Shown here: piece by piece, positions 1-64,000 of the stretch
Layout: every line of letters begins with the position of its first letter
Position numbering within the stretch: position 1 is the stretch's first letter
DNA from: Psammoneis japonica
Lineage: Eukaryota
NCBI GenBank assembly: GCA_008632985.1
Contig: QPGO01000086.1
Location: forward strand, 62,001 to 126,000
Length of the DNA: 64,000 bases
Reading direction: 5' to 3'
Made by a program: the position numbers and the translations under genes
Notes under the pieces: generated by a model
The model's database searches: none
Seen by the model: the letters and a program-made list of their open reading frames with translations, nothing else
Told to the model about the DNA's origin: nothing

Positions 1-420
1 TTTCTGAAGCAGTGCAAATGCCCCAGCCGCCCTTCTGTGGCAGCAGCACAAATGCCCCAGCCATCCTTCTGCGGCAGCACAAAGGCTCCCAACCACCGCA
101 AGTGGCAGCAATGCAAAGACTCAAACCATCACAAGTGGCAGCAGCACCAAGCCTCCAACCATCCTTTCTGAAGCAGTGCAAAGGCTCCAATGGTCTGTCT
201 GCAGCAGTGCAAATGCTCCAACCATCCTTTGGCAGTGTTGCATGGGCACTCTCAACCAACACAAGTGGCCGCAATGCAAAGACTCCAACTGCCACAAGTG
301 GCAGCAGTGCAAAGGCTCCAACCGTCCTGTCTGAAGCAGCACAAAGGCTCCAACTGTCCTTCTGCATCAGCACAAAGACTCCAACCACCACAAGGGTCAG
401 CAGTGCAAAGGTGCCGCATG
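1..420 (+). repeat. Degenerate ~33-bp tandem repeat, probably a decayed Ser/Thr/Lys/Ala/Pro-rich (STKAPT-like) coding repeat
   Basis: Recurring unit gcag(tg/ca)caaaggctccaacc...; ORF 12..452 reads KTPTATSGSSAKAPT in places. Confidence 0.7.
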
Positions 421-1430
421 CCATTCATGCATCCACAGAAACATGGCCATGAGAACAAGAGCAAGTTGACAGGCCAACCGTGTGTGATCCACGCATCAAC
501 AAAACTCCCGCGGTTCACACAAAATGGGACATTCTCCTGAATGCACAACTGTGGGAAAGCACTGCTGCTGCCGCTGCATCATGATCATCATGAAAGTGCC
601 ATTTTGGCATCGCGCACATTTTCAAATGAACCAATGGACAACCACCATTTCAGCGTCATCCTGCTTGAAGTTGCGCACGAGGCATTGTGCCGAGTTTCTG
701 CTGGCACACCAAAAATGAACTTGACAAGCTGTCCATTGCTTTTTTGTCAGAGAATTGTTGTCCACTGTTCAAAGCCTTCTTTCCACACAGCTGGGCTTTG
801 CATTTCCACATGAGGAGGAAGCTCTGGCACTGCACACATGGGGTCATCCCAGACTGCATTGCTGGTGCACCAAACATCTGTGAAGACACTTCCTTGGCCA
901 CAGCCTGTGATGCAGTTGTCTGAGCAAGGTAAAAGATGTGGCTGCAGCTGAGTGTGATGATGTGCTTTTTTCACACTGTGCTCATCCAGTGCTCTTCTTT
1001 GTGCTTGAGCCCCAGTTGGGTGCTGGCAAGTTCCCATGTGGAGCTGAAGGCACTCTCATGCCAGTGCACAGCAGATTTGACCACGGATCCCACATTTTGG
1101 ATTTGGCAAGCCACACTCACAACATCACACAAATGTCATTTTTGTGCACACTTTGGCTCGCAAGTGTGTGTAGCTGGAGCACTCCTTCAGAGAGCCAAAA
1201 GCTCTTGTTGAGCTCAGTTTGAAGGATCTGTTGATGGAAGAATGGCAGTGAACAAGAACAAGGCTGAGGACAGAGAAGTGGATCCACAGCAGAAAAGAAA
1301 GTGGGCCAGAGAGATGAGCTGCCATCTGGCCTGCTGTGCCAGAGCTCTTTCCACAAAGCATGGCAGCGCGCACAGAAGCTGGGTGCACACGTTCCCACAG
1401 GTCATGTGAGTGGCGCTGGCACAGCGACAC
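1..1430. repeat. TpA/CpG-depleted decayed block A (continues beyond window start)
   Basis: By eye, no TA dinucleotide in 1-929 and only about three up to 1435; TG/CA-rich; overlapping ORFs in all frames rich in C/H/Q/W/M and nearly free of Tyr. Confidence 0.8.
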
Positions 1431-2247
1431 TCTAGCCAGAGAGTCAAACGCTTTCTCTGAAAGTTGAGGATGCGTGATTGCCTGATGATGGCTGTGCTGA
1501 TGTGCCTTCGCTCTTCCCCTGCTCCGATCCACCATTTTCGAAACGAAAACGCTCTAAAAAAAATTCGAAATTTTGACACGTACGCCGTGACGATTCATTT
1601 TTTACTATCGATTTTATTGTACTTTTCAAACATGCATGTGCTACAACCCTTACGTTTATAACGTCGAGCACTGTATTCTTCCGAGGTTGCTTCGTTATTG
1701 CATGCATTCCCGTATGTTTGGCAACTGAAGTCCCGCAAACTAACGCATGCTCGTTGCTTCTCTTTCTTCATATCTTTTGGCCGCAAAAATGAATCCTTAC
1801 CTTCACATCCGAAATCCAAACATTGCGCACATCACTCTGGCTGCATACATAGGGCCCTGCCGGCCTGCCAGCACAGTACTATTGTTTCTTTCAATGTGCA
1901 CCTTGAATTTTTTTCTTGCCCTTCATAGATTTTTTTCGTGACGAAGCACGAGAGTTGCTTTTGGTTGCGCTCCGTCATAATCTTCGATGCGGTATGGCAA
2001 CAAACCATCCTGCCTTGTGTCGATAGACTCTCTCTCTCTCTCTCTCTTGCTGCATTCTGTACAAACGACACGCTTGCCTTACCGCATGCGTTTAAGCATT
2101 GAGACGTACCCGTAAGAACAAGTGGCGTTCTTTGTCTTGCGAGCGCCTTCGACAAAAAATGAAGAATGAATGATTGATGTCTCACATTGTTTGTTTTCTG
2201 GTTTCTGTGTCTTGCCCAACACAGCTAAAACACAAGACACGCTCATC

Positions 2248-3273
2248 ATGCCTGAAAAGGTTGTTGGAATCGTGGATCGTGGATCGGCCTTGTCCGAGAA
2301 GCACACGGTCGTGTGTCGATTTCGCGACTTCAAGTCGTTGACGAGTACCCGAAAGGAACCTGTTCTATCCCCTTGTTTTGAATGCCATGGGCAAATCTGG
2401 AGAATGCTTCTTTTCCCAGGTGGGAGCGAGCATTCTGACAAGAATGAAGTTCACGTTTCCGTGTATCTGCGCTGGATAAACGTGGATGAAAGTGACGATA
2501 GCACCTTGGATACCGTTTTTGCATGTCGACTAGGTTCCAAGACCGTGAGGAGCGTACGGCAGCAGTTTCAGCCAGGCAAAAGCAAGGGATTTGGAAACTT
2601 CCTCCCCCGCGCTGACGTTCTCGACAGATACCTCACAAAGAATGGCGACCTTGAAATAAAAGTCGACATTCAGCTTTTTCAAGATATTGAAAAGTATTCG
2701 GTTCCAAGACAAGTGACATGCCCCGAGAATACACTCCACCTTGACATGCTTGAAATGCTCAGAGATGAAAAGCACGCAGACGTCACTTTTGTAGTCAAAG
2801 ACAAGACATTTCATGCCCATCAAGCTGTGCTATGGGTACGCGCTCCTTTCCTTGCGACCCTTGCTGAAGAGCTTGATCAAGTCATCCCGATCCCTGGTGT
2901 GGATCCGGCTTTGTTCGAGAATCTTCTCCACTTTATCTATTCCAACACTCTACCACCTGCTGTAGATATCAAGGCTGACGCCATTGGTCTACTTGAGCTA
3001 GCAAACAAGTTTGATTGTCCGTCCCTAAAGGCGGTGGCGGAAGCGGAAATCTTTGCAAACGGAATCACGGTCGCGACAGCTGCGGAACTCTTACTCTACG
3101 CAGATAAAATGGATTGCGTCGAGCTAAAAGAAGCAACCAAGCAGTTCTTTCTGGAAAACCGGAAGGCTGTTATGAAGTCCAAAGGTTTTGCCACACTTAA
3201 AGAGTCTCCCAAGCTCTCAGGAGAACTGTTGACGGCTCTCTCTGACCTCCTCCCTCCTCAACTCGGTTACTGA
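2248..3273 (+). CDS. MATH-BTB/POZ domain protein (SPOP/BPM-like Cullin3 adaptor)
   Basis: MATH motif SPCFECHGQIWRMLLFPGG; BTB motif ADVTFVVKDKTFHAHQAVL; BACK-like tail. ATG at 2248 chosen by similarity to the paralog at 5846. Confidence 0.9.
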   Translation: MPEKVVGIVDRGSALSEKHTVVCRFRDFKSLTSTRKEPVLSPCFECHGQIWRMLLFPGGSEHSDKNEVHVSVYLRWINVDESDDSTLDTVFACRLGSKTVRSVRQQFQPGKSKGFGNFLPRADVLDRYLTKNGDLEIKVDIQLFQDIEKYSVPRQVTCPENTLHLDMLEMLRDEKHADVTFVVKDKTFHAHQAVLWVRAPFLATLAEELDQVIPIPGVDPALFENLLHFIYSNTLPPAVDIKADAIGLLELANKFDCPSLKAVAEAEIFANGITVATAAELLLYADKMDCVELKEATKQFFLENRKAVMKSKGFATLKESPKLSGELLTALSDLLPPQLGY

Positions 3274-3668
3274 TTCTTGGTCCGACGAAATGCATCTGTT
3301 TCGATATTTTTGCATGTACAAACATGTGACTCTGTCTGTTTTGTTGTGGCAGGCCACGAGGCTAGCATTATGACAGTAAACATTTTAATTTTAATAATTT
3401 TGCACTTTTCATAAAACATACACTATATTTTACACTACAACCATACGAATTGACGACGGATCAGGCAAGGCGTCTTCAAGAACGAAGATGGCTACAGTAG
3501 TTTCTTTGGATGAAGAGCGCGCATTGCCCCGTCAAAAAGTAGAAGCGTTTTGGTCAACAATTGCAGCTTCGATTGAGTGAAATCAGGGGCTCTCCTCGGA
3601 ATGCCTTTTTCCAGAGCTATCAGTTGAAACCTCTTTTCCCTTTGTTCTCGCCTATATATCGTTTCGCT

Positions 3669-5147
3669 TCAAGAAGCGCGCTGAAACAGGTCCGGTTTTG
3701 CGCAACAAAAGTAATACATGAGATCACAATCATCCTTGACCCTTGACAACACTGTAGCCCAAAGAACTGTAGGAAAGTCGTGTCGTCCCAAAAACCGCCG
3801 ACCGGCTCGGTTGAGCTTGAGGTATAATTCAATGGCCTCGTCGGTTTCAGAATTACCGTCGTCATTTGCAATCGTCATTCGTCTCAAGGTACAATTGACA
3901 CGTAGCCCGTTGAGCAACGGTTGCTTATCAGTGATACTTGCTCCATTCATAGAAAGGTTGTGTAAGGAATGATTTGTTTGTATCATGTCTTCGATTGCAG
4001 CCGTGCAGCCATTGTCAATGTTGTTGCCGTGAACCGTCAGCGATTCGAGACCAGAGTTGTGTTTCAACCCATTCATGATTGCATTTACACCCTCGTTACC
4101 CATGTTGCTGTTGAAAAGATGAAGTTCCAATGATTGAAGGCTGTGATTTATCTCAAGCATCCTGCCAATAGCTATCGGTCCCTCATCCGAGCCATTGCTG
4201 CCTTCTACCAGTCGTAGCTTCTGCAACGCGATATTTCTCTTCAAGCCATGAGCAATACACGGAACGACACTAGAATCGTCGAAACGGCCTACCAGTATCA
4301 AAGACTTGAGCGTCGTGTTTACGCTCAATGCACGCTGAATGGCGCTAGCACTGGCTGAACCCACTCGAACCCCACAAAGACCAAGCTCTTCCATTCCTGA
4401 ATTAACATTCAATCCCTCTGCCACTTGTGCTACTCCAATGTCACCAATCTCATTTCCCCACAGGTGTAAGGACTTCAACGACCGGTTTGACGTGAGCATG
4501 ACCCCAAACGCAGCCGCACCCTCATTACCAATATCGTTATAGCCCAAATGCAAAGTCCCCAGTGACTGGTTGTACCGCAAGCCAAGAGCAAGAGCTTGGG
4601 CACCCTCCGCACCAATACCATTACCATAGAGATTCAGAAACACTAAATGCTTATTATGCTTGAGCATCTGGCCAAATGCAACAGCTCCATCATTACCAAT
4701 ACGATTACGGCCCAACCAGAGCTTCTTTAAGAATTTATTGTGTTTCAAACCTTCCGCCAAAGCCTTTCCTCCGGCCGGGCCAATGTAATTCTTTGCCACG
4801 TGAAGAGAAACGAGTCGTTTGTTCACCTTGAGCATTTTTCCCAGTGACTGAGCGCCATGGTCTCCAATGTAATTGTTCCATAGCTCGAGCTGTTGGATGG
4901 ATAATGTTTTTGTTTTTCGGAGTCGACTCGCAAGAGCCTTGATTCCCGTCGGACCAATGTGGTTTAACGAAAGGACCAGTTTGCGCAAGACTGTATTTTT
5001 GGCCAAGGCCAAAGCAAGAGCCACACAAGTCGCATTGTCCATTTGACGGTTGGATTGATTTAATTCCGTAATGGCTGGATCGTTTTCAGCCAAGCGATCC
5101 AACACATCTTGAATCCACAAGGGCAGTTCCGGTGTTGATCGATTCAT
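3669..5147 (-). CDS. Leucine-rich repeat protein, RNI/NLRC3-like 28-aa repeats
   Basis: Repeated LxxLxLxxNxIGxxGAxALAxxLxxN units in a 492-aa ORF; C-terminal LKLNRAGRR...LWATVL cap. Confidence 0.9.
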   Translation of the reverse strand: MNRSTPELPLWIQDVLDRLAENDPAITELNQSNRQMDNATCVALALALAKNTVLRKLVLSLNHIGPTGIKALASRLRKTKTLSIQQLELWNNYIGDHGAQSLGKMLKVNKRLVSLHVAKNYIGPAGGKALAEGLKHNKFLKKLWLGRNRIGNDGAVAFGQMLKHNKHLVFLNLYGNGIGAEGAQALALGLRYNQSLGTLHLGYNDIGNEGAAAFGVMLTSNRSLKSLHLWGNEIGDIGVAQVAEGLNVNSGMEELGLCGVRVGSASASAIQRALSVNTTLKSLILVGRFDDSSVVPCIAHGLKRNIALQKLRLVEGSNGSDEGPIAIGRMLEINHSLQSLELHLFNSNMGNEGVNAIMNGLKHNSGLESLTVHGNNIDNGCTAAIEDMIQTNHSLHNLSMNGASITDKQPLLNGLRVNCTLRRMTIANDDGNSETDEAIELYLKLNRAGRRFLGRHDFPTVLWATVLSRVKDDCDLMYYFCCAKPDLFQRAS

Positions 5148-5845
5148 ATTTGACTCGGTGTCCGATCGCTGGAAGAATTCTCAATTTTGATAAAGTTGAT
5201 GCAAGAGAGATGAAGGGTCAACGCCAGGGTCAACGCCAATCAAATCAACACTGTTTCTATCAAGTACTCAATGTTGAAAGACGGACACGACTGCGCTAAC
5301 TTGCGGGGGGCGAAGTGAGAGTTTCTCAAGTTTTGTTCGCAAGCGAAAAAAAAAAAAAAAGAAAAAAAACAACGTGACTCCCTCAACCGATTTTGTAAAG
5401 CCAAGGCGTCTTTAAAAATGATACATAGGCGCAGCACTTTCTTTATTGGCTAACACATCAACGCGGATAATACTGTAAGCAACGCAGCAGGCAGAAAAAC
5501 ATTCATGCTCATGGTGCCGGGCGGTGATGTGTAGCCACGGCCCACGGCCAGGCCGGCTATTTTAGAAGTAATATCGCGGGGGCGCGCGGCGAATGCATGC
5601 ATGCGCGCGCGCGCGAATCGAAAAGAGCCGTCCGGTTGGTCCGTCCTTCGTCGCACGGGACCCGCGCGAAAAGTCAGTGACAGTAAAGGCTCGCGCAGAA
5701 ACGCGCAATAGGGGTGGGTCGAAAATAATGGAAAATGGCGCAACGCGAACAACTATCGAGGCAGGTGAACATAATAAGAGCGGGGGTAGATAAGAGAGAT
5801 TTTCTTTGCATATACATCAAGAGTGTCGAGGATTTGTAGACAATA

Positions 5846-6892
5846 ATGGCGGACGAACGAATGAACAAGAAACGCAAGGTCGAGTTGGAAGGAGGGAAAG
5901 TTGTCGGTGTCGTTACGACGGGAGTTGAACTGTCGGAGAAGCACACTGTTGTTTGCAGGTTTCCCGGATTTGAAGATGCCATCCAAAGCGGTTCCATTCT
6001 TACTCCTTCCTTTTCGTGTCATGGACATTGTTGGAAGCTGAATATTTCAACCAACGAGCGCGACCGAGACCAGCATGTATCATTTAACCTGCGTCTTTTA
6101 GTCTTCAACCGCGACACCGAATTGAAAGCGAAAGCCGGTATCCGGATTGGTCCAAAATCACGAGAGAAGGAATTACTGCAAAGAGGGGACATTGGATCCG
6201 TTAAGTTTCGGAACTTCTTTCGCGACGACGACATTCTAGACAGGAACAATGGATACTTGTTGAACGGCACCCTCGAGGTCAACGTCGACATTCAGGTCTA
6301 CAAAACTGTCGAGAGCTCCATGGTGCCGCCTGCGGCGAAGCCCCCCAAGAATACGTTGCACCTTGATTTACTGCGGATGCTTGAGTCTGGTGAGAATTCG
6401 GACGTTACGTTTCAGGTCGAGGGCAAAACGTTTCGAGCTCATCGAGTTTTACTAAAGGCGAGAGCTCCTCAACTCTCCGCCTTTGCGGAGGACTGCCCTC
6501 GCAATCAGGTAATCCCCATTCCTGATATGGATGCGGAAGTGTTTGGAGCCTTTCTACACTTTATCTATTCCGACACTCTCCCGATTACGATGGAGGACAA
6601 GGGGAGACTTCTTGACCTCTTGGAAGTGGCCAACAAGTACGACTGCCCGTCTCTCAAGGCTGTGGCTGAAGCAGATATTATCGCTTCTGGCATTACAGTA
6701 GAGAATGCTGTTGATCTCTTTATCCATGCAGGCGTCATGGATTGCAACGAGCTAAAGGAAGCTACCGTGCAGGTTCTTTCTGAAAACCTGGAGGCAGTCA
6801 TGCAGACGGAAAGCTATTCGAAAATTCAAGAGTCGGCTGAGTACCAAGCCGACCTTTTGAGGGCTCTTGCTTCATCCCGTCGCAACCTCTAG
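5846..6892 (+). CDS. MATH-BTB/POZ domain protein, paralog of 2248-3273
   Basis: Shares KVVG..LSEKHTVVCRF, NTLHLD and DCPSLKAVAEA with the first copy; SDVTFQVEGKTFRAHRVLL BTB motif. Confidence 0.9.
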   Translation: MADERMNKKRKVELEGGKVVGVVTTGVELSEKHTVVCRFPGFEDAIQSGSILTPSFSCHGHCWKLNISTNERDRDQHVSFNLRLLVFNRDTELKAKAGIRIGPKSREKELLQRGDIGSVKFRNFFRDDDILDRNNGYLLNGTLEVNVDIQVYKTVESSMVPPAAKPPKNTLHLDLLRMLESGENSDVTFQVEGKTFRAHRVLLKARAPQLSAFAEDCPRNQVIPIPDMDAEVFGAFLHFIYSDTLPITMEDKGRLLDLLEVANKYDCPSLKAVAEADIIASGITVENAVDLFIHAGVMDCNELKEATVQVLSENLEAVMQTESYSKIQESAEYQADLLRALASSRRNL

Positions 6893-7070
6893 AGTAGTAT
6901 TGGATCATAGATCCGTCATGGGGGGCTTCCATTATTCAACGGATCATGTGGTAGTTTATCTTGTGTCTGAACTGTGCCAAATCGATTGCTGTTTTCAAGA
7001 AACAGTTTTTCCATATGCATTGCGATACAAACATGATAGCCATCGCTAATGAAATTACATAGCTCATCCA

Positions 7071-8713
7071 CTACTCTTCATCTTCCTCTTCATCTTCTTC
7101 CACTATTTCGACTTCAACTATTGTATCAATATTGTGCGACGTGGGACCCTTTTGAAACATTTCTTGAAAGTCGTCAAAGTCCAAATCATCGTGTCCCTCC
7201 AGCATTTCTGAAACCGACGCCTTGACGGCGGGTGAGTCACCCAACATTTTCAACAGATTCTTTTTCGAAATAACGCCCGAATGATCTTCATCGAGCAAAT
7301 CAAAGGCCTCTTGTAGCTGCGCTTGTTCCACTTCACCCCCAGCTTCTACCGTGGCAGCGAGAAATTCTGTATACATGATTTCATTGTTGCAATTGACATC
7401 CAATTTCTTAAACAAGACTTCCAGTTCTTCTTGAGAACTCCCCGATTTGGCAAATCCATTCATAAATTCCTCCTTGGTCAATGTCCCACTCTGATTGACA
7501 TCCAAATCACGAAAGAGCTGTCGGTATTCGGATACACCCTGGTGTGCCGCCTTGCGTGCCAACACATTGAGTGCAACTCGCTTAATGGGCGAGCTGCGTC
7601 CATACAAATCAAAGGAAATGACCAAACTGTTGGGAAGAATGGGTATTGGACGACTAGCGGCGATCCAGTCATGTTTGAGGGCCGACGCTGCCGTTGGGCG
7701 GGTCGAAGCGTCCTCGTCCAAACAGCCCTTGACAAAGTGTAGAGAGGCTTTGGAGTGTTTCCAGCCTGTATACGAGGGATTGGCTCTGACGATATTGGCC
7801 TCCATCTCCTCTCTGGTATGGTTGGAAAAACGGCAAGAGTTCGAAAATTTGTCAGTCAAGGCTGGTCTGAACAGCACGTGCATCAATCAACAACAACAAG
7901 AAACAATAGCACTACGCACACTGTATCACCGTCAAATGGCTTCTTTCCCTCCATGAGCAACATGTAAGCACACACACCGACCGCCCAAACATCAGCCTTG
8001 TTGGAATATCGTCCCTTTATAACTTCTGGTGCCATGGCATGGACAGATCCCGTCTTTTCGGTGAGTGCTCGAAAGACACCCGGCTTTTCGGGGTGTTCGT
8101 CCAATCGAGTCGCACATCCAAAGTCAATCAATTTAATATCCGCATCGTCCTTTTCATTTTCAAAGAGAATATTGGTAAATTCCACATCCCGATGCACGAT
8201 ATTTCGATGATGCAGATACGCTACCGCCGACAAGACTTGTCGCAAAATTCGAGCCGCGTCTTCTTCTTTGTAAGGCAATCGATCCACCAAACTCCCACCG
8301 GTACAACACTCCAACACGAGTGACAATCGTTTATTAATCTTTGCCAATTCATATAGCTTGACGATATTGGGATGATCGCATTCCAACAAAATCGCAGCTT
8401 CTTTTCCCAATTGCGGTGGTGGCTCGTCCGATTTGCCATTGTACAATTTAATGGCATACATGCCCGCCGTGGAATTTTTCGTTTTAATGTGATACTTTTT
8501 CGACTTTGCCATGACAATATCAGTGGCACGGCCCTTGCCAATTTCGTTTTCAATCTCGTAATTTTCTTCCACTTTGCGATTCTCATCCTTGACCATGTTG
8601 CCGTGTAAACTCGGATTGCGACTCGGGTGTTTGGCAATGCCCGGCTTTTTCTTGCCACCGGCGCCTCCACCACCAGTAGCTGCTGTGGCTTGTGTGCTTG
8701 AACCGCAACCCAT
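7071..8713 (-). CDS. Calcium-dependent protein kinase-like (kinase plus EF-hands), two exons, predicted intron 7813-7919
   Basis: MGCGSS myristoylation/palmitoylation start; YAIK, HRD, DFG and MAPE motifs; EF-hands DVNQSGTLTKEE, DVNCNNEIMYTE, DEDHSGVISKKN. A GT..AG intron joins ...FDGDTV-EEMEANI in frame. Confidence 0.88.
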
Positions 8714-9242
8714 ACTGTACAAAACTTGACACTCTTACACAGATCAAACAACAATCAGGCGGACGTAATAGGTCTTCTCAAAAATTGCTAAAAAGCTTGA
8801 CAGTGGAAGCACCTGCAACTTTTGTAACGTTGTAGCAATCACTTGGTCTCTTCTACGGATGAACTAAGAACAACAAAGTGGACGTATGGATGCAAAAAAC
8901 CACTCAATAGATTGGTATCAAATAATGTATGAAGCAGAAACAGTCTTGTTCTTTCTGTTTTTGTTTTGTGTGTTGAATTTTTTGTTATGTGTGATGTTTC
9001 GCCGAGTGCGAGTGCGTCGCGTGACATCGCGAAGAGAAGGCTTCTCATCATGTCGCAAGATTCCTGATTCCTTCTTCCCATAAACTACTGTACGTAAATG
9101 GCTTCCGATTATGACGTCATCAGTAACTAGTCCTCCAGATCTGAATAAAAATATCTTAAGAATCTTTGGAATCTTGAAGCTGGCGGATTTTCGAAATTCC
9201 AAAATACCGGTAATCATCTCGTATCTTTCTCATGACCCGACC

Positions 9243-10286
9243 ATGACACGACCACGTTCTTGTCTTCGTCGTGGCGTGCTGTTCCTTCTTTTTTTCATAG
9301 TCACATCATCCTCATTAGCTCTCAATATATGCATCACTGGTAGTTCTCAAGGAATTGGATTGGACGCGGCAAGGCGCTTGATTGCCGACGGCCACACGGT
9401 GTTTCATGCGTGCCGCAATGAGGAGCGTGCCAACGTGGCTGCAAAAGACGCCGGCGGTGGAATACCCATGGTGTGTGACTTGTCCGACTTGGAATCCATC
9501 AAACAGTTTGCAAACAAACTAAAGCAGCAAGCACCCACACTGGATGTGCTTTGTCTTAATGCCGGAATTGCACCATCCACAAAATCCACCGCACCACGCC
9601 TCACCAAGCAGGGCTATGAAGAATGCATTGGAGTTAATCATTTGGGACACTTTTTCTTGGCAAATTTACTCAAAGACCACTTGGCAAAAAGCAGCAGCGC
9701 GAGTCGTTTGGTTGTGACCGCCTCGAGTGTACACGACCCGGAGAGTCCTGGCGGAGCTGTCGGTGGCAAGGGAGGTGCGACTCTAGGAGACTTGTCGGGC
9801 CTTGGCATCAAACTGGATGCAACTTCAACGGAACATGTGCCAACCATGGTGGATGGTACAATCGAGTATGACGGGGGCAAGGTGTACAAGGATTCCAAGC
9901 TTTGCAATGTACTCTTTTGTCGCGAGGCAGTCAAACGTTGGAAGGACGAAATTGCCATTCGATCTCTCAACCCTGGATTCATCCCGACATCGGGACTGTT
10001 TCGGGAACCCAAAAGGGACAATTGGCTCGGTGCTACAGCTTTTACCTTTGTCGCTGGAATTGCCGGACTTGCCGTCCCAATCCAAGTGGGAGGTGCCCGA
10101 CTTGCCTACATGGCGACGGCGGACGACGACGAGGTTCCAAACGGCTCGTACTTTTCAGCCGAAGTGAAATCAAAGGCAGTCACCAAGGCGGATGGCTTTA
10201 CAGATGGCACAATCTCCAAGGAAGCGTCCGACGACAGCTTGGCGACGCGACTGTGGGATAAGTCTGCCGAGATTGTGGGTGTCTGA
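9243..10286 (+). CDS. Short-chain dehydrogenase/reductase, protochlorophyllide-reductase-like, with N-terminal signal peptide
   Basis: TGSSQGIG Rossmann motif, LNAG, GVNHLGHFFL, catalytic YKDSK; hydrophobic N-terminus. Confidence 0.85.
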   Translation: MTRPRSCLRRGVLFLLFFIVTSSSLALNICITGSSQGIGLDAARRLIADGHTVFHACRNEERANVAAKDAGGGIPMVCDLSDLESIKQFANKLKQQAPTLDVLCLNAGIAPSTKSTAPRLTKQGYEECIGVNHLGHFFLANLLKDHLAKSSSASRLVVTASSVHDPESPGGAVGGKGGATLGDLSGLGIKLDATSTEHVPTMVDGTIEYDGGKVYKDSKLCNVLFCREAVKRWKDEIAIRSLNPGFIPTSGLFREPKRDNWLGATAFTFVAGIAGLAVPIQVGGARLAYMATADDDEVPNGSYFSAEVKSKAVTKADGFTDGTISKEASDDSLATRLWDKSAEIVGV

Positions 10287-10638
10287 GAGAATACTACTTT
10301 GCGAAAAGAAAAGGAACAAGAGCTACGGTAGTGCCAAGAACTTATCTTGGAATCATTCTGACGATCCGGCCAATTGTGTACAGCACAAACATAAGACTTC
10401 TTAGACCACCCCATATGATTCGCCTCTCATGGTAAATCCTCCAAGTATGTTTTTTTTCCTACTCGTAGGTTGTTTTGTCTTCTAGCTAGAGAATACCTTA
10501 GAAAGGAGGAAAGAAGCTGTTGCCAACCGCTTCTGTTGACATAAGCTGGATGATTCTGTAGAGTAGCTGTAGAATGTTAAGCAAGCTATCCGCCCTCATT
10601 GATAAATGTGATAAGCCCTCTATAGAACCAAGGTAAGT

Positions 10639-11562
10639 TTATGATTGAATAGTATGCGGCTGAAAATCAGGCACCGACCCCGACGCCTCTCGCAGTCTCT
10701 TCATTGCAAGTTCCAAACTCGCTTCGTCGACACCATATGCTTGTAACCAGTGCTTTGTTAACCCCAAACTCTTGACCAAATCTTCTACCTTTTCCCTTTT
10801 GTCGACACCTTCTCCTTCTTTTTCTTGTGTCTCTTGTAGCGCCAATCCCAAGGCTGCACACGCCAGGGGCAACGCCGCGCACATGAGTGCTTGTGATGAA
10901 AAGAGTGCATCATTGAGTCGTCTCCAAGCCACGGCAACCAGCTGTATTTCGGATGATATTTCTTCCGCTAATAGTACAACCAATCGATGTGGATGTGACA
11001 CAAGCACATCAAATTGTAGCATGCGCAACACGGCTTGTTCGGTTGACACGAGTTGCTCCTTGGCTTGCCAATACGTTTCATCCAAGGGCGGTGGATCCGA
11101 AAGAACTGAAATTGTTTCCAATGATTGATGACTAGCTGTATCTTTGCTTTTACTACTTGTTGTTTCAGTCTTGTCAAATTGAAACACGTGAGCCACATTG
11201 ATCACGTCTCGAAGTCGTCGTAGTTCGTCTTGGGCTTTGCATCCCAAAAACAAGCATGCGGCAGCCACCATTTTGGTTTCATCTCGTTCTTGTTCTTCCA
11301 TCGGTGCTGCTGCTCGATTATAATGATAGCGATGAAACAGTACCAAGGATGTAAATCTTGCTTCCTGCGTCAGTTCCAACACGTGACAGGCTACAAACAT
11401 GCGACACAGGGTGCTTCTGGGTACGTGCACCACTGCTATTTCTGAAGCAGAAGACTCCGGACCTGTATTGTCAACAGAACAGCAGTGTTCTGGCGGGAGT
11501 GGCGCTCGCAGTTCGACATCATTCTTGAGTAGTGCCTCTCCCTTTTGTTGTAATGTGTTCAT
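10639..11562 (-). CDS. Transcriptional cyclin (cyclin L/K/FAM58-like)
   Basis: Cyclin-box motifs AAACLFLGCK..RRLRDVINV and EQAVLRMLQFDVLVSHPH. Confidence 0.8.
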   Translation of the reverse strand: MNTLQQKGEALLKNDVELRAPLPPEHCCSVDNTGPESSASEIAVVHVPRSTLCRMFVACHVLELTQEARFTSLVLFHRYHYNRAAAPMEEQERDETKMVAAACLFLGCKAQDELRRLRDVINVAHVFQFDKTETTSSKSKDTASHQSLETISVLSDPPPLDETYWQAKEQLVSTEQAVLRMLQFDVLVSHPHRLVVLLAEEISSEIQLVAVAWRRLNDALFSSQALMCAALPLACAALGLALQETQEKEGEGVDKREKVEDLVKSLGLTKHWLQAYGVDEASLELAMKRLREASGSVPDFQPHTIQS

Positions 11563-13185
11563 AATGGGGCTTGCTGATGGTGCCGTGCAAGTTGACGGCT
11601 AAGGCTACAATTATTTGCCATGGTGTTGCGCCGCACCGAGCGATGTGAGTTCGGCGAGGGCGATGGATGAGGATTGACGGACAGACGTTCCGGAAAGTGT
11701 TCGTCCGTCCGTCCATCCACGCGACAATAACCCTGACCGCCCGCCCGCCCTGCGACCGCGGTTCTCGCATTCGCCAATGGCCCAATGGCGTCGCTTTCGC
11801 CGTGTGATTTCTTCTTCAAACAAAAGTGCGGGCCTCTTACTGATGTGTGTGTGATTCAATGCAATCAAGGCATATGGTGCACATGTTCTGCTTGGCAGCT
11901 ATTTTTCTGGCTCTTTGTCATTGCAGCCGACACGAGTTTTCCATGCAGAAGGCATGCACTCAATGACGCAATGATTGCCGACGTCTCTCATGTGCCGTCA
12001 GCAGTCGATCTTCAACGAAATGAATTTTTGAGTTTCGATTCAATTGAGGATCTGTTCCATACTTACTCAGTGATTGACCATCCGAAACAAGTACACAGAA
12101 TTGTGCTGCCAGCGAAAAAATTGATCAAAGAACTGAAACAGATTCGTTAGAAAGCGCAAGCGTCACATGCCATTCAATAGGGAGACTGCTAGTTCTATCA
12201 AGAGCGAGATGATGTTGGTGGGAATGGAAGCAATTGTAACCAGGGTACTGCGTCAATGACGCGAAACGAAGAATGGGAATATTGATATCGTCCGAGAAAG
12301 GCAACAGTAGTAGAGGAGGTTGGCGTTGTGTGTGGGAAGGGGACACGGAGCGAGCAGTGGTATTTTGCGAATTCTTTCCTTGTTCAGTTTAAAAGCTAGT
12401 CGTGGTCAAATAGGATGCTGGGGTGAATCTCCAAGAGTATCCAATCGCAACGAAAAGTGTGGAAAGGTAGAACACTACCAATGCAATGTGACTCAATGAG
12501 GATGGAGTTGTCTGGGATGTAATATCTCATCAATGAGATGCTTTGTGTTCTTGATGGTTCCGTTGAAGAATCGAAAATGCCGCTGTAACATTCCCCGGAA
12601 GCACAAAGAGAGTTGGAGCAAAGTTACGAAACCGGAGTTGCTTTAGATTGAAACGCGAGAGGTTGTTCACTGTCAGTTTTCCAGGGGCGGAACGACGTGC
12701 GGCGACACGCATTGTTTGGAATGTGCATAAAGATCAAATGGAAACATTTGTTCTCTCTTCTTCTAGATTCCAAGGAAAGACAGGGACATTGTCTCTTAAG
12801 TTGGAAGTAGAAAGAGGGCGTCGAGAATCTTGGACAATGGCTTGGCGACTAACGGCAGGCTCTAAGAAGCGTGGCAAGATAGGAAAGCGACCGCGAGAAA
12901 CGACTAGCAAGGAGAGATTTGCGTTGTCTGGGACGTGTTTGCTGATCATCGGGAAATTATGTGCTCTCTTTCTTGTTGAGTTCAAAGAAAGAGAGTGACA
13001 CTGCATCGCTCATTAGAAACACAAAGAAGCTGGAGAGAATCTCGTAGATTGGTTGTTCGATCAACGAAAAGCTTGGCGCAAGTCGTGAGAAGCGACTCAA
13101 GAGACTGGTATTTTTTGGGGGCACTGCAACGCTTGTTGGAATCACAAAGAGCGCGGCAAGAAACTTTGATGGCTAGCTAGAAAGC

Positions 13186-13380
13186 GTGGCCAGTAAAAGA
13201 AGCATCCGCGATAATCGACCCGAGGAGATTGGTGTTGCTTGGGAGGTAGTTGCAGAATTATTTGTGACTATGTTTTTGTTGTTCTATCATTTGAAGAAAC
13301 GTAATGGACATTGTAAAGTACCATGGGACCACGACGCAGGCTGGAAGGCTCTCGGGAATTGGTTTCGGGGGCGCAACTAG
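13186..13380 (+). pseudogene. Helicase-associated (HA) domain remnant
   Basis: RPEEIGVAWE...LKKRNGHCKVP...LGNW resembles the HA-repeat consensus; no intact long ORF around it. Confidence 0.55.
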
Positions 13381-13527
13381 AGAAGGTTGGAGTGGTGCGT
13401 GATATTATTGTACGCGAAAGAAATGCTACGAATCGCAGTTCTAAGTAGTTTAATCCTGCAGGTCTTACAAGTCGGCGGACAGGTATGGTTCGTCCTCTTC
13501 CGGCTAGATAGCAGCTGCGATAGTTAG

Positions 13528-14523
13528 CTAGACATCTTGAATGTATTCACGAACGCCATATTCTTCCGAAAAGATCTGCCAAAGCTCCTGCCGTTCTTCA
13601 TCTTCTGTACTTATAATGTGCGGCAATTTGCAGAGTAGGACAACTGCCGAACAAAGCATAAGCCCAAGAGATGTGCAGACGTAGATAGAGAAGAATGTGT
13701 CCGGATCTATAAATCTTGACTGCATGGATTTACCCCCTTCATATGTCGTCAAGAAGAAGAAAATGGAGGGGATGTGTAATGCATCTAGCATGAACATGGA
13801 CGCATGGGAATAGTACCAATACCGCGATGAAGAAGCCCGAGGTAAAATGAGTGGCAGTGCAAGTTGAGCCAGCCATATCGAACCAAAGAGCATCAAGGGA
13901 AAGAGAAAAATGTCTGGCGCAATGTCATCATACGAATGAACGAGTCCAAAGACCCAACCAATCGGGAAAACAAGGCGACGACAGAATTTTGCCAATCGTC
14001 CAATACGTGAATTGTTGACTTGACTACGATGATCCCATTGGCTACTCAACGAGGAGTCAATAGGCCGGGCTAGTTCTCGTTGGTTCGGTGCCGACGATGG
14101 CAGCAGTAATCTCGGTAGGGCAAGCCGTTCTCGCAGTGCCTGTCGGGTTTTTGGAAATTGCCTCGAAATGGCGACCACGGTGTAAACGAGCAAAATCGGA
14201 ATGATCAATTGAACATTTAGCATTGCCGCCTGACAATCGCCAATGTCATCGCAAACTACAAGCAAAAGAACCAGTGCGTGAAAGGTGTCCAAACACCGGA
14301 AACTGAATCCTTTGTCTTTTGTTCTTTTCGTCGTCTGCTGCATGTGAAGGACAAGGAATCGCACAAGTAGGAAGGTCACTAGGCAAAGGACAAAGCTGGA
14401 CGGCATTGGGATTGCTATGTCATAGCAAACATCGTCAAGAAGATGCTGAAACAACAATGACACGTGGGTGACAATGTAAAATGGAAGCCTCCAGCGAATT
14501 TTGAAGCTGCGATGAATCATCAC
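13528..14523 (-). CDS. Hypothetical multi-pass membrane protein
   Basis: 331-aa ORF with several hydrophobic segments; no recognised family; start uncertain. Confidence 0.55.
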   Translation of the reverse strand: MMIHRSFKIRWRLPFYIVTHVSLLFQHLLDDVCYDIAIPMPSSFVLCLVTFLLVRFLVLHMQQTTKRTKDKGFSFRCLDTFHALVLLLVVCDDIGDCQAAMLNVQLIIPILLVYTVVAISRQFPKTRQALRERLALPRLLLPSSAPNQRELARPIDSSLSSQWDHRSQVNNSRIGRLAKFCRRLVFPIGWVFGLVHSYDDIAPDIFLFPLMLFGSIWLAQLALPLILPRASSSRYWYYSHASMFMLDALHIPSIFFFLTTYEGGKSMQSRFIDPDTFFSIYVCTSLGLMLCSAVVLLCKLPHIISTEDEERQELWQIFSEEYGVREYIQDV

Positions 14524-14894
14524 GACACTTTTCTTCTGTTGTCGTTCAACCTCTGGAATTGGAGGTCGTAGTCAGTGTGGTGCTGATACAACTGTAAGAG
14601 TACAGAAAACAGTGACAAATCAAGGACAACATTTACTACGATGGTCGATGTGGTCTCGCATTTCGTTCCTCATTTTTTTCGTTTGTTTCGTTTGACGGTC
14701 ATTGAAGTGATTGACACTTTCCGATCTTTGGACAAATACCGCCAGCTGTAGCTTTTTTGTGTGCTTGTCTGTGTTTTGATGCCGCACTGCTGGCTGCATA
14801 AAAAAATGACGGTCGCTGTCTGTGTGTATGTGCATGCCATCGCTACGAAACACCGAAGGGGATGCACCATTGCCCAGACGTCTTCCAACCATAC

Positions 14895-15560
14895 ACTCAC
14901 AATGACTGTGGCTCTCACAGTGTGAGAGATTCTCACGAGGTTGTGAATTTTCTCTGGCAGAGCCACATGCACTGACATGCCAGCAACTCCTGCAATGTGG
15001 AGGTGGCAACTGCATTGTCCAAAGTTTTCAAAGCTCTCTGCTGACACAGAAATTGAGCACCGCCAATGGTGCACTTCTTTCCAGGTTGCTCCCTGCCCTC
15101 TCTCTCTCTGTCCAGCAGCACCAGAGCTTTCATTGAGAGGGCAATGCTGTGTCCCGCCAGTGTGGTTGGCGACAACGAATGACTGTCACAATGGAGGTGC
15201 ACAAATGTTGCAAAAGTGGTTCAAAAATGGGTTGGCAAAATCTCATTGGATGGGAGGTGCGGCCCGGCCACATGCCACAGAGCAGGAGAGAGAGAAAGGT
15301 TCCCATCTCCCGAAGATGCGAGAGAGTGGCCCGAGTTGCCGTGGCATTGGAGAGGCAGAGATTATGCTGCACTGCTCACTTGGTCCCAAACCTGAAAACA
15401 CAGTGGAGTGAAGTGCACCAGTTTACAGATTGTGGTAAAAGGGATGAGAAAAATGAAGAGAAGAAGTGAGGCGGCATTGACAGCAGGAACCTGTGGATCG
15501 CATCGATCATGTTTGGACTGGAGGGTCTGTCCCCCCATCAGGGGATCTCAATTTCCTCTC
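14895..15560. repeat. TpA/CpG-depleted decayed block B
   Basis: No TA seen by eye between about 14895 and 15361; TG/CA-rich; lies between two normal genes. Confidence 0.7.
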
Positions 15561-15632
15561 AAATTCATTATGATATTCTCGAAGTCGGCAATGGGCGCCA
15601 CCGCTGCCGCGTACCTTTGAACTTTGACCGAC

Positions 15633-16805
15633 ATGACAGTGGGAGGAAGTGGTAATCAGACGACTCTTACTGTTGGATGTGGAGTTCTTGCGGTGTTGTT
15701 GATTTTTTGTGCCTCGCCAGCCTATTCCTGGACAACATCAACACGGCCTTGTAGTTCTCGCTCGCTCAGTCAGTCGAGGATAGCAAGCACAACCTCTCGT
15801 GCGCTTGCCATGAAGAAGGAATCGGATTCACAATCGATCGGACCATTGAAGATTGAATGCTCTAAGCAAGCTCAAGACAAATTCAAGGGCAAAAATGTTC
15901 TCCTGACGGGTGCATCAGGTGGTTTGGGGCGATCTCTGGCTTTGCATTTGGCAGGTTGCGGAGTATCAACACTTGTTCTGAGCGGCAGAAATGAGGAGAG
16001 TTTGAACGAGGTTGCGCAAGAATGTCATAGTATTGCCATGTCCTCTAAACCTCTTGATATTCAAGTTCTTACTTGTGATTTGGGGGATGCAGAGTCAGTT
16101 TCAAAACTGGGAGAAGAAGCCTTGCGCAGAGTGGGAAAGATCGACGTCCTCGTCAACAATGGTGGAGTGTCGAGTCGTTCGCGGTTTTTGGATACAAAAT
16201 ACGAAGTGGATGAAAAGGTTATGCGGATAAACTTTCTATCTGGCGTCAGCTTGGCCAAGGCTCTCGTACCAGGCATGGTGGAACGCAAGAACGGTATGAT
16301 TCTCTGGATTAGCAGCGTCCAGGGACTTGTCGGTATTCCCAATCGAACAAGCTATGCAGCCTCCAAGTTTGCAGTCCAGGGCTATTGTGAGGCACTTCGT
16401 GGTGAGCTGGCATCCAGTGGAGTGTCGGTTCATGTTGCGTCTCCAGGATACATTCGAACGAATCTCAGCCGTTCTGCGATTCGTGGAGACGGAGAAAAGT
16501 ACGGAAAGATGGACGAGACGACTGCCAACGGTAAAGTATTTCTCATTGCCTTTTGTAGTGAAGCCATGTTCACGTGTGAGATGCTATCACTTATCGACTT
16601 ATTTGCACTGTTGTTTCAAATAGGAGCGGACCCGGACGAAGTCGCTGCATCCATTCTTGACTCGGTCGCCAAGGGCAAGGCAGATTTTGTGGTTGCATCG
16701 AGCACGTCTGCCAAGGCTGCGATTTGGTTGCGTCTTTTGGCGCCCTCATTTTTGAACTCAATGCTAGAAAAACGATACGAAAAATCTCTTGCGGAAGAAA
16801 AGTGA
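15633..16805 (+). CDS. Short-chain dehydrogenase/reductase, DHRS7/7B-like; in-frame intron 16531-16623
   Basis: TGASGGLG, NNGG, YAASKFA, SPGYIRT motifs; 93-bp gtaaag...aatag intron removes the non-conserved KVFLIAF...FQI stretch. Confidence 0.88.
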   Translation: MTVGGSGNQTTLTVGCGVLAVLLIFCASPAYSWTTSTRPCSSRSLSQSRIASTTSRALAMKKESDSQSIGPLKIECSKQAQDKFKGKNVLLTGASGGLGRSLALHLAGCGVSTLVLSGRNEESLNEVAQECHSIAMSSKPLDIQVLTCDLGDAESVSKLGEEALRRVGKIDVLVNNGGVSSRSRFLDTKYEVDEKVMRINFLSGVSLAKALVPGMVERKNGMILWISSVQGLVGIPNRTSYAASKFAVQGYCEALRGELASSGVSVHVASPGYIRTNLSRSAIRGDGEKYGKMDETTANGKVFLIAFCSEAMFTCEMLSLIDLFALLFQIGADPDEVAASILDSVAKGKADFVVASSTSAKAAIWLRLLAPSFLNSMLEKRYEKSLAEEK

Positions 16806-17030
16806 ACAATGAAAAGAAGTATTACCACCATACTGTAGTGCCTTCAGTAGCGACTGCCACATGTCTCATCTCACACCAGACCGGGGATATAGAGGATCGG
16901 GACCTTAAAAAATACTGGCTTGGTTTCAAATTGCTGTCTCTACGCTTTGCGCTCTCACTACTTTCCATATCGTTTATCTCTACTAATCGGCAACATCCCG
17001 TTGCCCTCCCCACTGTCGCTTTGCCCGCTC

Positions 17031-18389
17031 TTACTCACTGGATCCTTCTTCGTTGCCATCATGTACATCCTCCACATCACTGTCCGACTCGGTGCCGTCC
17101 CATTCAAAATCGAACGACGAATAAATCGTCGCCAAGCACTCAGGACGCTCTTCGCCGTCGCTATACCAAACGATGCCAGATCCAATCCACTCGATGGGCG
17201 TCCATTCCTCCACTACATCCACATGCTTACGGAGTTTCTTGAGCGTACTGAATCCAAAAGCTTGGGGGCAAAGGCGAAGCCTCTTGAGTCTGGAACGTGC
17301 ATTATGCTGGATGGCCTTGAGTAACAAACCACCGGATTTATCCGCGTTCGCATTGGTCATCATGCAGCAGGCTTTTCTGATGCCTCGATCCTGAAACATC
17401 AACAAAGATTCCACGGAAGTATTCATGGAAAAGGCGAAAGCCAATGCCTTGATACCGAGTTCTCCATAGTGCTTGCTGAAAGCATCAGCGCAGCTGGAAA
17501 GATTCAACGTCTTGTACTTTGTGCACTTCTCGTGGGCAAGGCAGTACGCAAGGACGACGAGAAAGTCATCCAAGGTGATTTCTGGACCCGGATAGTCATC
17601 AAGCTTGGCTTCTTGGCCGTTACCCTCGAGTTTCTTTTTCCAAATGTAGCGGTCATAGAGGTAAAGAAACCTAAGAAAGGTTTCGTCAGCCTCTTGGCCG
17701 AGGAGGAGCAAACGTCCCTCACCGGACCAAAGATGATCCATGAGAATATCCTTGAGCAAACATGGAGCGACTTTCTTGTACTCTTCTTGCTTGACATCTC
17801 CTTCTTGTAAGCATTGTTCAAAGCACGATTGGCAATAAGTTTTGGCACGTCCTGATTCAAAGGCCTCGAACCATTCGAGTTTTTGAATACGATCGTAGCG
17901 GAATTCCGTGTGAATCGGGATTCCACCACAACCACCGTCTCCACAATTGCAGCCACAACGACCACATTCTATCATGCAGTACCGATTCAAATGGCGGGGT
18001 GTTTGCCATTCCTCCTTGGCAATCACACGCTGCACTTCGAGCGTTAGCCAGTTTCGTGGAAAGTTGTTACCAAACAATCCACGAAAAGTAGGCGAGAGGC
18101 ACTGTTCGCCTTCACCGACAAATTCGTAAACGTTGGTTTCCGGCCACGTACGGCGGGCAACCAATTCCCACGATTCTTCCATCACCCATTCACGGGATGA
18201 CGAGAGCTGGTTGAGACGTGCCAATTCAGCAACACCAAGCCACTCGTTTGCCACCAAAAGCGGGAGAACTTTGTTTGCCAACAGGTCTTGGTGCTCTCGA
18301 GCGTTCAGCGTGGTAGACATGCGGCGGCGCTTGTTGGTGTGAACGGCATAAGACATGATGGCGAGATGGGAGAAGGGTCGTTCCGGCAC
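17031..18389 (-). CDS. Hypothetical protein (Cys-rich segment, LRR-like C-terminal part, acidic tail)
   Basis: 452-aa ORF with CxxCxCxC and CxxC motifs; start may be the downstream MSYAVH. Confidence 0.7.
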   Translation of the reverse strand: MPERPFSHLAIMSYAVHTNKRRRMSTTLNAREHQDLLANKVLPLLVANEWLGVAELARLNQLSSSREWVMEESWELVARRTWPETNVYEFVGEGEQCLSPTFRGLFGNNFPRNWLTLEVQRVIAKEEWQTPRHLNRYCMIECGRCGCNCGDGGCGGIPIHTEFRYDRIQKLEWFEAFESGRAKTYCQSCFEQCLQEGDVKQEEYKKVAPCLLKDILMDHLWSGEGRLLLLGQEADETFLRFLYLYDRYIWKKKLEGNGQEAKLDDYPGPEITLDDFLVVLAYCLAHEKCTKYKTLNLSSCADAFSKHYGELGIKALAFAFSMNTSVESLLMFQDRGIRKACCMMTNANADKSGGLLLKAIQHNARSRLKRLRLCPQAFGFSTLKKLRKHVDVVEEWTPIEWIGSGIVWYSDGEERPECLATIYSSFDFEWDGTESDSDVEDVHDGNEEGSSE

Positions 18390-18579
18390 GGCGCTTCCGT
18401 ATCTGCTGTTGACGCTGTTGTGATGAATGTTTTAATATGTCATTGCCGATGTTATTGTTTCAGATTGTTTCTTAGGCCCTATCGATGATGGGCTGATGAG
18501 TTTTACTAAGTCTTGAGTCCCGCGCGCGGTCGGGATCACTCGGGACTTAATATATCTTTCCGTTTTGGGCGCCTGTATC

Positions 18580-20137
18580 CAAGGATTTATAAGTCTGTCA
18601 GGATGTACAAGCTCCGGTACAAATCTACGCACGAGCCTGTTGCCATGCGTGGTACGAACACCGTTAAAATTTGTACTTCGTTTTACGGCAGTCTACGTAG
18701 GGCTTCTGACGGGACGAACTTATCATTTATAAATATTCATGCACAAATATCATAGATACCTCGAAGACGAAACGTGATGGAGGGGAGAAAACAGACGGCA
18801 CACGAAACGTGATGGAGGGGGGATAACAGACGGCACGAAATGTGATGGTATGGTACGGTAGGTGCGTGGCGTGGATGAAGACAGAGACACGAAATGGAAT
18901 TTCAAAAATCATAGCTCTAAAATCTGCCGCCGATTGCCAATCAACCCAATGACTGATTGATTGTTGTAACAATGAGTGATGATGTATGCTGCTGTATTTC
19001 GCCAAATTGTCATGTGTTTCGACAAGCGCTGATTCACGCTAATGATCCACTTTGGGGTCGCCCGCTGGCAAGGATACGCGTGACGCAAAACACACGATGC
19101 AAGCGTCTCGTCCAAAGCATTGTCCATTACTTGAAGCCCGAGAGAAGCACTAAAATTTTATGCATTGCCCCTCATCACTGGCCAAGAATCAAAATAAGAC
19201 ACCACCTAGATGGGAAAGATAGAGATGGAGAATGATATTGTTAGTTTGTTTGTCATGCCGGTACTGTAAATGCATGATGCATCAATACTGCTTTAAATGT
19301 AAACATACCTTATTGTACACATCCTTCAGAAGTAAACTGCACGAGATTCCAGCCCGCTCGCTCGCATTCCAATCGCAGAGTCTCCACGCCACCAAGATTT
19401 ACCCCAGTTTTCGGTCCCCGAACCCCGAACGAGGGAGTACTACTAACCGGCACTCGGCAAGGTCATGGACGTCAATATCCAACCCATTGCACATTATAAT
19501 TGTCATTATTCGTGAAAGTATCAACTGTAGCTTGCTTGGTTCAGTCCAAAAGAGAGCGTAGGACACACCACAGCCCCGTTCCGATATAAGGAAGAACATG
19601 AGTTGAAAAGAAATGGTGTCGACACCGACACGAAACTATGAGATATTGTTCGTCCGTAGGGGTGATACATTGCTCAACAGCTTCTCTATATGAGTTATAA
19701 AGACGAACATGTCAAAGAAAATGAGTGAGATGCCGAAACAAAAGCACAATATAATTCGATTGCGACAGAGAGCGATAATGAGTCTCGAACCGTGGTGTCA
19801 ATACAAAATCCTTTTTTCACCTTACAATTGGCCGCTTACCTTCGAAAAAGCAACATAAGCTGTTTCTATATGGAGATAAAGACTAGTAGATAGCGTTGGT
19901 ACTGTTGAAAGGATCGTCAATAGTCTAATAAGCGGCGCTCCGATTATCATGGTGTGTGGTGCTTTGATGAAAATGATGCGCGATCCCTTGAAAAAATGAG
20001 GATATACAAAATATACATAAATTTATTTATTTTAACGGCGGAGTTCGCACCGTCAAGATTACTTAGAGGCTGGTGACCACGCATGGCAACACGCGTTCTA
20101 CGCAGCTTGTACATCCTGACAGACTTATAAATCCTTG
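18580..20137. mobile_element. Non-autonomous hAT-like DNA transposon (1558 bp)
   Basis: Perfect 34-bp TIR caaggatttataagtctgtcaggatgtacaagct (18580-18613 / 20104-20137); 8-bp TSD cctgtatc (18572-18579 / 20138-20145); extra subterminal inverted 16-mer; no transposase ORF. Confidence 0.9.
18766..18848 (+). repeat. ~35-bp tandem repeat (about 2.5 copies) inside the hAT-like element
   Basis: acgaaacgtgatggagggg.g..aacagacggcac repeated. Confidence 0.8.
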
Positions 20138-20234
20138 CCTGTATCTTTCTGCGGTTACTGTACTTCAGTCTGCCTGCCTACCGGTAGAATTTGCGTGGCC
20201 CAGACACCTGATCGTTCATCATCGAAATCGGACA

Positions 20235-20972
20235 ATGAGCATCGCATCGTCATCGCTCCCACGGAATCAGCAACGCTCTCCTGGTGATCAACGCAATCAA
20301 TGGAACCGTATGAAGCATTACATTCGGGAGATCTTATATTTTGGTGTCAGTTTAGCAACGATTTTTGCTCAGGCGGTAATGATCCCTGCTCCTCCGAATC
20401 ATCATCGAGTGGTGCTTGTTTCGAGATTTGTGTTGATTGGAACACATCATGCGGGCAACGTTGGAGCTGCAGCACGTGCGTTAAAGACCATGGGGTTCGA
20501 TGACTTGGCATTGGTTCAGCCACGAGACCAAAAAGTCTTGAATCGGCACCGTACAAAGGAAAGTGCCAGCGGCGCAATGAATGTGCTGGAAAACACGCGT
20601 GTCTTTTCCTCGCTCGACGAAGCAGTAGCAGGCACGGATATCTGGTGTGCGACTGGTATGCCACATGATATGTACCGAAAGCGACCGGAACGATATACGT
20701 ACACTGAACCCAGACCATACTTTCAAGAGCTTTTGAACAACCATCATGCTGCAATGTTAGATTCTGTAGAAGGCATTACTTCAGAACGTGATCCTCCGAT
20801 TCGAATTTCCTTTCTCTTTGGCAACGAAAAGGTCGGAATGAAAGAAGAAGATATCGACAAATGCCATGTCATATTGGGCATTCCAACGAATCCAGAGTTT
20901 GGCTCATTGAATCTAGCATCGGCTGTGCAGCTCATTGCATACGATTGGCGACAAGCCCTGGGAGGGTTTTGA
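20235..20972 (+). CDS. SPOUT-family tRNA/rRNA 2'-O-methyltransferase, TrmJ/LasT-like
   Basis: HAGNVGAAARALKTMGF, FGNEKVGM and IPTNPEFGSLNLASAVQL motifs; start codon uncertain. Confidence 0.88.
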   Translation: MSIASSSLPRNQQRSPGDQRNQWNRMKHYIREILYFGVSLATIFAQAVMIPAPPNHHRVVLVSRFVLIGTHHAGNVGAAARALKTMGFDDLALVQPRDQKVLNRHRTKESASGAMNVLENTRVFSSLDEAVAGTDIWCATGMPHDMYRKRPERYTYTEPRPYFQELLNNHHAAMLDSVEGITSERDPPIRISFLFGNEKVGMKEEDIDKCHVILGIPTNPEFGSLNLASAVQLIAYDWRQALGGF

Positions 20973-21122
20973 CGTTGTAAAGCTACAGCCGACTTGTTGG
21001 ATACTATACGGTTGAATGGTGCTACAGTACTTTGTATGCGCATTGGAAGGATCAATTATACAAGTTATGACACACGCCTACAGTAATGTTGCACTTACAC
21101 AAGGTTCTCGTCGTTTGGTGCA

Positions 21123-22331
21123 TCACAACCGCGGTTGTGGAATGCTATCCTCGGTCAATTCAAAATCTTCAAACCACGCTAGTGCCACATCATGAAAGAA
21201 GCTTTCAAAAGCTTGACCAAAGGTCGCCATGAGCGGTAACATCCATACTATTTTTGCAGCTCCGCCGTAAATGTAACCCTCTAGCGTTTCTTCAAATGTC
21301 ACGGGTTTCTTTTCTGCATGGCGCAAGTTCTTGTTGAGCTCGTCAACATAGGCGTGCAACAACTCGTCTTGGTGTTTGCGGCGAAACTCTACATTGACAT
21401 TGAGCATAAATTGGGCCAAATCCTGTCTTCCCGATCCGACAGCCACCAGCTCCCAATCAACAAACGTCGGCGCGATACGTCCTTTTTCGTCTTGTTCCAG
21501 CATCACGTTGGCCGGCCAGAAATCTCCGTGGCACAATGTGAAGGCTTCCTTTTCAAGCTGTTGACGAGCACTTTGCCAATCGATTTTTGAAATGGACGCA
21601 TCAACCAGATTGTATACCTTGGGATTCCAGTTTGTCTTTGCCTTTTTCTTTATTTGAGTCCAGACGTTTCGAGTAATGTTTTGCTCCTTGTCCCATGACT
21701 CACGATCGTTTCCCTGCAGCCATTGCGATCCCCGACACCATGGCTTTTTCATAAAGCCATCATTACTTTCAAAACCGTTCCGCCAGAACAATGCATGGAA
21801 TTTTGCAAGGGTGCAAAAGGCAGCCTTTGCCGCTTCAAAACATGTCGGAACAACTTCGTGAGTAGCCAGTAGTTTTGGAATATCGTCATTTGCACAATAC
21901 GGATGGGACTGCATCATGGTCCATCTTCCTTCCATCGCTCTGCTAAGATCCCGTAGTACCATTAGTTTTTGACCAGTTCTTGCATCAAAGGTTGCATACT
22001 CGCACTCAATCACGCCGCACTCATTCGCTGTGCCTTGTTGTTGTTGTTGTTGTTTGAGCCACATGAAAAGCTCGCACTCTCGCGTAAGGCCCAATTCGAG
22101 ACTACGTGACAAGGAAGATTCTGGTAATTGCTTTACAATGTAGGTGGTTGGTTCCGAAGAATCTTTTCTATTGACGACCAATCGTTTCAAATTTGCCACG
22201 GCTCCACCATGATGAGAGTATGGTTCCAATCGAGCAGAAACAACGGCATATCCAAACACGTGGGACAAAACAGACGGATCTAAATCACCTTCCTTCCACC
22301 AAGATGGGTTTTGAGGGACTTGATTGGACAT
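21123..22331 (-). CDS. APH/choline kinase/ecdysteroid kinase-like phosphotransferase
   Basis: LAKFHA, TLCHGDFWPANV and VDWE..GSGRQDLAQF motifs. Confidence 0.85.
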   Translation of the reverse strand: MSNQVPQNPSWWKEGDLDPSVLSHVFGYAVVSARLEPYSHHGGAVANLKRLVVNRKDSSEPTTYIVKQLPESSLSRSLELGLTRECELFMWLKQQQQQQGTANECGVIECEYATFDARTGQKLMVLRDLSRAMEGRWTMMQSHPYCANDDIPKLLATHEVVPTCFEAAKAAFCTLAKFHALFWRNGFESNDGFMKKPWCRGSQWLQGNDRESWDKEQNITRNVWTQIKKKAKTNWNPKVYNLVDASISKIDWQSARQQLEKEAFTLCHGDFWPANVMLEQDEKGRIAPTFVDWELVAVGSGRQDLAQFMLNVNVEFRRKHQDELLHAYVDELNKNLRHAEKKPVTFEETLEGYIYGGAAKIVWMLPLMATFGQAFESFFHDVALAWFEDFELTEDSIPQPRL

Positions 22332-22642
22332 GGTAAGCTTGGAAACCTTGAATGATCTTTCCGTTTTTTTGTGATCACAAAAAAAGATCGGAAGTGATGA
22401 GTCTTCGTGTCCCGCGAACAAGAAAGAAGCGACCAAGCCCGCGAACACAAAAGAAACGTCACGTAAGTTCTACGCATTTACATACCAGCGTCTGTCTTTG
22501 CCCCGTGATCGCACAGTCGCGCGCCCGCCGCCAGCGAGGCGTACATTTTCAATTTGCAATGGCCATGGCGTTGAGGCCGCTGCGTCAGCTTTTCAACGCA
22601 TAGCAGGGAATATCGATAGCAATACTGTAGCATTAGTCTACC

Positions 22643-22885
22643 ATGGGCACAGTAAGGTCAAAGGAGGTAGTTGAAGAACAAAAAATAGTTTGTGTCGATT
22701 GTGAAAAGAGCACTCAGAAGGAACTGCCACCATCAACATCGTCAGAAGGAATGCCGTGTGAAGAACCTTACGCGGCCGTCACGGAGTGCATGAACGCAAA
22801 CAATGGACAGATTTCATCGTGTACCAAGGAGTGGGCAATGTTTCAAAAATGTCATGAAGCACATAAGCAACAACAAAATCAATGA
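22643..22885 (+). CDS. Small twin CX9C (CHCH) protein, probably mitochondrial intermembrane space
   Basis: C-EEPYAAVTE-C-x10-C-TKEWAMFQK-C in an 80-aa ORF. Confidence 0.75.
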   Translation: MGTVRSKEVVEEQKIVCVDCEKSTQKELPPSTSSEGMPCEEPYAAVTECMNANNGQISSCTKEWAMFQKCHEAHKQQQNQ

Positions 22886-22916
22886 TACAGGTTCTCGAAA
22901 AATAGCTTTGAAGCAC

Positions 22917-23149
22917 GTTGACGCTCCAATCTCTGCGCTGCATCGAGAAAGTTCGGTTTTAAATACCGTATCAAAATTGAAAGAAAACTACACTTCTGCT
23001 GTATCGATAGATTGCAATAATATTTGATGCATTTGATGCAAGTTGACGCTCCAATCTCTGCGTTTTATCGAGAAGTTGCTGTTTCAAATACCGTATCAGA
23101 ATGGAAAGAACAAACTACACTTCTGCTGTATCGATAGCATGCAATAATA
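22917..23149 (+). repeat. Diverged tandem duplication, period 125 bp, covering the stop codon and 3' flank of the Rrn7-like gene
   Basis: gttgacgctccaatctctgcg...aactacacttctgctgtatcgatag..tgcaataata at 22917 and 23042. Confidence 0.85.
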
Positions 23150-25724
23150 GTGACAGGTCATTTCCACTGTCCCTGCTGTCTTCGTTTGCAGGCGGGGCAG
23201 TCGATTCAAGGTCGTTGTTATCGTTGTTGAGCTGATCTTCATTCATGATGCCTTCTCCTTCTTGGTGTACTGGATTCTCACTTGGTCCATCTTGATCCAC
23301 GTCTTGTCCTCCTTGGTCTGCGGGATTCTCAATCGGTTCATCTTGATCAACGTCTTGCACTTCTTGAATTACTGGATTCGCAGCAGGTTCTGCGTTGCCG
23401 TTCTTTTTCGCTCGGGTGGAGGAGCCCCCATGATCATACCTTCGTCGTCGTCGTCGCTTGTAAGGTTGTGGTTTCGGCTTGACACTTGCTTTCAATTCCT
23501 GGTCCAAAGCTGTCACTTTTTCGTGAATGTCGTGTGGCTCCACATGCGTCGTGTATGCCATGTACTCCAGCAACAGCGCGTAGTGGGGGTGAAGAGGTTC
23601 TCGCCCAAAGGTAGCAAAGTAGTCCCCATGATTCCTTTTAGGTTGATAGTGAATGGAGCGCGACTCCACAGCCGGGGTCTTGTCCTTGTAAATGACGTAT
23701 TCACCAAGTCCATTGGCGTCCGCCCACATTGCTTTGCGCTTGCCCAACGTCAGATACCAATCATGATATTTTTGTCTTTTCCACATTTGCTGCGGTCGAT
23801 TGGGATTGTAGGCACCAGCCAATATTTCATTCGGACGGACCGCGGTTGCTGTCTGCTCCTTGTAAATTGTGGCTTCCTCGCATGTACTATTCTCGCCAAA
23901 CGCTTGATCGAAAACGTCCTTGTAGGCCGACTCTTCTTGGTGCGATAGATATGTCTCGTTAAGAAAGTCCAAGTAGTCCGTTGCCGTTTTGCCATTACCA
24001 ACAAGACGAAACTGAGCTTCGGTCCACGGAACAAATCGTCCCTTGGCTACAGCGTCTCGTCGTGCCGTGTCGTTCTGACGGTTGGACTCTGCGTGGATGC
24101 TTGGCATTGCGTCCAAATGTACACTCTCATCCAACGTCTGTGGTTCGGCCTCTCTATCGCTTTTGAGAGGTTTCGCGAAAGGCGCTTCCGTTATGGCCCG
24201 TCGCAGTGACCAACTTTCCCATGCCCAACTCATTTTGCATGCAACCATAATGACACTCAAAATGTCTACCCGAGATTTGAGTCGCTTCGCATTTGCCCCA
24301 GGCAATGGCGCCGGTAACCAATTTCTCTGTCTTTCTGGGCTTGTTGCTTTATTGCCCATGAGAGCCAAGGTCACATCTAAAACATCTTGTCTCAATCCCA
24401 ACTCTTTGATGAGTCGAGCCGCGACGAGTGGTACAAGCTCTGGAGACAAGAGCGAAAAGGAGGGTGCTGGCTTCCTTGCATCGGTTCGTTTTCGTTTCGC
24501 ACCACGTTTACCATTGGAATCCTCCTGCTCTTCGTCGGATGAATCCAAATCCATAAGGATGTTGCGTGTACGATTGGTGCTCGAATTGAACTTGTATCCA
24601 CACGCCACCAAAAGGATATTTGCATATCGTTCGATAAGACGAGCGGATGGCGGCGTTGACATTCGAAACACCAACGCAAGTGGCTTTAGCGCTTTTTGCA
24701 TTGACGGCGATAGCAGAACATCAAACGCATTGAGAAATGGTAGTGTCCCATTGGCAATGTATGAGACCAAATGATGAGGCATATAACCCATGGACTGGAT
24801 TGAAATCCAAAGAAACGATGCACAAAGAGTCAGGCTGGGCTGCAACATGAGAGCGGCCTCCTTGCGTCCTTTATTTTCCGGATACAGCTTTAACACGGAC
24901 TGAATCTTTGAGTATTCGTGGTGACACTTGGAAGCTTCGTTCCTTGTAAATGTATCAATGGGGTTTTCGTATGCTGGATCAATGCTACTTGGAATTTTCT
25001 CTGGTGGCTTGTCTACATCATTCGATAGCAAGTCAATGCTCTCCTCACTTTGATCTGTATCATTGCCACTATCATCGTAAAGCGCGCCCATGTCTCTATT
25101 GGGAGGATCGTCCTCTTCCGCCTTGATCTTTTTAGCTTTGAGCGTCTCCACGCGTGACTTGTAACTCAACTGACGCATAAGTAAAAGCTTTAAGCGCATA
25201 GGAGTGAACGAGTCACGTAAACAGAAGCGAACTTCGGGGTGTAGCTTTCCATAAAACTCTGCTCCGTCCATCCATGCGGTAAGGTAATTCTTCCATAGCT
25301 TGAATACAAGGTTTCGCATTTGGGTCGTTTGTTCATCCGTGAAATCAAGCAACTTTGAAAGGCGTTGGATGCCACCTTTCAAGACCTGTTGCATTCCATT
25401 CAAACAAGTTTCGAGATCAGGCAAGGGAGCGCTCTTATCCAGTTCTTCCAAGGGCTTTTTCTTGCGCTTTGTTTCGGTTCTTAACTTTGCGCTCTTGAAT
25501 TGACCTGTTCTCGTTCTGGCTGCAAGGCCCTGAATTTCTTCCACTTCCAATCCACCGTCCTGCTGCGTTTGGGTTTGTGATTGCGTATAACACGAGGAAC
25601 AACACGCTAATCCTGAACTGCCATCCACATAAGACTCCGTCCCACCGCAGTTGATACAAACAAATTCTTCATCTTGCTCTTCCTTGACGGATGCGTAGAA
25701 ATCGTCGTCTGTGTAAAACGACAT
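23115..25724 (-). CDS. RNA polymerase I core factor subunit Rrn7/TAF1B-like
   Basis: N-terminal zinc ribbon CINC-x14-CCSSC-YTQSQ; LWKNYL and HHLVSYIANGTLPFLNAF helices resemble TAF1B; 869-aa ORF with a 16-aa repeat near the C-terminus. Confidence 0.7.
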   Translation of the reverse strand: MSFYTDDDFYASVKEEQDEEFVCINCGGTESYVDGSSGLACCSSCYTQSQTQTQQDGGLEVEEIQGLAARTRTGQFKSAKLRTETKRKKKPLEELDKSAPLPDLETCLNGMQQVLKGGIQRLSKLLDFTDEQTTQMRNLVFKLWKNYLTAWMDGAEFYGKLHPEVRFCLRDSFTPMRLKLLLMRQLSYKSRVETLKAKKIKAEEDDPPNRDMGALYDDSGNDTDQSEESIDLLSNDVDKPPEKIPSSIDPAYENPIDTFTRNEASKCHHEYSKIQSVLKLYPENKGRKEAALMLQPSLTLCASFLWISIQSMGYMPHHLVSYIANGTLPFLNAFDVLLSPSMQKALKPLALVFRMSTPPSARLIERYANILLVACGYKFNSSTNRTRNILMDLDSSDEEQEDSNGKRGAKRKRTDARKPAPSFSLLSPELVPLVAARLIKELGLRQDVLDVTLALMGNKATSPERQRNWLPAPLPGANAKRLKSRVDILSVIMVACKMSWAWESWSLRRAITEAPFAKPLKSDREAEPQTLDESVHLDAMPSIHAESNRQNDTARRDAVAKGRFVPWTEAQFRLVGNGKTATDYLDFLNETYLSHQEESAYKDVFDQAFGENSTCEEATIYKEQTATAVRPNEILAGAYNPNRPQQMWKRQKYHDWYLTLGKRKAMWADANGLGEYVIYKDKTPAVESRSIHYQPKRNHGDYFATFGREPLHPHYALLLEYMAYTTHVEPHDIHEKVTALDQELKASVKPKPQPYKRRRRRRYDHGGSSTRAKKNGNAEPAANPVIQEVQDVDQDEPIENPADQGGQDVDQDGPSENPVHQEGEGIMNEDQLNNDNNDLESTAPPANEDSRDSGNDLSLLLHAIDTAEV

Positions 25725-26265
25725 GCTACCGTCGTGATATTTTTATGTCTGGAATTTAGACCTTACCGGTATGCTTTCAGATTTCTCTACTTCATTTGGC
25801 GAACAAGCTATCTCGCTTCAGTCCTTTCTCTTACAGAGGGCACATCGTTGTCGGTCGGACAGTCAAGAATAACGACGAATAGAGCGCCATGGTATTTATG
25901 TCTGATGCGATCATTACGTGACAGTCGAATTAATCTGCGTCTCACGCAGACATGCATGCAAACAGACATTTCACCCGAAATGCGCCAATTTGAAGCCTCT
26001 ACTATCATCGAGCTAGCTAGCTAGTAGTAGTAGTCTCTAGCTAGCTAGACCTAGAGTGACAGTACCGTATCCTCTTTCTGTCCTGTGGTTCAAAGACTTG
26101 AGACAACTGAAGTTAGAGTTCCAGTTATCTACTTTATGATGGTGAATTCGAGCTGTTCTTTCGTTGCGCTCCGACGCAACTGATTGCTCAACGGTTAAAA
26201 GATCTAGACACAAAAAACAACCTCTTTCCGGAAATCCTAGATTCGTTCTCTGTTTCCGTTTCAGA

Positions 26266-27120
26266 TTATCGTCTAGTCCGGCACACGTTCCACCGCCTAC
26301 AATGAAAGCAATCGGAAATTGCCGATCCGATTCTGTACACATAGGAACAGCAAAACATGCGACGAGTCCTATTGAAGCATTGAATCGTTACAAGCAAAAT
26401 TCCAATCGCAGTAACAGCTGGGACCCATCCGTCATAGTTCCATGCCAAGCTCATTACGATTGATGCAAGACAAGTAATGTAGGCCACCACGCCCATGACA
26501 ATGATCGTGACGAACAACTTGTAGTTTCGTTTCGAAATGCACCGACCAAAGAACCGCAGTGATGATCAAACCGCTCGACGCAGCGCTGACACATGGAACA
26601 GTGATGGGACTCTCTGAAAGCAGGACAACAAAATGAGATGGGGCCATGCGACTCTGGAGAAGGCTCGTCTATCGCACGTCTCCAAACAAGGCACCGAACA
26701 CAAAAGACATCGCCGCTGTCCGATTTGATGTTGTTTCCGGGTAGATCTAACTCCGAGTCGAGTGCCTCTTGAACTTCTGAGGGGAGAGGAAAGCACGTCT
26801 CTTGCGAACGCTTGATTGTGCCAGGGTCGAAGGAAAGCAAACCCAACAGAGCCAAAACGGCCAGTAGAATCTCGGAATAAATCAGCCCGACAAAGGTCCA
26901 CCACAAACCTTGGTAAGTTCCCAATGAGCGTCAATGCTACTCCGTGTGTCAGTGCCGCCATACAACACACGCTGCAAGTGTGCAGCAGGTGCCCCCTCCT
27001 TCTTGGCGCCGTTTGACGGTGTAATTGGGCTCTGGAAGTGGCGGCAATGAGCCGGCATTGTAGTTCTCAGATGCAACGTCAATGTTTTCTCCATGGTGGT
27101 CCTCATTACTCTCTGCCATC
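26266..27120 (-). CDS. DHHC palmitoyltransferase, split by single-base frameshifts
   Basis: FCVRCLVWR..HHCSMCQRCVERFDHHCG; one extra T near 26550 restores FFGRCISKRNYKLF; TM helices lie in adjacent frames. Confidence 0.8.
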
Positions 27121-27436
27121 AATGTCGAAGACTCTATAAAGAGTAGGTAGGTGTACCAAGTTTGAGTCATTGTTGTTGTCGCTGGGTAGTTGAAGATGTC
27201 GGGCGAAAAAAAAAAGTGGGGAGATAATTCAAATCTATTCTTAAGCTCTCAATAAAATTAATGTATTTGGCGAAGAAGTATCAATAATAATGTACTTTCC
27301 GTGGATTGTTGAATCGATACTACAGGCGTTTTTAAGCGAGAAAGCGATTTGGGGACACACAGTATCGACACCGCAGAAAAAGGAACGAGCACTTCCAACT
27401 TGCCCCACCATCACAGTAAATATCATCAAAGCGACC

Positions 27437-28740
27437 ATGACATCCCTTGTCCTGCAAGATTCACCGTCTGAACTACAGAATGCCTCCGACGTCGAACCTC
27501 AGGGAAGAACGTATGACGAGAGATTAAAGAATGAGCCAGGCGCTATTCGCATTGACGACCTCGTCCTCGGCATGAAACTGGCAAGCGTCGCCATTACCGA
27601 TGACAAAGAGGGAACGTTGGCAAAAGTCGGTAAAAGCAACCCGTGGCACATTGAGGCCCTCAAGGTTATAACTGGGTCGGAAGAAGAAGCTCACAAACCC
27701 TTGTCTCGCATTCTGTCAAAGCACTTTGGTTTGGAATGTGATCACCACATTGACGTTTCTGGATATAGTAAGGCGGGACACCCTCTTGACACTCAGGATA
27801 CATTGCACATAATGATGAAATGATTGTACTTGCTTTTCGATGTACTACGTCGGGAAAGATTGGCTCACCAACCTCTCCACTAGTTCGAGCGAGTGGGAAC
27901 CGGAAATCGATATTCCACAAGGCCATTCGGGGCACTTTAGTTGTCTCCAAGGTCTGTGCTGCGAGGATCAGTACAAGCCACGGGTGCACACTGGGTTTTA
28001 CAACAATTTCTGTTTCAGCTCCTCTCCTGCAAAAGTACATTGACCCGCTTCTTGCACCAGACCAACCGCCCCGCAAACTATACGTGGTGGGGCACAGCCT
28101 TGGCGCTGGTATTGCAACTTTGGCGGCATGCTACTTTTTGCTGGAGCACCAATGGCAAAACCTTCCTCACAAGCTTATCCACATTACAGCAGGTAGTCCT
28201 CGTGCTGTCCGTGGTGGCATGCGTGATATTATCACGGAGAAAATGAACACATTGCGTCCCCTAGACAAGGCTGTCATTTGCCGCATCGTCCGTGATCAAG
28301 ATGTGGTATCTACGGTGCCTCCTTCAGTGTTTGGCTTTGTGCACCTTGATACACTTGTTTTCATAACAAGGGATGGTGATATTCTGATCAATCCTGAGCT
28401 CGATGGAGACATGGGTGATGATAGTGAATTGAACAAGCTTCAGCTCTTGGAATCAGACACCGAGACGGATATGTCGGAGGATGAACGCGATAATCCCAAA
28501 GAGGGAAAAATGGAGAAGACAGCTTATGAGAAGAAGGTCTCTATGATTCCGCGCGCCCTTAGGGACCACATGCCTGATTTCTATCTCAAACCACTAATTG
28601 ACGTGTTCGAGAAGGAGAACCCTCCCTCGATGGTAAACAAGCTGGAAGAAGAAGAAGGTTCCGCAATTGATCCAATTGAGAGCCCCAAGCGCAAAAGAAG
28701 GTTCAAATTCTTTCGCCGAGGGAAAAAACGTATCAGTTAA
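27437..28740 (+). CDS. Class 3 lipase, split by frameshifts (about 27795, 27855, 28010)
   Basis: IVLAFRCT, DWLTNL, VHTGFY, VGHSLGAG, DVVSTVPP and DH motifs distributed across three frames. Confidence 0.8.
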
Positions 28741-28888
28741 GATCAGTAGGTGTGTTGAAAGGGCATGGTACAACTAACGCAGAATGGAGACGCATCATAG
28801 CATCTACACTGTAAGCTCAGCGTAGTTTTTCAATTATTACATGCATGCTTTTTATCGAGCAATCATAATCACATCTTCACAGACAGCC

Positions 28889-28954
28889 GGGGTTAGGGTT
28901 AGGGTTGGGGTTAGGGTTGGGGGGTTACGTTAAGGTTAAGGTTAAGGGTTAGGG
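28889..28954 (+). repeat. Interstitial telomere-like (TTAGGG)n array, degenerate
   Basis: ggggttagggttagggttggggttagggttggggggttacgttaaggttaaggttaagggttaggg. Confidence 0.85.
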
Positions 28955-29029
28955 ATGACAAACCTTTGAAGAGAAGCGTAGGCCCTATTGCACTGATCGT
29001 CTCACTGATTTTCGCCAACGTCATTATAT

Positions 29030-31570
29030 ACACGCTGTTCTGTGTGCGCTGGAGCTGAGTTTCAGCAAACAGAGCCCAAGCTGCACACTCAATGTGGACC
29101 ACCAAGAGAAGTGCAACCTTTTTTCCATGCAGAGCACACTGAGTCTTCTTTGTGCACTCTGTTGCCTCTGTTGAGTGCCAGTGCACACATGTCATTCAAC
29201 ACATTGTGGCACATTTCGATGCACCAGCAGCGCTGTGCGGTTCATGGTGTGCGGCAGTCACAATGGTGCTCAGCCAGCACAATGCCACTCACATGTGCCG
29301 TTTCATTGGCTGTGACTGGAGAGTGGCTTGTGGTTCAACTGCTGTGCAGCTGTGTTTGTGTGTTGTGCAAGCATGTGCAGCCCTTGTTGTGCATGACCGC
29401 AGCACTTCTGTGTCATTCCTGCAGCATGCCAACATGGCTCAGCATCAAAATGCATGGCAGCAACCCAAGTTTCCTGTGACACTTTGCTTTGTTGTGCCAC
29501 TCTGCCAGAGTCAAACCTCTCATCTCCTGCTCCCAAGCATGGATCTGTGATTTGGTTGCTCAGCTTTGGGGCAGCACAGCATTCACACCAGCCATCTGGA
29601 AATGACTGCAATCATCATGCACCATTTTTGTTCATCATTGATGCAAGTTCATTCTCACAGTGCTGGCATGATGAGACATGACAAATGCATGGTTGTGTGC
29701 ATGCACAAAGCAAGCACATTCATTGTTTTTGACACCATTGCAAAACACTCAAAATTTGACATGTGATGTCTGCTGACCCTGCTGACAGGCACACTGCACT
29801 GCTTCCACCAGTTGGTGCCAAGCATGGCAATGACAGATGATCTTTCAGAAACAACCCTGGCAACTGGAGTGGCCTTAGAAATGCAGAGACCTTGCACAGG
29901 GGCTCTCCATCACATGCACTCAGTGAGAAGAAAAAGTGGAGAGGGTCAGAAATGTCTGAGATGAGTCAACCACAAGAGGCCAAGGCTGTCAAAGCTGTGC
30001 CTTTCCAACCTGTTTGCAAAGTGGCTGGTGTGAGATTCAAGAGCCTTGTGATTTGTGTCTTGGACATCGTTGCAAGGGGGGGGGGTTCACCCCCTGCTTT
30101 TTGGCTCACTTTTGCCCAAATGGATTGAATTCTTCAGATCAGCATCTTTGATGATTGTCACAAGGCAGAGGAAAGGGCAACACTCAAAAGAAGCAAAAGT
30201 TGGAGAGCTGATGCTTGACTCCTGTGATTTTGACAGCTGTGACAGCATCTTGCTGCAACAGCAGCAGAAACATTGTTCACTCAATTGCAGCAAATCAGCA
30301 ACATCCAGCATCAGCAAGCATTGTTGAACTGCACAGATTTTTTGCTGTGGACTCAATGATGCCTTTTGTGCTCTTGGAGCTCAACATGTGGTTTGCCCAG
30401 AGCACAGGCCTGAAACAATTCCTTTCAGTTGCCAGCGCCCTTGATGAATGGTGGTTGGCAGCAAACCAACAACGCTTGGAGCTTCTTCTTCTCAGATGTC
30501 AGATGTCCTCATCCTGCCAAAGCTCTGCCCCAAACCTTTCATCTTGTGTTTTGCAAATCATTGCAGCAGTGTTTTCTGTTGTTCGTCCAAGTGTGCTTTG
30601 TGAGAAAACAAGGAGCAACAGAGTGTGAGTGTGACATGGATGTGTTGCAAAAGGAGTGATGGCACCATCAAACCAAAAGCACTGAAAGCGTCATCTCTTC
30701 AGACCAATCCCCTTGCCCCGCCAAAACTCTGTTGAGACTTTTCATCTTGCAACTTGAGGCATTTGGTGGTGCTTTTCTGTTCTTTGTTTCAGCACACTCC
30801 ACAAAAAATGAAGAGTGTCAGCACAGTGATGGTGCTTCACAAAAGGTTGGTGGCAAACCAAACACAATGACGAGAGCAAGTCTCTTCTCAGACAATGTCC
30901 CCACAAAACTCCTTTTGGGGCTTTTGACCTTGCATGTTGAGGTTTGTTGTCACATTTCTGCACACCTTGTCTGAGCATGCCTCACAAAAAATGAAAAGCA
31001 ACAGAGCACAAGCATGGCATGGATGCACCATGAAAGGGTGGCAGCAAGCAGCAAACCAACAGCACTGGCACCTCATTCTCAGATGTTCTTGCCCTGCTGC
31101 AACTCTGAGGAGCTTTTCATCTTGTGTCTTGAGCTTTTTGTGGTGCTTCTTTGGCTCACCTGAAGCAAAAAACAACAAAGCATGAGCACAACCACTTGTG
31201 CATGTCACAATGGTGCAATTCTTCATGCACGGCATGTGGCATCAGCAAACTTTTGGCGTGCGTGCCACACGCACCTTTGAAACGTGAGGAACACAAAACA
31301 AGCAAAAGTTGGCAGATGGATCACCTCCATTGCACTCACCTGGATTGTCCAAAGTCACCATTGTTGCCATGTTGCAAAGTGCGCGAAATGTTTTTTCAGC
31401 AGAAAATCACGAGCCAAATTGGCCAAAATTCGAGCCATGTCATCTGGCCTGTGCCAGTGTTTGGAAGACGATCGACAATGGCCAAACTGAAAATGGCACA
31501 GTGCGGCACAACTCGGATGTGTCACTGTTGAAAGGCACTGAGATTTTCAAACCACAGCGCAGTCGACGGA
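29030..31570. repeat. TpA/CpG-depleted decayed block C
   Basis: About one TA (near 29876) seen in ~2.5 kb; decayed internal ~190-bp repeats at 30460-31135; a segment homologous to 41215-41338. Confidence 0.85.
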
Positions 31571-31739
31571 TGGGTGTCTTAACTATCCTTTCCACTATTT
31601 TTTCAATCAACATTTGTTTTGTCCTTTTAATCTTTCATATTCACTATACCTTTTACAGGGGCTTCAATGGAGTTATGATGCTGGAATACTTTCATAACTC
31701 TTTGTGCCCGCATCACTTCTGCAGCTCAATCCAGGCATC

Positions 31740-33231
31740 TTACGAGCTAGGACAGGCGTCTCCTCGAAACGGAAATTGAATGAAGGATGGCCACCCAACC
31801 ATCTCGACAACTATCGCCATTACCTCGTAAATAAACAGCAGCGTGAATGCAATGATGGTGCCAATGCCATCTCGGGTGAAGGCCCACAACAGTGTCGGCA
31901 ACTCCACCCACAAAACAGGACTGAGCGTCCATACCAGTCGTTGCGCCCGGGACATTCTACGCCTTAGTTCCGGGTTGTCCAAATCTTCTCGACAATAAAA
32001 ACATGAATGACAACAACCACATGCCATTCTTGCCAGAACTACAATTACGAGAGCACCAATCACCATCACGATAGAGATGAGAGTGTCAACTGTGCCGTTA
32101 GAAAGTGAGTTTGTCGACGTTGCTCGTACGGCGATCGCCCCAGCGCTGTCGCGACGGTCATTGTCCATGCAGCCGCAGTACTCAAAAAATCTGCCAAGCC
32201 GTTTCGGTTACGAAACAAGTCGTGCTCCCTCGTTGCCGCACCCTCTCGGTTGTTTCTCCCCACGCAGCATGGGATCAAGAGAGCAGCCTCTTGCTCCTGA
32301 ATTTTCTCGGCTCTCACACAAAGAGCCCATGTAGTGAAACACCAAGATACTGCCTGGGTCAATATTGCCAAATGCCAACTTGCGACGTCCGGTGTGCTGA
32401 CGGGGAGGATCTCGAAATCCTGTGCTTCACCTGCACCTGTGAATAAAGTTTCACCAGAGGAAACAATGAGGCTCGTCAAGAGCCCGCCACCCGAGAAAAC
32501 GATACCGACTGCTAGACTACACCAGTGATCCTTTTGTTTCTTTTTGTTCTTTGAGACAACAAGCTGGACCAGAGCTTGTGGAAAAATCACCATAATTGTA
32601 CCTACCACCGCAAGGCTTGTCTGTGTCTCACAACGAATTTCGATTTTGTCAACCGCATCTTGTTTGGCGATACAGTCCGATGAAACGAAGGCTATTACGA
32701 TTCCACCAATGGACACGGGCGTCATAACTAGCGGTATGATAGACCGGAAAAGCTGCGTTGCGATTGCCTCTTCAGATGTTTCTTCATCATCACTATTATT
32801 CATGGTGGCATTTGAGACAACGGAATCTTTTGTTCTTCATCGTTTTCTACAGTAGGATCCAGCTTGATTGTCACGGGAATGTCGGTGCATATGGATAGAG
32901 ATGCTGGCATTCCAACGGAAGCTTCACATGATGCCTCCAATTCCGGATTTCTACGAGTATCCATCGTTTCCTCTCGGCGAGGGATGACTGGGCGCTGAGT
33001 TTCATCCGTGTCCTCCTGTCCTCCTCTTTTAAGATTCTTTGCACGAGTTGATCTGTTCATTGGTTTTCGGTGTGGCGGCATAACTTGAAGTTGATGGTCT
33101 GTATCTTCTCGGCGACTACCAGCACTAGTAGCTGATCCTCGTGTCGATCGTTGTTCTTCATATCCGCTTGTGTCATTCCGGAGGAGTCGACTATTATTGA
33201 GAGATTCATCTTGTACCATTTTGTTTTGCAC
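31740..33231 (-). CDS. Hypothetical membrane protein, probably one gene split by frameshifts
   Basis: Three abutting minus-strand ORFs (32800-33231, 32066-32803, 31740-32168): a hydrophilic N-terminus followed by several TM segments. Confidence 0.5.
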
Positions 33232-33572
33232 TCATGGGCATCGCAATTCATCATCAATGATCTTGTGCTGGAAAGTTCTATGGCGCACCTCAATAACTGC
33301 AAGATTTGCTTGCAACTTGCAACCGAGAGCAAACACGACCAAACAATCGCGGGTCGTGCGTCGCGGCTCACGCCGCCCGTCTTGTTCCTTCTCCTGCGGC
33401 TCTCTAGTGCTGTCTAGAGATCTTCTAGTGATGGACTGGAATGGCTTTACTAGCGGATGCGCAAGCCTCATTCCCAAAAACCCAAGCTGGAACGGCAGGG
33501 CCTTCCAGTGCCACCCACAGTGCCATGCACTCTTGGGAGGGTGGATGGGTTGAGGCTGGAGGGCTGTGGTGA

Positions 33573-34600
33573 TCAGGCGTCTTGAGGATTCTGAGGGACG
33601 TCAGCATTGGGGTGGAGGACGAAGTTGCCACCGGCAAGCATGTCATGAGCGAAGTTGCGCATGACTGGTTCTGCTTGCAAATGCAGGTGTCGCAACATTT
33701 CGTCGGATCGCCAGCGGCCTGAGAGCCGAATGAGATCGGTGTCAACGCAGGCACAAAGGAGGGCCATTGCCCCAGCGGCACGAAGACACCGAGCGGCAAT
33801 GTCTCGGGTGGTGAAGCCGAGATTAGCCGGACTGAGAGCAGTGACAGCATTGCAAAGCATGCTGGTGATGTCGGCTGGGGACACACGACGCCAGGTGTTG
33901 TTTTGAAAGCAAACACCAAGGGGTGTGTCAGGGAGCGCACCATGGGTGCACAAGTGTTGGACACGGCGGATGAGGGTTTGAGCCGGGCACAGGTGAGGGT
34001 GACCGGAAAGACCCAGCCCCAGAACTTTGCCTTGCACTCCATTTTTCTGGGTGGCAAATGTGAGAGTGGCGAAGGTTGCTGTGTCAAGGTGTGCAAGTGG
34101 AGCTTGCATGGTGACAAGACAAGCACCACCGGACGCAAGCCGGACGTCGGCGAGACGAAAGGGGGTGGTGTCGGATGGTGTTGCGGTGCATTTGCCAGGC
34201 CACAACAAAAAGAAAAAGGTGAGTGCAATCATGTCAGCAATGGCTTGTGTGCCCGGGTCATTGCTGAGGGCTGCGGCGGTCATAATCCACTGCAGCACTG
34301 CAATTGGGACAGGTTTTACGCGGTCTGGGGGTGGATCCTGCTTCTTGTAAAAACGGACTTGCCGGGTGAGACGGAAATCCATTGTGCCTTGGGATGTGTG
34401 GCGCGGATCCGGGGCCCCCATTGCAGCAAACATTTGGCCAACCGAACGTGCGGCATCTTCTCAGCGGTTCTTCCACGGACGGGATTGGCCATCGGCGCGA
34501 GGACTCCTGTGCGGCATCGGTGCAAGAAGACTTGGAGGAAGACAACGGGGTCGTCAACGTCTTTGAGGAGTGGGTCGATGGCCAAAGAGGAGCAGAACTC
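33573..34600 (-). pseudogene. Tyrosine recombinase of the retrotransposon, catalytic Arg and Tyr lost
   Basis: FFFLLWPGKC (expected LLRPGEY), TQKNG, LCP, ARCLRAAGAMAL, GRWRSDEMLRHLH (expected RYLH); overlaps the RNase H frame. Confidence 0.85.
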
Positions 34601-37000
34601 TCACCATTTGTTCCAATGGGTGTTGGCGGCAGAGGCTCGGGAAGAGGTGACACCATGCTGGACGGCATGTTGAGCAGCATTGAGATCACGCATGAACTCA
34701 GCTCTGGTGGAGGCATCCAGAGACACCAGGAGAGTTTCTGCGGATGGCAAAAATTAAAATGGCACAGGAATTCATGGTTGGATAAAGACTGCAGGTGGGA
34801 GGCATCGTCAGCGGCAGTGTCGAGGTGTCCAGGCAAGCAGTCATGCAACCCCAAGCAGTGATGGCAGCGTTGATGGTGGGATTGGCATCGAAGCAACCGG
34901 GAGGCGGGTTTGACGGTGGTGGCAGCACGTTTACATTGCCAATGCATGGTGCCTGAATTGTCGGTGTGTGAAAGGTCAGTGTGTTCACGGATGTCAAAGC
35001 AGTTGGCGGCGCCGCAGGACTGGATGACACTGCCGGCAAGTTCTGGGTCTGTGTTGGTGATGGGACCTCGCGGGTTGGAGAAAGTGGAGAGTTGACTGCT
35101 GACACTTTTGGGAAAAGGCAGTCGCCACACTGCGGGACCCGCATCTCTCTGTTGACAGTGTCGGCAATTGCCGAAACAGAGAGTGGCTGCTCCAGGTGCT
35201 GTGGCACTGGTTGGTGGAAGGACGCCGCCTGCGCCGTGACCTGCAGCATCATGACAACCGGTGAGTGTTGGTCTCAGTGGGACCAACTCTTGAGTGCAAA
35301 CGGGTCGGGTGTCTAGGGTAGATTCTAGATCCCGAAAGTCATCCAGTGCGCTGTGCGCAGTGGCGGAGATCCGGACGCATGAGTCCGGCGTGGCATGTCG
35401 GAGATTTTCTTGGAGTGCTGAGAAGAGACCCCGGGAGCCGGGCATGGCAATGCTCAAAGAGCGCAGCTCTCCCAGCAGCTTCTGACAATCAGAGACGGTG
35501 GCACGTTCACGTGTGTGGAGGAAATCCTTGTGCAGCGTTGTACGAAGTCGGGCATGCCGACAGGGCATGAGCCGGATGGTCATGGCGCGAGCATCTGTGA
35601 GCCATCCCAGACGTGTTCCAGCTCTAGGTGGGACCTCGCACTGCTGAACTGTGACACAATTATTTTTTATCACCCGTCGCATGTTTCGCACGTACATTTC
35701 TACGTGTTCTATTATAAAAAATTGTTCCACACTGCCTGTTTTGCGAAGCCAAAGGCTTTCTGTTGTCTGCACTTGTGTCAATAAAAATGCGCTGGGTGTG
35801 TTCTTTAATGTCTAAAGAGTGTGCCCGGGCATGCTGTAAAGAATGCACTTCAAGTGTGGAGGAGGAGATGCGTTCGCAAAATTGCCTCTTTTTCTGTTGG
35901 CGATCATTCACACATCCATTGCTTGACAATTTTACTGTGGAGCTCGCACATAGAATTCTGCGGGCCCAATGTCACAAAAAGTCCCACCTGGGACTGGAAC
36001 CCGTCCCCAGGACTTCTTTCTGTGTGGACCATGTGGCATCACCCTGGCGGAGCTTCTTGACGGAGATGGGCTCCTTGCGGGTGGCTGGGTCGTGTGCATT
36101 GAGTGGGCGAAAGACGTCATCGAGAGCGTGCAGCATCACACGGTGGACGTTGCGCCGGGCTCGTTTGGATCCTTGCGCAGCACCAAGGAAGTCATCTGCA
36201 TAGATGTCGATGCATTGCAAGCGGCGGCACTGACGCGGTCGAAGGTGTGGGTCAGGCGTGTCAGGAATGGGCACGGCCTGTGAAGCTGCGGCAACTTGTG
36301 GTGGTTGGTGCTTTGGCGGGCGGCTGTCTAAGAGCGCTTCCAGCGGATGTGGCGGCGCTTGGACATTGTGCACCAAATCCAAATTGGTGACATCGGCGAC
36401 AGTTTCCGTTGATGTGCAGAACAATGGCGGGGAGTTGGCCCAGCCCACAGGCAAGCGTGTTGGAATTGCAACCAATGGTGGCTCTCCCGGTTGGTTCGGG
36501 AACACCACACCAAGTGCAGGAGCCTGTTCTGGTGCAACTTGCATGCGGCAACAACCATCGGCCAGGTCTATCTTCACAAGATAGACGGTGCCTTTTTTAG
36601 GATCGGCAAGGAGGATGCGGCGTAGAAGGCAGTCAAAGGCATGTCCAAATTGCATTGCTTCCATTGCAGCATTGGGTTGCATGGAAGTGTTCAGCCCACA
36701 GCAGGTGCAGTCCACGATGGGACAGGGACGTCGACCATGTTGAGGCACAACGCCAATTGGACTTGGGCGAAGACCGGGGGTGTGCTGCACTTCCTCGTGG
36801 GGGGCAGGGGGACGACAACCCAAAAACCTTTTTCAACCATGTCAGCCATGTCTTGGCGCAAAAACTCGATGTGTTCGTAGGCGGATTTGTGTGGACCCCT
36901 GGAGATGCTAGCGTCTAGCTCAGCATGCGTCCATGGTGCATCGGCGGCAGTGATGGGGGCACCTCGGCACTTGCAAGTGCTCAGAAGTCGATGAGCTGGG
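34600..37000 (-). pseudogene. Reverse transcriptase-RNase H of the retrotransposon, interrupted by a MITE
   Basis: SPIGVVPQ, KIDLADGCCR, RLPVGWANSPPLFC, IYADDFLG, KEVLG/WLTD, GCHDAAGHGAGG, ITNTDPELAG, ADDASHL. Confidence 0.88.
35610..36005. mobile_element. 396-bp MITE nested in the RT gene
   Basis: 25-bp imperfect TIR gacgtgttccagctctaggtgggac / gtcccacctgggactggaacccgtc; TSD ccca (35606-35609 / 36006-36009); removing it restores the RT peptide KEVLG-WLTD. Confidence 0.88.
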
Positions 37001-37239
37001 TGTTGCTTGACTCGATGGAGTGGACCCCAATCGCCTACGACGCAGTGGCGCAGCATCAGTTTGCATGTGCTCACCCAATTTATCATCAAAGATTGTGGCA
37101 GCAACATCCTGTCCACGGGCAGTGGGGCGGGTGCACTGCCTCTTGAAACTCTCCACAGTCGGGGGGTTGTGGACGCGACAGCGAATCGGCCATCGCGGGT
37201 GAAGGCTCTCGGCTCCAAGTCCCTGAACTTGGGCCGTTG

Positions 37240-39150
37240 CCGAAGACCTGTTCGGTCTTCCAGTTCTCCTCACCCCAGGTGAAAAGGGTGGCCTGTTCGT
37301 CTTCTGTGTGGTCATTGCGATGATCACAGGACGAGCCACAGTTGGTGTCACATTGCCCTTTGCAATGGTGGGGGAAGCAATGAGGGCGACCTTGGGCATC
37401 TTTGGGGAGGTCGATGTTGTCCCTTGCTCATCGGTTTTTGACATCGCGTGACCTGATGTTGGGGCAGTCACGGAGCGTGGCAAAGCGGTTGTCGCAGGAA
37501 GGATTGCGGACCACGCTGTTGCTTCCTGCAGCTTGGCTGTCAGGGGCCATGTTGTTGGCAGGCTGGCGTTGAGATGCTGGGGCCGGTGCGGCCCCCAGCA
37601 CAGAACTGGGGTTGGCAGCTTGCATGCCAGCAGGCAAGTGCAGACGCCAGTGGACGATTCCTTTAGCCACTTCAAACACAACGTTGAAGGGTGTGAATGG
37701 TGACGGGTGGAGTGAGGCTTCTTGAGCCTTGAACCAATGGCGAACTTCAATCTGCACATGGTGTTGAAAGTCCGCGGGAAGAGTTGGGCACCAAGTGGCC
37801 TGTGCTGCCAATTCATTGGCATGCCGGTCCATGTCTTGACGTTGACGGGTGAGCCACTGGACAACTGGATGGTTGGCCCCAAGCGAAGCAGAAAGCACCA
37901 GACGGCATCCATCGCACAACTGCTGGGCGGCTTGCATTGTCGTTGCCATGAGCGCCTTGTCTGGAGCTTCCAGGATTTGAGTGTCCTGGAGGGACGGGGC
38001 CGCAGTGCCGCCATGAATGTGCACATGCATGGCCTTGCGGCAGGCAATCTGTTCAGCACTGTCTGGTGCAGTGATCCCAAATTGGAAGGGGGCGATGCCT
38101 TGGGTGGGCTCGTCTTGATTGTGACCAGCAAATTTGAGCTGCACGAGCTTGGTGATGAGACTGACGGCAACAGGTGCGTCGAAATGGACGGCCATTGCCT
38201 GGCGTTGCTCGTCAATTGCATTTTGGACAACTGCCAGGCGGCCTGTCTTTGGCAATGCGTGGGCGGCAGTGCCATCTCGTTGAGGACGTGGCACCAATTC
38301 ATGAGCTTGGTGACACCGAAAGGTCCCCAAAATTTGTTGGGCACCTTGCCCCGGGCAGCTGCTTGCTGACGTGCTGCAGCATCAAGTCGAAGTTGGCATT
38401 GCTCAGTGGTGAGCCCTTCAATGGCTTGTGTGACCGGCTGGAAGTGCTGCGCAGTGGGTGGCGCATGGCCCAGTCTCCCAGGGATGTCACGCGACACCTT
38501 GGCATCAAAGAATTGAATGAGGGCTTCATTGGGGGGGTGTGTCATGACAGGCCAAGGTCGTGTCACAACAGATGCCATTTGGTTGTTGGCAATGGCACAG
38601 CAGGCGACGCGAAGAAAATCGAGCTGTGGTTGAATGGCGGCCACTTTGTTGGCTGCTGTGGCGGCGCCGTGCACCCGCTGATGGGCTTGTTTTGGGTGCA
38701 AGGGTTGTGCCAACAAGAGCGGCACAAACTCAAATGGCACATGCACCGCGTTCCCAGTTTGCACAACCTCTGAATTTTGTGCATTCTCAGCCAGATGCGG
38801 ATGCAGGCCGTCCGCATTGTTGGTGACATGCTCCAGGAGTGCAGCATGAGTCAGCACCCTAGTCCCCTGCTGTGCTAGATTGAACGAGTCGTCTCCAAAT
38901 TCGACCAGAGTGAACTGTCCACGGGTTAGATCACCTGCCATTGCATGCGTCTCACTGTCCCAAGGTTCGGCGGGCCCAACCACGGTCATCGGACAAGTGG
39001 TGACGCGGTGGAGGACTTGAATCTGTCCTTCGTCCGCTGCACCAGCCTCTCAACAGTGTGCGATGACTGCCATCGGCTGATCATGACTTAACGCCGCTGC
39101 AACTCGCCCATGTGGTGCCTGGTCGGAGAATCGAACTCCGGTCAACTGTC
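37240..39150 (-). pseudogene. Gag-like ORF1 of the retrotransposon
   Basis: Long frameshifted ORF upstream of RT, ending in a Cys/His knuckle (CFPHHCKGQCDTNCGSSCDH at about 37320-37380). Confidence 0.65.
39113..39140 (-). other. tRNA 3'-end-like fragment (T arm, acceptor 3' strand, discriminator A, CCA)
   Basis: Minus strand reads CGGAG-TTCGATT-CTCCG-ACCAGGC-A-CCA with canonical spacing; no matching 5' half. Confidence 0.5.
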
Positions 39151-40294
39151 CAGCGGCTTCTTGCTCTTTGTTGCTCTTCGGAAGAATGAGTGAAACAAGT
39201 GAGAGAAAGGAGCAAAAAACTGTCATTTGCTCGCCAAGCTCGCGCAAGCACGTTCAAATTTGAATTCAAACGGTTTGCATGACCCAATGGTCAAAAACGG
39301 GTCATTTGCCTCGTCGCACTGCACAAGGTGGGTCGTGTGGTGGAGGTCACGTTGGGTGCCTGTGGAGCCTGAAGACGCTGGTCAACAGTGGCCAAATGGT
39401 GCAATTTGGATTTGTCGCTGTTGAAAGGTGCTTAGATTATAAACAACAGTGGGCATTTCCATCATTTGAAGCTCGCTGTGAAATTGCTTGGTGCGCCACC
39501 AAAAGAAGAAGAAGAACTCAGCCTCAACATGGGCTTTGTGCAGCGCCCCCTTTCTCACGGGGTTGCTGGAGTGGCCGCAGCTTTTGTTTTTCTGTGACAT
39601 TATTGGAGACAGCTGCCTTGATGTTGGCTTCTCCAATCCTTTGGCTTGCCATTGTTTTGCACCCAAGGAAGCTTCCGGGGTCAGCAGGGCAGTGATCACA
39701 GACAAGCATCGCGTTGCTGTCATCCTCTTCACTTGCTGCAACAACCCATTGTGCAGCGGCCATCTTGCCATGCTCAAGGAACACCTTGCATCATGGTGAG
39801 ATTCACAGGGTGATTTTCTGGGTGATTCTTGCTTCTTTCAAAAGCACTGCAATGCTCAGTTGGCTTCTTGTCTTCGTGAGTGTGGGCAGGCCTTTGCCGT
39901 CGGCGCTTGCCGTCCTCTTGGAGCCACCGCCAGAGGAGCAGCAGGAGCTGCAGGTTGGTTGTTGTTGCACCTGTCTTCTGCCTCCAGCAAAGCACCTCCA
40001 CAAGTGCGTTGCACACTGCTGATGCACAATGAATGAGTGAAGCCAGTCTGAGCTGCTTCTGGGCTGAACAACAGAGTCGTTGCCTCACTCTGTTTTTCTC
40101 GTTGACGCTGCCACTGTCGTTGGTGGAAGAAAGGGCTGCTCTCTGTGGTTGAGCAGCATTGCTCATCTCAATGCAGCAGCTTCCCAAAAGGACATCTGCT
40201 GTCACAACCACTGCCAGCAGCAAGACTGCTTTCTTCTCAATGGGCGGGCGGGGTTGGCAAGCAGAGCAAAACAGAGTGAGTGTCTGTGGGCACG

Positions 40295-40807
40295 TCACAA
40301 TGTGGTGAATGTAATTTTTTTTGCATTGATTGTTGACAAAATCTGTCATGCACATGCTGGCCAATTTTGTTCTCCAACATCAAATTGCAGCTGCAAAACA
40401 GCTTTCATTTTTGCTCTTTTTTGGTCATCGCACACGTTGCTCTGCACATCTGCTTTTGGACAAATGTGCCTTTTTTGCATGCTCAGCTGTTTTTTTTTTT
40501 GCAAAGCCCTTTTTGCCTTTGTTCTGTTTGAAGTTGGTCACAATGTGGTGAATGCAACATTTTTTGCACTGGTTCTTGACAATTTTTGTCATTGTGTGTC
40601 ATCTGTTGTGCACGTGCCAACCAACTTTGTTCTCCAATGTCAAGAAGCTGCAACTGCAAAGCAGTTTTCATTGGTGTTGTTCTTTTTTGGCCATTGCACA
40701 CATTGCTCTGCATCCATTTTTAGACAAATGTGTCTTTCACATGATGTTCAGCTGTCTTTTGCAATGCCCTGTGCTTGCCTTTGTTCTGTTTTTAAAATTG
40801 AAGTTGG
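40295..40807 (+). repeat. Diverged tandem duplication, period 243 bp
   Basis: tcacaatgtggtgaatg...gcctttgttctgttt..gaagttgg starting at 40295 and 40538. Confidence 0.8.
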
Positions 40808-42020
40808 CTGCCCTCACTTCCTCCTCCCCACACACTGTTCACATGTTGCTTTTTTTGTGCCCCCCTTCACTGCAAAATCTGCATTCCTGCCTTTTCAATG
40901 TTGCCAGTTCTTTTGCCACAAATCATCAGCACTTTGTTTTTTCTTCATTGACACATTGCTCCTTTCTGCACAATTTTCAGCACCATTGCTGCACACACAC
41001 AATCACTTGCACACTTCACACCAGTGCACCGGCTCCTCAAACTTTGAAAAACAAGAGTGCATGCTGCTGTTGCAACTCACATGGGCGGGTTCTGTGCATT
41101 GCCTCCAATCAGCAACTGACCATGGCAGTGACCAACTTCAACCCCCCCACCCCTTCAGCCAAGGAGGAGGTCAGCCCTGATCCTTTGTTTGCACCCGGTG
41201 ATGAGGTTGATTTGGTGGATGGACTGCCTCCATTGTGCTTGTCTGGATCATCTGAAGCAGCCATTGTTGCCAAATTGCAAGTGCAGCAAAACATTTTTTC
41301 AGCAGAAAATTGCAAGCCAAGTTGGCCAAATTCAAGCTAAAGAAAAGCAGAGACCAAGCTTGACCACCCTTGAATGTGATGGCAATGTTTGACATCAAGT
41401 GCAGCACCTGCTCTCTGCCCCATTGTTGCCAAGGCAAGGCCAAGGCAACAAAACAACATGATGCCTTTGCACCACCTGAAATGCACCAACATCACAGGGC
41501 ACCAATGAAAAGATGAGTGTGAATGGAGGTTTGGCAAGCTGTTTGAAGACATGGGTGCAGCTGGGCTGATGCACACAATGCCAAAGAGCACAGCACACAA
41601 AGCCCCAGCTTTCATGCCTCAGACAAATGATGGGGCAGCAGGTTGAAGGCTGAAAACAGATGATGCGTGTGTCACCAGCCTGCACAGGAAGGCAAACAGA
41701 AGCTGAATTGGGCTGCCATCAAAAAATGTTTGCAGCACAAAAATGCCTCATGATGCCACAATGCTGCTGCTCAAAGTGTGCTCAAGAGAGGCCGCTGGGG
41801 AGCTGCCACCCACAACAAAGCAGACGCCAGTCAAAGGGCACTCACAAAAAAGCAGACACCAGTCAAAGAGCACTTTGTGTTTCCATGCACAAAGATCAAA
41901 GTGCACAATGGGAATCATTCGAAAATGTCGCGTGGGTCACAACCAACATTTTGCACGAGGAAAAACACAAAATCGTGTAGAAATGCACACAATGTCACAC
42001 GAGAGAGTGACCAGAGCTAA

Positions 42021-42134
42021 TGACTTTTCGGGAACTGAGTTGAAATGCTGTCTGATTGACTGCATTGGCCTTCACCATGTGAGTCAAAATGCCGTCAATC
42101 AGACAGCATTTCAATTGATTTCCCGAGAAGTTGA
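42021..42134. repeat. Long imperfect palindrome (~46-bp arms)
   Basis: ttgaaatgctgtctgattgac and gtcaatcagacagcatttcaa are exact reverse complements within longer imperfect arms. Confidence 0.85.
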
Positions 42135-43992
42135 CATTCGCACACGGATGGATGGACAGACTGACGGCAATTGTTTTTAGTGCTCTCCTGCACAATTTCT
42201 GCGTGATGACTCTCAGGACCCGAATGACTCCCATTGCCATGTGGCAAATGTGGAAAAGAGTGTGCAAGTCAAAGACGGGGCAAGTGGAGAGTTGAACGTG
42301 TGATGTCATGCAGCAAATGAGCTTTGTGAAGGAAAAGAAGGATCAGCTTGCAAGGCTGAAGCAGCACAAGATGGCAGCAGCAGCAGAAAAGGAGGCAATG
42401 GAGATGTGAAAATGCACGCCACAGCTCTCTCCTCATTTTCTGTCTTTTTTCTTTGTGCTCCCAGACAGCACTGGCACCAGCAGCACCACAATGCATGAGA
42501 TGATGCATTGTTTGCAGCAAGGTGCAAGAGACAACACTGTTGACACCAGCAGTGGCACCAGCACCTGCGTGCAACAGCTGCTGCAGCGGTGCCAGAGCAG
42601 CGCCCAGGGCAGGAAGAGAGACACCAGAGCTACTGCCAGCAATGCCATCACTGGCAATGGCGCCTTTGCTGGCAGCAGCCACTGCTCATGTCAAAGAGGG
42701 GGGCATGAGTGGCACCACCTTTGTCACCTCCACCACCAGCCAGCAGCACTTTGCTGGCAGTCAGAGCTTCAAGCACGGCTGGAACAATGACTGTTGCAGA
42801 AGTTTTGTGCCCCACAGCTCTCACATGCCTTTTTCCACTTTGCCCTGAAGCTGTGGCATGGTTGCCAAGCCTGTGCAAAATGAAAAGAGACAGCTGAATG
42901 ATGCCACCACACATTGTCACCAAACACCTTCTTGGACCAGTGGTGGGACTGCCCACCATCCAGCTGCAGCTCTCACTTGCAGGCGGTGTTGGGACAAACA
43001 TCATGGGATGTGCTGCTCCAGGCAACAAGGCACTGTCTTGTTTGCAGGGTGCTGCTGCTGATTGCACAAGAGTGTTTGTTTTCAACAAATCAACATTGCC
43101 AGGAAGAAGCCTGCCTGTGGCTGGCAAGAGCATCACTGCTGTGGGTTGTGGTGCACTGACTGTCATCCTCCTTGCACCCAGATTGAGGTTGAACATTGTC
43201 CCCTGCAGCAGGTGCTGGCAGTCATTGATGCAATGCTTGAAATGCTGTGGCAACCAGCAGCACAGCACAAGAGAGCCTGGAGAAGCAGCAGCTTCACAAT
43301 CTGTTGAGAGTGCAGTTGATGTCCCATCCAGTGTGTGCTGTTTTTGCCATTGCCAGACACTGGTCTCACATGTTTTCACACACTCTTTCAACAGGGGTGG
43401 GCAACAATCTGTGAAGCAGCAATGGCAACTCAGGGATGCCATTGCTGTGGAATGTTCAAATGGGGTGCATCACAAGTGCTTCCCATTTCTTTGGCATGAC
43501 GACAAGTCAGTTTTTGACAAAGAGGAGGAGGCAGCATGTGCCAGCAGGGGTTGGCCAAACAGTGCAGCAAAGGGGTCATGCCAATGCAGGGTAAACAGCA
43601 TGTGCAACTGCAACACAGCCTCATTTTTAGAATTTTGCTCATTCCACAATGTATCCCATTCCCTCCAGCTAGACATCATGGCGCATTTCGACCTCAGCTG
43701 GGAATGTCAGCACCTTGGACCCCGTTTCTTTGTTCGAAATCATGGAATCCACAAACAAAATGCGGCAAGGTGAGTGTCGAACGAAATGTGAAATAAATGA
43801 CCTCTTTTGGCTCTTCAAATGATGTCACGGAATGCCATGGTACCAAGATTTTTTTGGAATTTGGGTTCATGTCGCTGTTCGATGAGAGACGGAACATCTC
43901 TTTTTCCCCGTCTTGTCCCGTTTTCATTTTATTTTAGGTATTTTCATCAGGTATGCAAATATGTACACTATTATGCAGTATCAGCTCTGTGT

Positions 43993-45838
43993 CTAGTTTG
44001 TTGCCACTCGTTTCCGTTTGAATTCATCACCATCCTCACTTGGAGGTTGGTTTTGACGGCGAACCCGCTTCCGCATCCATGTTTCTGGATAGAAACCGTC
44101 AGGCACTCCAATCTCGTGCCGAAACGCATTTGGTAAAAACATGTCTGTCGTGTACGGACGATCAGTGATGCGCAAGGCACGTTGAGGAATGTCTGCAACG
44201 ACGTAAGAATGAGACAGTTCGCACAAGCCTGGATTGCTTGTTGCGTCCTCCTTCAGAGACATTCTCGCCTTGTAGTATTGAACTCCGCCCTTTTCGTATC
44301 GGTCAAGAATGGTGCAGGATCGGAGACAAGTAGCATAATTGCTATGAGTGTCCCATGTCACAGTGTCTTCCTTGTTTTTGCTGTTCTTCAACTCGTTTGG
44401 TTCGTCAAAGAAGCACGCGGTTTGCAAGTTGCTGTGATAAGGATTGCTCGCTTGTTCCGTCGCTGTTCGAAAAGCTGGCGTCTCGCGATTCATGCGTTCA
44501 AACTCCGAGAGCGATACATACTTATCATCCTTTCCCTTGTATTCCTTCACATGTTTCTCCCATGCCTGGCTCCAATCACTTCCATAATCAATGAATATCT
44601 CTTCGTTTGGCTCGATAGGTCTCAGGCCACAATGTCCATCATGAGCCCCATACCGTGAGTCTTTGCCACGGTACTTGCTGAAAATGCGAACAATTCGGGA
44701 TGATGGTATTGCTGCCTCCGCGATAAAATGTCGTTGCTAAAGTCGGGGTTCTTATTCTCGTGCCAGCGAATTTTGGCATTTGCAGCCTTGTTCTTCGGGG
44801 GGTGATTGACATAGTTCACCATGGGTCCATAAGGCAACAGCAAGAGGTCCGAGTTGGGGTGACCATAACAATAGTTCATGATCAACTGCTTGGATGGAAT
44901 GTCGTGTTTTCCTTCATTATCAACAAGTACTTCATCGCGATGCATGGGAATCAGCGGGGTGGAGGTAATGATGCTTCCCTTTTCCAACGCTCGCTTGGCA
45001 AACAAACCCTTTCCCACCTTGGGTACGGTAGTCTCGTCGACACGAATATTGTTATCGAGACAAACCACCGAATCGTCGTTTGTGCTGAAACGTGACAAAT
45101 AGTAAGCACCGCCGTCAAAATCATCGTCGCTGCATTCAACAGTAAGTTCTTCTCCAGGAACAATGTCCCGAATAGCTGTGTAAGTTGCGTTTTGGCGATT
45201 CGCAAACGACCCAGCAGTCGGATCCCTTGAACGATGAATATCACCGCTTTGCGAGATTACATCGTGACGCATGGTGGAGGTCGGATGAAGCTCTCCTTTT
45301 CCAGTATACTCCATGTTGTAGTTCTTGGAAGTGCACGGGACAATTGCTGCAGCACCAGGGATAAACAAGAACGAGCTTTCACCCGAGTCTCGAGAGGCAC
45401 TTCTGGCATGTTATCGCCATCCCATACATACTCTCGTAGGGGCGGATGATCCTCATATAAAATCTTGGAATCGAAAATCGGAATGACAAGCTCCGCTCCA
45501 TAGAATTCGAGTTCCACAGAAGCTCCTTTTGGAATGTGACGACCGGTGAACATTCCCAAGCCAAACCCGTGTTCTTCCACTTCCTTAATAGGAGAAGGAC
45601 CGAGCCACATGCCACATTTCGACTCGTTTTCATCCTCTTCGTTGTCAATCCTGTCCACATCGTCCAGCACAACGGTCGCTGCTCCTTTCTTTATAGGGCA
45701 ACTCCCGCCTGCACAATCATCATCCGAGGACGAGTTGTTATTGCCGGCGGCAGCAGCCTCTTTTGTCGAAGCAACGCTAAGTCTACCACTAAGGAGTAGA
45801 ATAGCCAGAATCAAGGCTGTTGGAAGCAACCGCATCAT
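43993..45838 (-). CDS. Signal-peptide-bearing tandem SET-domain protein, frameshifts near 45380 and 44622
   Basis: Signal peptide MMRLLPTALILAILLL; GLGMFTG..AIRDIVPGEELTV; GKGLFAKR..YVNHP..RPIEPNEEIFIDYG. Confidence 0.8.
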
Positions 45839-46170
45839 GATAGATTTCACAGAATATGGTAAGAAGAACGACGAGTGAAGGTGTAACGTATCTCTTGCTG
45901 ATTTTGTTCCAGGCCTTTCTCGCAATTTCCCGCCATCTTTTTGATTTGCGTTGCGGGAATGAACATATACGTTCTCATATTATTTTGAATTGATTTATAT
46001 TCTTTGGAATGATTATGGGATTTGTATGTTCTCAACTGACGTCGCAACGGCAAGCCAGTCAACTTCAAGCAAGGCCTGTCCTTCTGCCGTTTTGGTCCTC
46101 ACCCCTCCACAGAATTCCATTCTAGCTAGCTACTACTAGAGAGAGAAGTAGCTACTAGCTAGAGTAGTAG

Positions 46171-47318
46171 TTAGGTATCTTTGCTGCTTTTCTTGGCTCT
46201 TATTTCGACGCATGTCTTTAGGCGTTTCACCAGGACTTCTCGAGTTCCATCTTGCTCTAGACCGCGCTTTTTGAGACTTGATCGTAGGCTGCTCACGTCC
46301 TTTTGGTCAATGTTGAAATCGTCCTCCAAAGCCAAAGGAGGCGTCCAACAGGCTTTCAAAATATCCGCCATAATCTTGCCCGACTCCTCGAGTTTAGAGT
46401 AACCCTCTGATTCCATAACTTTTGAGCGATTATCGATAATGAACTTTATGGCAGTCTCCTTGAGCAAGGCGCAGCTCATGCTGTCTGCATAAAGAAGCAG
46501 CTCCGACACAGTATCCACCGAAATGGCTGACCTTACAAGTTCAGCTTCTGCCAATAGTTTGAGAGAAGCACAATCAAACTTGTTGGCAACTTCTAAAAGG
46601 GCTCTAGCGTTCTCTTTGAGGCTCATGCTGAATGGAAGACAATCTTGGTGAACAAAAGTCAGGAGCCCCGAAAAGATGTCGGCATCCACGTCTGGGATTG
46701 GAATCGCGGTACCACGGGGAACATCCTTGACGAGACTGGCAAGAAACGGAGCCCGAATCTTGAGAGCAAATTCATTTCCACCAAACTGTCTTCCGGCAAC
46801 GTCAAACGTAACGTCATGAGCATTCTCAGACGAGAAGAATTTCAACCAGTCGGATTGAATCGTGTTGGTTGGACACACGGGAGGCCTTTCCTCGTCCAAC
46901 TGTAGCGTCAGCGACACTTTGAGGGCTCCTCGATCCAAGTGTTCTGAAATTTCATAACACTTAATGAACCGATCAACCCTAGATAATTCCATTGTCTGAG
47001 GAGGTGGGAACTTTTCCCGTCGACACTGACATGCGGCTTGGTGGAAAATCGACATTTGAATCGAATTTCGTCCGCACTGCAAAGTGTCAGCCGAACCGAT
47101 ACCCACTTTTTGCCATATCGAAAACGTCGACAACCGCCTGGATACAAGGATAACACCCACGATTGTCCAATGCACTCAAAACGTTGTGTCCTTATGAAAT
47201 TTCCAGGTTTCCGTGGCAGAGACTCGAAATCAGGAAACACAAACCACTGGCGTTGAACACCATCATTACTCGAGGTCGTTTGCTGCGAATCTTGACTGAG
47301 CTGTTCGTTTCGCATCAT
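46171..47318 (-). CDS. MATH-BTB protein with C-terminal SAP-like motif, frameshift near 46990
   Basis: FECIGQSWVLSLYPGG; HDVTFDVAG..ALKIRAPFLA; VSSLRSSLKKRGLEQDGTREVLVKRL. Confidence 0.8.
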
Positions 47319-47435
47319 CTATTACAGTAACAGAGTCCTATCGTGTGTCGACACGATGAGCTGATCGATGCAAGCGTAGCGAAATGAGAGCAATCAACAA
47401 AACAAGTTTTTTTCCACGACTGGCGATGGCGAGGC

Positions 47436-47858
47436 ACGTTTGCACCGGTAGGTAGGTTTGTAGTACGCAATTCTCTGCTTCGAGTTTTGGAGGGACCAGG
47501 GATAGTTTGAAGTTTGAAGACAGTTAGATGCCAAGCACGAACGAATCTCTACGACTGTTCAATACAAAGTTTCTATCGCTTTCTTGTTCTAGTGAAACAG
47601 GAAGTATCTCGCATTGACTGCCACCCTGTAGGAAGAGCACTCAAAATTTACCCGAGAGTGGATCTTTCACCCAATTGGATCCAGTTCCTGCGGCCTTCAT
47701 GTACTTTAATGTAGACCAAAGATTCTGCCAGATCCAAGGGTAGTACACATACTGAACATTGTGCTTCTTGCATATCTCACGAACCGTTGGAGCAATAAAG
47801 GGGTACCAGGCTGAACTCATGCGAGGGAACAAGTGGTGCTCCACCTGAAAGTTGAGTC
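47436..47858 (-). repeat. Near-identical second copy of the desaturase 3' end and flank (matches 48521-48945), ending at an N
   Basis: Same peptide LNFQVEHHLFP...DPLSGKF with a few SNPs and indels; N at 47859. Confidence 0.85.
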
Positions 47859-48297
47859 NTGTTGCGTTGCGTTGTGCTGTTTTGACGCCGTTTCGATGAG
47901 TTTCGTGCATGGTGCGTGTTGCTGTTGCTTTTGTTCGTCGCGGCGCGCCTCTTTTTTGGTCGCTTCAACTACTCATAGTGGTGCAACGATACCCCACTAT
48001 TGTGCTTTCCTGTTGCGTCTTTTTGGCTCACTGTTGCTGTTTTGCGGCGCTTTGGGTGTCATCGTGGCTCAATCCGGTTCGTCGGACGCATCAGCGTGAT
48101 GACTCGCACTGCATTCGTGTGGCTTTTACCGTTGGCATTCCAACTTCATAATAATAAACTTAATAGACATAATAATGTATAAATTCAAATTGCATAAACT
48201 TAATATTTATATGTATATACATTATACTAGTCTACGGTCATAGTCTGTAATAAATTGCTGCGTTATGTGAATTTATCAGCTACGTTATGTAAATTTG

Positions 48298-48438
48298 TCA
48301 CTCGCCTCGGCACCCGGTCACTCGCCTTGTTACTGACGTCATATTTGGGTCACTCGCCTCGGCACTCGGTCACTAGCCTGTTACTGACGTCATATTTGGG
48401 TCACTCGCCTCGGCACCCGGTCACTCGCCTCGGCACTC
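48298..48438 (+). repeat. Composite tandem repeat (tcactcgcctcggcacycgg / tcactcgccttgttactgacgtcatatttggg), probably transposon subterminal
   Basis: Six tcact(c/a)gcct heads in 140 bp, within the segment absent from the other copy of this locus. Confidence 0.75.
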
Positions 48439-48727
48439 AACGAACCCTTTAAGTAATGAAATGACCCCTATAAGTGACGAAACGTCATCACCGACCGTCT
48501 GACCCCCCTGCTAGCCAGTTACGTTTGCACCGGGAGGTAGGTTTGTACGCAATTCTGTACTGCTTCGAGTTTTGGAGGAACACCGCGGATAGTTAGAAGT
48601 TTGAAGACAGTTAGATGCCAAGCACGGACGTTTCTCTACGACTGTTCAATACAAAGTTTCTATCGCTTTCTTGTTCTAGTGAAACAGGAAGTATCTCGCA
48701 TTGACTGCCACCCTGTAGGAACAGCAC

Positions 48728-50229
48728 TCAAAATTTACCCGAGAGTGGATCTTTCACCCAATTGGATCCAGTTCCTGCGGCCTTCATGTACTTCAATGTA
48801 GACCAAAGATTCTGCCAGATCCAAGGGTAGTACACATACTGAACGTTGTGCTTCTTGCATATCTCACGAACCGTTGGAGCAATAAAGGGGTACCAGGCTG
48901 AACTCATGCGAGGGAACAAGTGGTGCTCCACCTGAAAGTTGAGTCCACCCGTGATGCATCCCGCAACAAACCCACCATAGGTGCAGGAGGTCTCCACCTG
49001 AGACTTGAACCAGCAAACCTTTTTGTTTCCGTCACGAGCCGCGGCGGTGGGATCGCGGTCGACGTTTTCAAAGTTGTGCGAGAGAGAAAAGGGAATGGCC
49101 AAGGTCAAACTCTCGACAACGCCCATGAGAAGAATGTATCCGGCAGCGAGAAGTGGTTCGTCCTTGAGGTGGTAAAAGGGTGCCACAACATTGGTCAGAA
49201 TGTAAAGCAGCCTCAACATGACGGCGAATTTGCGTCGAGAAACGACAAAGTTACTCTCGAACTTCATGCCAATGCTGCTGGCACCACGCTGCTGCAAATC
49301 CATAATCTGGGGGTTGAACACCTCGGAAACCCAGTATCCAGCGAGAACGAGGGGATAGTAAAAGACCTGGAACCTGTGGTACCACCGGCGAGAAGGATGT
49401 CCGAGAGGATAATCGTTAAAGAGCATCATGGGCTCAGCACCGTAGCTGTCGGGATCCTTCTCACAGTGGTTGGTGTAAGAATGATGAGTCCAGTGCTGTT
49501 CGATCCATAGCCACTTGCTACCACCGATAAAGTCAGCTCCGAGACCCAGGAGATCATTGATGCGGTGATTCTTGGAACAAGCTCCGTGGTTGGCATCGTG
49601 CTGAACATTGAGACCGATAAAGGCCTGAGACATGCCATACAGCACAGCAAGCCATAGAGAAGGACCAGAAGTTACCCAAATGTACTGAAGGCTGAAAAAG
49701 AGACCAATGTAAAAGACGGCACGAGTGTACCAGCCGGGGGTACCAAACTCCTTGCCCCGATTCACAATCTTGAACACTTCCCTCTTGATTTCTCTTTCAA
49801 AGGGGGTGTCAAACTCGTACCTGAACGTAAAAAAAACAATAGCAACGGGCTGTGAGTATCTTATCGATTCACTTACGCCTTAGCACAGATAAAGGACACT
49901 GGTTTCTTCTCTTTCTTCCAGGTCTATACTCACTCGGTTTCATAGTCAGCCACTTTTCCTACACGCTTCATCTTTTCCAAATGATGCCTGGTGTGGTAAG
50001 GATGAATCATTTTGTATTGAACAGTGACGTCGTTTCCGCCAAAGACCTGAATCGTATCACCACCCGGATGGTCAAAGTCCTGAATATCATAAATGATGCC
50101 GTCAATTGCAATCTCGTGGTTCTTCAAGGTGGACATGGTGCAGATGCGTTCCTGCTCGGCGGCAGCATCCTGAACAGCTTCCTCGCCTTTTGCTTTACGC
50201 TGGCGGAGAACATCGGCATCCGGCGGCAT
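48728..50229 (-). CDS. Front-end fatty acid desaturase, delta-5 type; intron 49821-49933; 462 aa
   Basis: Cytochrome b5 HPGG; His boxes QHDANH, QHWTHH, QVEHHLFP; spliced junction EYEFDTPFEREIKREVFKIV resembles diatom delta-5 desaturases. Confidence 0.92.
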
Positions 50230-51225
50230 GATGAGTTGCTCTTTTCACTTTGTATCAAAAACAAAATGCTTTGCAGATTTTCTGTTTGGTGGTGGTTCGC
50301 AAACGTTGCAACGACGCAGAGATGCGTGAGCTTTTGTGAGCGGAATCCGATTCAAAGCTGGTACGATTTCTCGTAGCTTTCTACGGCGTCGGCCACGTCA
50401 ACCCTTCTCTCGCCCGTCGTAGCCTGCGTAGAAAACGTACTGGTGACGGACAACGGCCAAAGGAACAAAATCACAACCTCCCTCCGACAAATATATCAGT
50501 ATACGTGTACGTATACAAATAAAAATCGATGCGGCGCAAGCCTTTCAACTTCAAGTTTAGTCCAGCGATTCGAAGCGAATAGAGACAAGGGAGGGGTTCT
50601 AATCCTTGCAGTACAAGTTCCATACCTTAATCGTTCTTTTATCCATCTGTAGCCTGCTCAAACTGAAATCTGAAATTCAAGCCATGGCTGCTGTCTCTTA
50701 GGATTCCCTTTTGCTGCATGCAGATGGAGAGTTTGCAGGAATTGATGAGAACAGTTTGCAGTGCATCTCGGGCACCGCTCCCATCAACGTTTTCGAACCC
50801 ATGGAATGGGCAGTTATGCCCAACCTAGTATCTAAAAACGAGAAATTAAAAGCCTATGGTATCTCCGATGCCTTAGTCGCCGCCTCGATTGCTTGTGCCC
50901 AGACAACCAGCGCGTGCGGGCATTTTCTCCAGGCACGTTTGTCAAGTTCGGCATCTAGCAACGTGTCAAGGACACGTGCCCAACATAGAATGCGATGATA
51001 ACTTCATGCTGTGCTTGTCAAATCAATCTCGTTCATCTTCTGTCTGTCGACGGGTGGGAACATCAAGGAACCGCACGTTTCATCCGCGAATGCGCGCGAA
51101 TTGCTGAGACGTGGATGTGAGGTGATGTGACTGATCTGACTCGAGCACATTATTTCTTACAGAGATCAGAAACAGCGCCTTATAATTTGAACACAGATTC
51201 AAGAACAACACCAAACAATACCAAA

Positions 51226-52301
51226 ATGATAACCATCGAAAGCAACGGCACCACATTCCTCTACGGCGACGACTCTTACGTCGTCACAACGCCCGAGGAG
51301 GTAGCTTCAAAGCTAGGGGAAAAGGGAGTACGAGCTTGCCCGGTGTGCTCAGTCCAGCGCAATGTAATGCTATGAACAATGGCATGTGGGACACGATTGA
51401 ACACCTTACTTCTGGAATGAAAACTCCAGTAAAACGTTCGGATGCGACCACGTACGGATCAGTCTTTGACTTGAATCCTCTTCACGGTGGCCTCTTTCAA
51501 CATTTTGGCTGGGGTCATGCTCATATGTATGGGACGTTCGACAGAACCCTCGGGTAGCCGCTGCACATGCTCACATTTACAAGTGCGACCCACGAGACTT
51601 ACTCGTGAGTTTTGACGGTGTGAATGCGTCCTTGGGCGCGGTAATGCCGTCGACTCGCGGCAAGGGACAGTTTCGAGGACGCAGCTGGCTCCATCTCGAC
51701 CAGAGATTGAGTGATAGCCGCTTCTTGTGTGTCCAAAGCTGGGTTACTGCCAACGACATTCTTCCAGGCGATGCCACTCTGCGGTTCCTTAGCGGAAGTC
51801 ACAAGCTGCACGCTGAGTTTGCCAAAGCGTTTCACTTGGAAGAGTACCACAGCGACTGGTTCAAACTACAACCAGAACATATCCAGTGGTACAAGGACCG
51901 CGGTTGTGTCGATACGTGCATCACGGCAAAAGCCGGAACGCAGGTATTTTGGGACAGCCGCACGGTGCACTCGGGGATGGAATACCTTCCATTAAAGGAC
52001 TGCCCAAAACGCAGCAAGCCCCGAGAGGTGCGAAACGTTGTCTACGTGTGTTACCAACCACGCAACCGACAACACTTGAAATGCGCAGGTCGATCTTAAC
52101 ACCCGGCCACAAGTTTCATCTTCGCATGGCATCACATTGGCCCAACAATATGAAGCTCTTTCCAAAGTACGCTCGGCAGTATGGTCCGCCTCCTCAAGGT
52201 TGTCGCCAGACTGATCCTACGAAATATTGGAGCTTTGTTCCGCCACTTCCAAATCCGACATTAACCGAATTTGGTCGTTGCATTGCTGGGATTGACTCAT
52301 G
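51226..52301 (+). CDS. PhyH-like Fe(II)/2-oxoglutarate dioxygenase, split by frameshifts
   Basis: WLHLDQ (HxD), VQSWV, LSGSHKLH, FWDSRTVH and RNVVYVCY motifs across four abutting ORFs. Confidence 0.8.
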
Positions 52302-52858
52302 ACTTGTTTCAAAGTAGTCAAAAAGCCGTACATTCTTTGCTACCATACTAAAATAGATATTCATACTTTTGCACAATCCGCTTTTGCTCTCGCATCCTTC
52401 TGCTGTTTTCCGTCTGCAAGAAGAATACCCATTCGTTCCAGCCACTTTTTCTTTTAAGTTTATGTGTTTTGCCGCGTCTATGCTTTCCACATTCCCACAA
52501 CATGCTCGCTGATGCGAGTTTAGTACGGCGAGAATCGCACCGACTGCGAACCGACAACGTGGTTTATTTCTAGTAGCAAAAGGTTCATCATTTATCCCGC
52601 ATCCCACATAAACTTGGGGTGATTCTTTTCAACAGTCAAGCAGCAAAGGCAGCAAGAGGGACAACCCGTGTAGCGAACAATAGCGGAACTGGAGAAAGTT
52701 ATCCTGCCATTGCGATAGCACTGTACTGTACACGCTTTCAGCTTGTTGCTTCAGTTTATTTCAAAGTTTTCGCTCGTGCGTCGTTCGTTTTGGAGGCAGA
52801 CGAGGAGAGATGGGAGAGGAGTCAGCGGAGGCGCAAAACGAATGCCGATGCAAAGACA

Positions 52859-53516
52859 ATGACGTCTTTTACCGTCGTTCGATCAAAGTTGACAAAGTGC
52901 ACTTGTCTATTAAGTTGTACTAGATCGACTTGTCGTATACAAGTCCGTTCCTTGGGAATCACGGCTCCTGAAAGACCAACTTCGTCGTGGGAACGAGGTG
53001 CCAAGCTTGTGAAAAACACCGACGTGGAAAATCCGTACCTTGAGCACATTCGAAAAGAGCATGACCCATCCCTGCATCTCAAGACGATTGAAGATGAATT
53101 ACGTGGAACAATGGGAAAAGCCTTGGGGAAGCAGGGTGAAAAGATTTCACAGGCTCTGCGTCAAATGAAAAAAGAGTTTGACTTGTATGAGGAGCTTGTC
53201 CATAGCAATAATGGGCAACACCACACGAGTTGGAGGCATGCGTGAAACGACACAATGAATTTCGGAAATTAGCAATCAAGGCGAGATGGGAACTCATGGT
53301 TCATCGTCAGGCTGTAGGATTTATTGTCAACAATCACAAATTTGTGCATGAACAATTTCCAATTCCCGACGCCCTGTCGGAATCATTTTTCAAACTGCCA
53401 ATGGCGAAGATTGCAGCTCGAGAGAAAACAAGACTACGAAACAAGAAACGAGGTCTAGTACAAAGCAATTTGGAGACCAATTGGATTGGTGGCAGCGAAT
53501 TGGTCGGTGGCGATAA
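52859..53516 (+). CDS. Hypothetical protein with basic presequence, frameshifted
   Basis: ORFs 52619..53245 and 53230..53544 abut; a third frame ends KQFGDQLDWWQRIGRWR*. Confidence 0.6.
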
Positions 53517-53705
53517 TGAGGCATGGTTGTTCTCCATTTGTTGAGTACGCAAAACACACCTCGTGCATTTTTTCAGCTGCCTCCCGAGACAGCGACATAT
53601 TTGTTTAGAAGAACCTTTAGTAGCATTCCGTAGTGAAGCTTCTATTTATCGCGACCAATCTGCTCACTCAATAACGTTATTTTTGAAGCAGTACAGCCGT
53701 GTCTA

Positions 53706-54047
53706 TCAATCCGAATGTTCTTTTGGTAATTGCAATCCTGCTCTGGCTGCCGCTCGTCGACTCAGTTCCTTGGGTGAAAGCTTTACTTCGGCTCCAGTAT
53801 CAAGTTCATGCAATCGTTTTCGTTCCGCTAGATCCCGTTGCAACACGTAATAATTGTAGGCTACATGTTGCAAGGCCGTGGCTCGACTTGGCGACACAGA
53901 CCGATTGGCCCGGTACTGACCCAAAACGTAGGCTTGAGTTGGATTTATCCTTGTCGCCTTTGCTGTTTCTCCCTTTAATGGTGGAGTTTTCAATAATCGG
54001 AGCATTCCACGGAGCACATGAAGCGGCGGTGATGATGCAGCTGTCAT
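53706..54047 (-). CDS. Small mitochondrial LYR/FMC1-like protein
   Basis: LRGMLRLL N-terminal helix and AAARAGLQLP C-terminus resemble the FMC1 family. Confidence 0.6.
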   Translation of the reverse strand: MTAASSPPLHVLRGMLRLLKTPPLKGETAKATRINPTQAYVLGQYRANRSVSPSRATALQHVAYNYYVLQRDLAERKRLHELDTGAEVKLSPKELSRRAAARAGLQLPKEHSD

Positions 54048-54550
54048 CCTGTCCCGTTGTCGCGTCACAAAAAGTCGCCAATGGTTTTATCGATTGAGAT
54101 TCTCACAATTGGAAGCAGCACAATTCCGACCTCTCCAGATTATATACAATCGATCGAAACACACTTGTCCTGATGTGATGCCAACAAGATGCCAATCGGC
54201 TAACTAAGGCGTGTGGCTTTCGATGCGCCAAGAACAAACCGGAAACCGGCCCGCACAAAATCAAAAAATAAAAAATATCAGCCGAATGCCTGTCCGTCGT
54301 CCCAGCCAAATTTTCAAAAAAATTCGATAATGACGTGTCGACATTTAAGGCCCTTTTGCCACGTCACAGGGAATCGCACGTAGAATTCTACTGAACTCGT
54401 CTACGGATTTGAGTCCCGGGAAAGATGATTCAACGCGTGTCAAGCAGAATAAAAATGGCCACTTTTTTGTTTTTTGGCAGTCCCGAACAGAATCGAAACA
54501 AGATCTCAAACACAACTAATACATCCGATAGAACAAAGAAACGAGTCATC

Positions 54551-55381
54551 ATGGCGATACTATCCGCAAACGAGATGCTTTATATGTTGGGTCTGTTCTT
54601 CTTTTGGTGCATTCTTCCATCCGTGTGTTCACTGCCAAATCACCATGTCGGCAGAAAGGCTCTTGCCGACGTAGACGAATCAAGGAAGTGGAGTTGCTTT
54701 CGGGAAGTCCCGAGTACATTGCCCCTGCACGAAGCTGAGAAGTCTACAAAGTCCGTGGTGAATCCGACGCACTCTGTTCATGACAGCGACGATTCGTGTA
54801 GTGCTACCATTGATATTCCTGGAGTGCAAACTGGGGATTTGAACATATCCGTCACGATTGACTCCAACAACCGACACTTGGTCCAGATCTTTGGCAAGAG
54901 GAGAACGCATGATTCAGTTGTCATTTATCACAAGCTCCTGGAAGTAGACGACGATTTAGATATTCGAGATCTCGTCATGTCTTATTCCAATGGTGTGGTG
55001 GAGTTGACCATTGCGAAACGAGACGCCACGAGTCAACCGATCCCGCTTCCAACGAAAAGCACGCGGAGTCCCGGATCGCAGCTGCGAGGTACATCCTACC
55101 ATTCGGATCCCACCGACTATGTTACTCCTAATTTCGAGAGCATACGTGCCGAAGAAGACGAAGAAGAAGCTCTGAGCCGTGACATTTGGATCACCAATCT
55201 GAGGGATATACATTTGTTGCAAGAGCAAGAACGAAATGCGAACTTGGACACACCCTTGGTGCACTCGGAAATCAAGTCACTGGAGGAAATAATAGAAAAC
55301 GAATTAATGGGGGATCACATTTCAGATATGAACATGGAAGCAGACGATGCGGAATTCCAGTATTGGTTCAATCACATGTAA
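54551..55381 (+). CDS. HSP20/alpha-crystallin-domain protein with signal peptide
   Basis: IDIPGV..DLNISV..QIFGKR..YSNGVVELTIAK; hydrophobic N-terminus; acidic tail. Confidence 0.72.
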   Translation: MAILSANEMLYMLGLFFFWCILPSVCSLPNHHVGRKALADVDESRKWSCFREVPSTLPLHEAEKSTKSVVNPTHSVHDSDDSCSATIDIPGVQTGDLNISVTIDSNNRHLVQIFGKRRTHDSVVIYHKLLEVDDDLDIRDLVMSYSNGVVELTIAKRDATSQPIPLPTKSTRSPGSQLRGTSYHSDPTDYVTPNFESIRAEEDEEEALSRDIWITNLRDIHLLQEQERNANLDTPLVHSEIKSLEEIIENELMGDHISDMNMEADDAEFQYWFNHM

Positions 55382-56089
55382 AGATATCCGACCGGATCGA
55401 GAATAGGGACGAATAGGTTCATATAAATATTAGAGGTAGAGATAGAAAGAGACCACACGAAATGGTAGATTATAATAAAGCAACCGCTGTGCTGTCAGTG
55501 GAACACAATCCCGATATGGAATCGCACGACCCGCTCGTTCCAAGTTACAGTACGGTGGCAACACTCGACATAATACGGAGCTCCATGATGAGTTGATGAA
55601 GGAGGAGCATCTTGTGAGCGTCGTCAGAAAGCGTCATGGCGAACTGCTGCTTTGTCCCTCCTGCTTGGCGACCAAAACAAAAAAAGAACAAGTGTCAACT
55701 ATAGCCCTATGGTACAAGAAAACACGCGAAGATCTATATCGTGCAACCAGAACTGTAGTAGCTGCTGTAGGGCCTCTAGAGAGAGGCTATAGACTGAATC
55801 GGCTTGCCTCATCCAAATCATGATCTCAAAGCCTTGCGAGAACTGAGTCGACTCATCCTTTGAGGAGAAATCATTGAGACACCAAGACATCATAATGAAA
55901 AACGAACCAGCTCGAGATGGTAGTGTGAGCTTTAGGAAACCACGATTGAAACGCGAACCCCGTTTCGAGACAGACGGATAATAGTAGCTTGAATCCCACA
56001 AAAACAAAGCGAACTGAAAAGACTTGCCCTTCTTTTCACAAAACAATTTTCAGCTATATTACAGATCCTGCAATATACAAATACAAATA

Positions 56090-57718
56090 ATGAAGGCGGC
56101 AAATGCAGCTGGCCACTGGTTGTTGCAGTTGGCCAATACATTTTTATTTCTCTCCTACGCGAGCCGAGATCTCCTCATGCTGCGTATTGTACTCATGTTT
56201 GCCGGCCTTTGCTTTGTCTTGTGGGGAGCTCTGGCCTTGCCCAAGATTGCTGTCGATACCGTCGTCTGGAATAGTATTTTCTGCCTAATCAACGCTGTCC
56301 GAGCGGCGGAGTTGGCCTGGCAGAGACGACCCATACAATTCGAGCGCGACGAACACGAGGAGGTTTACGCACAATTGTTTGGCCCCGTGGGAATATCACG
56401 CTTGAATTTCAAGCTACTCATGCAACAAAGCCTGCTGAGGACGCTGAGAGAAGGTAGCACGTTTATCGAAGCTGGCAATGAAGCCACCAATCTAACGCTC
56501 TTGTACGCGGGAAGGATGAGTATTATATCCGCTCCCAAAGATGGTAGACCGACTGAAAAGGTCGGAACAGTGCATCGGATGCAGTTTGTAGAAAGCCCGC
56601 AGTGGGCCAACATGCAAGTGCAGCGACGTGAAAAGGCTACTGCTGGTACATCAGCTGCTGCTACCAGTGGGCGTCATACGATCCGCAAAAAGTCGAGTCT
56701 GCCATTCAGGGCAAAGGTGGCCACGGCGGCGGCCGATGCTGTCCCACGCGTCCATCTTTCGACGGATACGGTCGAATCATCAAGATCAACAAACGAAATA
56801 GTTGAGATGGATGTCGCCTTGGACCAAGATGTGCGTGCAGCATCTGCGGTAGAGGTTACATTCAAGGCAGAAACAAACATAACCTTTTTCACATGGCCCA
56901 TGGAGCGACTGGTAGACTATATGGCAAAGACACCATCGATAGCAGCACCGCTCAACTCAATCGTTGGTGCCGATGTCGCAACAAAGCTCTTTTCACAAGC
57001 CAAAGCTGGCGAAGGCGACGTTGCGTTCGATCGTAGGATATATTTACCACTTGACGAGCCGCAAGAAGGAACAGCGGTAATACCGCTTGATGATGAAGAA
57101 GTTATTGAAGAGCATGACGGCCAAGAGAGCATCATTTATGAAGAAAAGGAAGAGGAATTAGGATGCACCGACATGGAGCTCTCCCAACCGGTGCAAAGAA
57201 AGCCTCAGCTTGCTAGGAGGAGTTCTCTTGAAGCCGAAAAGATGTGGTTGGAGCGGCGTGGAGCAGAGGACACTGCCCAGGATCGCAAGTTAGCGGCCGC
57301 CCTACATCAACGCACTAGCCTCAATAAGTACGAGATATCAGCTCTCGTTTCCAAGGGACGGTGGAGGCGTATTGTTAGGGAGGGTACTGTCTTGATTCGT
57401 GAAGGCGAACCAACGACCTTCTTGTGTATGATATTAAAGGGCACTCTCTCCGCTCATAAAGGTGAGGGAGATAAGGTCTGTCAGCTGCACAAGATCATTC
57501 CTGAGCAAATGGTCGGTAGTATCGAACTACTTGAGACAGGAAGGGAGCATATTGCTGGAGAGACAGTGACTTCGTTGGAGCCTGTAACATACATTTGTTG
57601 GGATGTTGATGATTTGCGTGCTCTCCTCGCCCCGCGTCCGAACCTACGCGCTCAACTTACGACGCTTGTTGCTATCGATTTGGCTACCAAGTTCCGGCAG
57701 GTGGAGGAAATGGTATGA
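56090..57718 (+). CDS. Popeye-domain (POPDC/BVES-like) membrane protein with two cyclic-nucleotide-binding domains
   Basis: Three N-terminal TM helices (LANTFLFLSY..LLMLR..DTVVWN), YAQLFGP, FVESPQW, GADVATKL; a second domain ends AIDLATKF. Confidence 0.82.
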   Translation: MKAANAAGHWLLQLANTFLFLSYASRDLLMLRIVLMFAGLCFVLWGALALPKIAVDTVVWNSIFCLINAVRAAELAWQRRPIQFERDEHEEVYAQLFGPVGISRLNFKLLMQQSLLRTLREGSTFIEAGNEATNLTLLYAGRMSIISAPKDGRPTEKVGTVHRMQFVESPQWANMQVQRREKATAGTSAAATSGRHTIRKKSSLPFRAKVATAAADAVPRVHLSTDTVESSRSTNEIVEMDVALDQDVRAASAVEVTFKAETNITFFTWPMERLVDYMAKTPSIAAPLNSIVGADVATKLFSQAKAGEGDVAFDRRIYLPLDEPQEGTAVIPLDDEEVIEEHDGQESIIYEEKEEELGCTDMELSQPVQRKPQLARRSSLEAEKMWLERRGAEDTAQDRKLAAALHQRTSLNKYEISALVSKGRWRRIVREGTVLIREGEPTTFLCMILKGTLSAHKGEGDKVCQLHKIIPEQMVGSIELLETGREHIAGETVTSLEPVTYICWDVDDLRALLAPRPNLRAQLTTLVAIDLATKFRQVEEMV

Positions 57719-58388
57719 AATAATGTAGAAGCGACGCTTGCTAAACGAAAGATAATGTTGCTCCAAATCACAACAAACTGTTTCGATTTTCGATTCAGTC
57801 CATGTCGCCTGATGAGCGGCTGGACAGGAGATCTTTGGTTCTGAGAGACTGACTGTCATGACTCCGTGCACTAGACAGATCCCTTGATCCATTACGTGCC
57901 ATGGTGATAGAAACGGCAGTTGTGGGCGCCATGTCGAAGGCATAGTATTCATGCAGTACCGGTACAGGTATGATGCGTCGCCATTGTCGTTCATTCTGAT
58001 TCACGATTGATTCATTCACGATGGGCTTCGTTTTATTATGTCTGAAACTCTGTAGGTTTTTTATTCACTATGCTTTACCTTATAATCCGTTACATCGGAT
58101 ATATTAAATGAGAATGATAGTAATTATTAGAAGATACCCGAGGCTTATTGCCTCGGACATATTTTTTGAAAAATTGGCGCGAACTTTTAGATTATTCATT
58201 TTCTCGTAGCAATACATAGATAAGCGCGCGCCTCGTGAACTTTTTGCAACCGTGTCCGTTGGTAGGTGAATATACATATTCAACCTGTAGGTCATGATAA
58301 TCACCTGCACTTTTCGTTCACGATATTTTCGAGACGCGAAAGGTGAACAGTGAACAGTGAGCCTACTTCTAGTATATAATATGCAATC

Positions 58389-59723
58389 ATGTTGTTGACA
58401 ATGGCGACGAGATTGTGGCTACTCTTTTGGTGGATCGTGAATCCCGCAGTCATTCTTCAAACCGCCCATGCGTACTGTCCTCGTGATGCCGATAAGGATC
58501 AACGCGTTCGACGTGAGATTCGTGACCTCTCGGAGGCGGAACGGAATCGCGTGTTTGACGCGATGAAAGAGATGAAAACACTTTCCACGGCGGAAGGACA
58601 AGGCATTTATGGAAATGATTTTGTGTCGTACGATGAGTTGATTGCCAAACACATTCTAGCATCGGCTGCTGGCCCGGCTTGTGATCAAGCACATTTTGGA
58701 TCTGGGTTTGGACCGTACCACAGGACCTTCACGGCCATGTTTGAAAACTCTCTGCTCGCCATCGACTCGGATATCCAGGCGATGCCGTACTGGGACTACA
58801 ACATTGACGCCGAGCTAGACGATCCAAGAACGAGTCTTATATGGGAATGGTTTGGTTCCTCTGAGGGTGACCCCAATGATCAACACAATGTAAACGACGG
58901 CGAGTTTCAAGACTGGACTGTCCCTTCCGGAGAGGATGCTCTCGAACTGTTGGGAGATGGTACGGTATGGAGTGCCCAAGAACTTGTCAATCCCCATGGC
59001 TTTCTTCGTGCTCCATGGAACCGGAATCCTTCCAACAAGATAACTCGTCTAGGGAAACACTGCGGGAGTGAAACCAAATTCAATACGAAAATGTGGAACG
59101 TGTGTCTTGGAATGCCAGACTACCTCACTTGGCAAGCATGCATTGATGTCTCAGTACACTCCTGGGCACATTCGTTTATTGGTGGAATTTGGGGAGAAGG
59201 GCGAGATAAGGATCGAAGTCTCTGCCTCGCAACATATTCTGTTGCTGTCCCTTTGATGTTTTCCATGGGCTGTGTTAATTGTCCTACTGAGTGCACCAAA
59301 CAGGAAGGATGCTCGTGTTCGTTGAATTTCAGACCATTTTGCATTGCAAATGACATGAAGCACCTGGACTTTGGAGACATGTGGGCGCAAGAGTTTCCTA
59401 GAATGACCTATGCTGACTATGCGGATGTTTGGGCTTCTCCGAACGACCCGATTTTCTTTTTCCATCACGCCAACGTTGACAGACATTTAATGACATGGCA
59501 ACACAAAACGTTTTCTGAAAGCCAAGCTCGAGTTACCAACTACAATTTTCCAACTGAATCGATCCCCTGTGAAGGACACGGCCTTGACGACACAATTGCC
59601 AAAGCGTCCCCGTTCGACGGCTCTGTGCTTGGAATGAAGGAGGGAGTGCTATTGACCAATCGAGATGTTATCCACTGTGACGGACGAAGCGGCACGATAT
59701 ATACATATGACACACTATTATAA
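58389..59723 (+). CDS. Secreted tyrosinase-like type-3 copper protein
   Basis: Signal peptide; VRREIRDLS; CuA H..AH..FGPYHR, PYWD; CuB HSWAH..GG and SPNDPIFFFHHANVDR. Confidence 0.9.
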   Translation: MLLTMATRLWLLFWWIVNPAVILQTAHAYCPRDADKDQRVRREIRDLSEAERNRVFDAMKEMKTLSTAEGQGIYGNDFVSYDELIAKHILASAAGPACDQAHFGSGFGPYHRTFTAMFENSLLAIDSDIQAMPYWDYNIDAELDDPRTSLIWEWFGSSEGDPNDQHNVNDGEFQDWTVPSGEDALELLGDGTVWSAQELVNPHGFLRAPWNRNPSNKITRLGKHCGSETKFNTKMWNVCLGMPDYLTWQACIDVSVHSWAHSFIGGIWGEGRDKDRSLCLATYSVAVPLMFSMGCVNCPTECTKQEGCSCSLNFRPFCIANDMKHLDFGDMWAQEFPRMTYADYADVWASPNDPIFFFHHANVDRHLMTWQHKTFSESQARVTNYNFPTESIPCEGHGLDDTIAKASPFDGSVLGMKEGVLLTNRDVIHCDGRSGTIYTYDTLL

Positions 59724-60399
59724 AGAGTAGAGCGGTTGAGTCATGGTAAAGTGTGCGTTTGTCTTGCGAACGAGGAACTACTGTCAACCCACAGCTATCG
59801 CACCTGTAGAGGTTATCATGTGTAAGCGCAGTGAATACTCAACAGCTACTGTTGGCTGTTGTTCTTGTATCTGGGCTTCCAGGTGTTCCAAAAGAAGTAC
59901 CGTAGCCAATGCCTTGTTTGTCACAACATTAGGAGGACGCAGTGCATTTATGTCTTTCTAATACCCCACTCGCCAGCTGAGCTCGCTGGTATTTGCGAAG
60001 CCTGGCCATTATTGTGTGTGAGAGACTTGCGAGTCCATGCTGTTAATCAATAAAGGCAAGGAAACCGATGCGTAAAGATTCGTATGGTAGCGATGGTAAG
60101 AGAAACAGATAGGTGCTTGACAAAGGATGGAGAATGGCGAGTGAGCTCAACAATAGGATTGATAGTGTTAAAGTATATTTTCATAGGATTCCAGTAATAA
60201 AAGTCTTGTGACTCGTTTCGTTATCCTGTTCAGGAAACTGCCGTTTACCTTTTGGAGAGCAGCTGAACACAAAGTCGCGAGAAAAAGAGGAACACAGAGT
60301 GCAAATGCAACACCGAACAACGTGTTTCTAAAATATTAGGAAAGCCCCTACTCTTTAGTGGCAAATGCACCATATCTTCAAAAAACGTCTCACAGTTGG

Positions 60400-61107
60400 T
60401 TAAGCTCCCATAGTACAAACAGCATTGCACAATGCTCCAACCAAATGCGTAAGCAAGGTTAGACTAACCACCTTCACCCTATCCTCGTGCGGCAGTTCCG
60501 TAATTCCACGCAAAACGCGGTGAACAACCTGATCGTTGAATTTTTGTGGGACAGACTCTCTCAGAAAGCAACGCAAGGAAATAAACTCACAAAACATGCG
60601 ATATAGTTGTGAACTCCCTTCGTGATTGCCCAAGGCGAATAGGATTCCCTCGAGCATTGGCGAGAAGACTTCTTGGCCCTTCTCGGTACTAACAAAGAAA
60701 ACAAAGAGCATAGCTACCGCGTTCATCATTAATGCATTGTTTGGGAAAGCATGCATGATAGTCAAAGAGAGTTCGAGGCCGCCTTGCCCAAGGATTTGAT
60801 CCACGTATTCTTCGCGTTTCGCGGCGTCGTCGCCTTCCGCGAGGACACAACCAGTAAGAGATACTAAGAGACAGTAGTAATAGTCTTCGTATGTCGAAGT
60901 CAGTCCTTCTTGTTCTCGCTTCATGACATCTACCAAGGCTTCAAGCAAACCCGCGTCAAGTAGATATTGGGGAACCTGAACGTGTCCGTCGTCGCCATAA
61001 AAAAACACTTTGTAAATGTCTTTCACGGCCGCAAGCGACCGGTTCCGAATCTCTTCAAGCTGCACAAGGAGATGCTGTTCTGATGAGGAAGGCGTCACTT
61101 CCGTCAT
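60400..61107 (-). CDS. Helical (ARM-like) hypothetical protein, tandem paralog 1, C-terminus divergent
   Basis: MTEVTPSSSEQHLL..EEIRN shared with the two neighbours; lacks their HHC..ADCS tail. Confidence 0.65.
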   Translation of the reverse strand: MTEVTPSSSEQHLLVQLEEIRNRSLAAVKDIYKVFFYGDDGHVQVPQYLLDAGLLEALVDVMKREQEGLTSTYEDYYYCLLVSLTGCVLAEGDDAAKREEYVDQILGQGGLELSLTIMHAFPNNALMMNAVAMLFVFFVSTEKGQEVFSPMLEGILFALGNHEGSSQLYRMFCEFISLRCFLRESVPQKFNDQVVHRVLRGITELPHEDRVKVVSLTLLTHLVGALCNAVCTMGA

Positions 61108-61555
61108 GGTCGTAAGCCGAAGCGAGTTGCAAGTTGCAATAGCGCTTTGTGGTTTTTGTTTGTTGCGATCACGATTTTGTTGTGTAGGATTTCGGGATTT
61201 GGAGGGACGAGGGCTAACAATTTTTTGGCGCGCTGCCCGATGTCGTGACTCAAACGGTTCTGTTGGGAGGTCATTCACGAACGTCTTCTCATTCTTGCTC
61301 TTTTCCTAACTAATTTACCAGCGGTGTCGGCGATTGACTTTGAGCGTTTTACGACGCTAACTTGCGGGCAACCACTACACATGTCATTTACCGACAACGA
61401 TGATCACGAAGGACTTATTATGTTCTAAGTAGAAGTAAACATGTTCAATGTTGCTGAACGCAGGAAATTACAAGGCCTCAAACGTCAAACAACATTCGAG
61501 TAAGCTACTACATTCTTGACAGCTACATAAATCTATAACATACTCGCCCTTGTAT

Positions 61556-62299
61556 TCAAGCAGCCGGACTGCAATCCGCATCCTCACAATGATGGTATTC
61601 GGAAAGTTCAATCAATTCTTGGTAGGTTTCTTCTCCAACCAAACACGCAAGCAAGGCTCGACCACGGTCCTGCACATCTTCCTCGTGCGGAAATTTTGTA
61701 ATTCCATGCCAAAGGAGGCGTACAGCTTGTTTGAGTACTTCTTGTGGTAGAGACTTCCCCCAGAGCAAAGCTCCCATGAAATCGACACTCATGCAATAGA
61801 TCTCTTCATTGCCGTCGTGATTGTCCATTATGAATAGAACAGCCTGGAACATTTGGTGATAGACTTCTTGGCCTTTTTGGCAATGGGACAAACAAAACAA
61901 GAGTCCAATTACCGATTTCATCATGAATGCGTCGTCTTCAAACCATTGCATGAGAATCAAGGTGCTTTCGAGACCACCTTTATCAAGCACTTTGTTCGCG
62001 TATTCTTCTCGTTTCGTGTCGTTGTCCTCTTGCGCCATGATGCAACCAACAAGAATTCCTGCGATACGGTGGTAATAATTCGGAATCTGCCCCTCTTGTT
62101 CTCGCTTCAAGGCGTTTACCATGACTTCAAAAAAACCAGCATCAAGTAGATATTGGGGAACTATTCTGTCGCCGTCAAACAACGCTTTGCGAATATCTTC
62201 CACGGCTGCACGCGACTTTTTCGGAGCAGTGGGGTTTCGAATCTCTTCGAGCTGTGCAAGGAGATGCTGCTCTGACGAGGAAGACGTCGTTTTCGTCAT
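61556..62299 (-). CDS. Helical (ARM-like) hypothetical protein, tandem paralog 2
   Basis: 247-aa ORF collinear with 62775..63518. Confidence 0.8.
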   Translation of the reverse strand: MTKTTSSSSEQHLLAQLEEIRNPTAPKKSRAAVEDIRKALFDGDRIVPQYLLDAGFFEVMVNALKREQEGQIPNYYHRIAGILVGCIMAQEDNDTKREEYANKVLDKGGLESTLILMQWFEDDAFMMKSVIGLLFCLSHCQKGQEVYHQMFQAVLFIMDNHDGNEEIYCMSVDFMGALLWGKSLPQEVLKQAVRLLWHGITKFPHEEDVQDRGRALLACLVGEETYQELIELSEYHHCEDADCSPAA

Positions 62300-62774
62300 G
62301 GTGATTAGCTCTCAGAATCAATCGAGTTTCTGCAGAAATTTTGTGAGGAGTGAGGAGGTTATCGCGAGTTGGCGGGAGTTCTCTAAAGCGAATTCTTTTG
62401 CGCGGCGCGGGCGCGCGCGATCCACGTCGTCTCGTGACTCCTCCTCAAGACGCATTTCCACTCTAGAGTAGAGAGTAGAGTAGGGCTAGCTACTAGAGTG
62501 CATTCACGAATATATTCTTGAGATGAAGGATATGGTGTGCAATTGACTTTTAGCGTTACGACGGTAACTTGTGGGCAACCACTAAACATGTCATTTGCCA
62601 ACAATGATGAACACGAAGGGCTTACTAGGTTCCAAGTTGAAAGGTCGTTGAACGCGAAACATTACTAGGGCCTAGGCCTCAAACGACATTCGTGAAATTG
62701 TTAAATAAGAAGAGCCTGTTCTTGTTAACTGCATAAATCTACATTCCGAAATCATTCGCGCTCTTGCACAGTAT

Positions 62775-63518
62775 TCAAGCAGCCCGACTGCAATCCGCAT
62801 CCGCACAATGATGGTATTCGGAATGTTCAATCATTTCTTTTGCTGTTTCCTCTCCAACCAAACACGTCAGCAAGGCTCGACCACGCCTCTGCACATCTTC
62901 CTCATGCGGAAATTTTGTAATTCCATGCCAAACGTGTTGTATAGCTTGTTGGTGTAGTTCTTGCGTTAGAGAATTCCCACCGAGCGAATTTCCCATGAAA
63001 TCGACACACATGCAATAGATCTCCTCATCGCCGCTGTGGTTGCCCATTATGAATAGAATTCCCTGGAAAATTTGCATAAAGACGTCTCGGCCTTTTTGGC
63101 AGTGGACCAAGGAAAAGAAGAGTCCAATTACCGATTTCATCATGGATGCGTCGTCTTCAAACCGATGCATGAGAAACAAGGTGCTTTCGAGACCACCTTT
63201 GTCAAGCACTTTGTTCGCGTATTCTTCTCGTTTCGTGTCGTTGTCCTCTTGCGCCATGATGCAACCAACAAGAATTCCTGCGATACGGTGGTAATAATTC
63301 GGAATCTGCCCCTCTTGTTCTCGCTTCAAGGCGTTTACCATGACTTCAAAAAAACCAGCATCAAGTAGATATTTGGGAACATCTCCGTCGCTGCCAAGCC
63401 ACGCTTTGCGAATATCTTCCGCGGCCGCACGTGACTTTTCTGGAGCAGTGGGGTTTCGAATCTCTTCGAGCTGTGCAAGTAGATGCTGCTCTGACGAGGA
63501 AGACGTCGTTTCCGTCAT
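62775..63518 (-). CDS. Helical (ARM-like) hypothetical protein, tandem paralog 3
   Basis: 247-aa ORF, 1219 bp from paralog 2, with homologous flanks. Confidence 0.8.
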   Translation of the reverse strand: MTETTSSSSEQHLLAQLEEIRNPTAPEKSRAAAEDIRKAWLGSDGDVPKYLLDAGFFEVMVNALKREQEGQIPNYYHRIAGILVGCIMAQEDNDTKREEYANKVLDKGGLESTLFLMHRFEDDASMMKSVIGLFFSLVHCQKGRDVFMQIFQGILFIMGNHSGDEEIYCMCVDFMGNSLGGNSLTQELHQQAIQHVWHGITKFPHEEDVQRRGRALLTCLVGEETAKEMIEHSEYHHCADADCSRAA

Positions 63519-64000
63519 GGTGATTAGCTCAGAAACGAATTCAGTTGCGCGCAGAAATTTTGTGAGGATTTCGCGGGTTGGCGGGAGCTCTATGCGCGAT
63601 CTTTCGCGCGATCCACCTCTCGTGACTCAAGTCGGATTTCACGCTGAGTTCATTCACGAACGCTTGCTCATTTATCTGGCAAAGGCGTCCGCAGTCCGCA
63701 GCGTTGCTTTCAACTTTCATAGAGCCTCAACGCTGATTTTTTTTGGGCGACCATAGTTACTGAAGCATGTCATTTTCGGACAGTGATGAGCATGAAGGAC
63801 TTACAATGTCCCAAGCTACACTGTTTGCGGAGTATTCTCAAGCCTTTCAATGCATTGAAGTGTTGTTGAACGAAGAAAATTGCGAGGCCCCAAAAGATAC
63901 TCGAGGCCAAGCCCTTGTGCAACTCCGAACGATATTAGACAAGTATCTAGAGTGTCCTACTCTTTTGGATCCATATCTTGAAAGAATGGTATCTACCCTG

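Follow-up and report, generated by a model that had tools for sequence, protein, structure and literature searches.

The locus raises the question of why the dinucleotide TA is almost missing from several blocks of DNA that lie among ordinary genes. The window, that is the whole stretch of 64,000 nucleotides that was analysed, was divided into blocks whose limits were set by TA gaps; the main block so defined is 33451–43592 (D1 and D2 in Table 1), and three others are A, B and C. The blocks hold 52 TA in 14,420 bp, compared with 4.0% TA in the flanking genes. In 1 kb intervals the observed/expected ratio (O/E) of TA was 0.00–0.12 over 29–31 and 37–43 kb, against 0.4–0.9 in the flanks. The ratios within 37001–43000 were 0.03–0.09 for TA, 1.45–2.20 for TG and 1.61–2.22 for CA, and like values were obtained for 29001–31000, over a run of only two intervals. 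Per block, TA O/E was 0.01–0.16 and CA O/E was 1.6–2.0. The longest TA-free stretches measured 1704, 1196, 961 and 847 bp (mean TA gap in the background, 25 bp). The block edges are abrupt: at all seven readable flanks the first 200 bp bin already contained 3–16 TA (background 8.0). Near-absence of TA from the main block and three others, normal TA use in the flanking genes and confinement of the loss to discrete inserted or repeated DNA had been claimed in a sequence-only reading; the first two were confirmed by these values, and the third is supported, most clearly for D1.

Table 1. Positions of the TA-depleted blocks and of the parts of the retroelement in the window.
Feature	Position	Strand	Description
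Block A	1..1433	.	2 TA in 1433 bp; CG O/E 0.25; 33- and 163-bp tandem repeats; extends past the window start
Block B	14892..15569	.	Small, TA- and CG-depleted; 4 TA in 678 bp
Block C	29029..31580	.	2 TA in 2552 bp; CG O/E 0.21
Block D1	33451..39100	-	Full-length DIRS-like retroelement with tyrosine recombinase and probable reverse transcriptase, from TA gaps and homology to relatives; 28 TA in 5265 bp without the insertion
Tyrosine recombinase ORF	33573..34460	-	Tyr of LRYLH, invariant in relatives, is His; GEY is GKC
pol C-terminal part	34258..35615	-	2/3 conserved Tyr are Cys or His; Leu to Pro (CCA) at DLE; phmmer to 66 long relatives
Insertion	35616..36000	.	About 385 bp, absent from all relatives; 14 TA, GC 0.45; not hypermutated
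Reverse-transcriptase segment	35972..36832	-	DGCCR, CIDIYADD; 3/4 conserved Tyr are Cys or His
ORF1 (gag-like position)	36920..39049	-	709 aa stop to stop, 0 Tyr
Block D2	39101..43592	.	Unclassified, repeat-bearing; 12 TA in 4492 bp; CG O/E 0.27

The dinucleotide counts balance. Taken together, TA, CG, TG and CA had a frequency of 0.227–0.256 in the blocks, against a background value of 0.242, and TG + CA rose from 0.146 in the background to 0.19–0.24 in the blocks, a gain that matches the loss of TA + CG. GC was 0.48–0.57 in the blocks and 0.47 in the background. The earlier emphasis on TA loss was justified but underplayed the depletion of CG, for which O/E was 0.21–0.32 in four blocks (0.70 in D1); of 47 columns with conserved Arg, 12 now hold Cys, His, Trp or Gln. 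A second decay, CpG>TpG/CpA, makes up much of the TG/CA excess. It is separable from the TpA component, because P0007 (a relative described below) carries TpA-type changes only and P0212 carries CpG-type changes only. The CpG decay is probably 5-methylcytosine deamination, independent of the TpA process and slower. Such decay in methylated transposons yields the same TpG/CpA products and, unlike the main process here, leaves TpA untouched.

The reading frames of D1 were compared with those of related elements. ORF1 is 25–31% identical to their ORF1 over about 265 aa (tblastn); complete ORF1s of relatives are 691–763 aa long and contain 2.1–4.0% Tyr in all 21 that were read. The lack of Tyr in ORF1 that had been pointed out previously was confirmed. 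The reverse-transcriptase segment has 2574 homologues in a representative library (best E 5.6e-88). Its match to Pfam RVT_1 lies below the Pfam cut-off (E 0.016 for the window copy, 6e-06 to 3e-03 for intact relatives), and a YxDD-type motif is present. The insertion separates the reverse transcriptase from the downstream part of pol, which may be RNase H, to judge by a motif, and excising the insertion restores a single reading frame. For the recombinase ORF, 714 homologues were found at E <= 0.001, with identities of up to 73%; by sequence it gave no Pfam hit and no PDB hit. The predicted structure of an intact relative, P0005 (pLDDT 83.7), matches Cre, Xer and lambda integrase (best match Cre, E 5e-07; TM 0.54–0.68). 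On this model the D1 recombinase is a Cre-fold tyrosine recombinase, standing in place of a DDE integrase, and the Tyr replaced in it is likely to be the catalytic one. A tyrosine recombinase is shared with DIRS-order retrotransposons, whereas their inverted or split direct terminal repeats were not found as a pair bounding 33451–39100; the hypermutation may have erased them.

No recognisable domain was found in blocks A, B, C and D2 by a protein domain search. D2 contains tandem copies, and two diverged segments are common to D2 and block C. Block B directly precedes a stop-to-stop ORF (15621–16805) with a short-chain dehydrogenase domain.

The TA loss in D1 is not the native composition of the family, as relatives have normal TA. 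TA O/E was 0.38–0.88 in 80 of 80 metagenomic relatives, and the TA frequency of 0.0053 in the D1 copy compares with 0.0356 +/- 0.0061 in 27 full-length relatives, the minimum of which (0.0249) gives a Poisson P of ~1e-27 for the D1 count. Of 11 columns with conserved Tyr, 8 show Cys or His in D1, against a mean of 1–2% in relatives (binomial P ~2e-11). Ancestral states were inferred from relatives that are just 40–73% identical, which is why few TpA events were obtained. The 492 conserved columns contained 114 differences, among which single-step transitions numbered 14 at TpA, 21–23 at CpG and 6–7 in any other context. The 14 TpA events comprise eight to TpG and six to CpA, and A>G or T>C occurred four times elsewhere; the direction and TpA specificity proposed earlier are thereby borne out. 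At the nucleotide level five conserved TA positions could be scored, and three of them are now TG or CA.

Most of the motif changes on which the sequence-only reading had based this direction stood up in the alignments. Tyr is found in 118 of 120 relatives at GEY (now GKC), and in the same number at LRYLH (LRHLH). For DG(F/Y)YR (DGCCR), the first position is Phe in 125 and Tyr in 20 of 148 relatives, and the second is Tyr in 139 of 148. Leu is present in 50 of 57 at DLE (DPE). The change of YIDIYVDD to CIDIYADD is plausible only (Tyr in 62 of 140 relatives, Val in 98 of 142), and that of GYHD to GCHD was not upheld, the relatives having Ala in 40 of 65 and Tyr being absent from the four commonest residues there. 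Prior Cys or His in intact relatives, which would have spoken against the proposal, was checked at GEY, LRYLH and the second position of DG(F/Y)YR, where Tyr mostly stands.

Both strands were hit, since TpA>TpG and TpA>CpA are about equally frequent; on the sense strand, relative to the related elements, CA is up by ~0.026 and TG by ~0.023. A process at the DNA level, as had been suggested, is supported by this balance. TG<>CA swaps occupy 20 of 723 aligned columns between repeat copies in the blocks and 7 of 3245 between host paralogue pairs (odds ratio 13, P 3e-10), an enrichment which suggests that the copies mutated where they lie, once they had been duplicated. The transition:transversion count was 100:37 in the blocks and 311:311 in the controls. 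TG and CA do not follow one another in strand-coordinated runs within the blocks (z -1.7 to +0.4), and nothing here speaks positively for a deaminase working processively on a single strand. The insertion inside D1 is unmutated; the process is therefore not at work all the time on all DNA of the block.

Two public relatives carry similar changes. P0007, one among 120 listed recombinase relatives, sits on a 1465 bp contig; over 226 conserved columns, eight of its changes are of TpA type and none is of CpG type. Four conserved Tyr columns are aligned in both the window copy and P0007, and they read, in that order, Y/C, C/H, C/Y and H/C. P0219, one among 150 listed reverse-transcriptase relatives, has 0 Tyr and nine TpA-type changes in 125 columns. 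Judged from their sequences, P0007 and P0219 are independent public occurrences of the same signature.

The sequence-only reading knew of no description of such a process. A preprint (Mettrop et al., bioRxiv 10.64898/2026.01.13.699255, 2026) reports exactly this TpA>TpG/CpA hypermutation, measured by mutation accumulation in integrated viruses of Bigelowiella natans. Two integrated viral regions there gained 231 single-nucleotide mutations; all but one were A>G or T>C, and these 230 all lie at TpA. In some lineages such changes arise de novo at ~1e-7 per site and generation. The genome contains 124 TpA-depleted clusters enriched in CpA + TpG, the TpA-depleted coding sequences are enriched in reverse-transcriptase and DDE domains, and an ADAT2-like deaminase was put forward as a candidate (Mettrop et al., 2026). 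Shared with the window are transitions at TpA only, giving TpG or CpA by strand and raising GC, and clusters low in TpA but rich in CpA + TpG; restriction to mobile DNA is seen here for D1. The differences are that B. natans is a chlorarachniophyte, whereas the host here, judged by one flanking gene, looks diatom-like (stramenopile); that the best-defined target here is a tyrosine-recombinase retroelement rather than the integrated viral regions; that TA O/E is near saturation here, against 0.45 in the giant-virus (NCLDV) region of B. natans; that CpG decay is present here, while 'CpG' occurs 0 times in the preprint text; and that the process was measured in real time there and is read from sequence alone here. 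A literature search for TpA hypermutation in diatoms found no report.

Fungal RIP turns C into T, chiefly at CpA, and generates TpA, AT-rich sequence and numerous stops. With RIP the blocks share DNA-level transitions on both strands of repeat or mobile DNA, fairly sharp limits and transposon inactivation; they are opposite to it in losing TpA, in raised GC and in that no stops are possible. The RIP signature was rejected on the TA O/E, CA O/E and GC values given above.

We consider it likely that a near-saturating TpA>TpG/CpA transition hypermutation of transposon and repeat DNA is real and of this nature. Transposon and repeat DNA would have been inserted among ordinary host genes and then hypermutated inside the genome, TpA being turned into TpG or CpA on either strand. 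Given a real process, the most likely chemistry, though at somewhat less than even odds, would be enzymatic adenine deamination in DNA: adenine after T would be deaminated (A>I, read as G) on both strands, aimed at silenced or foreign DNA. TpA>TpG/CpA never makes a stop codon, so long open frames are kept in the element; nearly all Tyr is lost, including the invariant Tyr of the recombinase and Tyr in reverse-transcriptase motifs, so inactivation is by missense alone.

An unlikely alternative places the chemistry on thymine: in silenced repeats, a TET/JBP-type hydroxylase would mark the T of TpA by oxidising it to 5hmU or 5fU, and mispairing of the oxidised base with G, or its mis-repair, would give T>C, seen as A>G on the opposite strand. 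TpA is palindromic, so A>G and T>C would be indistinguishable by sequence; 5hmU in dinoflagellates favours TpA and 5-formyluracil can mispair with G, but 5hmU normally pairs with A. A dedicated enzyme is reported to make 5hmU in dinoflagellates, tied there to transposon silencing (PMC11572971), whereas the sole study of the signature proposes adenine deamination (Mettrop et al., 2026). It is much less probable that the true DNA reads TA (and CG) and that a repeat-specific base modification led to TG or CA being written during base-calling or polishing. Modified bases can give context-specific errors in nanopore data, but one modification would need to be misread as TG or CA equally often, the insertion within the block is unmutated and the same Tyr>Cys/His loss occurs in P0007 and P0219. 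The B. natans signature, moreover, was called as de novo mutations from Illumina reads (Mettrop et al., 2026).

Editing by ADAR or APOBEC shares hypermutation directed against selfish nucleic acids, and ADAR favours a 5' U, as also discussed by Mettrop et al. (2026). D1 being a retroelement, an ADAR- or ADAT-like enzyme could have edited UA in its transcript, the changes being fixed through reverse transcription; we hold this to be highly improbable. The substrates of these enzymes are RNA or single-stranded cDNA, and the changes they leave are strand-asymmetric, whereas the changes in the window are strand-symmetric and lie in resident DNA. Single-stranded-intermediate editing was rejected on the two-strand counts and the balanced CA/TG gains. 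Blocks without retroelement features are also affected, tandem copies in place differ by TG<>CA swaps, and integrated DNA viruses of B. natans mutate in situ (Mettrop et al., 2026). Native composition or selection, by which the element would have evolved avoidance of UpA and CpG like many RNA viruses, has almost nothing left to recommend it. In those viruses CpG and UpA are known to be suppressed together, with TG/CA in excess (PMC3829696), but all 80 relatives have ordinary TA, a conserved and probably catalytic Tyr is replaced, and non-coding blocks also contain only 0–2 TA per 1.4–2.5 kb.

TpA hypermutation has been described once before, in an unrelated alga, and we rate the transposon of this diatom-like genome as an additional occurrence of a very young kind. 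As the blocks lack TAA/TAG stops and Tyr, they form long spurious ORFs and are missed by domain-based transposon annotation; Pfam gave nothing above its cut-offs on full-length D1. More conjecturally than the chemistry itself, diatoms and chlorarachniophytes, and possibly much of SAR, might share a dedicated genome defence that edits TpA in double-stranded DNA. It would probably work through a DNA adenine deaminase, striking mobile or viral DNA in bursts soon after this has been recognised and running to saturation, inactivating by missense only (Tyr loss; Ile, Leu and Val changes), raising GC and never making stops: a mirror image of fungal RIP, by an enzyme of a kind so far not known from nature. 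If true, the same signature near saturation in a diatom-like transposon would mean a widespread eukaryotic process, not a one-species curiosity; the question would move to a group with genetically tractable models, in which a natural TpA-specific DNA adenine editor could be sought.

Background DNA of the window (GC about 48% over the whole 64 kb) has a TA observed/expected ratio of 0.57, with TA making up 4.0% of dinucleotides outside the blocks. It is filled with ordinary eukaryotic genes (MATH-BTB, kinase with EF-hands, cyclin, short-chain dehydrogenases, lipase, SET, fatty-acid desaturase, tyrosinase and others). The sequence-only reading had reported TA to be nearly absent from one block and three others; five such stretches were found, the one block being divided into a full-length retroelement (D1) and the adjoining unclassified repeat-bearing DNA (D2). 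TA-free runs reached 1704 and 1196 bp within them, against a mean background gap of 25 bp. Their edges are sharp: the first 200 bp bin outside held 3–16 TA at seven of seven readable flanks (background 8.0), and within the window the loss appears confined to inserted DNA, clearly so for D1. Coordinates are presented in the table.

Coordinates of the TA-depleted blocks, the parts of D1 and other features of the window
Feature	Position	Strand	Detail
Block A	1-1433		2 TA
Block B	14892-15569		4 TA
Telomere-like array	28889-28954		(GGGTTA) x 10.5
Block C	29029-31580		2 TA
Block D1	33451-39100	minus	42 TA, 14 of them inside later insertion
Recombinase ORF of D1	33573-34460	minus	separate ORF (tyrosine recombinase)
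Further pol segment of D1	34258-35615	minus
Insertion in D1	35616-36000		about 385 bp, 14 TA
RT segment of D1	35972-36832	minus
ORF1 of D1	36920-39049	minus	709 aa
Block D2	39101-43592		12 TA
Near-copies	47436-47858 and 48521-48945		95.6% identical
Sole N of the window	47859
Desaturase ORF	48728-49879		stop to stop
Tandem paralogous ORFs	60400-63626		three ORFs, 67-83% DNA identity

The summed frequency of TA, CG, TG and CA was 0.227–0.256 in the blocks versus 0.242 outside, and TG+CA rose from 0.146 outside to 0.19–0.24 inside; the lost TA and CG therefore now sit as TG and CA. The CG observed/expected ratio was 0.21–0.32 in A, B, C and D2 and 0.70 in D1. A Pfam search with 50 ORFs of A, B, C and D2 gave nothing credible (best E values of 0.015–0.045, unrelated families), and an Rfam scan of the window gave no matches. 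The telomere-like array, with its own TA intact, lies 75 bp before block C and could mark a former chromosome end or belong to an element with terminal repeats. One of the near-copies stops exactly at the N, and this duplicate resembles an assembly join or a collapsed haplotype more than a true biological feature.

The only Pfam match in D1 was a sub-threshold RVT_1 (E = 0.016); intact relatives also score weakly for this family. Searches of public data gave 2574 homologues of the D1 reverse transcriptase (RT) at E ≤ 0.001 (best E = 5.6e-88) and, among 8000 scored candidates, 714 homologues of the recombinase ORF at E ≤ 0.001, with identities of up to 73%. Sequence was fetched for 80 of the 259 metagenomic loci at which related elements were confirmed; many are contigs of about 6 kb. 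The recombinase ORF of intact relatives had no Pfam or PDB sequence match and the family profile gave no matches to PDB sequences; it was resolved by fold instead. The structure model of the intact relative P0005 (pLDDT 83.7) matched Cre recombinase (E = 5e-07), with further matches to Xer and lambda integrase. Together, the RT and the Cre-like fold predicted for this relative indicate that D1 is a retroelement with RT and tyrosine recombinase, probably DIRS-like. No terminal repeats were found in D1. A word-index homology search with ORF1 gave no match, its homology coming from tblastn only (25–31% identity to ORF1 of the fetched loci); it is of native length, complete relatives having 691–763 residues.

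ORF1 and pol share a reading frame in relatives L003, L009, L011, L016 and L047, ORF1 mostly ending in TGA, which suggests that pol of the family may be expressed by stop-codon read-through. The window ORF1 and RT also lie in one frame, with four stops within 30 codons between them. Many metagenome contigs (L002–L080, about 6.0–6.4 kb) span a single element, and the place of the recombinase gene along them varies in the manner of a circular permutation, which fits circular or tandem element forms. The insertion inside D1 has no counterpart in any relative, normal TA and a GC fraction of 0.45, and its removal brings RT and downstream pol into one frame. It is bordered by similar short words, GTCCTGGGGA and GTCTGGGA (minus strand). 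Either it arrived after the hypermutation or it is immune to that process.

Comparison with relatives gave the direction of change, TA to TG or CA. The TA observed/expected ratio was 0.38–0.88 in all 80 fetched loci, and the TA frequency of 27 full-length relatives was 0.0356 ± 0.0061 (minimum 0.0249). Once its insertion is left out, D1 has a frequency of 0.0053, that is 28 TA versus about 187 expected, a shortfall with a Poisson P of about 1e-27 even against the relatives' minimum. The lack of tyrosine noted in the sequence-only reading is borne out, with none in the 709 residues of ORF1 versus 2.1–4.0% in 21 relatives (P of about 3e-07 at the lowest rate). At the 11 conserved Tyr columns (conserved meaning that at least 60% of relatives agree), the window has Cys or His at eight, Tyr at two and Arg at one; relatives carry Cys or His there only rarely (mean 1–2%). 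At conserved Arg columns, 12 of 47 are now Cys, His, Trp or Gln (3–10% in relatives). The 114 differences over 492 conserved columns comprise 14 single-step TpA transitions, 21 CpG transitions with two more ambiguous, only 6–7 single-step transitions in other contexts, 35 transversions and 35 multi-step changes, many of the last in the opening 60 residues of the third ORF, which are misaligned and lie inside the insertion. The Tyr and Arg losses and these context counts thus indicate two context-specific transition processes, acting at TpA and at CpG respectively. Five of the six motif changes originally read in this way stand, that of YIDIYVDD to CIDIYADD as plausible only; GYHD to GCHD fails against the relatives. 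The Tyr of LRYLH, His in the window, is invariant in intact relatives (40 of 40) and sits at the nucleophile position of tyrosine recombinases, and is probably catalytic. A codon alignment of 75 relatives yielded just five conserved TA positions for an ancestral TA test, too few to add weight.

The changes fall on both strands. On the sense strand eight were TpA to TpG and six TpA to CpA, and the gains over relatives were +0.026 for CA and +0.023 for TG; these near-equal values all but rule out that a single-stranded transcript or cDNA was edited. The mutation acted on DNA after duplication. Five repeat pairs within blocks (723 aligned columns) showed 100 transitions, 37 transversions and 20 TG/CA swaps, versus 311, 311 and seven in six host paralogue or duplicate pairs (3245 columns), an odds ratio for swaps of 13 (P = 3e-10). 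A swap is the difference expected between two copies that have independently resolved one ancestral palindromic TA (or CG) on different strands. The tandem paralogous ORFs, for which there was no Pfam match, served as substitution-pattern controls. A runs test for strand-coordinated TG/CA tracts along the blocks was not significant (z from −1.7 to +0.4).

The process recurs in relatives and acts independently of CpG decay. Recombinase relative P0007 has Cys or His at four of five conserved Tyr, the sole case of at least 40% among the 120 relatives listed, and shows eight TpA-type and no CpG-type replacements in 226 conserved columns. Its TpA-type rate per column is 0.035 and that of the window 0.032, whereas none of the other 118 relatives exceeds 0.028. 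At four co-aligned conserved Tyr columns the window and P0007 have Y/C, C/H, C/Y and H/C, so each copy was mutated independently of the other. One of 150 RT relatives, P0219, has no Tyr and nine TpA-type changes in 125 columns. RT relative P0212 shows the converse of P0007, with 16 CpG-type and no TpA-type changes in 132 columns, so that each process can occur apart from the other. Strong decay of the CpG type, with no TpA-type change, was also seen in RT relatives P0252 and P0262 and at loci L012, L043 and L044; CpG decay of the family is thus common. A single 'YpR-step deaminase' behind both losses was rejected, as it would also turn CA and TG back into TA and CG, and is contradicted by P0007 versus P0212.

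Among the 52 surviving TA, CTAG (eight versus 88 in background; odds ratio 3.9, P = 0.0025) and CTAA/TTAG (11 versus 128; odds ratio 3.9, P = 0.0006) are enriched, and ATAT is absent (164 in background). These contexts could represent a disfavoured neighbour (A then G) or recent C>T mutation at CAG. Changes from TpA to TpG or CpA would create no new stop codon, since TAA and TAG are never made and an in-frame TGA could arise from TAA only, and would delete TAA and TAG. This accounts for the abundance of long ORFs in all six frames of the blocks and for open frames of 300–700 residues in a heavily mutated element, which would have been inactivated by missense changes alone.

Loss of 85–99% of TA and the sharp edges are unlike spontaneous decay and point to an enzyme-driven process. 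It probably outpaced CpG decay: in D1 about 85% of TA has gone, yet the CG ratio is still 0.70. The favoured chemistry is deamination of adenine in 5'-TpA DNA, held tentatively at somewhat short of even chances; thymine oxidation (5hmU or 5fU) at TpA is a live but rather improbable rival. As TpA is its own complement, sequence does not separate adenine from thymine chemistry.

The sequence-only reading knew of no description of such a process, but a preprint on Bigelowiella natans describes one in its available text (bioRxiv 10.64898/2026.01.13.699255). According to that text, 231 of 302 nuclear single-nucleotide mutations in mutation-accumulation lines (Illumina) lay in integrated giant virus (NCLDV) and virophage; 230 of these 231 were A>G or T>C, every one on TpA, and they were confined to some lines. 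The genome has 124 TpA-depleted, CpA+TpG-enriched clusters, the TpA-depleted CDS are enriched in RT, endonuclease-RT and DDE domains, and an ADAT2-like protein is put forward as a DNA adenine deaminase (bioRxiv 10.64898/2026.01.13.699255). The mechanism had thus already been proposed and the phenomenon as such is not new. A term search of the available preprint text returned nothing on CpG, retrotransposon classes or tyrosine. The literature searches made turned up no other description of TpA hypermutation, and none for diatoms. Since only some B. natans lines were mutated and D1 holds an unmutated insertion, the action was probably episodic or time-limited.

Host affinity was assessed from one gene, the flanking desaturase ORF, with at most 74% identity among the 120 matches listed. 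The organism name was readable for ten of those listed, and every one is a diatom: Mayamaea, Fistulifera, Pseudo-nitzschia, two Cylindrotheca, Nitzschia, a Bacillariaceae metagenome genome and three whose truncated names suggest Rhizosolenia, Staurosira and Odontella. By this one gene, the window therefore comes from a diatom or close relative, not from B. natans. We consider it quite probable that the TpA signature is real and striking and was read correctly. Known once before, in another lineage, it is found here at saturation in a diatom-like genome.

Follow-up and report, generated by a model that had tools for sequence, protein, structure and literature searches.

Near-complete loss of TpA, probably by conversion of resident double-stranded DNA, in a dead DIRS-like retroelement and other blocks of one window

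The window analyzed here, by which we mean the whole stretch of 64,000 nucleotides, contains a decayed retroelement whose frames carry cysteine and histidine at positions where its relatives carry tyrosine, and which has lost most of its TpA dinucleotides. An earlier note, made from the sequence alone, had claimed that this conversion hit both strands and acted on DNA and not on the element's RNA. The locus therefore raises the question of which nucleic acid was converted, and by what kind of process. We conclude that a host process acting on the resident double-stranded DNA of selected foreign or repeated blocks, and turning the A:T pairs of TpA into G:C pairs, very probably produced the pattern.

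Five blocks of the window contain about 0.4-7 TpA per kb as compared with 32-42 in the genes that flank them. TpG and CpA rise 1.5-2 fold in these blocks, and each border is sharp, the change falling within about 200 bases. Although the whole window holds 2,039 TpA, it includes TpA-free runs of 1,704, 1,196, 961, and 847 bases; by our own arithmetic, the chance of a 1,704-base gap at about 0.037 TpA per base is near e^-64. The observed/expected ratio (o/e) within the blocks is 0.01-0.12 for TA and 1.4-2.0 for TG and CA, and ApT, ApA, and TpT show no comparable loss. The background of the window is mildly low in TpA, with an o/e of 0.5-0.6, and its genes are long intron-free ORFs.

Four of the blocks, delimited by dinucleotide o/e and assigned no strand, lie outside the retroelement. 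The block at 1-1433, which is truncated by the window edge, is depleted of both TpA and CpG, with 2 TpA and o/e values of 0.02 for TA, 0.25 for CG, 1.95 for TG, and 1.85 for CA. A small CpG-poor block at 14892-15363, located 5' of a short-chain dehydrogenase gene, has a TpA gap of 471 bases (TA o/e 0.04, CG o/e 0.34). The blocks at 29030-31580 (1 TpA per 2,551 bases, CG o/e 0.21) and 39714-43592 (8 TpA per 3,879 bases, CG o/e 0.20) are virtually free of TpA and largely of CpG, and contain no recognizable protein family: among the 79 ORFs of the non-retroelement blocks adjoining the element, no Pfam family rose above noise. Since DNA free of TpA has TGA as its sole stop codon, long spurious ORFs open in all six frames. 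The TpA that remain in the blocks are enriched for TpApG (21 of 43, versus about 23% in the background), which may reflect a context preference or TpA regenerated from abundant CAG and CTG.

The fifth block, at 33451-39713 on the minus strand with approximate ends, is a dead, multi-copy DIRS-like element encoding both reverse transcriptase and tyrosine recombinase, as judged from its relatives, its sequencing depth, and its dinucleotide o/e. Without an inserted MITE it measures about 5.7-5.9 kb, and a contig joint from 33502 to 39161 is present in three contigs. All of its ORFs lie on the minus strand: a gag-like ORF of 709 aa upstream (36920-39049), a reverse-transcriptase (RT) ORF (35972-36832), a stretch 3' of the MITE in which the RT polyprotein continues (34258-35811), and a tyrosine-recombinase ORF (33573-34460) that was aligned with 7 relatives. 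The gag-like assignment comes from composition (Y 0.0%, C 3.4%, H 4.4%) and from weak matches, at 28-30% identity, to three related loci; both RT assignments come from relatives. A precomputed PF00078 match is present on many of 112 relatives, and the RT Y-x-D-D box is retained, the window reading IDIYADDF. RVT_1 reached 27.7 bits on the relatives P0004 and P0005, below its cut-off of 29.6, Phage_integrase reached 20.3 bits on relatives, also below its cut-off, and Pfam applied directly to the window's own element ORFs found no family. The predicted fold of the recombinase relative L001 (pLDDT 72.5) matches Cre recombinase with a Foldseek E of 4e-5; the 22 matches of this model with E<=0.001 are without exception Cre or Cre-derived recombinases. 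All 7 aligned relatives of the recombinase preserve its RYLH motif. When the RT and recombinase alignments were used as profiles against PDB sequences, nothing matched. We found no terminal repeats of at least 18 bases in 33400-39800, which is weak evidence because this copy is heavily mutated.

TpA is depleted in the element itself (TA o/e 0.11-0.12, CG o/e 0.69-0.73, GC 57.5%), and 16 related metagenome loci have a normal TpA o/e of 0.60-0.92. We took the ancestral state from such relatives, which are 40-67% identical to the element, rather than from sister copies; a search of the protein collection for sister copies returned best matches of 67% and 63% identity, none from the same genome. 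All three codon changes named in the earlier note agree with these relatives. At 33687-33689, claimed as Tyr-to-His, the relatives have Tyr in 7 of 7 cases, against CAC in the window; the residue is the recombinase's catalytic Tyr within ...GRWRSDEMLRYLH..., now His. The proposed change of CTA to CCA near 35045 falls at 35044-35046, which is Leu in 109 of 116 relatives and CCA (Pro) in the window, and that of GTA to GCA near 36198 falls at 36197-36199, which is Val in 105 of 121 relatives and GCA (Ala) in the window. The latter sits in the Y-V-D-D box and turns YVDD into YADD. In the RT ORF, YTFYG has likewise become CTCCG, and DGFYR has become DGCCR. Across the 16 columns in which at least half of the relatives have Tyr, the window has Cys (TGC) at 9, His (CAC/CAT) at 4, and Tyr (TAC), Leu, and Phe at one each. 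Of the 1,035 cells of the relatives in these columns, Tyr fills 75.9% and His 2.9%; Cys falls outside their eight commonest residues. Residue classes besides Tyr are ambiguous one by one; for instance, GCA is found in just one of six Val-to-Ala changes.

Both products, TG and CA, are thus present on one coding strand, as the earlier note had stated. The 9:4 ratio of Tyr-to-Cys to Tyr-to-His is compatible with 1:1 (binomial p about 0.27), and also with a moderate excess on the sense strand. Set against 23.9 kb of relatives, the coding strand of the element has lost 24.0 TA and 15.0 CG per kb and gained 23.8 TG and 26.9 CA, such that the losses of TpA and CpG are roughly balanced by the gains of TpG and CpA, and both gains occur in every one of the three codon phases. 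An RNA-only route would leave A-to-G changes on the sense strand alone; the occurrence of both products on the coding strand argues against it, and a pattern of sense-strand-only RNA hyper-editing is not seen, with the CpA gain at least as large as the TpG gain. The two products are also interspersed, the runs test giving z values from +0.16 to +0.45 for the element and from -1.72 to +0.45 over the five blocks tested, for which heterogeneity in 200-base segments gave p values of 0.16-0.81. These tests detected no strand-coordinated patches of the kind left by a processive single-strand deaminase in any of the five blocks. At 38429-38430, further copies of the element in the genome have CA in place of the window's TG, one of the 40 difference rows listed of 1,077.

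The signature extends beyond retroelements, as had also been claimed, with TG:CA counts of 302:315 in 29030-31580 and 444:475 in 39714-43592. In the block at 1-1433, degenerate tandem repeats of 33 and 163 bp at 8-387 show 7 swaps between TG and CA among their copies. The copies at 30518-30779 and 30904-31153 differ by 70 transitions, 18 transversions, and 16 TG/CA swaps, and the internal repeats of 29030-31580 could be detected only with transitions ignored, a practical point for recovering repeats from any TpA-free DNA. The repeat pairs of the non-retroelement blocks together hold 18 adjacent TG/CA swaps, whereas 5,000 shuffles of the columns gave 1.6 on average and never more than 7, and a fourth repeat pair with transition-tolerant alignment brings the counts to 36 swaps, 159 transitions, and 37 transversions. 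Such swaps could originate from TpA or also from CpG. Given both products, and given the repeat swaps in non-retroelement blocks, we infer that the changes arose on resident double-stranded DNA and not on RNA. The claim that the lesion fell on both strands of genomic DNA is therefore supported.

Sequencing depth was taken from one sequencing run, X1, as summed contig depth, which is not the same as copy number. Within 28500-44500, every one of the 30 bins is spanned by contigs of this run, and of 4,467 matched contig pieces 659 are at least 99% alike, with the run possibly being the sample behind the window's own assembly. No RNA data set was listed as containing the element. Depth is 67-87 over 29030-31580, the same as in the flanking genes, and 67-88 over 39714-43592 apart from the bin 41850-42383, where it reaches 6,775; this high-copy segment, at about 41850-42383, contains a 109-base palindrome (42023-42131). 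Over 29034-31169 and 39714-43451, summed depth equals that of flanking genes, and by this measure these two stretches are apparently single-copy. Over 33306-39713, which covers the DIRS-like element, it rises to 527-1,705, as compared with about 65-75 in flanking genes, which would suggest some ten copies or more.

Within the element, the MITE-like insertion at 35610-36005 (no strand assigned), recognized from its depth and from 25-base terminal inverted repeats (I2, 84% complementary), interrupts the RT frame between ...KEVLG and WL.... It has a summed depth of 88,664 in the bin 35442-35975, and loose contig ends fall at its borders, at 35608 and 36002-36005. Its TpA content is normal, with 14 TpA, 35 per kb, and an o/e of 0.49. 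The MITE was inserted after the conversion and so escaped it, and since this later insertion kept its TpA, we take the process at this locus to have acted in the past.

CpG depletion in the window is confined to the TpA-poor blocks, with an o/e of 0.20-0.25 in the older ones. Measured against its relatives, the element is down by about 30% in CpG and by about 85% in TpA, and among its conserved Arg codons (CGN), 11 now read Cys and 7 read His. Private changes of CpG to TpG or CpA in the window copy make up most of the 40 difference rows listed of 1,077. These proportions provide a relative clock, in which TpA vanishes much faster than CpG and the later MITE stays untouched. The strict co-localization of CpG decay with TpA loss points to methylated silent chromatin as a targeting cue, and the locus argues against a copy-number trigger.

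We propose that the targets would be foreign or repeated blocks, probably silenced and carrying 5-methylcytosine, chosen by region and not simply by copy number. An adenine struck on the top strand would give TpG, and one struck on the bottom strand would give CpA, so that both products could come from a single step because TpA is its own reverse complement. If every site were resolved once and independently, the outcome would be near-equal and interspersed TpG and CpA with near-complete loss of TpA. Coding consequences would be Tyr converted to Cys or His, TAA and TAG stops removed, and catalytic residues lost, and the destruction of catalytic residues would disable the retroelement. The likeliest chemistry would be enzymatic deamination of adenine to hypoxanthine, which is read as G at replication. 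A slower C-to-T change at CpG, of the 5-methylcytosine type, would act in the same blocks and also add TpG and CpA.

In the literature searched, hypermutation of TpA to TpG or CpA at the DNA level is documented solely for one alga, Bigelowiella natans, whose integrated viral DNA underwent TpA-specific hypermutation in mutation-accumulation lines according to the available text of the preprint (Mettrop et al., April 2026, bioRxiv 10.64898/2026.01.13.699255). In that text, two integrated viral regions acquired 231 new mutations, of which 230 are A to G or T to C, all of these placed at TpA, and 124 genomic clusters are described as TpA-poor, rich in CpA plus TpG, and enriched for reverse-transcriptase and DDE domains (bioRxiv 10.64898/2026.01.13.699255). 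The same portions describe the conversions as affecting foreign DNA in sharply defined regions, single-copy DNA included, and as episodic (bioRxiv 10.64898/2026.01.13.699255).

With respect to chemistry, the lesion may instead have fallen on thymine, through an enzyme that oxidizes or hypermodifies the T of TpA (to a base of the 5-hydroxymethyl- or 5-formyl-uracil type), followed by mispairing with G and a T-to-C change. A-to-G on one strand and T-to-C on the other leave an identical sequence signature, 5-formyluracil is mutagenic in the T-to-C direction, and some protists swap T for 5hmU, preferentially at TpA. We nevertheless consider this version unlikely, as the sole published account favors, as a proposal in its available text, an ADAT2-like adenine deaminase (bioRxiv 10.64898/2026.01.13.699255). 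Editing during retrotransposition, by an ADAR-like enzyme on the element's RNA or a deaminase on its cDNA strands before integration, would suit the fact that the converted element is a retroelement, the greater number of Tyr-to-Cys changes (the sense-strand A-to-G product), and the preference of ADAR-type enzymes for a 5' U noted in the Discussion as available (bioRxiv 10.64898/2026.01.13.699255). However, by composition TA to CA on the sense strand is as frequent as TA to TG and includes the catalytic Tyr-to-His, the same signature occurs in a contiguous block (39714-43592) and a separate one (29030-31580) with no detectable retroelement, and the repeats within such blocks were resolved independently, making this route highly improbable.

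That the pattern is an artefact, with modified bases of heterochromatin miscalled in the assembly such that TA and CG were read as TG or CA, we hold to be less probable still. Both palindromic YpR steps are altered within one set of blocks, which is how marks of silent chromatin would be distributed, and the confirming run X1 may be the sample behind the window assembly. Against this, contigs of that run cover every bin and include the near-identical pieces counted above, element copies differ at these sites with private CpG-to-TpG changes in the window copy, the MITE within a converted block has normal TpA, and frameshifts and repeats diverged through transitions look like long-term evolution. 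A native TpA-poor composition or selection, arising for instance from codon usage or from the need to evade a nuclease that cuts at TpA, agrees with the mild window-wide under-representation of TpA, but it is the least probable reading: TpA is normal in the element's relatives, which keep Tyr at sites that are Cys or His in the window, catalytic residues are destroyed, and selection is ineffective on dead copies or across all six frames. Biased gene conversion was rejected, not being TpA-specific and running opposite to the CpG-to-TpG changes in the same blocks, as was bisulfite-type conversion, which makes the wrong base changes.

Returning to conversion of resident double-stranded DNA, the identity of the host matters for its reach. 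B. natans has 8 introns per gene on average (PMC13746701), and the intron-free ORFs seen here suggest that the organism is probably another one. Among the window's genes, a desaturase drew protein matches from mixed taxa, and a MATH-BTB protein drew a single match, at 29% identity. If the organism does differ, the system would be phylogenetically wider than reported and no chlorarachniophyte oddity. TpA-specific A:T-to-G:C hypermutation of DNA is a newly recognized kind of genome defence, to which this locus adds an end state in which TpA is erased, Tyr has become Cys or His, and a retroelement has lost its catalytic residues. A broader reading, which we offer tentatively and hold to be possible but short of probable, is that an intron-poor host other than B. 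natans places TpA-directed editing among eukaryotes more widely, as a "reverse RIP" tied to silent chromatin marked by 5-methylcytosine, saturating on tyrosine-recombinase retroelements and on foreign DNA that defies classification, not triggered by copy number, and possibly based on thymine modification in place of adenine deamination.

The element resembles the DIRS order in its layout, in which a gag-like ORF comes first, then an RT polyprotein with Y-x-D-D, and after that a tyrosine recombinase with a Cre-like fold in an ORF of its own, and it differs in that terminal or internal complementary repeats were not found in this degraded copy; the Pfam scores of relatives lie slightly below curated cut-offs. 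Decay of methylated CpG gives the same low CpG o/e and the Arg (CGN) changes to Cys and His, but it is incapable of removing TpA and is here the slower companion of TpA loss. ADAR hyper-editing and APOBEC editing of cDNA likewise produce deaminase-type clusters of transitions on mobile elements, and ADAR favors UpA, but copies integrated after such editing carry changes of a single strand (A to G or G to A), whereas here both directions are found, and in non-retroelement sequence as well. Fungal RIP, the trigger of which is duplication, shares with the process here dinucleotide-specific transitions at the DNA level on both strands, the inactivation of mobile DNA, and sharply bounded blocks. 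In contrast to RIP, blocks of apparently single-copy depth were converted here, and a MITE of very high depth was spared. The direction is also opposite, as RIP turns CpA into TpA and raises TpA and AT content, according to the available Discussion of the preprint (bioRxiv 10.64898/2026.01.13.699255), while TpA is erased here. The closest likeness is to B. natans, in the change of A:T to G:C at TpA, the strand-dependent outcome of TpG or CpA, and the bounded regions, known here from sequence alone. The locus differs from that system in being near saturation, at 0-1 TpA per kb, as compared with 3.3% TpA in the B. natans NCLDV region in the preprint's available text, in having a tyrosine-recombinase retroelement family as its identified target, and in its co-localized CpG decay, the available text of the preprint using none of the terms "CpG", "DIRS", and "retrotransposon".

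The window is eukaryotic nuclear DNA with a GC content of about 47% and dense, long, uninterrupted ORFs carrying whole Pfam domains (MATH-BTB, LRR, two short-chain dehydrogenases, EcKL kinase, fatty-acid desaturase, Popeye/cNMP protein, tyrosinase and class-3 lipase). The background TpA frequency is 32-42 per kb (observed/expected 0.49-0.60), and five blocks are nearly without TpA: 1-1433 (2 TpA), 14892-15363 (1 TpA), 29030-31580 (1 TpA in 2,551 bases), a retroelement at approximately 33451-39713 (TA observed/expected 0.11-0.12 in its two halves), and 39714-43592 (8 TpA in 3,879 bases). The longest TpA-free runs measure 1,704, 1,196, 961 and 847 bases, TpG and CpA in the blocks reach 1.4-2.0 times expectation, and the borders with the flanking genes are sharp at a 200-base scale.

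Several further features of the blocks were seen. Residual TpA precedes G at 21 of 43 sites (TTAG 8, CTAG 6, GTAG 5, ATAG 2) versus about 23% in the background, which reflects either a conversion-resistant context or TpA regenerated from abundant CAG/CTG. GpC is also raised (observed/expected 1.3-1.7 at 1-1000, 29001-31000 and 40001-43000 versus about 0.9-1.25 elsewhere) and ApT drops a little in places within these regions, as would follow if TATA-like runs resolved to TGCA. Loss of TAA and TAG leaves TGA as the sole stop codon at 29000-31600 and 33400-43600, so that long ORFs arise in all six frames (e.g., 370 aa at 40068-41177 and 709 aa at 36920-39049), and gene finders would predict spurious Cys- and His-rich proteins there. 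About 75 bases ahead of the block start at 29030 lies a scaffold-internal telomere-like array, (GGGTTA) x 10.5 at 28889-28954, which retains its TpA and may be a linear-element end or a healed chromosome end. Among the host genes, the ORFs at 2170-3270 and 46174-47175 encode BTB and BACK domains, the former MATH as well, and 5840-6889 resembles the former at the DNA level; an unannotated gene is present in three tandem copies (67-83% identity) at 60.4-63.6 kb (60435-63610). A 428-base direct repeat (47436-47858 and 48521-48945, 95.6% identity) has the only N of the window (47859) at the end of its first copy and may mark an assembly join.

The retroelement lies on the minus strand and reads, in coding order, as a gag-like ORF (36920-39049), a frameshift-split reverse transcriptase (RT) ORF with the conserved RGPHKSAYE...KGFW stretch in another frame (36691-37269), the remaining polyprotein (34258-35811) and a separate 295-aa ORF (33573-34460). 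A protein search with the RT ORF retrieved 112 proteins at E<=0.001 from 3,912 candidates, the best 67% identical, all from metagenome or run assemblies and many with precomputed PF00078; a second search restricted to similar lengths added 21 proteins, the best 63% identical, and 16 related metagenomic loci were fetched for comparison. The last ORF could be aligned end to end with 7 relatives. An AlphaFold model of its relative from one of these loci (pLDDT 72.5) had Cre recombinase as its top Foldseek match (E 4e-5), the other matches being tyrosine recombinases or type IB topoisomerases. Pfam scores on the relatives fell just below the curated cut-offs (RVT_1 27.7 versus 29.6; Phage_integrase 20.3 versus 27.1), and profile searches of PDB sequences gave no matches for the element. 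On these grounds we describe the element as a DIRS-like tyrosine-recombinase retroelement, although a search for terminal repeats, a feature of the class, found none in this heavily mutated copy.

To establish the majority residue at each codon, 112 homologous proteins and 102 ORFs of related loci were placed on the element with tblastn. Sixteen element codons have Tyr in at least half of the relatives, and the window reads TGC (Cys) at nine, CAC or CAT (His) at four, and TAC, Leu and Phe at one each. Both products are mixed along the element, the residues from 5' to 3' being C, L, H, C, C, C, C, C, H, C, H, Y, C, C, H, F. Across the 1,035 cells of these columns the relatives have Tyr in 75.9%, Phe in 6.1% and His in 2.9%, with Cys outside the eight commonest residues; a stricter pass (at least 15 homologs, at least 60% agreement) left nine Tyr columns, of which six became Cys, two His and one Leu, with no Tyr kept. 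The three individual changes proposed in the earlier note were all recovered: CAC at 33687-33689 replaces a Tyr present in 7/7 relatives, which is the catalytic Tyr; CCA at 35044-35046 stands against Leu in 109/116; and GCA at 36197-36199, within the Y-V-D-D box, stands against Val in 105/121. Leu-to-Pro changes use CCA in 2/2 cases and Leu-to-Ser changes use TCA in 3/4, both in the same direction and individually weak, and Val-to-Ala uses GCA in only 1/6. Conserved Arg codons read in the window as Cys (11), His (7), Trp (1) and Gln (1).

The same note had held that TA->TG and TA->CA both occur within one coding strand, and composition bears this out as well as the nine Cys and four His. Against 23,922 aligned coding bases from relatives, the sense strand of the element (2,844 coding bases) has lost 24.0 TA and 15.0 CG per kb and gained 23.8 TG and 26.9 CA, and both gains hold in every codon phase. 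TG and CA do not cluster along the sequence (runs-test z +0.45 and +0.16 in the element halves; -1.56, -1.72 and -0.18 in other blocks), and heterogeneity across 200-base bins is unremarkable (p = 0.16-0.81). A single-strand process is excluded, as both products lie on the sense strand in similar amounts and interspersed; there may still be a moderate departure from 1:1, with which the 9:4 split of the Tyr sites is compatible.

The signature also extends, as previously suggested, to blocks with no recognizable retroelement: plus-strand TG:CA is 302:315 in one of the two large blocks and 444:475 in the other, and among 79 ORFs of at least 70 aa in the non-element blocks no Pfam family rose above noise (best E 0.009), every hit being far below cut-off. 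These blocks do hold degenerate repeats. Ordinary BLAST found three pairs, which over 574 aligned columns have 111 mismatches and 18 sites with TG in one copy and CA in the other, a count reached in 0 of 5,000 column shuffles (mean 1.6, maximum 7). The identity of these pairs rises from 73-77% to 91-96% in a two-letter purine/pyrimidine alphabet. That alphabet also uncovers extra internal repeats at 30446-31153 (82-86% identity, with uncalibrated E-values), which are missed by ordinary BLAST and visible only with transitions ignored. Transition-tolerant alignment of four pairs gave 159 transitions, 37 transversions and 36 TG<->CA swaps, such as would be left if an ancestral self-complementary step, TpA or CpG, had been resolved independently in each copy; intermediates are CA/TA or TA/TG at 4 sites and CA/CG or CG/TG at 12.

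Taken together, the two strand products, their interspersion and the non-retroelement blocks support the view that the conversion acted on DNA rather than RNA. The changes are TpA transitions, on either strand and site by site, in the resident DNA of bounded blocks, accompanied by slower CpG transitions. We propose that the blocks would be silenced, methylated chromatin in which adenine is deaminated to hypoxanthine, which replication would copy as G. Damage to the thymine of TpA instead of the adenine is less likely but would give the same footprint.

CpG is depleted in the window only where TpA is: CG observed/expected is 0.20-0.34 in the four non-element blocks, 0.69-0.73 in the element and 0.99-1.03 in the background, with relatives mostly at 0.8-1.07 and two lower. 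Set beside the TA ratios, these values indicate that TpA loss is much faster than CpG decay and that both occupy the same territory. A MITE-like insertion at 35610-36005 (396 bases, 25-base inverted ends and, by eye, an apparent 5-base target duplication) interrupts the RT frame exactly between residues adjacent in relatives, and its TpA is normal (14 sites, 35 per kb). Either it inserted after editing had ended at the locus or it is a non-target. Its summed contig depth far exceeds that of any other segment in the region, and many contigs stop exactly at its ends; either way, a high copy number is not enough to cause conversion.

A DNA sequencing run from 2019 contains 41% of the element's sampled words, and contigs from it reach every one of the 30 bins of 28500-44500, with 659 of 4,467 aligned pieces at least 99% alike. 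The run confirms the window sequence, with the caveat that the assembly may have been built from it. Summed contig depth, which is not copy number, is 59-75 over flanking genes, 67-87 at 29034-31169, 67-88 at 39714-43451 (one bin excepted) and 527-1,705 at 33306-39713 without the two MITE-holding bins (35442-35975, 88,664; 35976-36509, 11,903). At most, these depths point to an element family of about ten copies or more and to a low copy number for the two large non-element blocks. The excepted bin, 41850-42383, lies within a TpA-free block, has a depth of 6,775 and holds a 109-base imperfect palindrome (42023-42131); one contig links 35637 to 41906. Of 1,076 positions at which other contigs differ from the window, 839 are transitions (A>G 241, T>C 198, C>T 203, G>A 197). 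Among the 40 differences listed, most in the element are a window TG or CA against CG in all other contigs, which is private CpG decay of the window copy; at 38429-38430, also listed, the window has TG and other contigs CA.

As far as full-text search shows, the signature has been described only by Mettrop et al. (bioRxiv 10.64898/2026.01.13.699255). According to the accessible text of that preprint, 231/302 new nuclear mutations in Bigelowiella natans mutation-accumulation lines lay within two integrated viral regions, of which one is a giant-virus insert of 186 kb in single copy; 230/231 were A->G or T->C, all stated to be at TpA, and only some lines were affected. The genome has 124 TpA-poor, CpA+TpG-rich clusters, TpA-poor CDS are enriched for reverse-transcriptase and DDE domains, and an ADAT2-like DNA adenine deaminase is proposed (bioRxiv 10.64898/2026.01.13.699255). 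That work is direct proof of a DNA-level process, whereas our locus can only imply one. The terms "CpG", "DIRS" and "retrotransposon" are absent from the accessible preprint text. Genes of B. natans have 8 introns on average (PMC13746701), unlike the window, where in at least 10 genes a single ORF holds the complete domains. This makes a different, intron-poor organism the probable source of the window. Retroelements edited by ADAR or APOBEC carry the signature on one strand, in contrast to the two-strand signature here, and fungal RIP is a functional analogue but acts in the opposite direction and is triggered by duplication. The process is known from one very recent preprint, and the locus is a new instance in a new target class, probably in a new host, adding co-localized CpG decay, a saturation end-state and an untouched MITE.
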